In this document: piece by piece, positions 1 through 64,000 of the stretch
How the letters are laid out: the number at the start of each line of letters is the position of its first letter
How positions within the stretch are numbered: position 1 is the stretch's first letter
Notes under the pieces: generated by a model
What the model saw: only the letters and a program-made list of their open reading frames with translations
Databases searched by the model: none
What the model was told of the DNA's origin: nothing
Source: Callorhinchus milii
Lineage: Eukaryota
NCBI RefSeq assembly: GCF_018977255.1
Contig: NW_024704743.1
Span: forward strand, 13,456,001-13,520,000
Direction: 5' to 3'
Length of the DNA: 64,000 bases
Translations under genes and position numbers: made by a program

Positions 1-585
1 CTATTCTTACATAGCTAAGAATCTGTTGGTTATTCCATTAACATGTTAAAATAAGGAAGCAGCTGGAGTAGGAAATTAAATAAAATAACCACAATGTAAA
101 CATGTTCAATGTGTTTCTGCATAATTAGTGTAGAACGTTTTTAAAATAGAATAAAACCGTGAGCATCTACAGGAAAATTCCAACAATAATCCTATTAAAT
201 AGTGCTAACCGCAAAGTAAAATTGACCTGAATATTTAGTTTCTTTCAGTATTGAGAAATCAAACCTATACTCAAGCAGTCAGATTAGCACAATTTGATCC
301 AGGAACTCCTGGACCCAGGAAATCTAGAACGGAATTACATATTCCAATTAATATGTAAACTAATTTCTCATCATTGGGAGACCATTAAATAATGTAACAT
401 TGGTAAATTAATTGAGCCACATGCTTGTTTATGCCATCCAATGCTTTAAGCTCATCTACTTGTGGAGAATATTTTTTAAATTATATAATTAAGATAGAAG
501 CATAGCAAGTCAATCGTAGCTGTAGTGGTGCAAAGAAGCCAGTCAATGGCTCCAAATGAATGAAATAATGCCCTCATTTGGTTGT

Positions 586-776
586 CTACGTGGCTCCTTC
601 AATTGGTGCTCTGCGCCCACGTGCTGACTTGGGTCTGTGGCGTAGAGGTGTGGATGGTAACTCTGCTTCGCTTTCAGTCTCTGTTGTTTCATCTCCCTGC
701 AGTGAACCCGTGTCTCCTATAAGTTCACGGAGGAATTTGAACTTGGATAGGAACAGCTGCCATACCACATACCATC
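586..776 (-). CDS. SMIM13: Small integral membrane protein 13, coding exon 2
   Basis: Acceptor ...CCAG| before 776 on the minus strand. Translates (G)WYVVWQLFLSKFKFLRELIGDTGSLQGDE...KSARGRRAPIEGAT-TAG, closely resembling the recalled SMIM13 motif GWYFVWHLFLSKFKFLRELVGDTGS. The phase-1 junction fits exon 1. Confidence 0.93.
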
Positions 777-2819
777 CTGGAATATAACAGATCAGGATCA
801 TTCAGACAGTTATACTGTACACTTATCTATAAAACTATAATATATAGTCTTTCATGTAAAAGAAATGACTTTAAGAACTTCAAAAAGATAATTAAATAGA
901 AATGAATTATGTTATGGAGTGAACAGAATACACTTCCGTTTCCAGTACTGAATAGCCGGCTTCCTGCACACAACACAAAAGGTCTCCCGGTTTCTCGCAG
1001 TGCCCCTCTGCAGCTTATCAAGAGAGCAGTTGCTGGCCTCCAGAAGTGTCTTGTAACCTGCAACCATTTATACAGCACTAGCTGTTCCCATTGCAGCTAC
1101 GCTTGTAACCAAAGGACCCAATATGGAATGCAGATTAACACACAGACAGACATTTCATCTATACTCATCCAAGTCCTTTCAGGACTCCTGTGGGAGCACT
1201 CATTTTGGCTGTGCTGTTCTTTGAGTGGGCAAATCACTTTGGCAGCCGCGCTGTTCTTTGCTCTTTAGTTTCCTTCTCTTTTTTGTCTAGCATTGTTACC
1301 TATCCTTGAAAGGTTTGATTTTCACTTAGGCATCTTTATAATGATAAATATAAATGTGTAATTTAGAATCACTGGGACATCCTCCCTTGTGCTTTACAAA
1401 TGTAATTTTGTTGTTGTTGCCTTGTCTTAGCTTCACCTGTGTTCTTTATTTTGTTCATCATCAATCGGTTATTGAGATCCTTCTTGAAGCGCAGACAGAC
1501 ATTGTTGTTTTATTAGTACACAGAAAAGTATAATGCAGGGTCCATCTACTTATTAAACACTTACAACACAAGTCTCATTACAAAATTAAGGCCAAAGACG
1601 GTTGAAAGAATACTAAAATGATAGCTATTATAATACAGTAGAATCCCATTATAAACATGCTTTGTTATAACAGGGGTTTGCTTAGGTGTCATGTGGACCC
1701 ATGGCTTCCTAAGCTATAAAATAGCCAAGTTAGGGGCATTCAGATCACCACGATTCCTTCCTGCATGCTATGCATGTGCAGGAAGTAGGAATGCACAACC
1801 AGACATGCTGTCATAGTTAGTAAAGTTGCACATCAATGCACAACCTAAACTATTAGATTAGGTTAAGTTGTACAAGACCAGTTGTTTTTTGCGCAGATGT
1901 ACATATTACAGGAAGTGACATTGGTGACAACTGATGAACTGGAAGTCGAGCAGAAAGTCCTGTGATTCAGTCATGATTCAGAAACACTAACCAATGATTG
2001 TGCCCTGCTATAAGAGACGTTGGGACATCCTTTCAGAGGATGTTAGCAACAGTAAAATGAAGTAAACTTCTGTAAAAATAAGGGAGGGAAGCATTTTGCT
2101 GGAGGTTACTTTTGGATAATTTTGAATAAAAATTGTAATGGACAGGATCTCAATCTGTGCTTTCAATACATCTTATGTAATAGTTTCACTTCCTGCTCTG
2201 GACTAGCTTCATGTTCTCCTTGAGCTCTCAATTATTCCTAGTTTAAATATGATGCAGGAAGTGCTCTTAGCAAAATCTGCCATTGTTATTAAGTTTCTCA
2301 AAATGCAGTTTTGAAATTATAAAAATGAACCTATGAACCAAAAAAAAGTTACAACTGTATGCAAGTCTTGTGTAGTATTGAAAAAAAGCAGCAGAATCTA
2401 ACCTTGGAACATTTGATTTATTTCTTGTAGACATATATAAGTTTGAAATGGAGGGGCTGGTGACAGTCTAAATGGTTTGAAGATAAAAGTCAGAAAATTG
2501 CAAAGCTGGTGAAAACCAGTACTTCCTTCCTGCCAGTACAAAGCAATGTTTACAACAGTTACTTGTTGCAGCCTTGAAGGCCCTGTAATACTAAGTAAAC
2601 AACCCTCCATTTTCTATTCGGCCCTCTTTAGTCTCAATTGTTTACATTCCATGCATCACATACGTATAATTTCAACATATTTTCAAATTAGTTAAGAACA
2701 TTTATATATAATATATATAATAATCTTTGCATTTGATTATGTTGTTGAGACATCTCAAAGCGCTTCACAGAATATACTGAAAAGTAGTGTGATTGTGTTT
2801 TTTGAAGGTGAGCATAACA

Positions 2820-3610
2820 ATAACTTGCATTTGTTGTTATAGCACCCGTCACGCAGGTTAGTGTCCCAGAGCGCTTGACAGTGCTGGAGCATAACGCCGA
2901 GGTGACTGTAGGCACAGTCGAAGAGGAAGGTCTTCAGGCGTGATCTAAAGATGGGGAGGAAGGGGCAAGACAGAGGGATAGAGGAAGGATGTTCCAGAGT
3001 TTTGGGGAGTAGTGGCTGGAAGCATGACCACCAATGGTGGAACGGAGGGCACGAGGGACAAGCAGGAGGCCGGAACCAGTTGAGATGGTGGGTTGGGGAG
3101 TAAGCAACAGCAACAACAAGATTACATTTATATTGCGCCTTTGGACAGTTTACAGCATTTCAGACCCGAAAAAAAAAAAAGCAGGTCGGAGAAATAGGGA
3201 TGTGCCAGGACATGAAGGACTTTGAAAACGAGTTTGAGGATCTTCAAATCGATCCATTCGGCGATAGGGAGCCAGTCAGCTTGTTTGACAGACATCAAGG
3301 CCTGGATGAGCGCAAATTTCCTGCAGCTGAATGTCGGCAAAACGGAAGCCATTCATTGACTTCTATCAATATCTTCTCTCCTGTGGGTCTGAACTTCTCA
3401 ACCTCCCCGGGCTCTCCCTCAGACTCATGGAACCTGTGTGCAATTTCCACTTCAGGCTCCCAATTACTGAACGGATCGATTTCAAGATCGTCTCATTCGT
3501 TTTCAAATCCCTTCATGACCTCGCACCTCCCTACCTATCGAATAGGCTTACCCCCGACTCCCCCACCCACTGCCTCCGCTCGGCTGCGGGCTCCTGTTCG
3601 TCCTGTTGGA
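2820..3610. mobile_element. Two decayed L2 LINE 3' fragments (minus ~2820-3290, plus ~3330-3610)
   Basis: Remnant peptides WLPIAEWIDLKILKLVFKVLHVLAHPY and LPITERIDFKIVSFVFKSLHDLAPPYLS are typical of the L2 ORF2 C-terminus. Confidence 0.7.
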
Positions 3611-3689
3611 GCACTCGCCTCGCAAGTGAGAGACCTGGGTTCAATCTCAAAAGGCTTTTGACAAAGTGCCACATAAAAGACTTGTAAGA

Positions 3690-5128
3690 AAAATAGAAGC
3701 CCATGGTATAAAAGGGACAGTGGCAGCATGGATCTAGAACTGGCTGGGAGACAGATAGCAGAGAGTTGTGGTGAACGGTTGCTTTTCTGACTGGAGGGAA
3801 ATGTACAGTGGCGTCCCCCAGGGGTCGGTATTAGGACCACTGCTCTTCTTTATATATATATATATATATGATCTGGACTTGGGTATAGCAAGTACCATTT
3901 CCAAGTTTGCGGACGATACAAAGTTAGTAAGTGGTAAACAGTGAGAAGAATAGTAGCCAATTGCAGAAAGACATGGACAGAATGGTAAAATGGGCAGACA
4001 CATGGCAGATGAATTTCAATGTGGAGAAATGCGAGGTAATGCATTTTGGTAGAATGAATGAGGGGAGGCAATATAGACTGGTAATACAATCTTAAGGGGG
4101 GGTGAAAGAACAGAGAGACCTGGGGGTTCAGGTAAATTAATCCTTGAAGGTGGCAGGACAGGTAGATAAAGCTGTAAAAAGGGCATATGGGATACTAGGC
4201 TTTATAAATAGGGGCATAGAGTAAAAGTAGCTCAATGGTTGAGCACTCGCTTTGCAAGCAAGAGACCTGAGTTCAATTCCAGGCAGGGCGAAACCTTGGG
4301 CAAGTTTCCTTACTCCACACAGAGCCTAATAATAATCCCTCCAAAACCAAAAACAATAATAAATTGGTCATTTTCAACCCATGACTGTTTGTGGGACATT
4401 GCTGTGCGCAATTGGCTGCCGCGTTCGCCCACAAATATACAGTCAATTCACTTTACAGTGTGTTCTGTGAAGCGCTTTGGGACGTCCTCCTGACGTGAAA
4501 AGCGCTATATCAAATGCAAGGATTATTATTAAAAGAGTCAGGAGGTTATGATTAACCCATATAAAACACTGGTTAGGCCTCAGTTAGAATACTGTGCCCA
4601 GTTCTGGGCACCACACTATAGGAAGGATGTTAAGGCATTGGAAAGGGTGCAGAGGAGATTTACAAGGATGGTACCAGGAATGAGGGACCTTGATTATGAG
4701 GAAAGGCACGAGAGGCTGGGATTATTCTCACTGGAGCCGAGAAGGTTACAAGGAGACCTAATAGAGGTCTTCAAAATCATGAGGAGATTTGATAGGTTAG
4801 AAAGGGAAAAAACTGTTTCCACTGGTGGGTGTGTCGGTGACTCGAGGTCACAGATTTAAAATAGTTTCTAAAAGTAGGAAGTGAGAAGAAATTTTTTCAC
4901 GCAGTGAGTTGTTCGAATCTAGAACACATTGCCTGAAAGGGTGGTGGAGGCTGATTTGATAACAACTTTTAAAAACGCGGTGGATGGGTATTTGAGGAAG
5001 ATGGGTTTGCAGGGTTATGGGGAAAGGGCTGGGGATTGGGACTGACACTACATTGCTCTTTTCAAAGAGCCGGCACAGACTTGATGGGCCGAATGGCCTC
5101 TTTTTGTACTGTACGATTCTATGATTCA
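3690..5128 (+). mobile_element. CR1 LINE, 5'-truncated (RT C-terminal half and 3' end), interrupted by a SINE
   Basis: [22 protein letters not shown] and YKTLVRPQLEYCAQFWAPHYRKDV motifs; ends in ATTCTATGATTC. Confidence 0.9.
4228..4529 (+). mobile_element. tRNA-derived SINE nested in CR1
   Basis: A-box/B-box head, L2-like tail and (ATT)n end. Apparent target-site duplication TAAAAG at 4222-4227 and 4530-4535. Confidence 0.88.
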
Positions 5129-6069
5129 GTTTTGTTACTCTACACGCCCGTTTACCTAGCAGTAAGTAGCTTGTTCATCGATTGGTGGGTCGCTTTTCTG
5201 GGGGTAATAATCCCTACAAAAAAATAATAATATGGTTACTCAATCCATGACTGTTTGTGGACACTGCTGTGCACAATTGGCTGCCATGTTTCGGCCACAA
5301 AATTTACAGTCAATTCACTTTACAGTATATTCTGTGAAGCGCTTTGAGATGTCTCAAAGACATAAGGCGCTATATTAAATGCAAGGATTATTATTATAAC
5401 TCTCAGCCTCAATCCCTCACTCCCCACTTTCATATCCTGCCTAAAGACCTTCCTTTTTGATTGTGCTTAAGGCCACCTCCCCCCTCCCTCAGGGTCAGAC
5501 TCCGGCACTGTCAAGTGCTCCGGGACACTACTCCACGTAAAGTGCACTATATAAATGTAAGGTGTTGTGGTTGTAGCAATCTATTCTACTTGGGGAAGGG
5601 AAAATGTAGTAAGATGAATTGGCTCAGAGGAGAATCAGACAAGTCTGCAGTAATTTAGAAGTAAATATTTGATGAGCCTTTTTGGCACATCGACACTGGG
5701 AGCCACACACCCTATTAGGCAACCCTAGATCAGTCATGGTTGTCATATTAAAAATAAAATATTATGAAATTGATTCACATTTTAAAAACAGCCCAAAGCT
5801 TCTTTTTTCCCCCAACCATTAAAAATCCAAACTTTAAGTCATATTTATTAACTGCAGAAATCACTGCTGTACAATTGCTCTAAACAAATGTAGACTTGAA
5901 TTAATTTTCACTCTAAAAATATAAGGCAGATCATTTTTCCAACACTTGGCTTGGTAGTTGCAGCTGCGCATCACCCCTCTTCCCTCAGTAGTTTTTTCAG
6001 CACCCCACAGAAAATGAATTTTCTCTAAACTATCAAAAATGATAGTCAAATTATAGCAATTTAACAAAT

Positions 6070-6660
6070 CTATAGGAGACCATTTGGCCCACTGAGTCTG
6101 CACTGGCTCACAGAGCAAGGATATCACTTCAATCTCACCGCCTTATCCCCACACCTTTTTAAGCCCCTCTTGAATACCTATCTACTTCCCCTTTGAAAGC
6201 TACAAAGCACTCTGCCTCCACCTCCCTACTTGGCAGGGCATTCCATATCCCCAAATAATCTCTGGGTGAAAAAAATCCTCCTAAATTCTTCTTTCACTTT
6301 TCTTATGGCTATCTTATAATTAAGTGCCCTAGTTATTGACTTCCCTATCAGTGGAAATATCCCCTCTATTTACCTTAACAAAACCACTTGACTTTCTACA
6401 TCTCAACCAACTTCTCGAAACTCCACTCATAACTGTAGCTCTTCATCCGTAGAATCACTCTTGTAAACCTCTCATGCACTCCCTCCAAGGTCCTAACATC
6501 CTTCCCAAAGTGAGGTGCCTAGAACCGGATGCAGTACTCCAGTTGCAGCCTAACAATGATTTATACTATATATACATATAGCATAACTGTTTCACTTTTG
6601 TACTCTCTGCCCATGTGTATGAAACCCAACGTACTATTAGCCTTCTTTACAGCCTTTGTC
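6070..6660 (-). mobile_element. Decayed CR1 LINE 3' fragment
   Basis: The reverse complement resembles the LEYCIRF..PHFGKDV region and a CR1 3' UTR. Confidence 0.7.
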
Positions 6661-7966
6661 TACATTGGAGATGAATTAATATATTATTCATAATAACTCT
6701 TGCATTTGATATAGTACCTTTCTTTCATTTCAGGAGGACATCTCAAATAGCTTCACAGGATGTATAATAAAGTGTAGTAACTATATTTTGTAAGTAAATA
6801 GTCAAGGGAGGCAATACTTACCCTGCATTTTAAGAATTAGTGGAACCATGGCTATTCAATAATTACTGAATGCCAGATATATCTCGCATATGGTTTTCTT
6901 TGCCTATTACAATTTCAACTAACTACAACAAAAGTGGAAACTTTGGGATTCAGTGCACCTGAAGTTTCNAAAAAAATCAAAGCATTTCCAAACCCTTCAC
7001 ACAGCTTGGGTCGAGTTCTCCCAGGAACTCCGTGCTAACCTCTTGGTGAGCAGCACAGCTCTGAAATGCGTCAGATAATTGTTACTATCCTTCTCCCCAC
7101 AACTTTCTTTCGGATGACACGTTAAAATGAAGTCCAGTCTACCTGTTCAGGTGGACTTTAACAACCTCATTAGTTCTATTCAAAAGGTTCTCCTGGTTTC
7201 CCGACCAACAATTCTCCAGATAAAATTCATCACTCACTAAAACCGAAACCAATAATAAATTGGTCATTTTCAATCCACGACTGTTTGTGGGACATTGCTG
7301 TGCGCAATTGGCTGCCGCGTTCGCCCACAAATATACAGTCAATTCACTTTACAGTGTGTTCTGTGAAGCGCTTTGGGACGTCCTCCCGACGTGAAAAGCG
7401 CTATATCAAATGCAAGGATTATTATTATTATTATAATGGCAGTTTGTGAAAATATAGCTAACTGCAAATACAGCAACTCCACTTTAATGTGAGGCATTAA
7501 ATTGAGACATTCTCCCGATGTGAGTGGCACTGTATCAAATGAAAGACACTGTCATTCGGTATATGCTCCCAGTGGGGGGTCCAGAACCGAGTTCCCCACT
7601 GAGCGATCAGTTGGAGTTTGGAGTCTGAGCGACAGCTGAACCCACATTCCCCTCAAATAACAATCACCGCAAACAGCACCGAACCCCGACCACCAGAGCC
7701 CAGAGCCCACCTGCCGCCGCCCTCCCAAACCCGGTTCCTCATCAGTGGAGACATTCTCCTTCCTGAAGGTGTGAGGTGTTGAGCTTCATCCCAGTCCCAG
7801 TGTCAGTGTCACACTGAGCCCCTGAGTTCCTGATCTGCTGAGAGCTCAGGGGGCGGCGGCGGCGACTCGGGTCTCTGGGTACAGAGCAGCACCTGGTCAG
7901 TCAGGTCAGGTCAGGCCGCCGCCGCCGCCGCCGCTCTGCCTTCTCCCCTTCACGCCGTTTACTCAC

Positions 7967-8042
7967 CGAAGAGCAGGAAGAGCAGGACGCAGAGGAGAGT
8001 GGCGACCAGGACCAGCAGCGTCAGACCGATGCTCTGCAACAT
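7967..8042 (-). CDS. SMIM13: Small integral membrane protein 13, coding exon 1 (transmembrane helix)
   Basis: ATG at 8042-8040. Translates MLQSIGLTLLVLVATLLCVLLFLLF+G, then donor G|GTGAGT. 76+191 nt = 88 aa + stop. Not in the ORF track because it is too short. Confidence 0.93.
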
Positions 8043-8306
8043 CCTCGGCGGCTGCGGGTCTTACTGGGTGTCGGGGGCACCGCTAGGCCCAACATAACAC
8101 GGAGACCGAGGCCGCAGTAACACCGCCCCCACCGCGGGCGGTTGGCCGCCGGGACCGCGTAAGATTAAGACCGACCGGCGGGAGCTGTTGAAACCGCGAA
8201 CGGACTGAGAGCCGCACAACACCGGGACATGGGCTGTGAGCGCCGGCGACTGAGCTCAGCCCACAAACACTTGGTACTTTCCACACTGCGCCTGCGCTGC
8301 GCTGCG

Positions 8307-8393
8307 GCATGCCGGGAGCTGTAGTTCCCATCGCTTCCCCGGGGCCGGTGTCAGCGCCAAACACCGCGGGAGCGACTCCAGCTCCCGGCATGC
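8307..8393. promoter_or_regulatory. Pair of oppositely oriented ZNF143/THAP11-type (ACTACAnnTCCC) motifs
   Basis: ACTACAGCTCCCGGCATGC on minus (8325-8307) and ACTCCAGCTCCCGGCATGC on plus (8375-8393). Confidence 0.65.
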
Positions 8394-9764
8394 ACGTCAC
8401 CAGCCCACCGCCCCCTCCTCCGGACACCGTGATGGGAGAGAGGGAGAGAGAGGGAGAGCGCGGGGCGGCGGCCCGCGGGGCGGCTCTGGGCTCTGCACTT
8501 TACTGACAGAGGCACGAGTTACTGGGGCCGCGCAAACACCTCCACCCGAGCCAATGCGTTCCTCTTGCAGTGGAAGCAGCGCGTGTTGCTTTGTAATGGT
8601 GAGCTGCTGGTCGGGCTTTTAAAACCCTGTCTGCACTGCCATGGCGCCCTGACCTGACCTGACCTGTTGCTAGGTGACGCCCGGCCAGGCGCTGCGACAA
8701 CAACTTGCATTTATCCATGGCACGTCTGAGTGCACATCAGTGGCACAGCCCTGATGCCCATGAGCACAGTCCAAGAGGAAGTTAAACTCCGCCTTATCTG
8801 CCTGTTAAAGATCCTGTGGCGATTTCAGCCGCGTGTCTGACATCACTGCGCTTAAGAGTTTCCAAACCAAACTGAGAATTACATTTTTGCGTATCACACT
8901 ACTCACAAAGAAAAGGGGGGTCTATTCAAATAGAGCAGTATTTTTCTGTATAATAATAAGCACTTTTCGCATTAAGACGCGCTTACATAATTTATTAGAA
9001 TAAAACAAGGTGGTCCTGCAGGGAGGAGGGCAAGAGAAACCAAAAACCAGAAAGGACAGCTTGACTCAATAAATCTTGAGTGAAATATCTGCAATTTCCA
9101 TGTTTTACTCGCAACATGTTTGATTACAAATACACTGTCACGACTCTATGCTTTACAGTAAAATCCTGTGAAGTGATTTGAGATGTTTCATCAACGTGAT
9201 AAGGTGCAATATCAAATGCAACGATTGTTATTAATAAAGAAAATGTTGTCATTTACCAACTGATATATTAAAAGTTTGTAAAATGTTCTAACACCATGAA
9301 TAGATGTGGCCAGTATTATACAATGATCATATAATTTAATATTCAAATGGTAACTTATTAACTATTTAGAGTAATGCGCATTGTTACATAGAGTTACCTA
9401 GAATGGAAACAGACTATTCTGCTCAACTAGTCTGTGCCCGTGTTTATACTCCACACAAGCCCCCCACGCACCCTCTTCCAATCATCTATGCCCCATTATT
9501 CCTCTTCTATTTGATGAAGAAAGCTTTTTAGAAGAAGCTCATGATTGAGAGTCAATTGTTACAGTATTTCTGAGAGTCTCTGGGCCGGCAGATATTTCAT
9601 ACTTGATTTTAATTTAAAGAAAGCAGATTCAAGATTGGACTACAGTTAAACAGCCTCCAGTTTCAAAATGACCAATGCGAGATGGTCACAGTTTGATACA
9701 GATTCTGAAAGAGGATAAATATTTAAATGAGTTACTTTTTTTAACAAAATCTCACTTATGTGGT

Positions 9765-10160
9765 GTCGGCCTGGCTCAGTTGGTTACACTCTTGTCTCTG
9801 CATCAAAAATATTGTGGGTTCAAGGCCCATGTTGGGACATGAAACTCATATAGTCCAGATTGACACTCCAATTCTGCGCTGAGGATGTGCTGTATTGTTG
9901 AAGGTGCCATCCTTTGGATGAGACGGTAAACCAAAGGTCCCACCTGCCTGTTCAGGTGGACGATAAAGATTCCATGGCACTATTCAAAGAGAGAAGTTTC
10001 TCCTAGTGTCTTGGCCCCAACTAAAATTGGTCATTCACTTTATGGCTGTTTATGGGACATTGCTGTGTGAAAATTGGCTAATGCATTGGCTTACAAAATG
10101 CACAGACACTGCATTTTACAGTGTATCCTGCAAAGCACTTTGAGAAATCCTTTTAATATG
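9765..10160 (+). mobile_element. Deu-domain SINE (related copies at ~11630, 28920-29560, 37055, 44045-44480, 46400-46705, 56380-57160, 60545)
   Basis: tRNA-like head plus the core GGATGAGACGGTAAACC...AAAGATTCCATGGCACT...GTGTCTTGGCC, characteristic of the DeuSINE superfamily. Confidence 0.7.
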
Positions 10161-10926
10161 AAAAGCCCCTCTCTCAGTCTTGAGAGAAGACTCAGAGAAG
10201 ACCTCATAGACGTGTTTAACATTTTAAATGAGATTGAAAAATTAAACCCAGATCAATATTTTAGGAAGCACCAAGACAGTAAAACAAGAGACTGTAAGTT
10301 TCCATCTCTAAAGGGCAATTTCAGGACAGACAACAGGCCATTTTTCTTTACTCAGAGAGTAATTAAGGTTTCGACAGATTGAGACTAGGACACATAGCCC
10401 TGCAAACGTGTCCTCCCTAAATAATAGATAATTATTTGGGAAGGGCAGATTTACAGGTCTCTAGGGAGAGAGCGGGGGAGTGGGATTGATTTGCATAGTT
10501 TTTTTCAAAGAGCCGGCACAGACACAAAATATGACCAACTTCTGTGCTGTATAATTCTATGGTTCTCTGGTTCTATGAGACTGGACTCATTTAAAAAAAA
10601 CAGTTTGATTCTGTGATAGGGGAATGGTGGTGTGGGTGTTCTCGAAAGATAAGATCTGAAAAGCCTCCTTTATCCAAACCAATCTTGTGATCTTTTGATC
10701 TTGTGATATCAAATGCAAGGATTAGGATTATTATACCTCGTTTCCAAACATTTATTTGTATCCAAATTGTTTTTCAGTGAGTAGTTAAGGATGATTATAT
10801 GAAAAGAAACCCAATCTTCACTTGAAGCAACTACTGACTGTTCATTTTGGTTATTTAATGTTTTCACATCTGAGGACATTTAGGTGATAGTCTGTCAATT
10901 ATATTTCAGGTGATTAAGTTAGTCTA

Positions 10927-11298
10927 TAATAATAATACTTGCATTTGTTATAGCGCCTTATGACATCTTCAAGACATCTTAAAGTGAATCACAGAATATA
11001 CTGCAAAGTGAATTGGCCTTATATTTTGTGGGCGAAATGTGGCAGCCAATTGCTCACAGCAGTGTCACGCAAACAGTCGTGGATTGAGTGACCAAATTTT
11101 TAAAATTTATGTTAAAGTAATTATTACCCCCAGAAAAGCGATCTGCCAATCAACTATCAACCGGGTTCCTACTTACTGCTAGATAAACAGAGGCTTGTGG
11201 AATAAGGAAATTTGACCAATGTTTCACCCTGCCAGGAATCAAACCCAGGTCCTCTCGCATGCAAAGCGAGTGCTCGAACCACTAAGTTACAGGACTCC
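10927..11298 (-). mobile_element. tRNA-derived SINE, long subfamily (others at ~27646-27978 -, 36058-36412 +, 38622-38993 -, 40082-40404 -, 45065-45423 +, 49172-49541 +)
   Basis: Head GGAGTCCTGTA.CT.AGTGGTT.GAGCACTCGC, central CTCTGTTTA.CTAGCAGTAAGTAGGAACC, tail AAATGCAAG..TTATT. Confidence 0.85.
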
Positions 11299-11973
11299 TA
11301 TGAATAAATAGAATGTCTAAATACAATTACTCATCTGACATTTTTGAAATGACAATCCTAATAAGGAAAAGGATGTATTATATTATTATTTTTTAAAAGC
11401 AGAATAAAAAACGCGGTGGAAGGGTATTTGAGGAGGACGGGTTTGCAGGAAAGGGCTGGGGAGTGGGATTGACGTTACATTGCTCTTTTCAAAGAGCCGG
11501 CACAGACTCGATGGGTCGAATGGCCTCTTTTTGTGCTATACGATTCTATGATTCTATTAAATGGTAACAAAACCAGCATTAACATCAATGTCTGCAAATG
11601 CATGCTTTTCCTCGGTCTTATTTATATGTCAGCCTAACTCAGTTGATAGCATTCGCCTCTCTGAATCAGAAGATGGTGGGTTCAAGTGCCGTGCTTTGGA
11701 TGATATGGTAAACGGAAGTCCTGTCTGTCTATTCAGGTGGGTGTTACAGATCTCATGGTACTATTCAATAAGAGAAGTAAGTTTCTCCTGCTACCCTGCC
11801 AACAATGGAACATATACTGCGTGCAAATTGGCTGTTGCTTTTGCTTAAAATACAGGCACTCGGCATTACAGAAACACTTTGTGAAGCAGTTTTCAACATG
11901 GTATTTCATCAAATACTTCATCAAATACAATGATTATTATTAACAACATGTATGCTGTACATATGCACTAATT

Positions 11974-11987
11974 CCACTAGAGGGCAG
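11974..11987 (+). promoter_or_regulatory. Candidate CTCF site
   Basis: CCACTAGAGGGCAG matches the CTCF core consensus CCASYAGRKGGCRS. It lies in non-repetitive intergenic DNA. Confidence 0.5.
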
Positions 11988-12319
11988 AAGTATAACAGAA
12001 CATTGATGTGCAGTGATTGTATAGACTGGGCGTAGCTCAGGTTCAAACATCAATTGAAATCACTTGTCTGCCACGCCGTACAGAATATCAAATAGTAGTG
12101 CAGTTGATCATGCAGTATTTAACATTTTTTTTAAAAAACTACGACTCAAGCTGTTCAAAATCTGCAGATCTAATGATCAGTGCAATTTGACTAATAAATG
12201 GGGACTCATGTTCCATTTTTGATACGTATCGTGAGCAAAGCAGAATTAATTAAAACCGTACCAAAGCATTTCATCACAATTCATTCTCTTGACCCAAAAC
12301 AACCACAAAATACTTTTCT

Positions 12320-13790
12320 ACACAACCCACCTCCACGGCCACTCACACACCCTCAATCCTCACCTCAGAAGCTAAGTGCAAAGAGGTCCTGGATGTTTTC
12401 ATCACCAAGAGCAACAACATCTGCCTGGTTGCCTTCTCCTCATTCCACTCCCATGTCGCCTCCTTCACCACCCTATCCTAACACGGCCCATGCCCGACAC
12501 TCATTTGCCCTCATCTCTCCCGCCTCCCTTTCCCCCACCATCACCAAGATGAAGCCCACCATCTGCTGCCTCAAACCCCACCTCACCCAGCTTCTGGTCA
12601 CCCAACTCCCCCTCCTCGGCCCACTGCTGCCTGACTCAATCAACCAGTCCCTCTCCTCAAGCTCTGTCCCACTCTCCCTCAAAACCGCTGTCATCATTCC
12701 TCACCTCAAAAAACCTACCCTCGATCCCTCCAACTTCACAAATTTCAAACCTGACCTTCCTGGCCAAAGCTTTGGAATGCATGGTTGCAAATCAACTTCG
12801 CTCACACCCCCTTTCCACTCCACACGAACCCCTCCAGTCCGGTTTCCACCCTGCCCACAGCATAGAGACAGCGTTCATCAAAGTAACAAATGATCAGGGC
12901 TCCCTCTGCCTCCTCATTATTCTCGACCTCTCCGCTCTCCCTGGCTCTCACTCAGACTCACCAAACAGGTGCTCAATTTAGGCATCAGGTTTGATTCACA
13001 GCTTTCCTTTCTCCCACACATCTGTTCCCTGACCAGGACTGCTTTTTTCCACCTCCGTCACATTGCCTACCTATGTCTGGACCTCATAACCGACGCAGCT
13101 GAAACCCTTATCCACGTCTTTGTCACCCCCGGCTGGACTTTTCAAATGCTCTCCTCGCTGGTCTTCCCAGTTCCACCACACACAAAATTCAATTCATAGA
13201 ATCATAGAATCAGCACAGAAAGAGGCCATTTGGCCCATCGCTTCTGCACCAGCTCCTGCAAGAGCAAATCAATTCAATGCCACTGGCCCACTTTCTCTCT
13301 ATATCCCTGCAATCCGGTCCTCCCCAAATACCCATCTACTAATTAATTCAGAACGCCGCCACCCAGCTACTAACCTGCACAAAACTATGGACCCCCATTA
13401 CTACAGTCCTTGCTAGACTGCACTGGCTTCCAATTACCGAACAGATTGACTTCAAGATCCTCTCATTCATTTTAAAATATCTTCATACACTCCCACCTCC
13501 CTACTTATCCGATTTGCTGACCCTCCACTCCACCACCCACTGCCTCCACTCGGCCAGCTCTGGCCTCCTGTTCATCCCTCACCTGCTCCGCTCTATCATA
13601 GGTGGCCATGCTTTCAGCCACTATGCCCCAAAGTTCTGAAACTCCCTCCCTCAACCCCTCCACCTTTCCCCTTCTCTCCCCACTTTCAAATCCCACCTAA
13701 AATCCTTTCTTTTTGATTGTGCTTATGGCCACCTACCCCCTCTCCAACTGGCTTATTGTCAGACTCCGCCACTGTGAAGGGCCTCCTTCT
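12320..13790 (+). mobile_element. Decayed L2 LINE with an inserted CR1 3' tail (~13195-13330, minus)
   Basis: LKTAVIIPHLKKPTLDPSNFTNFKP and QSGFHPAHSIETAFIKVTND remnants. Confidence 0.8.
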
Positions 13791-14663
13791 GTGCTGTATA
13801 ATTCTATGATTCTATGATTAACCATATAATTTTTTTAAAAAATTGTCACTCATTGTTTTAAAATTGTCACTCAACTAATGTTTGTGGCACACTACTACAT
13901 TTCACCCACAAAATATACAGTAAATTCAGTTTACAGTATATTCTGTGATGCGCTTTGAGACATGTCGAAGATATAATGTAACAAGCATTATTCTTGTTAT
14001 TAAAAATGGAGAATTGTAATTTTGAGCCAGGATTAACTTTTGAAGGTGGGGTGGCTCTCAGATTAAACTAACTTAGTTCAAAGAGCTATCCGCATAAATG
14101 ATTATCATGCATCTGGAAAACTGAGAGAATTTTTTTTTATAGCTGTCACTTGCGCAGAATGTGTCATAACTCTCCAGAAGGAAGTAACAGAAAATTTAAA
14201 AAAGTGACAAAGTGAAATGGCAAGTGTTAAATATTCATTCCATGTGCTACCTATTTAGCTGGTACTTGACAACCAGGTAAAGCATAAAAATTGTTCAGTG
14301 TGTTGGTACAGATCCTTCTTGCTACAGCATCTCTAGTGGCCCAGGAGGTCTCATGTCTACACAGTTACAGTTACCCTGGATATACATTCACAAAGCTATT
14401 TCCCTTGGAGAGACAATATCTCAGTTTATTGTATTTCATACTGATTTTATGAAATATTTACAAAGTTCTGAACAATAATTTTTTCAAGAATTTAGGAATG
14501 CTTACCTAACTCTGGAAAGTATTAGGCGCAAGTTGGCAAGAGCCAAGGCTTGGGGACCCAGAGTGTGCGTTGGGGCACTGTTGGAGTCTAACGAGCTAAA
14601 ACCTCACAGCTTGCCATTGATATTGCTGTCCAGCAACGTTTCCTACTGCTTGTCCAGCTAGGA

Positions 14664-17612
14664 CAACAACAACAACAAGATTCCATTTATAGAGCGCCTT
14701 TCACGTCGGGAGGACGTCCCAAGGCGCTGGACAGTTGGGTCAGGACCTGAGCAGGGGGGAAATGGTCAGGGTGAGGGGAGGGAAGGGAGGGAGCGAGGAG
14801 GGGGTAGAGAGTTGAGAGGGGAGCTGAAGGCACGGTCAAAGAGAAAGGTCTTGAGACCGGCCTTGAAGGAGGAAAGGGAGGAGGCGGCGAAGGCACTGGG
14901 GGATGGAGTTCCAGAGCCTAGGGGCTGAGAGGCTGAAGGCCCGGCCACCAATGGTAGGGCGGTTGGGGCGGGGGACATGGAGCAGACCGGAGCCAGAGGA
15001 ACGGAGGGTACGGGCAGGTAAGTAGGCGGATAGTAGGTTGGAGAGGTAGGAGGGAGCAAGGCCGTGAATGGCCTTGTAGGTGAGGATGAGGATCTTGAAT
15101 TCGATCCTCTGGGGGATGGGGAGCCAGTGGAGGCGAGCGAGGGTGGGAGTGATGTGGTCCGAAGCCTGGTGCGGGACAGTACACGAGCTGCAGAGTTCTG
15201 AATGACCTGCAGCTTGTGGAGGGAGGTACCGGGAAGGCCGGTGAGGAGAGAGTTCCCATAGTCCAGCCTTGAGGTGATAAAGGCGTGAACCACAGTTTCA
15301 GCAGCGTGAGGGGTGAGGTAGTGCCGTAGTCTGGCGACATTCCGGAGGTGATGGAAGGCGGTGCCAGTTGTGGTGCGGATATGAGGGAGAAAGGACAGCT
15401 CAGGGTCGAACAGAACCCGAGGTTCCTGACTGGCTTTGAGAGGTGGAGAGTGCAGCCTTGGATGCTGATGCTGTCAGCGCCTGAGGTGCGGAGGCGCTGA
15501 CGTGAGCCAATCAGGAGGGCCTCAGTTTTTCGCACGTTGAGCTGAAGAAAGTTGTCTCTCGTCCAGGACTCGATGTCGGACAGGCAGGCTGTCAGGACAT
15601 CGGTGGTCGTGGAGTTGAGGGTAGAGGAGGAAAGGTAGAGTTGGGTGTCATCCGCATACATGTGGAAGTTAACCCCATGTCTGCGGATGATGTCACCAAG
15701 GGGGAGCATATAGAGGGTGAAGAGGAGGGGACCGAGGACAGAGCCCTGAGGGACACCGCACGAGACAGTGCGGGGGTGGAGGAAAAGCCGTTTGTGGAAA
15801 CAAAATGAAGACGGTGGGAGGGATACGACCTAAACCACTCAAGGACAGGGCCTTGAAGGTTGAGGTGGGAGGACAAGCGGTGGAGGAGGATAGCGTGGTC
15901 GACCGTATCGAATGCTGCCGATAGGTCGAGGAGGACGAGGAGGCAGAGGGAGCCCTGGTCGCAGATGGTCAAGATGTCATTGGTGACCTTGACCAGGGCG
16001 GTTTCTGTGCTATGGGCAGCACGGAAACCCGACTGAAGGGGTTCGAATAATGAATGGGTGGAGAGGAAAGAGCGCAGTTGGGAGGCGACAACTCTTTCAA
16101 GGACCTTGGACAGGAAGGGGAGGTTGGAGATGGGCCGGTAGCTTGATAGCTGCGACGCATCAAGGGAGGGTTTTTTCAAGTGGGAGTGATGATGGCAGTT
16201 TTTAGGGGAATGGGAACAGAGCCAGAGGAGAGGGACAGGTTGATGATGTCTGTGATATGTGGGGCAAGGAGGTGGAGCTGAGAGATAAGGAGTGGAGTGG
16301 GGATGGGGTCAAGGGAGCAGGTGGTGGGTTTCAGGGACAGGATGAGTTTGGTGACAGAGGGTGGGGAAATGGGTACGAAGGTGTCTAGGGGAGGATGGGT
16401 AGGAGTCGGAGTGTGGGAGGGAAGGGGTGGGGGTGGGTGGAAGTTGGAGGGGAAGTGACCGCGGAGCGGATTCCCTTGATTTTGGATTCAAGGAAATCCA
16501 GCATCTCCTCGCAGTGAAGGTTGGAGGAGATGACCTGCGCGGGGTGGCGCGGGGATGGAGGAGTTGGGATGTGGTAGAAAACAGAAGCCTGGGGTTGTTC
16601 TTCGCCTCCAGGATTATCCTGGAGTAGAAGGACGACTTGGCCGAGGCTAGAGTGGAGCGGTAGATTTTGAGGAGGTCCAGCCAGATTTGCTGGTGGACCG
16701 TTAGGCCAGATTTGAGGCAGGTGTGTTCAGCGGCCCGCAACTGGCTCTTCAGTGAGCGGAGGTGGGTGGTGAACCAGGGGAGGAGCAAGAATAGGAGACA
16801 GTACGGGAGGTGATGGGGGCAAGAGTGTCGAGTGTGGAGGAGAGGGTGTTGTGGAGGAGGGTGGGAGGAGAAGAGGGGTCAGTGAGGGTTGAAGGCCAGA
16901 GGGAGAGAGGTTCAGAGGACTCCATGGCAGCGGTTAGGGATTGTGGGGGGTAACTTCTTCCAGGGGTGGTAAAAGATGGCAGTGGGTCTGGTGGAGGTGG
17001 GGAGGGGGGTGGAGGTGGTGAAGGAGATGAAGTGGTGATCGGAGACGGTAATGGTGACATCCGAGACACTGAGGCCCCGGGTGATCACCAAATCGAGTGG
17101 ATGGCCGTGACTGTGAGTGGCGGAGTTGATGTGGAGGGAGAGGTTGAGCGAGGAGAGCAGGGAAGAGAAGTCCGAGGAGATGGAGCAGGAGGGGGTGAAG
17201 TGCAGGTTGAAGTCGCCCAGGATGATGAGGCGATCAGAGCAGAGGCAGAGAGATGTAAGTAGTGTAGAAATATCGGAGATGAAGGTGGGAGAGGTTTTAG
17301 GGGGCCGGTAGAGGAGGAGGATTTTGAGTGAGAGGAAGGAGGGGTGGGAGAGGGTGAGGTGCTCAAAAGAGGGGAAAGAGCCAGAGGAGTAGGGGGATAG
17401 GGCAAGTGGTGTCCTTGAGATAAGGGCTACACCACCGCCACGGCGGTTGGGGCGAGGGATGTGGTGGGAGGTGTAGCCGGGTGGTGTGGCATCCGTGAAG
17501 GGGAAGGTGTCGCCTGGGGTGAGCCAGGTTTCTGTTAAGGCCATGATGTCAACGCTCTCATCAAGGATGAGATCGTTGATGACCAGGGCCTTATTACAGA
17601 GGGAGCGGACGT
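14664..17612 (-). mobile_element. Young, near-complete L2 LINE ORF2 (APE endonuclease + RT) with frameshifts
   Basis: Motifs [66 protein letters not shown] and [10 protein letters not shown]. 3' tail ...ATAAATGGAATCTT(GTT)n. Confidence 0.95.
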
Positions 17613-17737
17613 GGCTGTCTGCCCTTCCAGGTTCTGCTGATGAGCCAGTCTGGCTGTGCTGTCATCCACAGTGCCCTGGAATACTGTGGACCCGCCTGGC
17701 TCCAGAACCGGACTACCAAGACTGCCACAGAGGGTTG

Positions 17738-18295
17738 AGACCCTCATCCACGCAATCATCACATCCAGGCTCGACTATGCAAACTCCCTGCCTGCCGGCC
17801 TCCCCAATTCCTCCCTACACAGGCTGCAGATCATCCAGAACTCTGCAGCCTGTGTCCTCTCCCGCAACCCAATCACCTCCATCCTTGCCCAACTCCACTG
17901 GCTTCCCAGGATACAGTTCAAGATCCTGGTCTTCACTTTCAAAGCTCTCCATGGCCTTGCTCCTCCCTACCTCTGTGACCTCCTAACATCCTAACAACCT
18001 GTCCGCTCCCTCCGCTCAGTGGGCTCCAGCTTGCATCACATCCCCCACCTCACCCACCCCACCATTGGTGGGTGGGCCTTCAGCCACTCTGCTCCATTCC
18101 AAAGTCCCTCCGCCTTGACCCCTCCCTTGCCTTCTTAAAGACCTGTCACAAGACCCTCCTCTTCGATCATGACTTCGGTCACTTTCCTACCCCTATTCCC
18201 CTGCCCTCCACCACTCCTGATCTCAACCACCAGCTCGAGTGTGGATCCCTGATTGTCCAATGCCTTGGGTCGTCCTCCTTGTTGTTGTTGTTGTC
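17738..18295 (+). mobile_element. L2 LINE 3' fragment
   Basis: ETLIHAIITSRLDYANSL...LHWLPRIQFKILVFTFKALHGLAPPYL; (GTT)n tail. Confidence 0.88.
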
Positions 18296-19359
18296 ATCTC
18301 TGTATAGTTGAATCTGATATGCATTGGCTGTTAAAGATAGTGAGCTTTTCTGGTTGTCTTCATAAAGGATTTTTTAGAGTAAAAATAACTACAAATGCAT
18401 GTGAAATGGAAAATGTTACAGTAACACTGATATTACCTCAATGGAGATTTATACATCATTCTACACAATGGATCAGCACCACTCAATGGCGAGTTATTTT
18501 GCGCAAAGGAGGCATCATTACCAATTTAGGAAGATGAACTAGAAAGATGAGTGTTAAGGAATTTGGGGGTATGTGGTGGAGCAGATTAGTGAACTGATCA
18601 GCAAGTACTATTTAAAGACAAAGGTATCGGGGTGGTAGCAGGATTATATAAATTGCCTTTGTTGAGTTTCAGAATGTAATACATAAGACATTGTCTAGGC
18701 CTTAGCCTCTGATTTGCATGTTGGGCTGTGTTTGGGTTTTTATGTGTCATGTATCATAATTTAAATTGAGCCCCAAAGAGCTAGTGTTCGAATAATTAGG
18801 AACATCTGACCAGTTCAAGATGAACAAGTGTATGTGTAGCCTGGGTATTTGGCAGCAACCTAAACGTTCAGTCTCCATTAACTTTACAGAGCAAATGAAT
18901 TAAAGGAATAGAAGTCCATACAACCATCAAAGAAGCAATTGAATTGATTGTCTTTAGAGCAGTAATATTATGAAATCTTTGCTGTGTGGTTAGTTATTTG
19001 AGTGATCCCACCTACCTTCCAGAGCAGTATTGAGTATTAAGGGAATGAGCTACAAGGAGCAACCAGATAAGTTACGGTTCTTCAACCTTGAAAAGACACA
19101 TCTCAAATTTGACTATATACAGATATATATATTGTGTAAATAGATTAAGTTATCCTGTAACAAAGATGGTAAGCTTGTACGTGTGCATCATCTTTGAGGT
19201 AGAATAATGTCTCAAAGCATCATTATAGAATATACTGTAAAGTGAATTCACATTACAGTATATTCTATGAAGGGCTTTGAGGCATCTCAAAGATGTGATA
19301 AGGCTCTATATCAAATTCAAGGATTATTATTATTAACGCTTGCAACCAAAGGATCCAGT

Positions 19360-19510
19360 ATGGAAACAGAAACAGAAGTCGCTGGGAGCACTCAGCAGGT
19401 CAGGCAGCATCTATGGAGAAAAGAAAGTGAGTCAATGTTTCGGGTCCATGACCCCCTTCGTCAGAATAGATGTTTTCAGATTTCCAGCATCTGCAGTATT
19501 TTATGTTTTG
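19360..19510 (-). mobile_element. Penelope-like element terminal remnant
   Basis: The reverse complement matches the tail of the GIY-YIG element at 42750-42880 (GATGCTGCCTGACCTGCTG.GTG.T.CCAGC). Confidence 0.7.
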
Positions 19511-22500
19511 ATCCAACATGGAATGTACATTGACACACAGACACACATTTCCTCCTTATCTATACTCATCTGGGAGGACTCCTGTGGGAGGACTCCTTTT
19601 GGGAGGACTCGGCACTTTAAAAATGTAATTTTGTTATTGTTGCCACGGCTTAGCTTTGTCTGTGTTCTTTATTTTGTTCCCGCTCTGTGATGCACGTTGC
19701 CACAGCACCACTTTGACTCAGCAGGTGTAACTGCAGTGACAAACGCAAAACAAAATAACTCATGAACTATTGGAGATACCCCAAAACAAATATACCCATG
19801 TCACTCTCATATGCAAGACCTTCCTGATGAGGTATGAATCAGTTATTACATCAATTAATCAGTTACGTCAATCAGTTATTGAGATCCTTCTTGAAGCGCA
19901 GACAGACATTGTCATTTTATTAGTGTAGAAGAAGATAGATAGAAGAAGCATCTTACAAAAAGAAGTTGGGAGGGAGGGGTTACAAATGTTGACCAATGGT
20001 ATGGTCAGTTATTGGTTTCTAGGAGGGTTTTGAAAACAAATGATTGCAGAATTATTTGCATTAGTTCATTACATAATTGAGAGCACTTGTATTCCCTCTG
20101 AACATAAATTTGCACATGGTTAACACAAATTGGACCTGTCTTTGAATTGAAGTTGAGAATACAATTGTCAGTTTTCCAAGACTGCTCTTCACCTCAAAAA
20201 CAAGTTTAAATCCACCTATTAAATAAATAATTATTTGTGGAGGACAAGTTTGCAGGGCTATGGGGAGAGAGCAGGGGAATGGGATTGATTTGGATAGCTC
20301 TTTTCAAAGAGCCAGCAAGACACGATGGGCCAACTGGCCTCCTTATGTGCTGTATAATTCTATGATTCTATTTGCCAGAAGAGTTTTCTCTTAATAGTTT
20401 CAAAGGGTTTGCAAGTCTAATTAGTTGTTGGAATTCTCAGGCAAGTTTCCATGGATATGAATCCAAGAAAGGACTGTTCCTAATCAATGAATACCAGGAT
20501 TGAAAGTGTTGCCATTCAAAATTATTATGTGGACATCACTGGTATTTAAAGCCACGTTTTCTTTTAAAATGTTGTAAATGTTCATACAGCACTTAAAATA
20601 GCAGCTTTGAATGTGTTCCAAGACTACAGAGCACTTGAAGGGCATTGATGATGCTGTAAACCAAATGAGCAAAGCTCAGTTTATGAACATTTTCACTGCT
20701 TTATAGCTTTGATCATTTTCCCAGCTATTTTTTCAATGTAATATGGTCATTGTTTTATCTGTGAAACTTTTGTTTCAAATTCATTACCAATTAAAGAGTT
20801 GGAATTGACTGATGGTTAATTTTTTGTATAGTTATACACTGTCCCTATTTCACCCACTGAATGTCTTTCCATCATGTCACAGCCAGTATTTGTTTTACAA
20901 GGTTCTGATGGTAGATCAGGGTTCGAACCTGCATCGTGTCTGTGGAGATCAATCCCAGTTGACTATCATGATCATGAGCCCTATTACCATATTAGACTGC
21001 TTCATTTAAAAATGTGAGTCATCTCCACATTTAAACTCAGTTTGTACTGCCGTAAATTTGTAGTAAGAGAAATCTTGTTCACTACAGTTATCTTTTCTGA
21101 GAATTTTTAAACAATGAATGATACAGCATGTATTATGATGACCAAAATATTCATAACCATTTGTCATGACATTGTTTTAGAAAAATCTTATTAGTATTAG
21201 TTTTTTTAAAGCGCATTACTGTAAGGTATCAGGGTTAGGAGGAATCGTGCTGCATCATAAGCATCTCTTACTTGGTCAGACTTGATTAAATAACGTATCA
21301 TACTTTAAAGCCACACCAGTTTTATTTGAATAAGGGTTCTTTTAATTTATTTTATATTCTTCTGTTTAATCAGAAGAGAGCATATTGTTCCAACATTATC
21401 ATTGGCCACACAATATTTGACTGAGTAATGCTTCATGCTGTCATTTGAAGAGAAGTTAAGATATACTTCACATTCCACTACTGCCCTTATCAATACACCT
21501 ACAGATTATGCACATCTAGCCTAGAATACTATGTTATGGTGGTCCCTTGCAAGTTTTCTCTTTTAGCCATGGTACTTTAGATGGTGGTTATCTATAAAAA
21601 TATGCCCAATTTATGGACATTGTCTGCAGCCTCATGTTAGACTTAAGTCGTCTGGATACAAATAGCCAACTTTAAAATTCTCAATAAAATAGATTTCAAG
21701 GCTTTGATTGCATCCACCTCAGAAATACACAATACCATTTTTTGGCAATCCAGTCAGTGCACAGTATTCCTTTGGTCAAAATGAGGGCATGTAGCATTAG
21801 GAAATTGGTAAACTCACTTGGACAAACAGTAGAAGCAATAATAGAATAACAAACTGTTTACAGTCAGTGAGTTGCAATTCTGCAACAAGCAATCTGTCCC
21901 TTGGCTACTCTGCAAAATAAAGCTGCTCTATTTCATTTAAATTTCCATTTCATTGAGCATATTTTAATAATCCACATTTTTATCTTGCAAGCTACACTGA
22001 ACCAGGAAACTCAGATGAAAAGTATTACATTCATTTAGATTTACAAAAAGCAACACAGACTACAAAAATGTCTAATAGGCAAGTAAGCAGACAAATTAAG
22101 CAACACAATATTTCTAACCCTCATCACAAAATTGTTTCGTGCATGTCTTAAATAAGAATATTTAAACAAACCAAATTCTACATGGTCTGTAACATCTATT
22201 ATATAAAATATAGACTTTGTATAGTTTCTAGTACTTAATTTTTCCCTTGATAAATATCTCTTTAGCATATATACAGATATTCATGCTGAAAATACAGTAC
22301 CATAAATAGCAGAGGATGTACAGACATACAGATCTATTCTGTACATTACAGTATATCTCACTGAAGAATCATGAATAAAACACATAAATTATCGTTATTA
22401 ATTCACATTTTGTCATCAGTAATATTTCATTTCAAGTTTAAACACAGACAAATATTTAAATGACCTTCAAGGCCCATGACAAATCACTGATAGAAAAAAC

Positions 22501-23070
22501 AAGCTTTTCCATTAGCCTTTATTATTTTATCAAGTTCTCAATCAGCCTTTATTATTTTAAATAACCCTTATTGTATATTCAGATTTCAAATGTTGCATTA
22601 TGTGCAAATGATGTGTAAGAAAATCTGGTCTTATTCATCTAAGAATGAGTGAGCTAACCTCTGCTAGAATTATTTGACCTGAATGCAAACTAGCCAATCA
22701 AAAGTTTATCCAGGTCTGAATCAATGACATTGCTTTTAGGATCACTTGTGTGGTATGTGGGTCAGATTGATTTTGCTGTGCTCCACTCTGTATTGTTTGT
22801 TAATTTGGGTTCAAAATGCTGGTATAAGGTGGAAATCTGTCCTTTTGCAGAAACTCTAAATCTGAAACAGCCAGTTGTAGATGGAGTGCTGCATCCACCC
22901 CCTAAAGCACGTGAATTGCTATTGCACACTTCAATCATTATTGCTCAAACTTACACTTATCGGAGATCTAATTACCAATAATACTCCTTTGAGACCTATC
23001 TCCAGAGTCTCATGGGGCTGAGCTGGCTCAAAGTGACATGCCTGGCAACCGAATGTTGGAATCGATTTAA

Positions 23071-23514
23071 CCCTCTATGGCAATCTCGGTAGTCTGGTTC
23101 CTGAGCCAGGCAGGCCTGATGACAGACTAACCAGTATAACTTGTTGGCAGCATTTGGAGGAGCATATCAGTAACTGGAAGGAGAGATTTTTCCCTGTGGA
23201 ATCCTGTCAAATCTGCAAACCAAAGCCCTGAAAGGTAGGGAGGATAAGGAGCAGAAAGTTTGCCAAACAATCCTCTCACTGGCAAAGCTAAACCCATATC
23301 CAGCAGAATCCCAACACACACTCTGGGACCCCCAAGCCTTGGCTCTTACCAACCGCATTTTAATACTTTCCGGAATTAACTAAGCAGAGCAAGTTTCTAC
23401 AGGAAAGGCGTGCTCACTCCTTCCTGGCAAGGGAAGAAATGTCTAATTTGAATATTCTTAAACATGGTGATAGGTTTCTGTGTGTGTTAGACGCCCAGCT
23501 GACTCCCAAAAAGT
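23071..23514. mobile_element. Old non-autonomous DNA-transposon-like repeat flanked by TTAA (piggyBac-like)
   Basis: TTAA|CCCT left end and TTAA at 23515-23518. Homologous pieces at ~14490-14662, 17615-17737, 28182-28332, 40590-40892 and 47372-47405. Confidence 0.5.
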
Positions 23515-25511
23515 TTAAGCATTCTTATTGTTCTTATTTTTATTGCCTCTTTAAGCAATTGCTGTATTGTACATAAAATAGTGCTTATGTATAAATACTG
23601 TAATATTGCAAGAGAAACAGCTGAATTTCTAAGGTACCACCTGTAATATGTTCTTCTACACAGGCCCTGATAACCCCTTCTGTGAAGTAAGCACTAACAG
23701 TGCTGAGCACAATGCTGGCAACTGCCTTGTAAGTCAGAATTTTCCCCTCACGCACTGTGCAACTAAATATTAAAAGCTACTGAATTTATGTACAATCTTG
23801 TTTTGACCATTGAGTGTACCGAGTGACCCTGTAGGAGATGTTACCTTTTTATTGTTCCATTTATTTAGATCATATTTTCAGCGAATGATTTAGGCAGATC
23901 TACAAATAGCTGATATTTTCTTTGAAAAAGTGTGTTCTGCAAACCTAGCTGTGGACAAGAGTCCTTTTTCATTTGCATTCCACCTTTCAATATTTTGAAA
24001 CAAGAATAGAGTGCCATGCTGGGAGCAGGGTGCAGTAAATCAAATTAGTATTTTAAGGTGTTTTTGTGCTACCACCACATTCACGGTATCGGGGAAAGAT
24101 CAAGGCCTCAGTGTCATATATAGTGCTCCAATAATGAGTGAAAACCCATAGTCCTTGCTACTGATGCTGAAGAAAATCTTCTCCAGAGCAGATGAGAGGA
24201 CCAGCATGAGTTTCTCATTGAAAAGCATGACAAAATAACAGGATATTGCTCTTGTAATGCTAGTCAGTATGAAATCCAGACTACACTTAATTTCTGACTT
24301 CAAGGTGGCTTTTTCTTAATATAATTTGTAGGGATGTTGAATGAAGCAGTTGTCACTATGGAGTGACAATACTGTAAATATTGAATTCTACCAGTTACCA
24401 CCTGAACCCTGGCAATCCTGCAGGTGATTGGAGGATATATAGGTTCTTGTGGATCACTTCAGTTACCAGCAGAATTAAATATGCACAAATTCTGTTTCAA
24501 ATACTTTATTTTCGACCCATTGTAGCCCAAATTAATATTGTATCCACTGGAGATAGGTTTACTATTTGAGTTTATTGTTGTTGCTGCTGAAAATTCATTG
24601 AAAACCTTAATAACTAAGGACTCTGCATTGTAAGAAAAAGGTGCACATGGATTTCTATTTCAAAAATCTAGATTGTCAGATTTTTCCAAGCAGTTTACCG
24701 AAAATATGCACAATCCAAAATCAAAATAGTGCAAACCCTATGGTATGCACTATTTTCTTGCTGAAAGATTACAGTCAATAGTGCACCTTAATCAACCATT
24801 GGAAAGTACCCAAGAAGAATCAGGGAGGTTTTTTTTATATTTAACCCTTCCTTGGGATAGTAGCAGAGGCCTAAATTCCTAATGAAATTACCTTAAAATT
24901 TAAGATTTAACGGAATTTTGGAAAATACTTAAAATTAAGTCTTAATTTGTAAGCTGATTTTCTACAGTTCTTAAAAAAAATTCAAATTTTAAGACTTTTG
25001 TGGCACAATCTTAAATTCAAGACAGTGGTTTTAAAGCTAAGACCGTGAGTTATATCGGGCCTATAACTTCCACAATAGCACCTCTCAAAGACTTGCTGAG
25101 ATTGTGAATTGTGAGCACCCCATCACAATGAGCAATGATCTGAGATCATTTCTGAGTGTTAAAGTGTCACCATGTTAGGCTCAAGAACAAGTCACTTTAA
25201 TCAGTGACATTTCACAAGGTAATATCAAACGTCTTGTTTGAAAGGCTCCCACAAAGCACCAACTGGGCTGATCCGCATTAGTCATTAATACTTATTTACT
25301 TTAGTTGGATTGTTTTTATTAAATGTAATAAACTTTTAACTTAACTAAGTATGCCTGTGAATAGATTCTGTAGCAATAGCAATGTTTATTTAAAAACAAG
25401 ATATCCCAAAAGAATGACATCATGCATTCACTTTTACAATGATACAGTGTTAAACTTCTTTACTTATAGGCTAGGTCTGCAAATCTTTCTGTGTGAAGTT
25501 GCTAAAAGTAT

Positions 25512-26431
25512 CTAGTATAACAAGGACATTCTACTGCGACGCATGGCTTCACTGATTAAATATGCTGGACTAATCTCTGGCTCTTCTGTCATAATCACAA
25601 TGTTCTGCCATTCACCAGTCTCATTTGATTTCTTAATTGTGTCCACCACACACAGAGCATACAGGCAATCTTCAAATGTCGCTGCCATAGTAAGAGGCCT
25701 CCCGTCCCAGGTTCGTCGATCGTCCTGGTCTTGGAATGCCTGTCGAATGGCTTGGACCATCATGATGGTCCCTCTGAGAAATGGAGATGGGATATCCCTA
25801 AAAGCTTTCTCTGGGAGCAAAGAACTGCTAATAGGAGTTGAGTCTTCTAAGATCAATTCCTTTTGAGTTGCGTTGTTCCTTTGCCCATACAAGTCACTAC
25901 CAGTTACCATCAACCGTCCAGTGGACCCCACCACAATGATTTCCTGCTTAAACTCCCCAGGCACATTGAAATTCAAAGTTACCGTGCAGCACACACCAGC
26001 CTCTAAAACCATCTGGAAGGTGCAGAAGTCATCACTGGTGATCTGACGGATCCCTCTGATATGCTCTGTCTGCTTCACAAAGGTTTTCAGGAACCCATGG
26101 ACTTTGATAGCCTTCTGATTGGTCAGAAAAGTCAAAAGGTCAATGATGTAGCTTCCTACTGAATGCAGCCCTCCTCCACCCATCAGATCATCACAGCTCC
26201 AGTTGTACTTCTTACCCAGTAGACTTCCACTGTGAACCTGAACCTCACAGATCAACAAGTCCCCTATGTAGCCCTCCTGAATCAATTGCTTCATTTTAAC
26301 AAAAGCAGGGAGGAAGCGTAGAACATTGCCCATTATACTCATGAGCTTGGGATAGTAATGTGCAGCTGACATCATCCTGAAGGCATCCAAAGGAGTCGCC
26401 GCTCTGTCACAGATGACATTCTTCCCAATTC
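25512..26431 (-). CDS. GFOD1: Glucose-fructose oxidoreductase domain-containing protein 1, coding exon 2
   Basis: Acceptor TTTTCAAATAG| before 26431. Translates (G)[43 protein letters not shown]...[27 protein letters not shown]. This is a Gfo/Idh/MocA family sequence with a GFOD1-type C-terminus. Confidence 0.96.
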
Positions 26432-26610
26432 CTATTTGAAAATGAAAACAAACATGTTAGCAAGCAGTCTGCTAACAAATAACAAACCTCTCATTTGATA
26501 TAGTATAATATCAACATCTAGTGGCTATGCATTTGCAGGCAAATGTACAGCCATTTTGAGTATAGCACATGAACCGTGATCAATTTATCTGGAAAATTGT
26601 TGGTCAGGGT

Positions 26611-26920
26611 AATAATAATAATCCTTGCATTTGATATAGCGCTTTTCACGTCTTCTTGACACCCCAAAGCGCATCACAGAATATACTGTAAAGTGAATTG
26701 ACTGTATATTTGTGGGCCAATGCGGCAGCCAATTGCACACAGCAATGTCCCACAAACAGACATGGATTGAAAATGATCAATTTATTATTGTTTTGTTTTT
26801 TTGGAGGGATTATTATAAGGTGTGTGGAGTAAGGAAACTTGCCCAAGGTTTCGCCCTGCCTGGAATTGAACACAGGTCTCTCACTTGTAAAGCGAGTGCT
26901 CTAACCACTGAGCTACAGGG
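26611..26920 (-). mobile_element. tRNA-derived SINE, young short subfamily
   Basis: Very similar to the copies at 4228, 29002, 35010 and 47673. Confidence 0.9.
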
Positions 26921-29001
26921 TACCAGGAGAAATGACTTTCTTTTTTTCAGAATGCCATATGATTTAATAAGATCGGGTGCCATATGATCAGTTACTTTTC
27001 AAAAATGCCATTTCAATAGTCCCTGGCAGCATAGGAATCTCTGTGTTTCATAAAATATTTCCTCATGCCAGTCTGTATCTATACTTTATAAATATTAACT
27101 CCAATCACATTCTTAACCAAATATTTATTTGAACATTTTTTTAAAAAAGAGGAACAAGTTAATTTTGTTGGTACTGTAGTCTGTCCACAATAATGTGCTC
27201 AATGGTTCCTCAAAGAATTCCATTATGGAATTTTCTTTCATGGCCTGTACTTTTGAAACTCTGAACTCTGATTATTTCCCTTAAAAACTGTTATGTATTT
27301 TCCTTATTAAAGATGTTAAACTAATTGAAATGGCACTTTACTGCTTGATGCATGTTGAGAACTAAGCTCTTACGACTTGAAGCACAATGAAAAGATATGG
27401 GAAATGGAGATTTTCTATTTGGGAGTGAGCTAGGAAATGGAACCTTGTTACTTTAAGCACTTTGAGACGTCCTCCCAACATGAAAGGAGCTACACGAATG
27501 TAAATCATATTGTATTGTGATACATATATACACATATCCACATGCATACTAAATCAAATCAGAGTACAATGCTTCAGTAGTGCAGAGCAGTCTATTTTGT
27601 GTACATTTGCATAATTGTTTTTAACAAGATGAGACCAATTGATTAATAATAATAATTCTTGCATTTGATATAGCATTTTATCACCTCTTCCATACGCCTC
27701 AAAGTACTTCACAGAATATACTGTAAAGTGTATTGACTGTATATTTTGTGGGAGAAACCCAGCAGCCAGTGTCCCACAAACAGATTGAGGATTGAGTGTC
27801 CAATTTTTTTAAGGGATGGAAAAGCGATTCGTCAATCAACTGACAGCCGGTTTCCTAAATTCTAGGTAAACAGAGGCGTATGGAGTGAAGAAAATTGCCT
27901 CACGTTTTACCCTGCCGGGAATCAAGCTCAGGCCCTCTCGCTTGTGAGGCAAGTGCTCTAACCACTAAGCTACAGAACACCACGTTATTTGTTATATTAA
28001 GGAGTATAATAAATCGTCTGATGAAGTTCTGATCAAAGGTCTCACTTGAAAAGTTAACCTCTGTGTTTTGCCTTTCAGGAGCTGATTAACTGGCTGTTAC
28101 ATTAGCAGCATTCTGTTTCATTTCAGATGATCTGTATGTTTATTGTTCTTATCGGAACAATCTGTTTCCACTTTTTACTTTTTTTTGGACAGCCGTGTGT
28201 CTGAGGCACACGGTAACCCATCACCATATTTAAAGGTATCCAGAGTATATTGTGAGTTCCACTTCAATATTGTGTACCACTTACACATGGAATTTTCCCT
28301 GTATTTGGAATGGAGTGTGCATTCTCTCCCTGTTTTGGGGTCACAGAGACAATAAACATTTCTAACAATATATTGCAAATGTGAATAACTTTGATATCAT
28401 TCACACTTTAATGATGATGACAAGATTTTTCCATGACTTTGGAAAGTCAGTTACCACAAGCACCTCCCAGAAATCTAGAGGCAAAATAAAGTCCAGAGAC
28501 TCGGATTGTGACAACACCTACTTAGCACTGCATTTAGAGACTCCAGAGCTTCATTAGGCACTATATTCGGCCTCTGCACTAGAATTACACACCTATCCAG
28601 AGCAAAGCTGTTGAATTTGCAGGATCCCAAAGGAGTTTTGTGATGAAGGAGGCCCTTTGGTCTATTTCTCTCGCTCTTCCAGAATAATATTGCCATTCAT
28701 CACAATTTACCAATTTAATACATGACCAATGTTCTCAATACTACAGATGAAAATGTTGTATTCACATTGGAAATATTTATGTTTCAAAAGGTATGCTGCC
28801 TGCCAAGTGATTCTGTTTATTTGATTGACATTAACTGGGAACTATTACTTGAGAATTGTTTTGGAGGTAAACAAAAATCTCCTGAATGTTTTACTCAAGA
28901 TTCCGAGGCATGAATTAGGTGTGAGCCTGGCTCAGTTGGAGGCATTCTCACCTCAGTCAGAAGGTTGTGAATTCAAACTTCACTTTGGGTTTTGAGCTCA
29001 T

Positions 29002-29308
29002 GGAGTCCTGTAGCTCAGTGGTTAGAGCACTCGCTTTGCAAGCAAGAGACCTGAGTTCAATTCCAGACAGGGCAAAACCTTGGGCAAGTTTCCTTACTCC
29101 ACACGCCTAATAATAATCCCTCCAAAACCAAAAACAATAATAAATTGGTCATTTTCAATCTACGATTGTTTGTGGGACATTGCTGTGCGCAATTGGCTGC
29201 CGCATTCGCCCACAAATATACAGTCAATTCACTTTACAGTGTGTTCTGTGAAGCGCTTTGGGACGTCCTCCCGACGTGAGAAGCGCTACATCAAATGCAA
29301 GGATTATA
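29002..29308 (+). mobile_element. tRNA-derived SINE (young) nested in a Deu-type SINE
   Basis: Full head-to-tail copy. The host SINE head lies at 28920-29001 and its body resumes at ~29309. Confidence 0.88.
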
Positions 29309-29791
29309 ATCTAGGCTATTCTAATGCTGCGGCAAGTGCTACATTGCCAGAAGTGTCATCTTTCATATGAGATGTTAAACCAAGATCCTATCTGCCTACT
29401 CAGATGGATGTTGAAGATCCCATGGCACTAATACACAGTAATTACACTTTATACTAAATCCTGTGAAGTGCTTTGAGACATCTTCCTGATGTGAATGTGT
29501 TATTATTATTACTACTTGAAAAACAGAAGGTAGTTTCTCCCAGTGTCCAGGCCAAAAATCCTTCATCTAAAATTGGTCATTCGCTTCATAATCATAATAA
29601 TAATATTCCTTGCATTGATACAGCACCTTAAAACATCGCTGAGATTTCATGGCTGTTTGTGAGACACTGCGGTGCACAAATTTGCTACCATGTTCACCTA
29701 TAAAATAGTCCTTTAACAGACCTCCATATCCCATCAGTATCCACACTAACTGGCACACTCCATCAGTATCCATTCAGACTTACATACACCA

Positions 29792-30468
29792 TGTTGAAAT
29801 ATATTGATTATCACCTCAGGATACATTGTTATATTTCATACAGCAACCGAATGTTCCAGATGTTTGATAGTTAATTGGTTAAAAGTGGCTTTGTTGGACG
29901 GGTTGAGGTCAGCTTCTGCTTACATTTCATATTTTCCTGAGAAGATGTTCAATCCTCTGAGATAATGAGAAATCGGGTCCTTGAGCGTCGATGTAAGAAC
30001 AAAGGACCACAGGAAGGAAAGGCTATAGACATCTGCCTATCTCAAGGCTGAGAAACAAACAGGCTGTGGAAGGCTGTCCAGAAGTTGTCCATATATTTCC
30101 CTCTCTGCAAAGCAGCTGCGAAGGGTGGGGACTATCTCTGTGACAAGGGGAGGTGGAGTTAGAAACACATGAAAGAAAGATGTAACTTTGAAATAGTTGG
30201 GAGTTGTGTAGAGGGTCAGCACACTTCCCAGTAGAATTGATATCAATTCTACTGTTTATGAACAGGGGTAAGGGAATTTACCTCCAGTAAGAAAGTGACC
30301 ATGTTTCTCTATGATTTGTATATCTGTTGTGTCTTGTGTATTATTGTTTCATTTATTTGTGTATTACCTGCTGTTTTGACCTGAATAAAGTGACTTAACT
30401 CAACCAATTGGTAAACTGGAATCGGATCATTCTAAAATTTTTGGAGATAGTTGCAAATGTTTCTAACA
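29792..30468 (+). mobile_element. Candidate solo LTR
   Basis: TGTT...AACA termini, AATAAA at ~30384, and flanks ACCA/CCCA (imperfect 4-bp TSD). Confidence 0.5.
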
Positions 30469-31114
30469 CCCACACATCCAAGTTTCTTCATATTTAATGT
30501 AGAAACTACCTTTCAGTAGTTGTTTCTTTTTACTATGGCTACTGTTATCCTGCCTAACTTTTCCTTTTTCTATACCAGGGGCTTGTATTTTTACCTCTTA
30601 CCAACCTGTTCTCAATGTTCTCCTCTCCTGAGGCCTGGAAGTATGCCTAATTGAATCTAATGTACAACATTTTTAAGTTCAGTTTTAATAATAAGTATAT
30701 AAAAACGGTTTTCAAATTACAACTGAAATAAAAAAATTCTCCATAATACCCAATCTTAAAATTGATGACAAAATTGTCTTAGAGCCTAATACTAGGTGGA
30801 ATTCCATGCCTCATGAATCAATTGAAGAGGGTGCATATTACAACATTAATTAGTAGTTTTCAAACAGAAACAAAAACTAAAAGAAAAGCCAAGGGTTAAC
30901 AGAAAATATCCCATTGCATCAAAGTCAAAGAAACTTCCATCACATCTTTTTTATTTGAACATTATATGTTTGAACATTATAAGACCAAAACACAAGGCTG
31001 GAAGCATTTGTTTGTTTACAACTGACAATATAACACAGAGATTTTTATGGTTCTATAACAATTTTTTTAAAAACTTGCATTTTTTTAAAAATCTTGCGTT
31101 TATAACATTGACAC

Positions 31115-32262
31115 ATAGAATCATAGAATTATACAGTACAGAAGGAGGCCATTCAGCCCATCGTGCAGGCTCTTTGTAAACAGCTATCCAATTCAATCCC
31201 ACTCCCCCGTTCTGTCCCCATAGCCCTGCAAACTTGTCCTCCCCAAATATTTACCTACTTCTCTCTTAAAAGTTGTTATCGAATTGTCTTCCACCACCCT
31301 TTCAGGCAATGCATTCCAGATCCAAACAACTAGCTGTGTGAAAAAAATTCTCCTCACTTCCCCTCTGTTTCTAGTAACTATTTTAAATTGGTGTCCTCAG
31401 GTTACTGACCCACCCACTAGTGGAAATAGTTTCTCCTTGCTCACCCTATCGAATCCCTTCATAATTTTAAAAACTTCTATTAAGGCTCCTCTTAATCTTC
31501 CCTGCTCCAAGGAGAATAATCCCAGCTTCTCCAGCCTCTCCTGATAACTGAAGTCCCTCGTTCCTAGTACCATCCTGGTAAATCTCCTTTGCACCCTCTC
31601 CAATGCCTTGACATCCTTCCTAAAGTGTGGTGGCCAGAACTGAACACCGTCTCTAGCTGAGGCCTAACCAGTGTTTTATAAAGATTCATCATAACTTCCT
31701 GACTTTTGTATTCTATGCCCCTATTTATATATGCCCCTATCCCGTATGCTTTTTTAAAAGCTTTATCTACCTGTCCTGCCACCGTCAAAGATATATGAAT
31801 AATAATAATAATACAAAAATATATGAACCCCCAGGTCTCTCTGTTTCTTCATCCCCTTTAAGATTGTACCATCAGCTTATATTGCCTCTCCTCATTCTTC
31901 CTCCCAAAATTCATCACTTCGCATTCCTCTACATTAAACTTCATCTGTCACATGTCTACCCAGTTTATCAGTCTGTCTATATCCAGTTGCAGTCTGCTAC
32001 TATCCTCCTCACTGTTTACTACTTTTCCTAGCTTAGTATCATCTGCAAATTTGGAAATTGTACTCCCTGTACCCAAGTCCAGGTTATTTATAAAAATCAA
32101 AAACAGCAGTGGTCCCAATACTGACCCCTGGGAAACAGCACTGCACACTTCCCTCCTGTCAGAAAAACAACCTTTCACCACAACTCTCTGCTTTCTGTCT
32201 CCCAGCCAGTTCTGTATCCATGCTGCCACTGTTCCTTTAATACCTTGGGTTTCTATTTTTAT
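31115..32262 (-). mobile_element. CR1 LINE 3' part (RT to tail)
   Basis: [37 protein letters not shown] and ERVQRRFTRM; (TTCTATGA) tail. Confidence 0.92.
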
Positions 32263-32479
32263 ATCTCAAACACTTCACAGGTATTTGCAGGCAAGTGTAA
32301 AGATTATATATTTGTAGGCAATGCAGTAGACAATCAGATCACAGCAAGATTCCACACACAGCTATGAGGTACATGTATCTAAGCCAGGATCCTCTTCTCT
32401 TTTCAAATAGTAAATTGATTCTTCAACATCTATCCGAAGAGCATGCAAACAGTTTAACATTCATCGGATGCATCCGAAG

Positions 32480-32798
32480 GACATATAACATGGAGAATGG
32501 GTCATTAACCAGAGGACACAGATTCAAGATAATTGGTAAAAGAACTACATGGGAGATGAGAATTTGTTTTTGCAGTGAGTTATTATGATCTGGAATGCAT
32601 TTTCTGAAAAGATGGTGAAGCAGCCCATTACTAACTTTCAAAAGGAAATTGGATATTTATTTGAAAAGAAAAGAAATGTCAAGGCTATGGGGAAAGAATG
32701 GGGGAGTGGGACTAATTGGCTAGCTTTTTAAAAGAGCCGGCACAGTCATGATGGGCCAAATGGGCTCTTCCTGTGCTGTAGGATTCTATGATTCTATG
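32480..32798 (+). mobile_element. CR1 3' fragment
   Basis: TRGHRFKI remnant and ATTCTATGATTCTATG tail. Similar tails at ~10170-10580, 11408-11556 and 20210-20372. Confidence 0.8.
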
Positions 32799-32940
32799 AC
32801 GTTAAACTGCTTGCATGCTTTTCAAGTAGATGTTGGGCACTGTAAGCCGAGACTGGAATCTGAAACTTGAACCCATAATTCAATGACCACACATAACACT
32901 CCCTATTTTCTTAAGCACTTATATTCAATATAAATGTTGT

Positions 32941-32965
32941 NNNNNNNNNNNNNNNNNNNNNNNNN
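32941..32965. other. Assembly gap (25 N)
   Basis: Run of n. Confidence 1.
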
Positions 32966-33484
32966 ATAATCATAATAATAATATTCCTTGCATTGATACA
33001 GCACCTTAAAACATCGCTGAGATTTCATGGCTGTTTGTGAGACACTGCGGTGCACAAATTTGCTACCATGTTCACCTATAAAATAGTCCTTTAACAGACC
33101 TCCATATCCCATCAGTATCCACACTAACTGGCACACTCCATCAGTATCCATTCAGACTTACATACACCATGTTGAAATATATTGATTATCACCTCAGGAT
33201 ACATTGTTATATTTCATACAGCAACCGAATGTTCCAGATGTTTGATAGTTAATTGGTTAAAAGTGGCTTTGTTGGACGGGTTGAGGTCAGCTTCTGCTTA
33301 CATTTCATATTTTCCTGAGAAGATGTTCAATCCTCTGAGATAATGAGAAATCGGGTCCTTGAGCGTCGATGTAAGAACAAAGGACCACAGGAAGGAAAGG
33401 CTATAGACATCTGCCTATCTCAAGGCTGAGAAACAAACAGGCTGTGGAAGGCTGTCCAGAAGTTGTCCATATATTTCCCTCTCT

Positions 33485-34830
33485 AACTATCTTCATCCAC
33501 CCTCTCCCGTTACTTCATCAAAAAACTCTGTCAGACATGATTTGCCTTTAACAAATCTATGTTGGCTGTCCTTTATTAACCCATATTTTTCTAAGTGAAA
33601 ATGTATTTTGTCGCGCATTATCGTCTCCAGAGGTTTCCCCATAACTGACGTTAGGCTGACTGGTTTGCAGTTCCTGGGTTTATCCTTCTGCCCCTATTTA
33701 TACAGAGGAGTGACATTCGCAACCCTCCAGTCCTCTGGCATCACCAAGGAAGATTGAAAGTTTGTTGCCAGAGCCTCTGTTATTTCCACCCTTACTTCCC
33801 TCAGTAACCTAGGTTGCATCTCATCTGGACTGGGTGACTTATCTACCTTGAACATCAACGATCTTTTTAGCACCTCCTCTCGGTTTATTCTTATCTTATC
33901 CAATTTCTCTATCCTCTCTGCCGATACTGTGGCATTGGCTGCATCCTCTTCTTTTGTGAAGACAGATGCAAAGTACTCATTCAGTACATCAGCCATGCCC
34001 TCTGCCTCCACAAGAAGATTTCCTCTTTGGTCCCTAATTGGACGCACCCTACCTTTGTCCAACCTTTTATTCTTTATATGCTTATAAAATACTTTAGGGT
34101 TCCCTTTTATGTTACCTGCTAATCTTTTCTCATACAATCTCTTTGCCCCTCTTATTTCCATTTTCAGTTCTCCTTCCCTTGTTTGAGCTAAGTCTCCATT
34201 ATTGCCACTACATCATAACCCCATATGACAACTTGAGCCTGCAGCTCACCATCTTATTTGTCACACTCCGTGCATTTACGCACATGCACTCCAAGACTGA
34301 CCTAGTCTGTCCTGCATTTCTCCCCCATCTAATTCCTTTTTCTGTATTACTCCTTATTACATTGTTATTTGTCTCTCCCAGCCCTCTGTGTAACTTGTTT
34401 TTCCTCTCTGATGCTGCATCCTTAGTGCCTTCCACCCTCAAAATTAGTTTAAACCCTTCCCCTAACCTCCCTGCGAGGACATTGGTCCCAGCCCTGTTCG
34501 GGTGTAACCCGTTCACCTTGTACAGGTCCCACCTGCCCCACAACTGGTCTCAATGATGCAGGAACCTGAAGCCCTCCTTCCGCACCATTTCTGCAGCCAT
34601 GCGTTCATGTGTTTGATCCTGCTGTTTTGATACTCACTTGCACAAGACACTGGGAGTAATCCAGAGATCACCACTTTTAAGGTCCTACTCTTTAACTTTA
34701 AAGTCTCTAGCTTCTGATACTCTCCCTGTAGGATCTCAGCCCTTTTTTTCCCTGCACCATGGATCCCAACATGGACCATGATGTTCCCCTTCCCCCTGTA
34801 GAATGTTTTGCACTCATTCCGTGATGTCTT
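33485..34830 (-). mobile_element. CR1 LINE 5' part: ORF1 SGNH-esterase remnant and internally deleted ORF2
   Basis: VHVG..., VVISGLLPV, WGRWDLYK..GLHPNRAG (ORF1); NARSV, NPKVFYKHIK, LNEYFASVFTKE, PEDWRVANVTPLYK (ORF2). Confidence 0.88.
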
Positions 34831-34989
34831 CAACCCAAAGTTATTCTGAATCTGTTATGGTAAGGCTGTGTTAGACTCAGGCAAAGAATGGAATTGCTGG
34901 GGGGAAGGATTCTTTCATTTACAATAATAATAATAACCCTTGTATTTGACATATATTTTGATGTATTAAAACATCAAAACACTGATAAT

Positions 34990-34990
34990 G

Positions 34991-35022
<32 letters not shown>

Positions 35023-35323
35023 CCTTGCATTTGATATAGCGCTTTTCACGTCGGGAGGACGTCCCAAAGCACTTCACAGAATACACTGTAAAGTGAATTG
35101 ACTGTATATTTGTGGGCAAATGCGGCAGCCAATTGCACACAGCAATCTCCCACAAACAGTCGTAGATTGAAAATGACCAATTTATTATTGGTTTTAGTTT
35201 TGGAGGGATTATTATTAGGCGTGTGGAGTAAGGAAACTTGCCCAAGGTTTCGCCCTGCCTGGAATTGAACTCGGGTCTCTCGCTTGCAAAGCGAGTGCTC
35301 TAACCACTGAGCCACAGGACTCC
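34990..35323 (-). mobile_element. tRNA-derived SINE (young) with expanded (TAT)n tail
   Basis: Full-length copy with a tail microsatellite. Confidence 0.9.
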
Positions 35324-38300
35324 ACATGACTCACTATATCAAAGGTAAAGATTATGATTATTAGCAATTGATCGCTTCGCCCACAAAATATACAGTCAAT
35401 TCACTTTACAGTATATTCTGTTAAGCGCTTTGAGACTCAATGATGTTATAAAGCACTATATCAAATGCAAGGATTATTATTATTAGCATTATAGCACTTT
35501 GAAGAAGCAGTAGCAGAAATCCCATGATGACCACAAATGCCCCTTAAAGGGAATTGTCTAAATTGTGGCCTTGTGCTTTTCTCTGCTAGGAGCTGGATTG
35601 GTTTGAGAATTCCAGCATTGATTTAATTTGTGACCTCCAGCAACCAACAGAAAGACTCCCCTATCTCTGCTGAGAGCCACTTAGATATTAGTTATGTCAG
35701 CAAATATACAGCAGTGCAGTCAGAATAGTTACTGTGGAATATTATTCTGTCCAGATTTTGTGTGGTGAGGTTTAGGTGAGGGTACCTTAGCCAGAGATGA
35801 TGTAGCACAGTGCTATTTAATAGCAGTGCTATTTAATAATATAATTAAATCCTATTAGAAGGATTTAATAGGCCCAGGTTCCAGTGTATCTTCTAGACGT
35901 CTGGAAGATGTGATAAGGCGCTATATCAAATGCAAGTATTATTATTGTTATTATCTCTGTGCAGCACCACAAATCATTAAAGAAAAAAAATTGTGCAAAA
36001 GACAGACTCTTTCCTAAACTGTAGGTTTCCCAGCAGGGCGAAACCTATGTTCCTTGTGGAGTCCTGTAGGTCACTCACCTTGCAAGTGAGAGACTTGGGT
36101 CCAATTCCCGGCTGGGTGAAACATTGGGCAAGTTTCCTTACTCCACACGCCTCTGTTTATCTATCAGTAAGTAGGAACCCGGTTGTTAGTCGATTGGCAG
36201 ATCGCTTTTCCGGGGATGATAATCCCTTCAAAAAAATAATAATAATTTGGTCACTCATTCCACGACTGTTTGTGGGACACTGCTGTGCACAATTGGCTGC
36301 CGCATTTCACCCACAAAATAAACAGTCAATTCACTTTACAGTATATACTGTGAAGCGCTTTGAGACATCTCGAAGACGTAAAAAGGCGCTATATCAAATG
36401 CAAGGATTATTATATGTACATGACTAATATTTCCAGGTTTGATGGCTGAAGCAGTTCTTTTCTGCTTACTGCTGTCTTCTTGTCCTGTGCTTCTTCTAGA
36501 AATGATTAGAGCATTGTGTGCACTTGTTTCTCACTAAAACTCCAGGCTATTCTGTTCCTGATGTTACACACTGTTTCCTCCACTTCACTGTCGGTTTGCT
36601 ATAATCCATCCTTGTTAACAAAGCACAAATTGGTCATTAACTGTTGTCACAGAGATAAATAAGCAAAATGTATTCTAAACAAACTCGATGGTTCCCACTA
36701 GCAGGAAATTACTCCGCAAGAATCTCAATAATTCCATACTTAACAGCTCAGCTGAATATGTGAATATTTCTGTTTTGATGTATGTATACACAGAATAGCT
36801 CTACATAGATAGCTCTTTTAAAAGAGCTGGCACAGACACGATGGGCCAAATGGCCTTTTTCTGTGCTGTTTGATTTTATGATAATTCTATGTACATCGTC
36901 CTTCCCAACTCCGGGTGAATACCCACAAACCCCCTCCTATAAGAAATACATTTAGCTAGTAATGATTAATAAAGGTATAAAGCAGCCACTCTCTGAGCAA
37001 TAATATGAGGGTCTTGAAGATGGATGAGATGCTATTTATTAGAATCATCTTGGTGTCAGTCTGGGTCAGTTGGTAGCACTCTCAAATTGGGTTCAAGCCC
37101 CACATTGACACCAGTGCAGTCCATTGTGGGTGTACTGCATTCTTGGAAGTACTGACCTTCAGATGAGATGTCAATCTAAGGTATATTCAGGTGGATGGCT
37201 CCAATTGAGAAGAGAAGATAGTTTCTCGCAGTGTCCTGGGCAACAATCCCCCAATTAGATATTTGCAAAATAACCATTTTATTGACCATGAATTTACCAG
37301 GTAGTGAATGCTGGCAACTCAACCTGATCTTGTCCTTATTCCCTGGCCAGACGCATACAGTTTCCAGCAACATCACTGGATAATGATCAATAGCAGCAGA
37401 TCTGGTGGATGATTATAATAACGTAGTGATCCTTGCCTTATCACATTAAAACTCCTTAAAGTGCTTCACAAACTTTGCCATAAAGGGTTGTGATTGTATT
37501 TTTAAACGAATTGTAAGATCAGCTAACTCAGCATCGACCTGTGCTCAAACCTACGACTTTCTGGGCCTGTAAGACTTAGTTCTGCTCTTAGCAGAGTGTT
37601 TCCTTTTCTACACGCCACTGTTTACCTAGCAGTAAGTAGGAACCCGGTTGTTAATCGATTGGCCAATCGCTTTTCCTGTGTTAATAATCACTTAAAAAAA
37701 ACGAATTAGTCACTCAATCCACGACTGTTCGTGGGACACTGCTGTGTGCAATTGGCTGCCTCGTATCTTCCACATAATTTACAGTACATTCTGTGAAGTC
37801 CTTTGAGATGTTTCGATACGGTAAGGCACTATATCAAATGCAAGGATTATTCTTATTATTTATTATCAAGCACTGACTGGTTAGGCTGATGGCGTTTTCG
37901 TGCTGTACAGTCTGTGCACATCTATGTAAACACAACTGAGCACAAAATTAATTGCTTTGGAACAAGGAAGCACGTCTCCACGCAGACGGTTGTGAAGACG
38001 TGGAACACTTCATCCACGAAAGCTGCAGAGGCGGAATCAATAGGGATGTTTAAAAGATAGAAAGATATTTGGCTAATAATAATAATAATCCTTGCATTTG
38101 ATATAGCGCTTTTCAAGTCTTCTAGACGTCTCAAAGCGCTTCACAGAATATAAAGTGAATTGACTGTATAGATGTGGGCAAAACGCGGCAGCCAATGAAT
38201 GATTTTTCATTCATGTTCACCCACAAGGTGTAGCAGCAACGATTAACAAGAATTGGACCATTCATCCAACAATTCCACTGAGGTCCGAACATAAGAGAAC

Positions 38301-40894
38301 AAGATACATATGGAGAAATAAGCATTGCTTATGGCCCTAGCTACAGCCAGCAGCCACTGTGTTAAAGCACTGCACAATGTGTCTGGTATACATATGTTAA
38401 GACAGGAAGGCACTTTATCAGCTGTGTCACCAAATTAAGTAACTTGACAGATGAAGTTGCAGTTGGTTACCGTGTGATGGGCTTAATAAAAGTTCTTCAT
38501 TACGCTGTGGAGCCATCATTGGTTGGGGCTTTCACTCAATATTGGGAATTAATTGGCGAGCTTTGCAAAAGAATTTGCCGCACAACCGGGATTTGCTATT
38601 TACAAATAATTCTGTGAATATAATAATAATCCTTGCATTTGATAATAGCGCTTTATCATGTCTTCTAGACGTCTCAAAGCACTTCACAGAATATACTGTA
38701 AAGTGAATTGACTGTACACGTTGTGGGCGAATCGCAGCAGCCAATTGCGCACAGTAGTGTCCCACAAACAGTCGTGGATTGAAGTGACCAATTTATTATT
38801 AATTTTTTTTGAAGGAATTATTAACTCTGGAAAAGCATCCGCCAATCGACTCACAACCAGGTTCCTACTTACTGCTAGGTAAACAGAGATGTGTGGAGTA
38901 AGGAAACTTGCCCAATATTTCACCCTGCTGGGAATTGAACCCAGGTCTCTCCCTTGTGAGGGGAGCACTCTAACCACTGAGATACAGGACTCCAGAATCT
39001 CAGTAAATAATGGAATAGTACATTTGGCTCAGTAGATCTGCCTAGTGCTGGAAAGCAGTTCATTGTGTGTTCAATTTTGCTCAACAAGAACTACTTGGTT
39101 CACTCTGCCTAGTGTATAACTGAGCTTTCCAGGTCCAGAAAGGTTTGATTCGCAGTCTTAACCCACTTCCACCGCACACTACCAAGTCAGTAGCTTTACC
39201 AAGGGAATTTCACTCTTCAAAGCTTTCAATGAAAACTCTGCTACTTCTACTTGTGATAAATCAAAGATTGTTTCAAATATGTTGAAGTAATCGCCAATTA
39301 AAGTTGCATCCGTTGTCTTACTGGAATATTGCTGCCAATATCAAATGCTAAATCTCACTAAGGTAATGATCAGGTTATAAGTGTGTTAAATTTAGCTCTG
39401 TGAGGACCACTGTACAATTCTGAACTAAAATAGTAAAGCACTGGAAGACTACAATTATGATATCATCCACTCATTGTGATTGAGAAATTAAGAGTTAAGG
39501 AGACGGTTAGAAGAAAATCTCTCAGGCAAAGGTGATTGCAACATGGAATGCTTTGATGCAAGTGTCTGTTAAGACCATAGCATTTAAATGGAAATTAAAT
39601 AAACATTTCAAAAGAAACAATCCAAAAAACTAATGGAACACAGTGGCGTAGTGAGATTTGGATGTCGAGTTGTAAATGGAGGAATGAGCAATAGCATTCT
39701 GAGCTGTAATTTCAATAATTCCATGATCTGCACTTCCTGGTGTTTTTGCAGTTCCACTTGTGATTAATAAAGAATGTCAGGAAATCCTTTTTTTTGCAGA
39801 TTAAATTCAATTGTATGTATAGGAGTTGTTTACCAAATAGGAATTCCACACCACCCAGTGCTGAAAATATGGATGAACATCGCAGCAAATCATCTCATCA
39901 CACAATTCATTTGCTACACCCTCTGGGACGCAGGCTTGAAAGAAAACCTATCAGACGGGATCATATAAAGGTATGTGATGCTGCTATTGATTTGTGGCTT
40001 CGAAGACTCGAGGTGATACTGCACTCTAAGTCTCTGCTGAGTTTAGATTGCCTCAGGACTTTCAAAGGATGCTTGTGGAAATAATAATAAACAATACTAA
40101 TCCTTGAATTTGATATAGTGCCTTATTATGTCTTCTAGACATCTCAAAGCACTTCACAGAATATACTGTGATATGAATTGGCTGTATGTCTTGTGAGTGA
40201 AACGCGGCAGCCAATTGCGCACAGCAGTGTCCCACAAACAGTCGTAGATTAAGTGACCAAATTATTATTAGTTTGAAGGAATTACAACCAGGTTTCTACT
40301 TACTGGTAGGTAAACGGACGTGTGTGGAGTAAGGAAACTTACCCAATGTTTCGCCCTTACCGGGAATCGAACCTAAGTCCTCTCGCTTGCAAGACGAATG
40401 CTCTACATTCATGCACACGCAAATATCTTGACATCATTGCATCACTGCTGTCATTTAAAATTTATTTTTCTGACGTCTGCTACCAAATTGCATGAGTGGA
40501 GGCCGGGAGATGTGCCTGAACATCAGTTTTTTTTGGTGTTTTTTGTAGCTCCATTACAATTATTTAACATCTCTCCTTCGTTACTCATAATTTTTGGGTC
40601 AGCCGGGTGTCTGACACAAACAGAAACCCATCACCATTTTTAACAATATCCAAATCAAACTGAGAGTTTCATGCATCTCACCTACACATGGAATTTCCAG
40701 AGATGTTTATTGGAATGCACACTTTCTCCCTGGAAGGATGCACCCTGCTTACCTGATTCCGGAAAGTATTAGATGCACGTTGGCAAGAACTGAGGAGGTA
40801 CATGGGGGTACTGCTGGAGTCTAACCAGCTAAAACCATATAGCATTGAGAGTACTGACTGGCAAGCTTTCCCACCACTTGTTCAGCTAAGACCA

Positions 40895-41310
40895 CCCAAC
40901 CCAGTCATCACCAGGCCTCACTGTCTCCCAACAGATTGACTTCAAAGTCCTCACCATGATCTTCAAATCCCTTTAAACCTTAGCTCTTCCCTATCTTTGT
41001 GATCTTCTAGCCCACTTGTCTGCTTGCCTCCTCCACTCAGTTTGCAGCATGACCTCTTCCCCTCCAGATCATCCTTAAGTGACCAAGCATTCAGCTACTA
41101 CGCCCCTAATCTCTGGAACTCTCACCCTTTACCCTTATATCTTGCTACCTCTCCATCTTGTCTTTAAAACTTGCCTTACAATCTACATCTTCATCTTCAC
41201 CTCTGATCGCCTCCGCTTCTCCTTTCTCTGCATCTGACTCAGTCATTGTGAAGTTCTCTGAGATGTTAATCTATGTGAATGGTGCAATATAAATGCAAAT
41301 TGCTGTTATT
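40895..41310 (+). mobile_element. Decayed L2 3' fragment
   Basis: IDFKVLTMIFKSL..LALPYLCDLL remnant and L2-type tail. Confidence 0.65.
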
Positions 41311-41974
41311 TTTGCAGCAGCCATTAAGAAAATAAATGCTAATGATCTTTCGCACTACAAGGTCAATCCAGACTGTGAGCTCAGAGGCCCAACACACATA
41401 CACGCACACACAAACACACATAGTCAGTGGCATTGACAATACTGACCTCTAATGGGATTTTCCTATTACAGTTGGACACAATGAAAATATATTAATTGTA
41501 AGTAGAGGAGACAAAAACATTGGGACAATATATCAATAGCCTCTTTGTCCTCACCAAGTTAGCTGGGAGTTGCTTGAGTGCCAGATGATTGGGGTGGAGA
41601 GAGACTGACCACAGAATACTGATGGTTGTTTAACCAAAGGACCTTGAAGGAAACACATTTGACTGTAGGCCAAGGTGTTAACTAAAGGAAACACATTTTT
41701 TGTCTTCAGACATTGCCCATTTCCTATTGAGATATTATGATACTAAAGTGTAACGAATGGTCAGTGAAATGAACAGTACCTCTTTAATTTGGTTATTAAA
41801 TAATGTGTTGAGTCTTTGTGCAAACCATCTTATTAAATGGCACTATTATTACAGGCAATGTTAACTGAAGACTAACAGTTTGTATGGGGGATGAAGGGAG
41901 AGGAGAAGGGTAAGAGTTGAAACTGTGTTTTGGGGGAAAACAACCTTGTATTTTATTTGCCTGCCCGTTCACCT

Positions 41975-42882
41975 CACAGCGTGAACCCATCACCAAACAT
42001 GTTTTTTCTTCCACTCCCCTCTCAGCATTCGTCACGGACTGCTCTCTTCGTGACTCCCTGGTCCACTCCTCTATCGATACTAACACCTGCTCTCCCTCCC
42101 CTGCCCCTTCCCATGGCAGTGCAGGAGATGCAACATCTGCCCATTCAACTCCTCGATACAACTGTCCAGGGCTCCAAACAATGCTTCCGGGTGAGACAGC
42201 AATTTACATGTACTTCCACCAACGTAGTATACTGTAATCGCTGCACACACTGTGATCTTCTCTACATCAGGGACACCAAACGCAGATTGGGTGATCGCTT
42301 TGCCGAACACCTCCGTTCAGTCTGCATGTGCAACCCTGAGTTTCCGGTCGCTTGCCACTTTAATTCTCTTTCCTGCTCCCACTCTGACCTCTCCTTCCAT
42401 GACCTCCATGGCTGTTTGAACGAAGCTCAACACAAGCTTAAAGAACAGCACTTGATTCACCTCCGAGGCACCTTACAGCCCTTCGGCCTCAACATTGATT
42501 TCAACCACTTCAGACCCTAACCACAGCTCCCATCTTCTCTCAGCCTTGCTCCCAAGCCCCCACCCTTTCTTCTATAACCATTAACACATTCTCTGTTCGG
42601 TCTATAATCTCCCACTATTGCCTTTTGTTTTGCACCATCAACACCTCTAATTTCATCATTTACTCTCCTCCATCTAAAAATGTTTCCTTTGTCTTTCTTT
42701 CCTCGCCCCCTTCTCTGCTTGTCCTTATAATCTGCTCCCTTCCAACATACTCCAGTTCTGACAAAAGGTCATAGACCTGAAACGTTAACTCATTTCTCCA
42801 TGGATGCTGCCTGACCTGCTGCGTGTTTCCCAGCAACTTTTGTGTTCATACCAGATATCCAGCATCTGCAGTACTTTGCCTC
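41975..42882 (+). mobile_element. Penelope-like retroelement remnant with GIY-YIG endonuclease
   Basis: FTCTSTNVVYCNRCTHCDLLYIRDTKRRLGDRFAEHLRSV...PVACHFNS...EQHLI..GTLQPFGLNIDF, followed by the terminal repeat. Confidence 0.9.
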
Positions 42883-45800
42883 TTGTATTTTATTTATTTG
42901 TTTTTAATTCCAAACATTCGATAACATTTTGTTCATTGATCATTAATGCCCTACTATGTCATATGCTACAAATACAACTATATAACTGAATGAATGTGCT
43001 TTTAATAAATATTTATAATATTTACATTTGGTATAGTGCCTTTCAGGTCAGAAGGATGTCTCAAAGTCTTCACAGGATTTACTGTAAAGCATAGTGACTG
43101 TGTATTTTGTAGGTGAACATAACAGCCGATTTTGCACACTGCTATGTGCCACAAACAACAATGAAGTGAATGGCTAATTTATATTTCAGGAACTTTTGGC
43201 CAGGACACTGAGAGAAACTCCCTTCTTTTTTGAATGATGTCATAGAATCTTTAACATACACCTGAACAGGCAGACTGACCTTTTAACAAAGGACGGGTGA
43301 TTTTGTGAATATAAAGCTTTACTTTGTGGTTCACTTTATGACATTATGTTTTAAAGGAGGCCCAGACATCTGACCGAGCTGGGCATCACTGCAGTAAAGA
43401 GATAACACGCCTTAAATTCAAAGGTGGTAACTTCTGTGATGATGTCACAACCTTGATATTAAAGTTAATTATGTTTTACTCATGAAGCCAGTCCCAGCAC
43501 TTGAACACTGGAGCCCTCCATAATATGTGAGTGCATATGATTATCATCTGACAGACAAAGGTGAAACAGAGGACACAGTGTCAGCAGCACAGATGTTACC
43601 AATTCACAAGACATACTTGTTCCTATCCTGATTTTACTTTCAGTTATTGTCTGATAGGTTGTTATTATTGCTGCTGTTATTTCTGTGGTTCTTGTTATTG
43701 CTGTAAGTTATTACTGATGAGGGAATTAATATTACTATAGCTGTTATCAATGAGATAGTTATTATGGTTGTTTATTCCTATGTTTTTTATTGCTGAGTCA
43801 GTTATTACGATGGTTGTTATTATTGCTGAAGCAGTTATTACTATAGTTATAATAATAATAATCCTTGCATTTGATAGAGCGGCTTATCACTTCTTCAAAT
43901 TGGCTCACAGAATATACTGTAAAGTGAATTGACTGTATACTTTGTGGGCGAAACATAAAATGAAGGCAGTTATTATTACTAAGGTTTTTATGATTACTGA
44001 CACCATTGCTCTGGTCATCATCATTAATGTGGCAGTTATTACGCAGGTTTGTGGGTTCAAGCTCCACATCAGGACTTTGAACTCACATTGTGTACACTGA
44101 CACTCCACCACAGTGCTGGGGGGGTTTCTACACTGTTGGAGGTGCCACATTTGGATGAGACGTTAAACAAGGTTCCGTCTGCCTGTTCATGTGGACGTTA
44201 AAGATCCCATGGCACTATTTGAAATGAGAAGGAAGTTTCTCCTGGTGTCCTGGCCAATAATCCCCCAAATAAAATTGGTCACTCACTCCATGGCTGTTTG
44301 TGGACATTTCTGTGCTTTCATCTAAAAGATAGGCAGTCAACAATAACTTACATTTATAGAGCGCCCTTCACGCAGGGCAGCATCCCAGAGCACTTAAGTC
44401 ACGACACTTTACAGCATATCCTGTGAAGCGCTTTGAGATATCCTCCAAACATGAAAGCCACTGTATCAAATGCAAGTATTACTATTGTTAGTATTATTGT
44501 TGCAGCAGTTATTACTATGGTTATTCTTGCTATGCAAATATTGTTACTATAGGTATTATTGTTGGTGACAGTTATTATTACTATAGCTACTTATTGCTGT
44601 GGCTGTTATTGCTGCTACAACAATTGCCAAGATCTCTTTAACTGAGAGAAATGACTGAGAATCATTGACTGGGAGGGCGCTAAATCCAACCAGACTGAAG
44701 CAGTTTCTAAAATAACATTATAAATAACCACATGTTGTCAAAGCCTCCAATGACTGCTATGGGCAACTTACACACTTTCCCCTTCAGGGATCAATACAAA
44801 ATCAATGCCAGGCTCAGGCTAATTTGTTGCATTGTAGTCTGGTTGCTTAATGTGCAGCCACTCACTGTTTACCAGTGTGGTGGGAACTGGCTTGGAGCTG
44901 AGCAAGTGATTCATTTTCAACCTTTTTCACAATGTCATTGACCAAAGGCATGACCCCTGAATTCACTCCTTAGTATACTGTGAATTATGGAATAACCAAA
45001 AAAGACTCACTGGAAACTGTCCAACAGAGAAGCTACAGTCAACTGGACTGTCCCAATGTTATAAGAGTCCCGTAACATAGTAGTTAGAGCACTCGCCTCG
45101 CAAGTGAGAGGGCCCGGGTTCAATTCAAAAGTGGGGCAAAACCTTACTCTTTACTCCACACGTCTCTGTTTGTCTAGCAGTAAGTAGGAACCAGGTTGTT
45201 AGTCAATTGGAGGATTGCTTTCCGGGGGTAAAAATCCCTCCAAAAAAATATTTTTTAAACAGAATTATTTAGTGACTCAATCCATGATTGTTTGTGGGAC
45301 AATTGGCTGCCGTATCTCTTCTACAAAATACACAGTCAACCTACTTTACAATATATTCTGTGAAGCAATTTGAGACATCTCAATGATGTGATAAGGTGCC
45401 AAATCTGATGCAAGGATTATTATATTTATAAGAGGAGACACAGAACCTCCGAGTAATTAATCTCAGTTGCCTGTTGTTATTTGCTTTACAGTAATGCACT
45501 GTTTAGAGTCAGACTGGAAGCAAACATTCTGTGCAGCTGCTCTCTTAACCCTCATCTTCAGATGTGGGGTACGATGCCACCCACAGCTGCCCTGAACTCA
45601 GAAACATCTGCAAAGTAAATAGAGGAGAATTGCTACCTCCAGGCCACCAAAACCTGTATGAAGTGGTTTTCTCTGCTGTTCTGATCATAATAGAGTTGGT
45701 AATGGAAGTGTTGTTTCCGGAGAGGCTATTTCAACTGGCTCCAAATTAAAGTTTCTCCCAGTGTCCTGGGAGTTCGTCTACAAATAGACAGTACACCAAA

Positions 45801-47672
45801 TCAAATCCTGGGAGGCACTTTGAAATGTCTCGACAACGTGATCAGGCTCTACATCTATTGCAATTATTATTATAAACAGAGTAAGAAACAAGACATTTAA
45901 ACCACTGCACGCAGACAAACATGTCGTACAGCTTGAGTTGTGTGCTTGAGTCCAGCTCAGTGTAAATGGGATGAATCCCACAGTGCCGACTGCTCAGGGC
46001 ATTGCAAGACACTTCTACTTGAAGCACTTGTGCAACAGTAATGAAGCGTTAAATTCTCCTCTGTAACATTTACCCAACACTTCCAGGCCGTTTGGCCTAC
46101 TTTTAGGGTGAAGGCAGTATTCCCAGTGTTGGCTCCTACAGTAGCTTTCTGCAATGTGTAATGTTACGATGAATGATTCAGACACGAGGTTGTTCAGCGT
46201 ATCCAGCCATTGGTTTGAGGTACAGTATCAGATTATGTAGAGGTCACAATGCTAACATTAAGCCATATAGAGGTGATCACTTCTAATGTCATATTATACA
46301 TATAGAGGCTATTACTATTGTAATCCGGCTACACCGGGGCACTTATTGCTAATACAACAACATGCATTTACATAGGGCTCTTCATGTGTGGTAACGTCCT
46401 TATGCCGTCCTTCGGATGAGACATTCTCCGAGGTTCCGTCTGCCTGTTCAGGAGGACAGTAAAGATCCCATGAGACTATTCAAAAAGAGAAAGGAGTTTT
46501 TCCCGATGTTCTGGCCAACAATCCCCCAAGTAAAATTGGTCACTCACTCACACTGGCTGTTTGTAGGACATTGCAGTGTGTGCAATTGGCTGCTGTGTTT
46601 CGCCCACAAAATACAGTCAATCCACTTTACAGTATATCCTGTGAAGCGCACTGAGACATCTCAACAACGCGATAAGGCTATATTTAATGCAAGGATTATT
46701 ATTATTATAAAGAGAAACTCTTCTTTTTGAACAATTTCATAGAATTTTTAACGTATACCTGAACAGGCAGACTGACCCTTTGACAAAGGACGGGTGATTT
46801 TGTGAATATAAAGCTTTACTTTGTGGTTCATTTTGTGACATTATGTTTACTCCAATGCAAACCTTTCTTTTACTTCCTGTAGTGGAAAGAATTGTTCCAG
46901 CCTCAGGTCAGCTTTTGTGGTGGAAAGACATGAATCTGCATCTTAAAAGTATTCCTTCTGATGCTGTGGAATGTGCCCTGCAGCCTGGGGCAATAAGATA
47001 AGGGACTCAGGGAAGATCAGGCAGCATCTTTAAGAACCTATGTAATTCTCCAATTTATATAGAGTATAATGCTCCAATTTATGTAGAGTACAATGCTCCC
47101 CTAGCTCAAGAGTGCCACTCAAGTTTGTCACTCAAGGCTGTCAGTTGAGCGTCACTCTACTTCAGACGTGGTGTTTATATCTGGAAAGCCCAGGGTGTAA
47201 GCAGTGTATTAATGTCACATCCATCAAACATGGGCAAGATCTAGGGAAACGATTCTTCCCAATCTAACTGAAATAACAATAGTGGAGACAATGTGATGTG
47301 CTTACAAATGAGGCAACTTTCCTCCCAGCTCTTTTCACTCACTGGCTCTGCCACTATTACTTAATTTTGTTCTGGTCAGCCGGGTGCCTGACAGAGGGAG
47401 AAATCCACCTGGGTTTGAGCAATTCAGAGCATGCAGAATTTAATAAGTTCTTAAATTTGGTCTTTACAATGTCTAGAAGACGTGAAAAGCGCTATATCAA
47501 ATGCAAGGATTATCATCATTAATTTTAAAAGGATTTCCTGTGCTTCTAATCAAAGATCCTCAGAAAACCAACTTCACAGTCAAATCTACATAACTATGAC
47601 AACTTGCATTTTTACAACGTCCTTCATTCAGGGTAGTGTCTTGGAGCGCTCTAAAATGCTAATAAAATACAG

Positions 47673-47993
47673 TATAATAATAATAATAGTCCTTGCATTT
47701 GATATAGCGCTTTTCACGTCGGGGGGACATCCCAAAGCGCTTCACAGAACACACTGTAAAGTGAATTGACTGTATATTTGTGGGCCAACACGGCAGCCAA
47801 TTGCGCACAGCAATGTCCCACAAACAGTCGTAGATTGAAAATGACCAATTTATTATTGTTTTTGGTTTTGGAGGGATTATTATTAGGCCGTGTGGAGTAA
47901 GGAAACTTGCCCAAGGTTTCGCCCTGCCTGGAATTGAACTCAGGTCTCTCGCTTGCAAAGCGAGTGCTCTAACCACTGAGCTACAGGACTCCT
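47673..47993 (-). mobile_element. tRNA-derived SINE (young)
   Basis: Full-length copy nearly identical to 29002-29308. Confidence 0.9.
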
Positions 47994-49996
47994 GTAGGTG
48001 TAGTGTAAATCTACACCCAGATGGAATTTTTCTCCTGCCCTCCATGATGTTGGGTCACTGGTTGTGGGGGAAAAGCTTGCCCAGAGTTTGTTTATTGCTG
48101 TGATACATATGCATTGTATCTGTTTGCATTCCTAATGTGTTTCAAAATAAAGCCCACTGGAGCTTTTGGGCTGAGCACTAAATCTCTCAGCTGTTCAGAG
48201 ATCTCCATGCATTCTAACTGCAGGGCCCTGTTTAAAATCAAACCTTCGCAAAGAAAGAATATTAATTTTAACAATAGTAATCCTTGGTGAATTTTTCTCC
48301 TGCTTCCAAAAATTGTTTCAGTGTTGCTATACAAAGGATGAATGCTGATGACAGCGCTGTATACAGTGGTTCACAGGAACCCTGCAGTGTTGAGGACCTG
48401 GAAATCATTTGTAAAATCATCATTAACATGGGGAGTCTCAGTCATCATGTCATTACAATTGTCAGCTCACTTACTTCCTCAAACCAGACTGCCGATCAGC
48501 CTGCCAGTAACCACTATTCAAAGAAAACAATTTGAAGAAAGCGCAGGAACAGAAACAGGAGAAAGTAACAAAAGGATGGCTAATAAGAAAAAAAACAAGC
48601 CCAAATGCTTCAAAGGGTTTCACGGTAATTACTGTCAGGTGAGGTGACTGTTTTACCGGAGCAAACGTGGCAGCCATTTTACACCCACATGATTTCACAA
48701 ATATGAGGCGAATAAGTAATTTATCTGGAGGGTTATCGGCCAGGACACCGGGAGAACATCTCTTCTCTTTTCAAATAGTGAGAAGGGGTCTAAATCATTT
48801 ACTCGAAGAACGGACAGACGGGATCTCATTTTAATGTCTCACTCGAAGGGCCACATCTCAACTTAGTGGCAGTGCAGACCTACTCCCGTTCCTCTTTTCC
48901 AAATTAAAACTAAGTTCTGGAAGTATAACATAAGAACACAAAAGGGTGGAAATCTGAGAGCAAGACACCTGGCATCTAACACCGTTCTTTCAGGTTGACT
49001 CGTGTTCTCTGACATCCCTATAATATAACAATAATAATCGTACATTTGATATAGAGATGTCTCAAAGCACTTCACAGAATATACTATAAAATGAATTGAT
49101 TCTATATTTTGTAGGCGAAACTCGGCAGTCAATTCCACATAGGAGTGTCCCACAAACAATCCTCGATTGAGTTCTATAGCTTAGTGGTTAGAGCACTCGC
49201 ATCGCAAGCGAGAGGAGCTGGGTTCGATTCCTGGCAGGGCAAAACCTTAGTTAAGTTTCCTTACTCCTCATCCCACTGTTTACTTAGCAGTAAGTAGGAA
49301 CCTGGTTGTTAGTCGATTGGTGGATCGCTTTTCTGGAAGTAATAATCCCTTCAAAAAAATATATAGTAATAATAATTTGGTCACTCAATCCACGACTATT
49401 TGTGGGAAACTGCTGTGCACAATTGGCTGCCACATATGGCCCACAAAATATACAGTCAATTAACTTTACGGTATATTCTGTGAATTACTTTGAGGCATCT
49501 CAAAGACATAAGGCAAATGCAAGGATTGTTATTATTATTATAGACTGCATGTGGGTGACAACATGAAGCTGCAGGCTGCACATTTGCAGAACAGCTGTGC
49601 TAGAAAGGCAGTAAAGTTCTGCTGAAAATGTTCTCAAACTATAATAGATTAAAGGAGACCATGAATATGGTGCAAGACTGTAATAGTGGAAGAGGTCTGT
49701 GCATTCTTTTCCAAGAAAATATATGTTTGGAGGCATGATCAGGCGTGTAGTGCTCTGGGGAATGCCATATAAACCACAAGAGTCAGTGAGATGATTATAC
49801 AGTTACCCAAGCTCTCAATGTTGCCGCCTTTTTAACACTCTCTGAGTCAGTCAGTTGTGTATTAATGTATACATTGTAAGACAGGTTTGCTTAAGCTAAA
49901 TTGAGTCATCATAATGCAGATCTTCTCTGACCCTTGTTTAACTGCCCCACTAAAGCCATAGATTATTTGACAGTCATTGACAGTCTTGCTCCAAGT

Positions 49997-50832
49997 CAAA
50001 TGATTTGACACTCCAGGTCATATGACTTTGATCCTACATGATGGGGATAGAGGAGTCTGTTGCAATGATATTGCAACATAACCACTTGCTGACAGAATCA
50101 ACTGACAGAGGGAGAACGTTTACAGAGGAGCAATACTCTTCAATGCATGAGTTTGTTTTCATTGGAAGCTGATTACTAGCAAATACATTGGCAGCTAAAA
50201 TGGTGGCAAATGTGAAAGTCTTGCTTAGGAGTAACAAGTACATTACTGCTGCACTTCCGTCAATGGCATCATTCTTTTGAGTTTGGAGGACAAGCGACTC
50301 GTATCATTTGTCGAGTAACTTATCACTTGTCACTCGATAAGTGATATGATTTTAGGGTGTGAGTTTTCACAAGTGGTAACTGTGAGAGCCTCAGGTCCGG
50401 TTGTGCAGAACTCATCTTATGATTGGGCTGAATTAAGAGATTCCTTACCTATGGTCCAACCCAGTTATAACACAATAATTGGGGTCCTTATAATGAGACC
50501 TGTGCTATAATGTGTCATAGTGCAGCCACTCACACTCTCCTCTGAGGACTCTGCACCCTCACTGTGCCTGTGCCGTGCACAGAAAGCTGGCCGGTCACTG
50601 GAGACTCCTTCTCAACATCATTTCCACGGTCACCAGAAGCCGTGAGTCGGTGTCGGTCAGGGCCATGTGCTATCATGTGACCAACTGCATTGTATCCAAA
50701 CTCATAAACTTTCTCCCTCTGTCAGTTGATTCTGTTAGCAAGTGGTTGTGCTGCAATATCATTGCAACAGACTCCTCCATCCCCATCATGTAGGATCAAA
50801 GTCATATGACCTGGAGCGTGTCAAATCATTTG
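49997..50832. repeat. Long inverted repeat (arms 49997-50122 and 50705-50832)
   Basis: The arms are reverse complements with ~5 substitutions and one 2-nt indel. The ORF track shows the same peptide LPLSVDSVSKWLCCNIIATDSSIPIM on opposite strands. Confidence 0.93.
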
Positions 50833-52193
50833 TTTCCTTACTTCAAATGCCTCTGTTTACCTCGCAATAAGTAGGAACTCAGTCGATTGGCGGATCACTG
50901 TCCGGGAGTAATGGTTTCTGCCAGTGCGCAAGTGGTCTGGTCTTCTCGAATACTCCTTGACCAGGTCGCACTGCTTGTTACTTAAGAGTGTGGTTGCTGT
51001 GCGGGGAGCAGCTTCTACAGTATAACCAAATTACTCACCCAGATATTCACATTGGGTGAACAGCCATCTTCGAATAAAATGGGCAACCATTATTATCATC
51101 ATCCAAACTCATGGTATTATTGAGACATTTTATTAACGGAGTCTAATTCCATTGAGTAGATTTGTGCAAGACCCCTTCCCTCTCTCCTCTCCCACACTGT
51201 TCTCAATACCGATGCCCTGGACCCTGTTCAACCATTTCTTTTTGGATAATTAGCAAAATCAGGGGCATAATCTGCAGGGATTGAGGGGGTAGGGGAAGAT
51301 AAATGGGACTGAACAAATTGCTCTTTGAAAGAACCAGCACAGACACAATGGGCCAAATGGCCTTTTTCTGTGCTGTAAAGATAAGCGCTTTCAGACGTCT
51401 TGAAGATGGGATAAGGCACTGTATCAAATGCAAGGATTATCATATTATTATAATTTCTACTGTTTTATGGGGCTCCACTCTTGAGTCTTTTTATTCAGTT
51501 AAAAAACCACGGCAGCACTAACTGCCAGTCAGCCACACGAGTTGGAAACCGAATGCGACGTCCAGCTCCATGGACTTTCGGCATTGAGTACGACTTGGGG
51601 CGAGCAAAGGGAGAAGGAGGGGAGAGGGTCCCACTTTGTATACATCAGGGTCAATCGTATTCAGATCGCGTAGGTTAAGAGCCCATTTTCAAACCCCGTG
51701 CCCTCAATTCAATTGTATTCCGCACTCTGCCCATGTACAGCCGGGCGATTGGGCAGCTCCTGTGCCAAGCTCGCGAAACATAACACTCGCATTATGTTCG
51801 AATTGTTCCGATGTTGAGTTTGAACAAAGTGAGAAAGAACAGTATTGTTTTTGTTACTGTTCACACCACCCTCCCCTCTTGCCACCCCACAGGAGGTGGA
51901 GGAAGTGTGACACATCGCTTCTTACGCCTCGTGTGAATTTCTGGGAACCGATGGGAGGCTTTTTGTTCATCAGAAATAAATGAGTTCAGAGCAAACCTTG
52001 TGTAAACAGGAAAGCTCCCTCCTTGACCAGGCTGGTCTTGCCCTGGAGTCAATGTCACTTGAGGTGATGTCCATCAGAGCTGACACCTCTCTTCCCATAG
52101 TGACAAAGAGCTGCTGGATTTAACCACACTCTGGCCCACACACCAGGTACACAGCTACTGACATCTTTCTGGCTCCTGAAGGAAAGATCAACC

Positions 52194-52226
<33 letters not shown>

Positions 52227-52744
52227 GCAAAGCTGCTTATCTGATGCCCTCTGTGCTGAAAATGCCAAGTCCGCCCTCACACGGAAACTGCAGCGAATGA
52301 GCAGTCTGAGAGCAAACAATAACATGAGCCCCGAAATGAGAGCAGCTCACACTGACCGACCGACCGACCGACTGACCGAGTGTCCAGGCATTGTCTGCTG
52401 TGTGTTGGGAGTGTGTGTGTGTGTGTGTGTGTGGCTCATTAGAGGGGGTGAAGGGGTTGAGGAGGGGTTAGAAGAACAAAGTGCAATATTTGCTTTGCAG
52501 CCCCTACATGAATCGACAGCAATTTTTTTAAAAAAAAACCTTTGCTGTTACAGAGACAGACGCTCTCTCTCTCTCCCACACACACACACACACACATATT
52601 CTGCAAAGAATCAGGTTGAAGGCAAAGGCAGAGGCAATGTGGGAGTACAGTGCTTCTCCAGGTCCGCCTGGTCCCTGTTGGCAGCTGTTTGAGTGAAACA
52701 AGCGACTTGATCCAAGTAAAGTGACACGAACCTGAGCACTGTCA

Positions 52745-52877
52745 CACACCTACAGCTTCCCCCCCTCCCAGGGCACTCACCTACAGCTCCCCCCCCCCCT
52801 CCCCCTCCCCTCCTCCCAGGGCACTCACCTACAGCTCCCCCTCCCCTCCCCTCCTCCCAGGGCACTCACCTACAGCT

Positions 52878-52908
<31 letters not shown>

Positions 52909-53582
52909 CAGGGCACTCACCTACAGCTCCCCCCCCCTCCCCCCTCCCTCCCCCCCCCCTCCCAGGGCACTCACCTACAGCTCCACCCCCCCCCCCTCCC
53001 AGGGCACTCACCTACAGCTCCCACCCCCCCCCCGCCCCCCCTCCCAGGGCACTCACCTACAGCTCCCCCCCCTCCCCTCCCCCTCCCAGGGCACTCACCT
53101 ACAGCTCCCCCCCCCTCCCCTCCCCCCTCCCAGGGCACTCACCTACAGCTCCAACCCCCCCCCCCCCCTCCCAGGGCACTCACCTACAGCTCCCCCCCCC
53201 TCCCCTCCCAGGGCACTCACCTACAGCTCCCCCCCCCCTCCCCTCCCAGGGCACTCACCTACAGCTCCCCCCCCCTCCCCTCCCAGGGCACTCACCTACA
53301 GCTCCCCCCCCCCCCTCCCAGGGCACTCACCTACAGCCCCCCCCCTCCCAGGGCACTCACCTACAGCTCCCCCCCCCCCCCCCTCCCAGGGCACTCACCT
53401 ACAGCTCCCCCCCCCCCTCCCAGGGCACTCACCTACAGCTCCCCCCCCCCCTCCCAGGGCACTCACCTACAGCTCCCCCCTCCCCTCCCAGGGCACTCAC
53501 CTACAGCTCCCCCCCCCTCTCCCAGGGCACTCACCTACAGCTCCCCCCCCCCCCCCCCCCCCTCCCCTCCCAGGGCACTCAC
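52745..53582 (-). repeat. Minisatellite containing the GFOD1 5' splice site
   Basis: Unit CTCCCAGGGCACTCACCTACAGCT(C)n; 20 copies besides the true donor. Confidence 0.97.
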
Positions 53583-53835
53583 CCAGGGTCTTGACAGCGA
53601 TCTGGCGGGTCAGGGGAGGCGGCAGATTGATGCAAACCACATCCACGTCCTGGTGCAGTAAGACATCGTCGATCCTGTTGGTGTAGAAGGGCACATCCAT
53701 CTCCTTGGCCAGTTCCTCGGCTTCCTCCGGGGTCCTCCCCCACAGAGCCTTCACCGTGAAGCCTTCACCCTTCAGCAACGGCACTATCACCCTGGTGGTC
53801 AAGCTGGTGCCGAACACACCGACTCCAGGTAGCAT
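53583..53835 (-). CDS. GFOD1: GFOD1 coding exon 1 (NAD(P)-binding Rossmann N-terminus)
   Basis: ATG at 53835. Translates [22 protein letters not shown]...[12 protein letters not shown]+G, then donor G|GTGAGT. 253+920 nt = 390 aa + stop, with matching phase. Confidence 0.96.
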
Positions 53836-53854
53836 GGTCACTGAGAAACCCTCT

Positions 53855-54378
53855 GCCCTCCCCTCCTCCCCTCCCCTCCTCCTCTCCCTCCCCTCCTCTC
53901 CCTCCCTCCCCTCCCCTCCTCCTCTCCTCCCCTCCCCTCCTCCTCTCCCCTCCTCTTCCCTCCCCTCCCCCTCCCCCTCCCTCCCCTCCTCTCCCCTCCC
54001 CTCCTCCTCTCCCCTCCTCTCCCTCCCCTCCCTCCTCCTCTCCCCTCCTCTCCCCTCCCCTCCCCTCCTCCTCTCCCCTCCTCTCCCCTCCCCTCCTCCT
54101 CTCCTCTCTCAGCACCTGGTCTCCCCTTCCTCCTCTCCCAGCACCTCCCCTCTTCTCCCCTCCCCTCCCCTCCCTCCTCCCCTCCCTCCTCTCCCAGCAC
54201 CTGTCTCCTCTCCCCTCCCTTCCCCTCCTCTCCCAGCACCTGGTCTCCCTCCTCTCCTCCCCTCCTTCCCCTCTCCTCCTCCCCTCCTCTCCCTCCCCTC
54301 CTCCCCTCCTCTCCTCCCCTCCTCCCTTCCTCTCCCTCCCTCCTCTCCCTCCTCTCCCCTCCCCTCCCAGCACCTGGT
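53855..54378. repeat. Polypyrimidine/polypurine (CCT/CCCCT)n tract with interspersed CAGCACCT units
   Basis: Direct inspection. Confidence 0.95.
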
Positions 54379-54732
54379 GTGCACCGCGGTGGCAGCTCTC
54401 ACATTGAAAGAAGCGAAGCGATCAGTCAGCCTCAGCCTCAGCCCCTCTGTGGGTGCATCGCCTTTTCTCCCATCTCATGATGTCTCCCCCTCCCTCTCTC
54501 CCCGATTCTCCCCTCCTCTCTCTCTCTCTCTCCCCCCTCTCCCCCTCTCAGTTTGGATTTTCCTGACCCTCCCTCCGTCACACTTTTTTGGGGGGGTCAC
54601 AAATAAAAGAATATAATGCAGAACAACGTGTAGCCGAGACAGGGGATTGCAGCTCTGACAACAGGTTGCGGCGGTCCAGCGCTCTGTGCAGAGCGATGAT
54701 GGATGGAATGGAGGACTTCGCCTGACTGCCGC

Positions 54733-54985
54733 TTCCCTGCCCTCCCTTCCCTGCCCTGCCTCCTGCCTTCCCTGCCCTGCCTCCTGCCTTCCCTGCCTTC
54801 CCTCCCTGCCCTCCCTTCCCTCCCTGCCTCCCCTCCCTGCCTTCCCTCCCCTGCCTTCCCTGCCTCCTGCCTTCCCTGCCCTGCCTCCTGCCTTCCCTTC
54901 CCTGCCTTCCCAGCCCTGCCTTCCCTTCCCTGCCTTCCCAGCCCTGCCTTCCCTTCCCTGTCTTCCCAGCCCTGCCTTCCCTCGA
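54733..54985. repeat. (CCCTG/CCTT)n low-complexity repeat
   Basis: Direct inspection. Confidence 0.9.
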
Positions 54986-55288
54986 CTGTCCTCCCTGTCT
55001 GTCTGTCTCGCCACCACCTTCTCTCCTTCCTGCAGCTCCCTCCCTCCCTCCCTCCTGATCACATCTCTCGGGCCCTGCCAGCGACCTGCTGATTGCTACT
55101 GCGGCTGAACTGAGGGGTGTGTGTGTGTGGTGTGTGTGTGTGTGGTGTGTGTGTGGGGGGGGGGGGGGGGGGAGGAGGTGAGACAGACAGACAGACAGAG
55201 AGAGAGAGAGAGAGAGAGAGAAGCTGCTTTGCAAAGACGAGGAAGAGAAACCAATAAAATAAGAGGATGTAAGTGTGAGATCGCGGAA

Positions 55289-55985
55289 GCCGGAGCCGGG
55301 GCCGGAGCCGGGGGGCCGGAGCCGGGGGGCCAGGGGGCCAGGGGGCAGGGCCAGGGGGCCGGAACCAGGGGGCCGGAGCCAGGGGCCAGGGGGCCGGGGC
55401 CAGGGCCAGGGGGCCGGAGCCGGGGCCGGGGGCCAGGGGGCAGGGCCGGGGGGCCAGGGGGCAGGGCCAGGGGGCCAGGGGGTCAGGGGGGCCGGAGCCA
55501 GGGGGCCGGAGCCAGGGGGCCAGGGGGCCGGGCCGGGGGGCCGGGGCCGGGGGGCCAGAGCCGGGGCCAGGGGGCCGGGCCGGGGGGCAGGGCCAGGGGG
55601 CCAGGGCCGGGGGGCCAGAGCCGGGGCCAGGGGGCCAGGGGGCAGGGCCGGGGGGCCAGAGCCGGGGCCAGGGGCCAGGGCCGGGGGGCCAGGGCCGGGG
55701 CCGGGGGCAGGGCCGGGGGGCCAGAGCCGGGGCCAGGGGGCCGGGGCAGGGGGGCCAGGGGGCAGGGCCGGGGGGCCAGAGGCCGGGGCCGGGGCCAGGG
55801 GGCCGGAGGCAGGGGGGCCAGGGGGGCAGGGCCGGGGGGCCAGGGGGCAGGGCCAGGGGCCAGGGGGCAGGGCCGGGGGGCCAGAGGGCCAGGGCCGGGG
55901 GGCCGGGGGCCAGGGGGCAGGGCCAGGGGGCCAGGGGGCAGGGCCAGGGGGCCGGGGGGCCAGGGGCCAGGGGGCCAGGGCCAGG
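55289..55985 (+). repeat. G-rich GGGGCC(A/G)-like tandem repeat
   Basis: ~700 bp almost free of T, built of GGGGGCCA, GGGGCC and GCCGGAGCC units. Confidence 0.95.
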
Positions 55986-56766
55986 CAGCAGCTGCAGAGC
56001 TGCGGTTCAGTCTGATATCTGCCTTCTGCTGTTGCAGAAACTGCCCTCTAACCAACATGTCATGTCGCCTCTCCCTTCTCCTCCCGCCGCAAGATTTACA
56101 CATCTCGGCCTCTCTCTCCCCCTCTCTCTCTCTCGGCTTTAGTTTGCAAAAGAACCAATGGAGGTCCGAAGCTCTCTGTCTGCTCAGCAGCTGCGAATGG
56201 TTGAAGGGTAACTGAGCAGTCAACAGAGAGGACAACAGCACCCAACACATTGGACACAGGCATCCACAATACACACACACACACACACACACACAGACTT
56301 ACACCCTCACACACACACACACACACACAGACCAATGCTGATACAATTGAATGCACACACACACACACACACATGCAACCTGGGTGTCAGCCTGGCTCCG
56401 GGTTGCAGCGCTTCTGGGTTCGCTCATGGGGACTTTGAGCTCATATTCCAAGTCGCCCACAAATATATACAGTCAATTCACTTTACAGTGTGTTCTGTGA
56501 AGCGCTTTGGGACATCCTCCCGATGTGGAAAGCGCTATATCAAATGCCAGGATTATTATTATTATTGACACTCCAATCCATCGCCTTGGGACATCCTCCC
56601 GATGTGGAAGGTCTTATACGAATATAATATGTTGTTGGTGGTGGTGGAGTGCTGTGTTATTGGAAGTACTAAGGGTTCTGTGCCTATTCAGGTGGATGCC
56701 TGAATCCCGTGGCACTATTCGAGAAGATAAGGGACTTCCTCCCGGTGCCCTGGCCAACAATCCCCC

Positions 56767-56985
56767 AACAACAACAACAAGATTCCATTTATAAAGCGCC
56801 TTTCACGTCAGGAGGACGTCCCAAGGCGCTGCACAGTTGGGTCATGACCCGAGCAGGGGGGAAATGGTCAGGGGAGGGGAGAGAGCGAGGAGGGGGGAAA
56901 TGGTCAGGGTGAGGGGAGGGAAGGGAGGGAGCGAGGAAGGGGAAGAGAGTCGAGAGGGGAGCTGAAGGCTCGGTCAAAGAGAAGA
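56767..56985 (-). mobile_element. L2 3' end nested in a Deu-type SINE, with a small internal duplication
   Basis: Near-identical to 14664-14845. GGGGGGAAATGGTCAGGG occurs twice. Confidence 0.85.
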
Positions 56986-57569
56986 TAAAATTAGTCATTC
57001 ACTTAATTGTTAGTGGGCCATTGCCACATGCAAATTGGCCGCCATGTTCGCCTAGACATACACAGCTTCTAGGTGAAACTTACAGTAAAATTTCTGTGAA
57101 GTGCTTTGAGATCTTTCAGCAATGTGATATGTTGGTATATCAAATGCAAGGATTATTATACAAACTGACCCGAACACACAAACATTTACAACAATAACTT
57201 GCATTTATTTAGTGCCCTTCAGGCAGGGTCGCCTCCCAGAGCACTTTTACGTGCATAACGATACACTCAAGAGGAATAAACAGACACAGGCACATGCACA
57301 CAGAGGCCATTAACATAGTGGAACACAGACAGACATGTACGCAAACACAGTCACACACAGGTTAGAGTACTCGCCTCGCAAACAAGAGGAACTGGGTTCG
57401 ATTCCCAGGCAGGGCGAAATGTTGGGCAAGTTTCCTTACTCCACACACATCTGTTCACCTAGCAGTAAGTAGGAACCAGGCTGTTAGTTGATTGGCGGAT
57501 TACTTTTCCAAGGTTAATAATTCCTTCAAAATAAATCATAATAATTTGGTCACTTAATCCACAACTGGA

Positions 57570-58200
57570 GTCGAGTGTGGAGACAGAGGGATAGAGTAGG
57601 GTGTCATCCATATTGACCCCATGCCTGCAGATGATGTTACCAAGAGGGAACATATGATATTGAAGAGGAGGGGACCAAGGACAGAGCCCTGAGAAATGCC
57701 ACACGAGATGGTGTGGGGGCTAGAGGAGAAACCGTTTGTGGTGATGTAGTGGAGGCAGTGTAAGAGGTATTATCTGAACCATTCAAAGACAGAACCATGA
57801 AGGTTGAGATGAGAGGAGAAGCGGTGGATGAGGATAGTGTGGTCAACAGTGTTGAAGTCAGCAGAGACGTCAAGGAGGACGAGGCAGAGGGAACCCTGGT
57901 CGCAGATGGACAGAATGTCATTTGTCACTTTGACCAGGGCTGTTTCTGTGCTGTGGGCGGCACAGAAACCCGATTGGAGGGGTTCAAGAAGGGAATGGCG
58001 GGAGAGGAAGGAGCAAAGCTGAGAAGCAACAACTCGTTCCAGGACCTTGGAAAGGAAAAGGAGGTTGGAGATGGGGCAGTAGTTTGAGAGCAGTGTTGTG
58101 TCCAGGGAGTGCTTTTTTAAGAATAGGAGTGATGATGGCTGTTTTTAATGGGGTGGGAATAGTATCAGTGGACAGAGAGAGGTTTATGATGTGTGTGAGT
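57570..58200 (-). mobile_element. L2 RT fragment
   Basis: Homologous to 15610-16250 (PLKTAIITPILKK; LGNIICRHGVN). Confidence 0.85.
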
Positions 58201-59321
58201 AAATAGTTGTAAGTTGTGTGTCTGCATTGAATCAATTGAATTCAATTCTTTGATTGCTAAAATAACATTTTATTTTATTATATTGGGACACTGGACACTG
58301 TTTATTCCATTACTTAGACACTATTCAGTTACTGTTCAGTAATAATAAGGAATTGCATTCACTGCAATGTTATGCTGCATTAAATGGTAGTAACTTAATA
58401 CAGTCATCAATATACTGTCCACTGAATTAGGTACACACACAAGATATGCTGAAGCCCAACCAATGCGGATAACTGGTCAAGTTAGTTCAACTGAATCCAG
58501 ATAAACAGCATTCCTCTATATTTTAAAGATTCCTGGCATGTGACCATATTGTTTATGTTACGTTGCTGTTTGAATGCACATTGTATTAGGGTTCGAAGAA
58601 TTGTAAAACTATTATTTACTACATTTCACAGTAAAATTCCATGAAGTGCTTTGCACTATATCAAGTGCAAGGATTATTATTAGAATTGACAGAATTTCCA
58701 AGCTATATGAGTCAGTCTGAAAGTGTTTCGACGATGAGCAATTGTTTTTAGCTTATTCTATACACTGAATTAGGTTATCACGATGTATTCACATAAAAAA
58801 CACACTGTCACTTTCCAAATACTTCACTTTTGAGGGGGCCTAGAAAGTTTGCCACATGTCCAGCAGTTACGTGGACAAGCAAGTCAGTTAACGTGACAAG
58901 AAAACATGGCAACCCAACTTCACACTTCAAAGAGTTTCACTGTCTTGACTCATGGCTGCCATTTAAAAGTAGGAACCCGGTTGTTAGTCGATTGGTGCTT
59001 TTCTGGGGGTAATAAGCCCTTTAAAAAAAAATAATAACTTGGTCACTCAATCCACGATTATTTGTGGGATACTGCTGGGCGCAATTGGCTGCCATGTTTC
59101 GCCCACAAAATACAGAGTCAATTCACTTTACACTATATCTTGTGAAACACTTTGAGATGTCTCAACGACAGGTAAGGCATTATATCAACTGCATGGATTA
59201 TTATTATTATTAAAACTGAAATGTACTGTTAATGCTGTACAATGCTATTATGCTGTCAGCGCTTTGGGATGTCCTCCCAATGTGAAAGGCGCTCTATAAA
59301 TGTAATTTTGTTGTTGTTGTA

Positions 59322-60542
59322 CAGGGAGCTTGATAATGGTAAGGTAGTGGATGTTGTACATTTGTATTTCAGTAATGGCCTTTGATATAGTTCCTCATAA
59401 AAGGTTGATACTGAAAATGAAGAAAGCGGAATCAGAGGAAGTATCTTGCAATTGATACGTAATTGGTTGACTGATAGAAGCCAGAGGGTGGTGGTACAGG
59501 GAATGTAATGAGTCTGGGAGAACGTTACCAGTGGAGTTTCACAGGGGTCTGTTTTGGGACCTCTTTTATTTAACATCTTCATAAACAACCTGGAGTTAGC
59601 AGTCACAAGCACAGTGGCTAAATTTGCAGATGACACAAAGCTAATGAAGGTGGCAGTCTGCAAAGATGAACAGGATAGAATATAGGAAGACTTGAACATT
59701 CTTGGGAATCGGGCAGATTGATGGCAGATGAAATTTAATATAAAGAAACGCAAAGTATTTCACATGGGGACAAAAAATCCAGGAAAAGACTTTTATTTAA
59801 ATAGTGAGAAAATAATCTGTGCAGCAAATGAAAAGGACCTGGGGATCCTGATTGATAATAAATTGAAGCTATCCCAACATTGCTCGGTAGCAGTGAGTAA
59901 GGCAAACCAGATGCTAGGCTGCATTAAAAGGACATTATTGAGCTGAAATAGTGGGGTAATCCTGCCACTTTATAAATCACTTGTGCGACCGCACTTGGAA
60001 TACTGCATGCAGTTCTGGTCACCACAATACAAAAAGGATATTGCAGCGATTGAGAGGATACAGAGGATAACCAAAATGATTGAGATGGAGGGGCTGGACT
60101 ACGAGGAGCGATTAAATAAACTGGGAATGGAGAAGAGAAGGGGCAATATGATTGAGGTCTTTAAGATTTTGAAGAGAATGGAAAATGTAAACCATGATCA
60201 GCTGTTTAATCTTATACTGGACAGTAGAACCAGAGGATATTGCCTGCGATTGAAGGAGGGTAAATTCAGAACAAATCTGCGGAAACACTACTTCAGTGAG
60301 CGAGTAGTAAATTTATGGAACAGGCTCCCTAGGGAGACAGTGGAAGCAGAAAGTGTTATTTGTTTCAAGAGCAAATTAGATAGATTTCTGCTAGAAAATA
60401 ATATCTCAGGATACAGTATATAGTTTCAGACACAACATGTCAAGCAACTGCCAGGATGCTGGAAGGCGAACTAGATGGTCCTTGATCTAGATGGTCCTTG
60501 GTCCTTGGTTGCCTAGCAAATTCTTATGTCCTTATGTTCTCA
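59322..60542 (+). mobile_element. CR1 LINE of a second family (RT to 3' end)
   Basis: [30 protein letters not shown] and RPHLEYCMQFWSP motifs; (TTCTTATG)-type tail. Confidence 0.9.
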
Positions 60543-62139
60543 TGTCAGCTTGGCTCAGTGGGCAGCACTCTAGTCTATGGGTCAGAAGGTTGAGGTTTCA
60601 AGCCCCACGTCAGGACTTTGAGCTCACAGTCTAGACGGATACTCCAGTGCCGTGCTGGGGGAGTGCTGCATTGTCATAGGTGCTGTCCTTCGGATGAAGA
60701 GTTAAACTAAGGTCTTACTTTCTTTTTCCAGTAAATGAAAGACTACATAACTTCTTTCCTTGTTAGGGTATCCTGCGAGAAAGCCACTCATATTCGGCCT
60801 CATTTCAATGTTATGGCCACTCTAATGTCGTGCATTGATTTCAGATAAGCACTTCTGTAGGACCGAGCATGTTTCAAAACAATTGACATTAAAAAGTGAA
60901 ATTAATAAAGTTCTTACGGTCATCTACCCCTTCCCTTCTCTCCCTTCTCCCTTGGTCACGTCCAACCCAGTCTTTGTGAAGCGCTCTAAGATGTTATCTT
61001 ACGCGAGGGGTGGTATGTAAATGAAGTTGTTATGTTGTGGATAAAGCAAGTTGCATTGTGGAGTGATCCCATTTGTTTTAATGGGTTCAGATGCTTTAAT
61101 GGGAACTGATGTGGAGTTGTCTGCTCTCGGGATATCCAATACTGTGTCGGAATAGTTAAACTCTCACTTGTGAAGTACTGTACTGTGTTTTTCAGGGAGA
61201 TACACCACATGTTCCCTGCGGAAACTCTTATCACTCACTGTTTTACAGCTGGGCTTTGAACTTTGTCGATACCATTTTTTAATGCCAGTTGTTCCTAAAG
61301 AAGTGCTTATCTGAAAACATTGCTCTGGTTCATGGCTCTGTCTATAAATAGAGATTACCTTCAGTTCTAAAATAGGAAGCCAACGGAGATAAAATAAGAG
61401 AGCAGGAAGCAGCAATTAAGTTGGGGTATAATTTCCTCAAAAGAACAATACAAAGGGAGTATGTCATATAGGGAGTATAATAACACCCATTGCGCATCCC
61501 CGGGATTGAGTAGAAAATCATCAACGTCCAGGCTGCCTAAAGTGTCAGTTCTCAATGTAATAGTAACAATAATAGTCCTTGCATTTAATATATCAGGGTG
61601 GTCCAACCTTTTTGTTGCCGCAAACCGGATTCCCTGCCTGAGAAAGGTCCACAGGACCCATTTAAGTAACATTTTGTATTTCGCTTCTATAAACATCACA
61701 GTGCCATTTTCATGCTCAACACTGAGGCTGGGCATCTGAGCTGGGGGTAGGAGCTGAGGGAGGTGGGATGGGGAGGGGAGAAGATGACCAAAAGCGTGGT
61801 CAAAGAGTTAGGTCTTGATGCGCTTTGAAAGAGAGGAGGGAGCGAATCGGAGAGACTCCAGGATGTTACAGAGAGCAGGGGCGAAATTGCAATTGTGGGA
61901 CAGATTAGGTGGGGGGACGTGAAGCAAGCCGGTGTTCTCTGGGCAAAGGGAACAGCCGGGTCGGGTGGTCGCAGAGGTTGGGGTGGGTGGGGGGGAGCAG
62001 CGGGGAGGGGTAGTGAAGGACACAGAAAGATTTTTCACTGGGGAAAGAGGGAGCTCTCTGTGAGGAAACTGTACGTCGCGTATCTCGGTGTTTATCCTCA
62101 GTCCCTCCCCCCGCAGCACTCTGATCACCATGAAACACT

Positions 62140-62762
62140 GCCCTCACTTCTCTCTCCCTCTCTCTCCCTCCATTCTCTCACGCTTTTTATTCTCTCTCTC
62201 CCCCTCTCCCTAATGTTCTCTCTCTCACAAACATTCCCTCTCCTCTCTCTCACGCACGCTCTCGTGCACATTCTCTCCCCTCTCACACACTCTCAATCAC
62301 TCCTTCTCTCGGCTCTCTCCCTATGTTTCTTTTTCTGCCACCTCTCCCTCAATCACTCTCTCTCCCTCAATCACTCTCTCTCAATCTCCCCCCTCTCTCT
62401 CTTTCACTTTCACACACAGACACACTCTCTCGCCCTCTCAATCACCCTCTTCCCCCCTCTCACACTTTCTCTCACTACTCTCTTTCTCCCCTCCCACACT
62501 CTCAATCTCTCTCTACTCTCCACCTCTCAGTCACTATCTCCCCCTCTCTGTCAATCACTCTCTGCCTCCTCTCTCACACAGTCTCCCTCTCTCACTCAAT
62601 CACTGTCTCTCCCCCTCCCAACCATTCTGTTGTCCTCTCTCCCCCCTCTCACAGTCTCTCTCTCTTTCAATCTCTCCATCTCCCCCTTCCGCTTTCTCCC
62701 CCTCTCCCTCTCGCCATTCCCTTTCTCTCAATCCCCCTCCCTCCCTCTCCTCCCTCTCTCCC
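62140..62762. repeat. CT/CA-rich low-complexity tract
   Basis: Direct inspection. Confidence 0.9.
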
Positions 62763-62854
62763 ATGAACGTGTAGTGACTTTAGAGAAAAATGAGGGAAGT
62801 TTGGGGTGACTGTGCATATGAACATATCCTGAAGACAGATGAAACTGACTTTGT

Positions 62855-63077
62855 TCTCTAATCTCCCACTGTTGCCTTCTTTTGGCTTACATCATCAACA
62901 CCTCTGTGATCTCAGCATCTCCTGTCCTCCCATCTATTTTTTTCCTTTTTCTTTCCCCACTCCCTTCTCTGTTTGTCCTTATAATCTGCTCCCTTTCAAC
63001 TTCCCCCAGTTCTGACAAAAGGTGATCGACCTGAAATGTTAACTCACTTTTCTCTCTCCATAGATGCTGTCGACCCA
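62855..63077 (+). mobile_element. Penelope-like terminal remnant
   Basis: Homologous to 42605-42815. Confidence 0.75.
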
Positions 63078-63349
63078 CAACAACAACAAAATTACAATTA
63101 TAGAGCAACTTTCACGTCGAGAGGACGTCCCAAAGTCACTCCCAAAGACTTACTGAATGTTCTCAGCGACTTCCGTATAATACATAAATATAGTTTTCTA
63201 TATTCTAATCCTACATTTACACCTACACCCAGAATCAATATTCCTACCCCTCATCACTCACCTGCATCTTGTGAGCCCTGCCATTCTTATTCCTGCCACT
63301 GAGAATGGGCTCTGAATTCCACTGCTCATCATACAGGATACAATACAGC

Positions 63350-63803
63350 GCAAAATGACATTTGTAAAACGCCTTTCATGTCGGAAGGACATCCCAAGAC
63401 ACTGAACAGTCAGGGGTTAGGACCCGAGTGGCATGTGGGGATTGCGATCAGGGAGGGTGGAGGGCAGAGAGGCTGAAGGCCTGACTGCCGATGGTGGAAC
63501 GGGCCAGGCAGGCATAGAGCAGGCTGGACCCTGCTGAGCGGAGGGAGCGGACAGGTTGATAAGGGGTGAGCAGGTCAGAGAGGTAGGAGGGGGTAAGGCC
63601 GTGGAAGGCCTTGAAGGTGAGGACGAGAATTTTGAATTCTATTCTCTGAGGGATGAGAAGCCAGTGGAGCCGGGCGAGGGTGGGGGTGATGGGGTCACAG
63701 AGCCTGGTGCAGGAGAGGACATGAGCTGCAGAGTTCTGGGTGATCTGCAGCTTGTGGAGGGAAGAGTTGGGAAAGCCGACAAGCAGGATGTTGGCATAGT
63801 CGA
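63350..63803 (-). mobile_element. L2 3' fragment
   Basis: Homologous to 14690-15265. Confidence 0.8.
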
Positions 63804-64000
63804 AGATAAATAATAATAATAATAATAATACTAGAGGATACTGAGATAATAGCCTCAGTTACCAGTCAGAATGAGCACAGCATACAGTGTCACCTTTCCA
63901 TAGTATCAGACAATACAAAAAGCTACCAGCATATAATAATAATAATAATCCTTGCATTTGATATAGCGGCTTATCATGCCATTGAAACACCTCAAAGCGC

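Follow-up and report, generated by a model that had tools for sequence, protein, structure and literature searches.

A G-rich minisatellite that reiterates a donor-like splice site at the start of the GFOD1 intron of Callorhinchus milii, most likely a tolerated by-product of repeat growth

The intron that follows the first coding exon of GFOD1 in Callorhinchus milii begins with a tandem array in which a sequence resembling the authentic splice donor recurs 20 times. The question raised by this arrangement is whether the copies compete with the true donor and set the output of the gene, as was proposed in a preliminary description of the locus, or whether they are tolerated by the splicing machinery. 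The DNA analysed (the window) is a stretch of 64,000 nt from contig NW_024704743.1 (positions 13,456,001 to 13,520,000), in which GFOD1 is encoded on the minus strand (Table 1). The translated first exon matched the solved structure of human GFOD1 (PDB 8y7p, E 4e-46) and PF01408. Splicing of 53583 to 26431 gave a product of 390 aa, and this true-donor product agreed with the public GFOD1 of Callorhinchus milii (P0126, XP_042188095.1) at 84 of 84 exon-1 residues and 305 of 305 exon-2 residues; these matches bear out the gene name that had been assigned earlier. GFOD1 proteins of other cartilaginous fishes showed 78-95% identity. GFOD1 has been described as a pseudoenzyme that lacks a cofactor and whose Rossmann-like domain spans residues 1-120 (PMC11612644); the exon joint falls at residue 85, just ahead of a GKNVICDRT motif (87-95). 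The annotated protein, whose name carries no isoform suffix, backs use of the true donor while leaving room for minor forms, and it may itself be a homology-guided model.

Table 1. Features of the GFOD1 locus in window coordinates; a slash marks the position of the cut.
Feature	Position	Strand	Remarks
GFOD1 second coding exon	25512..26431	-	acceptor 26431 to stop codon
GFOD1 intron	26432..53582	-	27,151 nt
GFOD1 first coding exon, CDS part	53583..53835	-	253 nt, phase 1, codons 1-84 plus 1 nt; ATG at 53835
True 5' splice site TGG/GTGAGT	53577..53585	-	last exon base 53583, GT at 53582; 7/9 consensus positions
G-rich minisatellite	52750..53582	-	21 units of 30-54 nt, 833 nt, 64% G, at very start of GFOD1 intron
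Unit 1	53535..53582	-	48 nt; only extension keeping the frame, as assembled (+16 aa)
20 reiterated donor-like sites TAG/GTGAGT	52775..53537	-	8/9 consensus positions
GT of donor copies 1-10	53534, 53500, 53466, 53432, 53398, 53360, 53330, 53295, 53258, 53220	-	
GT of donor copies 11-20	53183, 53142, 53098, 53056, 53011, 52974, 52920, 52869, 52828, 52780	-	
In-frame TGA, codon 113	53497..53499	-	inside second copied donor; ends frame for copies 3-20; coordinates by arithmetic from ATG 53835
Array right boundary, partial junction TAG/GTGTGT	52744..52752 (GT at 52749)	-	
Three more GC-rich strand-skewed tandem arrays	53849-54368, 54732-54997, 55289-55985	.	just upstream of start codon
Dispersed 200-300 nt repeat, example copies	26610-26909, 29001-29310, 35010-35324, 47678-47977		

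The 16-nt core that follows the cut at the true donor reads GTGAGTGCCCTGGGAG (cut context TGG/GTGAGTGCCCTGGGAG, minus strand) and was found 20 more times downstream, every copy behind ...CTGTAG. Each unit of the array is made up of this donor core, a G-rich spacer and an 8-nt tail ending in CTGTAG. The 24-nt junction word was matched 20 times (19 exact matches and one with a single mismatch), against an expectation of 0.00 and a maximum of 0 in 100 shuffles, and TRF reported 20.5 copies with a period of 34 and a score of 807. The coordinates, the number of donor copies after the true donor, the 48-nt first unit and the 16-residue insert that had been described for it were all reproduced. All 21 units carried the same core, and 20 of the 21 the same tail, so that variation was confined to the spacer, and G/GTGAGT was intact in all 20 donor copies, which differ from the authentic site at -2. 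Donor bases and non-donor bases of the core showed equal invariance, as would be seen in a young or homogenised array. Adjacent units were more alike than units in shuffled order (mean edit 6.05 versus 8.17, p 0.009, 20,000 shuffles), a likeness of neighbours that would be expected from local duplication and to which a length trend along the array may also contribute.

Unit lengths were multiples of three in 7 of the first 20 units, about the chance share of 1 in 3, and frame-preserving selection on unit length was rejected on this ground. Masking of the copies by hairpins was also rejected, since the fold of 53300-53640 gave a z of +2.26 and 99 of 100 shuffles folded as well, in a model of canonical structure that leaves G-quadruplexes outside its scope. 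The array contains 37 runs of at least four G, 17 non-overlapping G4 motifs and 20 UAGG words. Runs of N in the window lie at 6969 and 32941-32965, none of them near the array.

Donor strength was expressed as the number of positions, out of nine, that match MAG/GURAGU, the consensus printed in PMC1557585. By this count the copies scored 8/9 and the true donor 7/9, the gain lying in the AG at -2, and the earlier statement that the copies are nearer to the consensus than the real site at this position was therefore correct. Outside the array, the GFOD1 intron holds 7 further GT sites of at least 8/9 and 74 of at least 7/9. One of these seven is an isolated AG/GTGAGT deep in the intron at 36078.

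The consequence of splicing from each copy was predicted for the array as assembled. Copy 1 lies 48 nt downstream of the true donor and in frame, and its use would insert 16 residues to give a protein of a predicted 406 aa. Unit 1 contains a G20 run, the length of which decides the frame of copy 1; the extension contains no stop and no fully exonic UAGG. Copy 2 is predicted to shift the frame, so that translation would end at codon 120, within exon 2, the last coding exon. Nonsense-mediated decay (NMD) is expected where a premature stop precedes the last junction by more than 50 nt, and by this rule copies 4-20 (17 of 20) would be subject to it, their stop falling 64-716 nt ahead of the junction; copies 1-3 escape. 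It had been stated that later copies would often shift the frame or include a stop. The disruption was found, and the word "often" turned out too mild, as 19 of 19 truncate the protein in the array as assembled. The junction word AG/GTGAG gives TAG in one reading frame and TGA in a second, which places stops in two of three frames at every unit, and because the word itself holds both triplets the stops in most copies are no design feature. A 406-aa form was absent among the 15 listed of the 17 cluster members, and the insert peptides ECPGR or AVGEC were present in none of the 256 proteins compared.

A protein search of metagenome contigs with exon 1 returned five loci, of which a GFOD1-like one (L001, 93%) and a GFOD2-like one (L002, 73%) were read; the partial loci L003-L005 (27-59%) were left out of the exon-1 comparison. 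L001, which carries GFOD1 exon 1 of another vertebrate (93% identical), has the same TGG/GTGAGT once, in the same place, and no array. The 24-nt junction word gave 0 matches in metagenome contigs, a result that is uninformative for a vertebrate. Read-through into the intron is the apparent origin of 89 of the 256 proteins; 80 of these begin with GE and 9 with GK, which indicates that the position of the donor is conserved. A repeat of the first five intron-encoded residues was seen in 0 of these 89 orthologue read-through ORFs, a weak test that covers one frame up to the first stop. From these comparisons the donor is old and the array apparently not.

The exon 1/2 joint was examined in the 120 listed long homologues (250 hits). 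It was plain in 59, carried annotated inserts of 13-140 aa in 19 and was unscorable in 42, so that 59 of the 78 scorable homologues among those listed have a plain joint; the 16-aa insert predicted for copy 1 was found in none of the 120. In three frog genera there are annotated GFOD1 forms whose inserts of 13-16 aa at this joint resemble one another (proteins P0015, P0148, P0042 and P0048), a pattern that suggests a small cassette exon conserved in frogs. An insert of 50 aa at the same joint is common to two cats, and one of 39-42 aa to two quails. GFOD1 forms of 287-333 aa without exon 1 are annotated in many sharks and rays (among proteins P0121-P0147), and these begin either at Met104, within exon 2, or with a different first exon. 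In Callorhinchus milii, the exon at 53583-53835 may be the first exon of the transcript. No second allele was found among the 120 listed of 233 short homologues, and the 112-aa read-through peptide was absent from the protein collection searched. A search of sequencing runs with exon 2 and its 3' flank listed 14 runs, 12 of them with all or part of the stretch, from 3 studies, and none was listed as RNA.

Arrays that reiterate a splice donor have been reported before. In the 37-bp VNTR of human F7 intron 7 (IVS7) only the most upstream donor was used, in three cell types and with 1-12 monomers, and donor choice was affected neither by the number of units nor by mutation of the G triplets. A TGG>TAG change (-2 G>A) in the downstream copies did not activate them, and perfect downstream sites (CAG/GTGAGT) captured about 70-90% of splicing where the upstream site was weak (PMC1557585). 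As in F7, the authentic donor lies in the first monomer of the GFOD1 array, copies of which follow head to tail where the intron begins, and the monomer is G-rich and of similar length; the authentic F7 site, too, begins TGG/GTG. Unit 1 starts at the authentic GT and shares the -1 G, and the site furthest upstream is the authentic donor, which keeps the frame (390 aa, collinear with 59 homologues). The F7 monomer includes four exon bases, so that its copies equal the authentic site, whereas the GFOD1 unit shares only the -1 G and the copies become TAG/GT, one position better. GFOD1 has 21 units, with lengths of 30-54 nt that vary through the G-runs, as against 5-9 in F7, and its array lies behind the first coding exon of a cartilaginous-fish gene. 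On the scale of PMC1557585 the true site scores 91, and TAG/GTGAGT would score about 99 if the gain at -2 were additive. The copies would then be strong in absolute terms yet only about 8 points ahead, a gap that failed in F7, while they would also stand close to the class of F7 sites that did compete.

Other donor minisatellites occur in IFI6 (6-16) intron 2, CBS intron 13, lamin B2 and PDGF intron 4, with 25, 15-20, 10-15 and 16-18 copies, respectively, and in donor copy number these arrays are like that of GFOD1. Two downstream copies are used besides the authentic site in IFI6 and CBS, and the authentic site alone in lamin B2 and PDGF (PMC1557585). The "mirages" of amphioxus (Adh3 and the globins BflGb6 and BflGb9), in which regular splicing is reportedly undisturbed (PMC3087553), are likewise tandem duplications of an exon-intron boundary with splice signals intact. 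Mirage units span 10-160 bp and include real exon sequence, whereas the GFOD1 unit is almost wholly intronic, and length instability has been demonstrated for mirages, whereas the GFOD1 array is known from one assembly. Copies 3-20 also resemble the latent 5' splice sites of human cells, which lie behind an in-frame stop, are normally unused and become stress-activated genome-wide (PMC3510495), in being consensus-like intronic donors behind an in-frame stop; latent sites are scattered singly, however, while GFOD1 has 18 in one tandem array beside the true donor. In vitro, splicing moves to the distal (upstream) of two competing donors when hnRNP F/H sites lie behind both (PMC1326234), and in a reporter two exonic UAGG words brought inclusion down from 100% to 29% (PMC1079783). 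The available section of PMC10078293 contained nothing on reiterated donors. Apart from those on amphioxus, the cited splicing data are mammalian, and they were obtained with internal exons or in-vitro substrates. No paper on the GFOD1 minisatellite was found in a literature search that extended to few subscription papers. Judged by its sequence organisation, the GFOD1 array is a boundary-spanning donor minisatellite of the F7-IVS7 or mirage kind, an arrangement already described.

We regard the array as most probably an ordinary by-product of the growth of repeats, and we put the probability that it is a tolerated slippage product in which the first donor is dominant at roughly 0.7, the dominance being argued from analogy and from the annotated protein. 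In this scheme, slippage or unequal exchange would have duplicated the first few dozen bases of the intron, from the donor GT to a downstream ...CTGTAG/GTG. A 4-nt word, GGTG, spans the cut both at the true donor and at the right boundary, and this boundary microhomology is the likely seed of the first duplication. The unit would then have multiplied as its G-run stretched and shrank. Since the tail ..CTGTAG abuts the next head GTGAGT, the AG at -2 that lifts the copies above the true donor would be a by-product of the junction. At the level of splicing, the most upstream donor would take nearly all events (95% or more, judging from the tested analogues) and give the normal 390-aa protein, the whole array being removed with the intron. 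With G-runs behind every donor, the upstream site would be favoured; use of a downstream donor would make long G-runs exonic, together with UAGG words from copy 2 on, and stop codons and NMD would clear most of the leakage. The buffering attributed to the G-runs gets no support from the F7 system, where G triplets did not matter. Against dominance, the copies improved at -2 would come nearly into the competing class of F7, and the IFI6 and CBS arrays use two downstream copies. The form with 16 additional residues need not be harmful, given that 19 of the 120 listed homologues have inserts at the same joint, including those of 13-16 aa in frogs.

If the array is indeed a tolerated slippage product, a cartilaginous-fish case is added to the short list of donor-reiterating minisatellites, with little further weight, and the tolerance of splicing for such arrays is seen once again. 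As the copies stand one consensus base above the true site, the locus also provides a natural test, with 20 copies of near-perfect strength, of the rule that the most upstream donor wins (PMC1557585).

It is possible, though unlikely, that the array is leaky and has no regulatory role, as in IFI6 and CBS, with a constant 5-30% of splicing going to copy 1 and perhaps also to copy 2. The products would be the 406-aa form, with a glycine-rich insert just before GKNVICDR, and a short frameshifted product, at a level that drifts with the length of the G-run. Such use has precedents in IFI6 and CBS and in the competition by near-perfect downstream sites in F7 (PMC1557585), and it would agree with the 8/9 match of the copies against 7/9 for the true site, but the same change at -2 left the downstream F7 sites inactive. 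Copy 1 introduces neither a stop nor a fully exonic UAGG, copies 1-3 lie outside the 50-nt rule, and frogs and other vertebrates have annotated inserts at the same joint; yet no protein of this kind occurred among the 256 compared or the 15 listed of 17 cluster members, and 59 of the 78 scorable homologues, among those listed, lack an insert. The insert would moreover fall inside the Rossmann-like domain (residues 1-120; PMC11612644), two residues before the motif at 87-95.

The preliminary description had proposed that competing donors and NMD tune GFOD1 output, while allowing that the array may equally be neutral. The neutral alternative was the better fit. Positive evidence for tuning did not emerge, F7 splicing being confined to the upstream site, unit lengths showing no frame bias (7 of 20) and the plain junction giving the sole product found, although leakage in IFI6 and CBS and the competition by perfect sites in F7 would still speak for it. 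One elaboration, which we consider improbable, starts from the fact that each copy stands one base nearer the consensus than the true donor and is surrounded by G-runs and UAGG words; it sees in the array a live donor ladder silenced by hnRNP H/F and A1, in which slippage of the unit-1 G-run flips alleles among GFOD1 with 16 additional residues, a frameshift and a stop, and in which unit number or stress sets the share going to NMD. A regulated rheostat, in which hnRNP H/F level, G-quadruplex folding or stress directs splicing to copies 4-20 and hence to NMD and unit number sets GFOD1 dose, is likewise regarded as improbable. Such a device could draw on the 17 of 20 copies that fall under the 50-nt rule, on the 37 G-runs, 17 G4 motifs and 20 UAGG words of the array, and on the waking of latent stop-preceded donors by stress in human cells (PMC3510495). 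The stops in two of three frames arise, however, simply because AG/GTGAG contains TAG and TGA, the neighbouring donor-free repeats have equal G4 scores (2.04, 1.47 and -1.73 versus 1.74), and F7 was indifferent to unit number (PMC1557585). Nor was there any sign of selection or conservation, with no array in L001 and none visible in the 89 read-throughs, the latter a weak test. Were the rheostat real, the number of repeats and the length of homopolymers would determine the dose of a vertebrate gene by way of the donor chosen.

The TAG/GTGAGT junctions might instead be points of recursive splicing, or landing pads for U1 that shield the 27-kb intron from premature cleavage. U1 is known to protect long introns, and the array places 21 U1-type sites within 833 nt at the start of one; a ratchet-like YAG/GT word is present in all 20 copies and at the right boundary. 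We nevertheless hold this very doubtful, as the orthologue in L001 does without such sites. For recursion in particular, the pyrimidine share upstream of AG was 0.10-0.29 in the copies versus 0.67 at the real acceptor, no YTNAY word (the branch-point motif) occurs in the array, and the sites would shorten the 27-kb intron by less than 1 kb; recursive splicing was rejected for want of a pyrimidine tract and a branch point. Equally doubtful is an assembly artefact, in which G-rich reads were over-expanded or mis-joined. Long G homopolymers are error-prone, and a 525-nt duplicate that starts at a 25-N gap in the same intron points to join problems elsewhere in the assembly, but the cores are error-free, the A/T/C interruptions differ between units and cluster among neighbours (p 0.009), and both ends of the array join unique sequence without N. 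The exact number of units and the lengths of the G-runs may be off in the assembly.

The region around the GFOD1 start is a repeat-prone neighbourhood. TRF rows cover 68% of 52745-56330, a region chosen after the fact that includes the array, versus 1.5% of the rest of the window, and about 61% (by arithmetic) without the array. The three tandem arrays upstream of the start codon contain no GT site of at least 7/9 on the gene's strand (scored over 53856-54368, 54732-54997 and 55289-55985). Of the arrays at 55289-55985 and 54732-54997, one is C-rich and one G-rich on the gene's strand, and both score as G-quadruplex-prone. On the minus strand of 54106-54376 there is an A/G-rich repeat with five copies of (C)AGGTGCTG(G/A)GAG, a word that resembles the junction and core of the array and is a poor donor (less than 7/9). 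Within the intron, 29588-30112 and 32966-33490 form the near-exact 525-nt duplicate; the duplication is probably false and due to the joining of scaffolds, because the second copy starts directly after the 25-N gap at 32941-32965. A dispersed family of 200-300 nt repeats with SINE-like ends and ATT tails occurs in many copies across the window in both orientations, and some of its copies are 95% alike.
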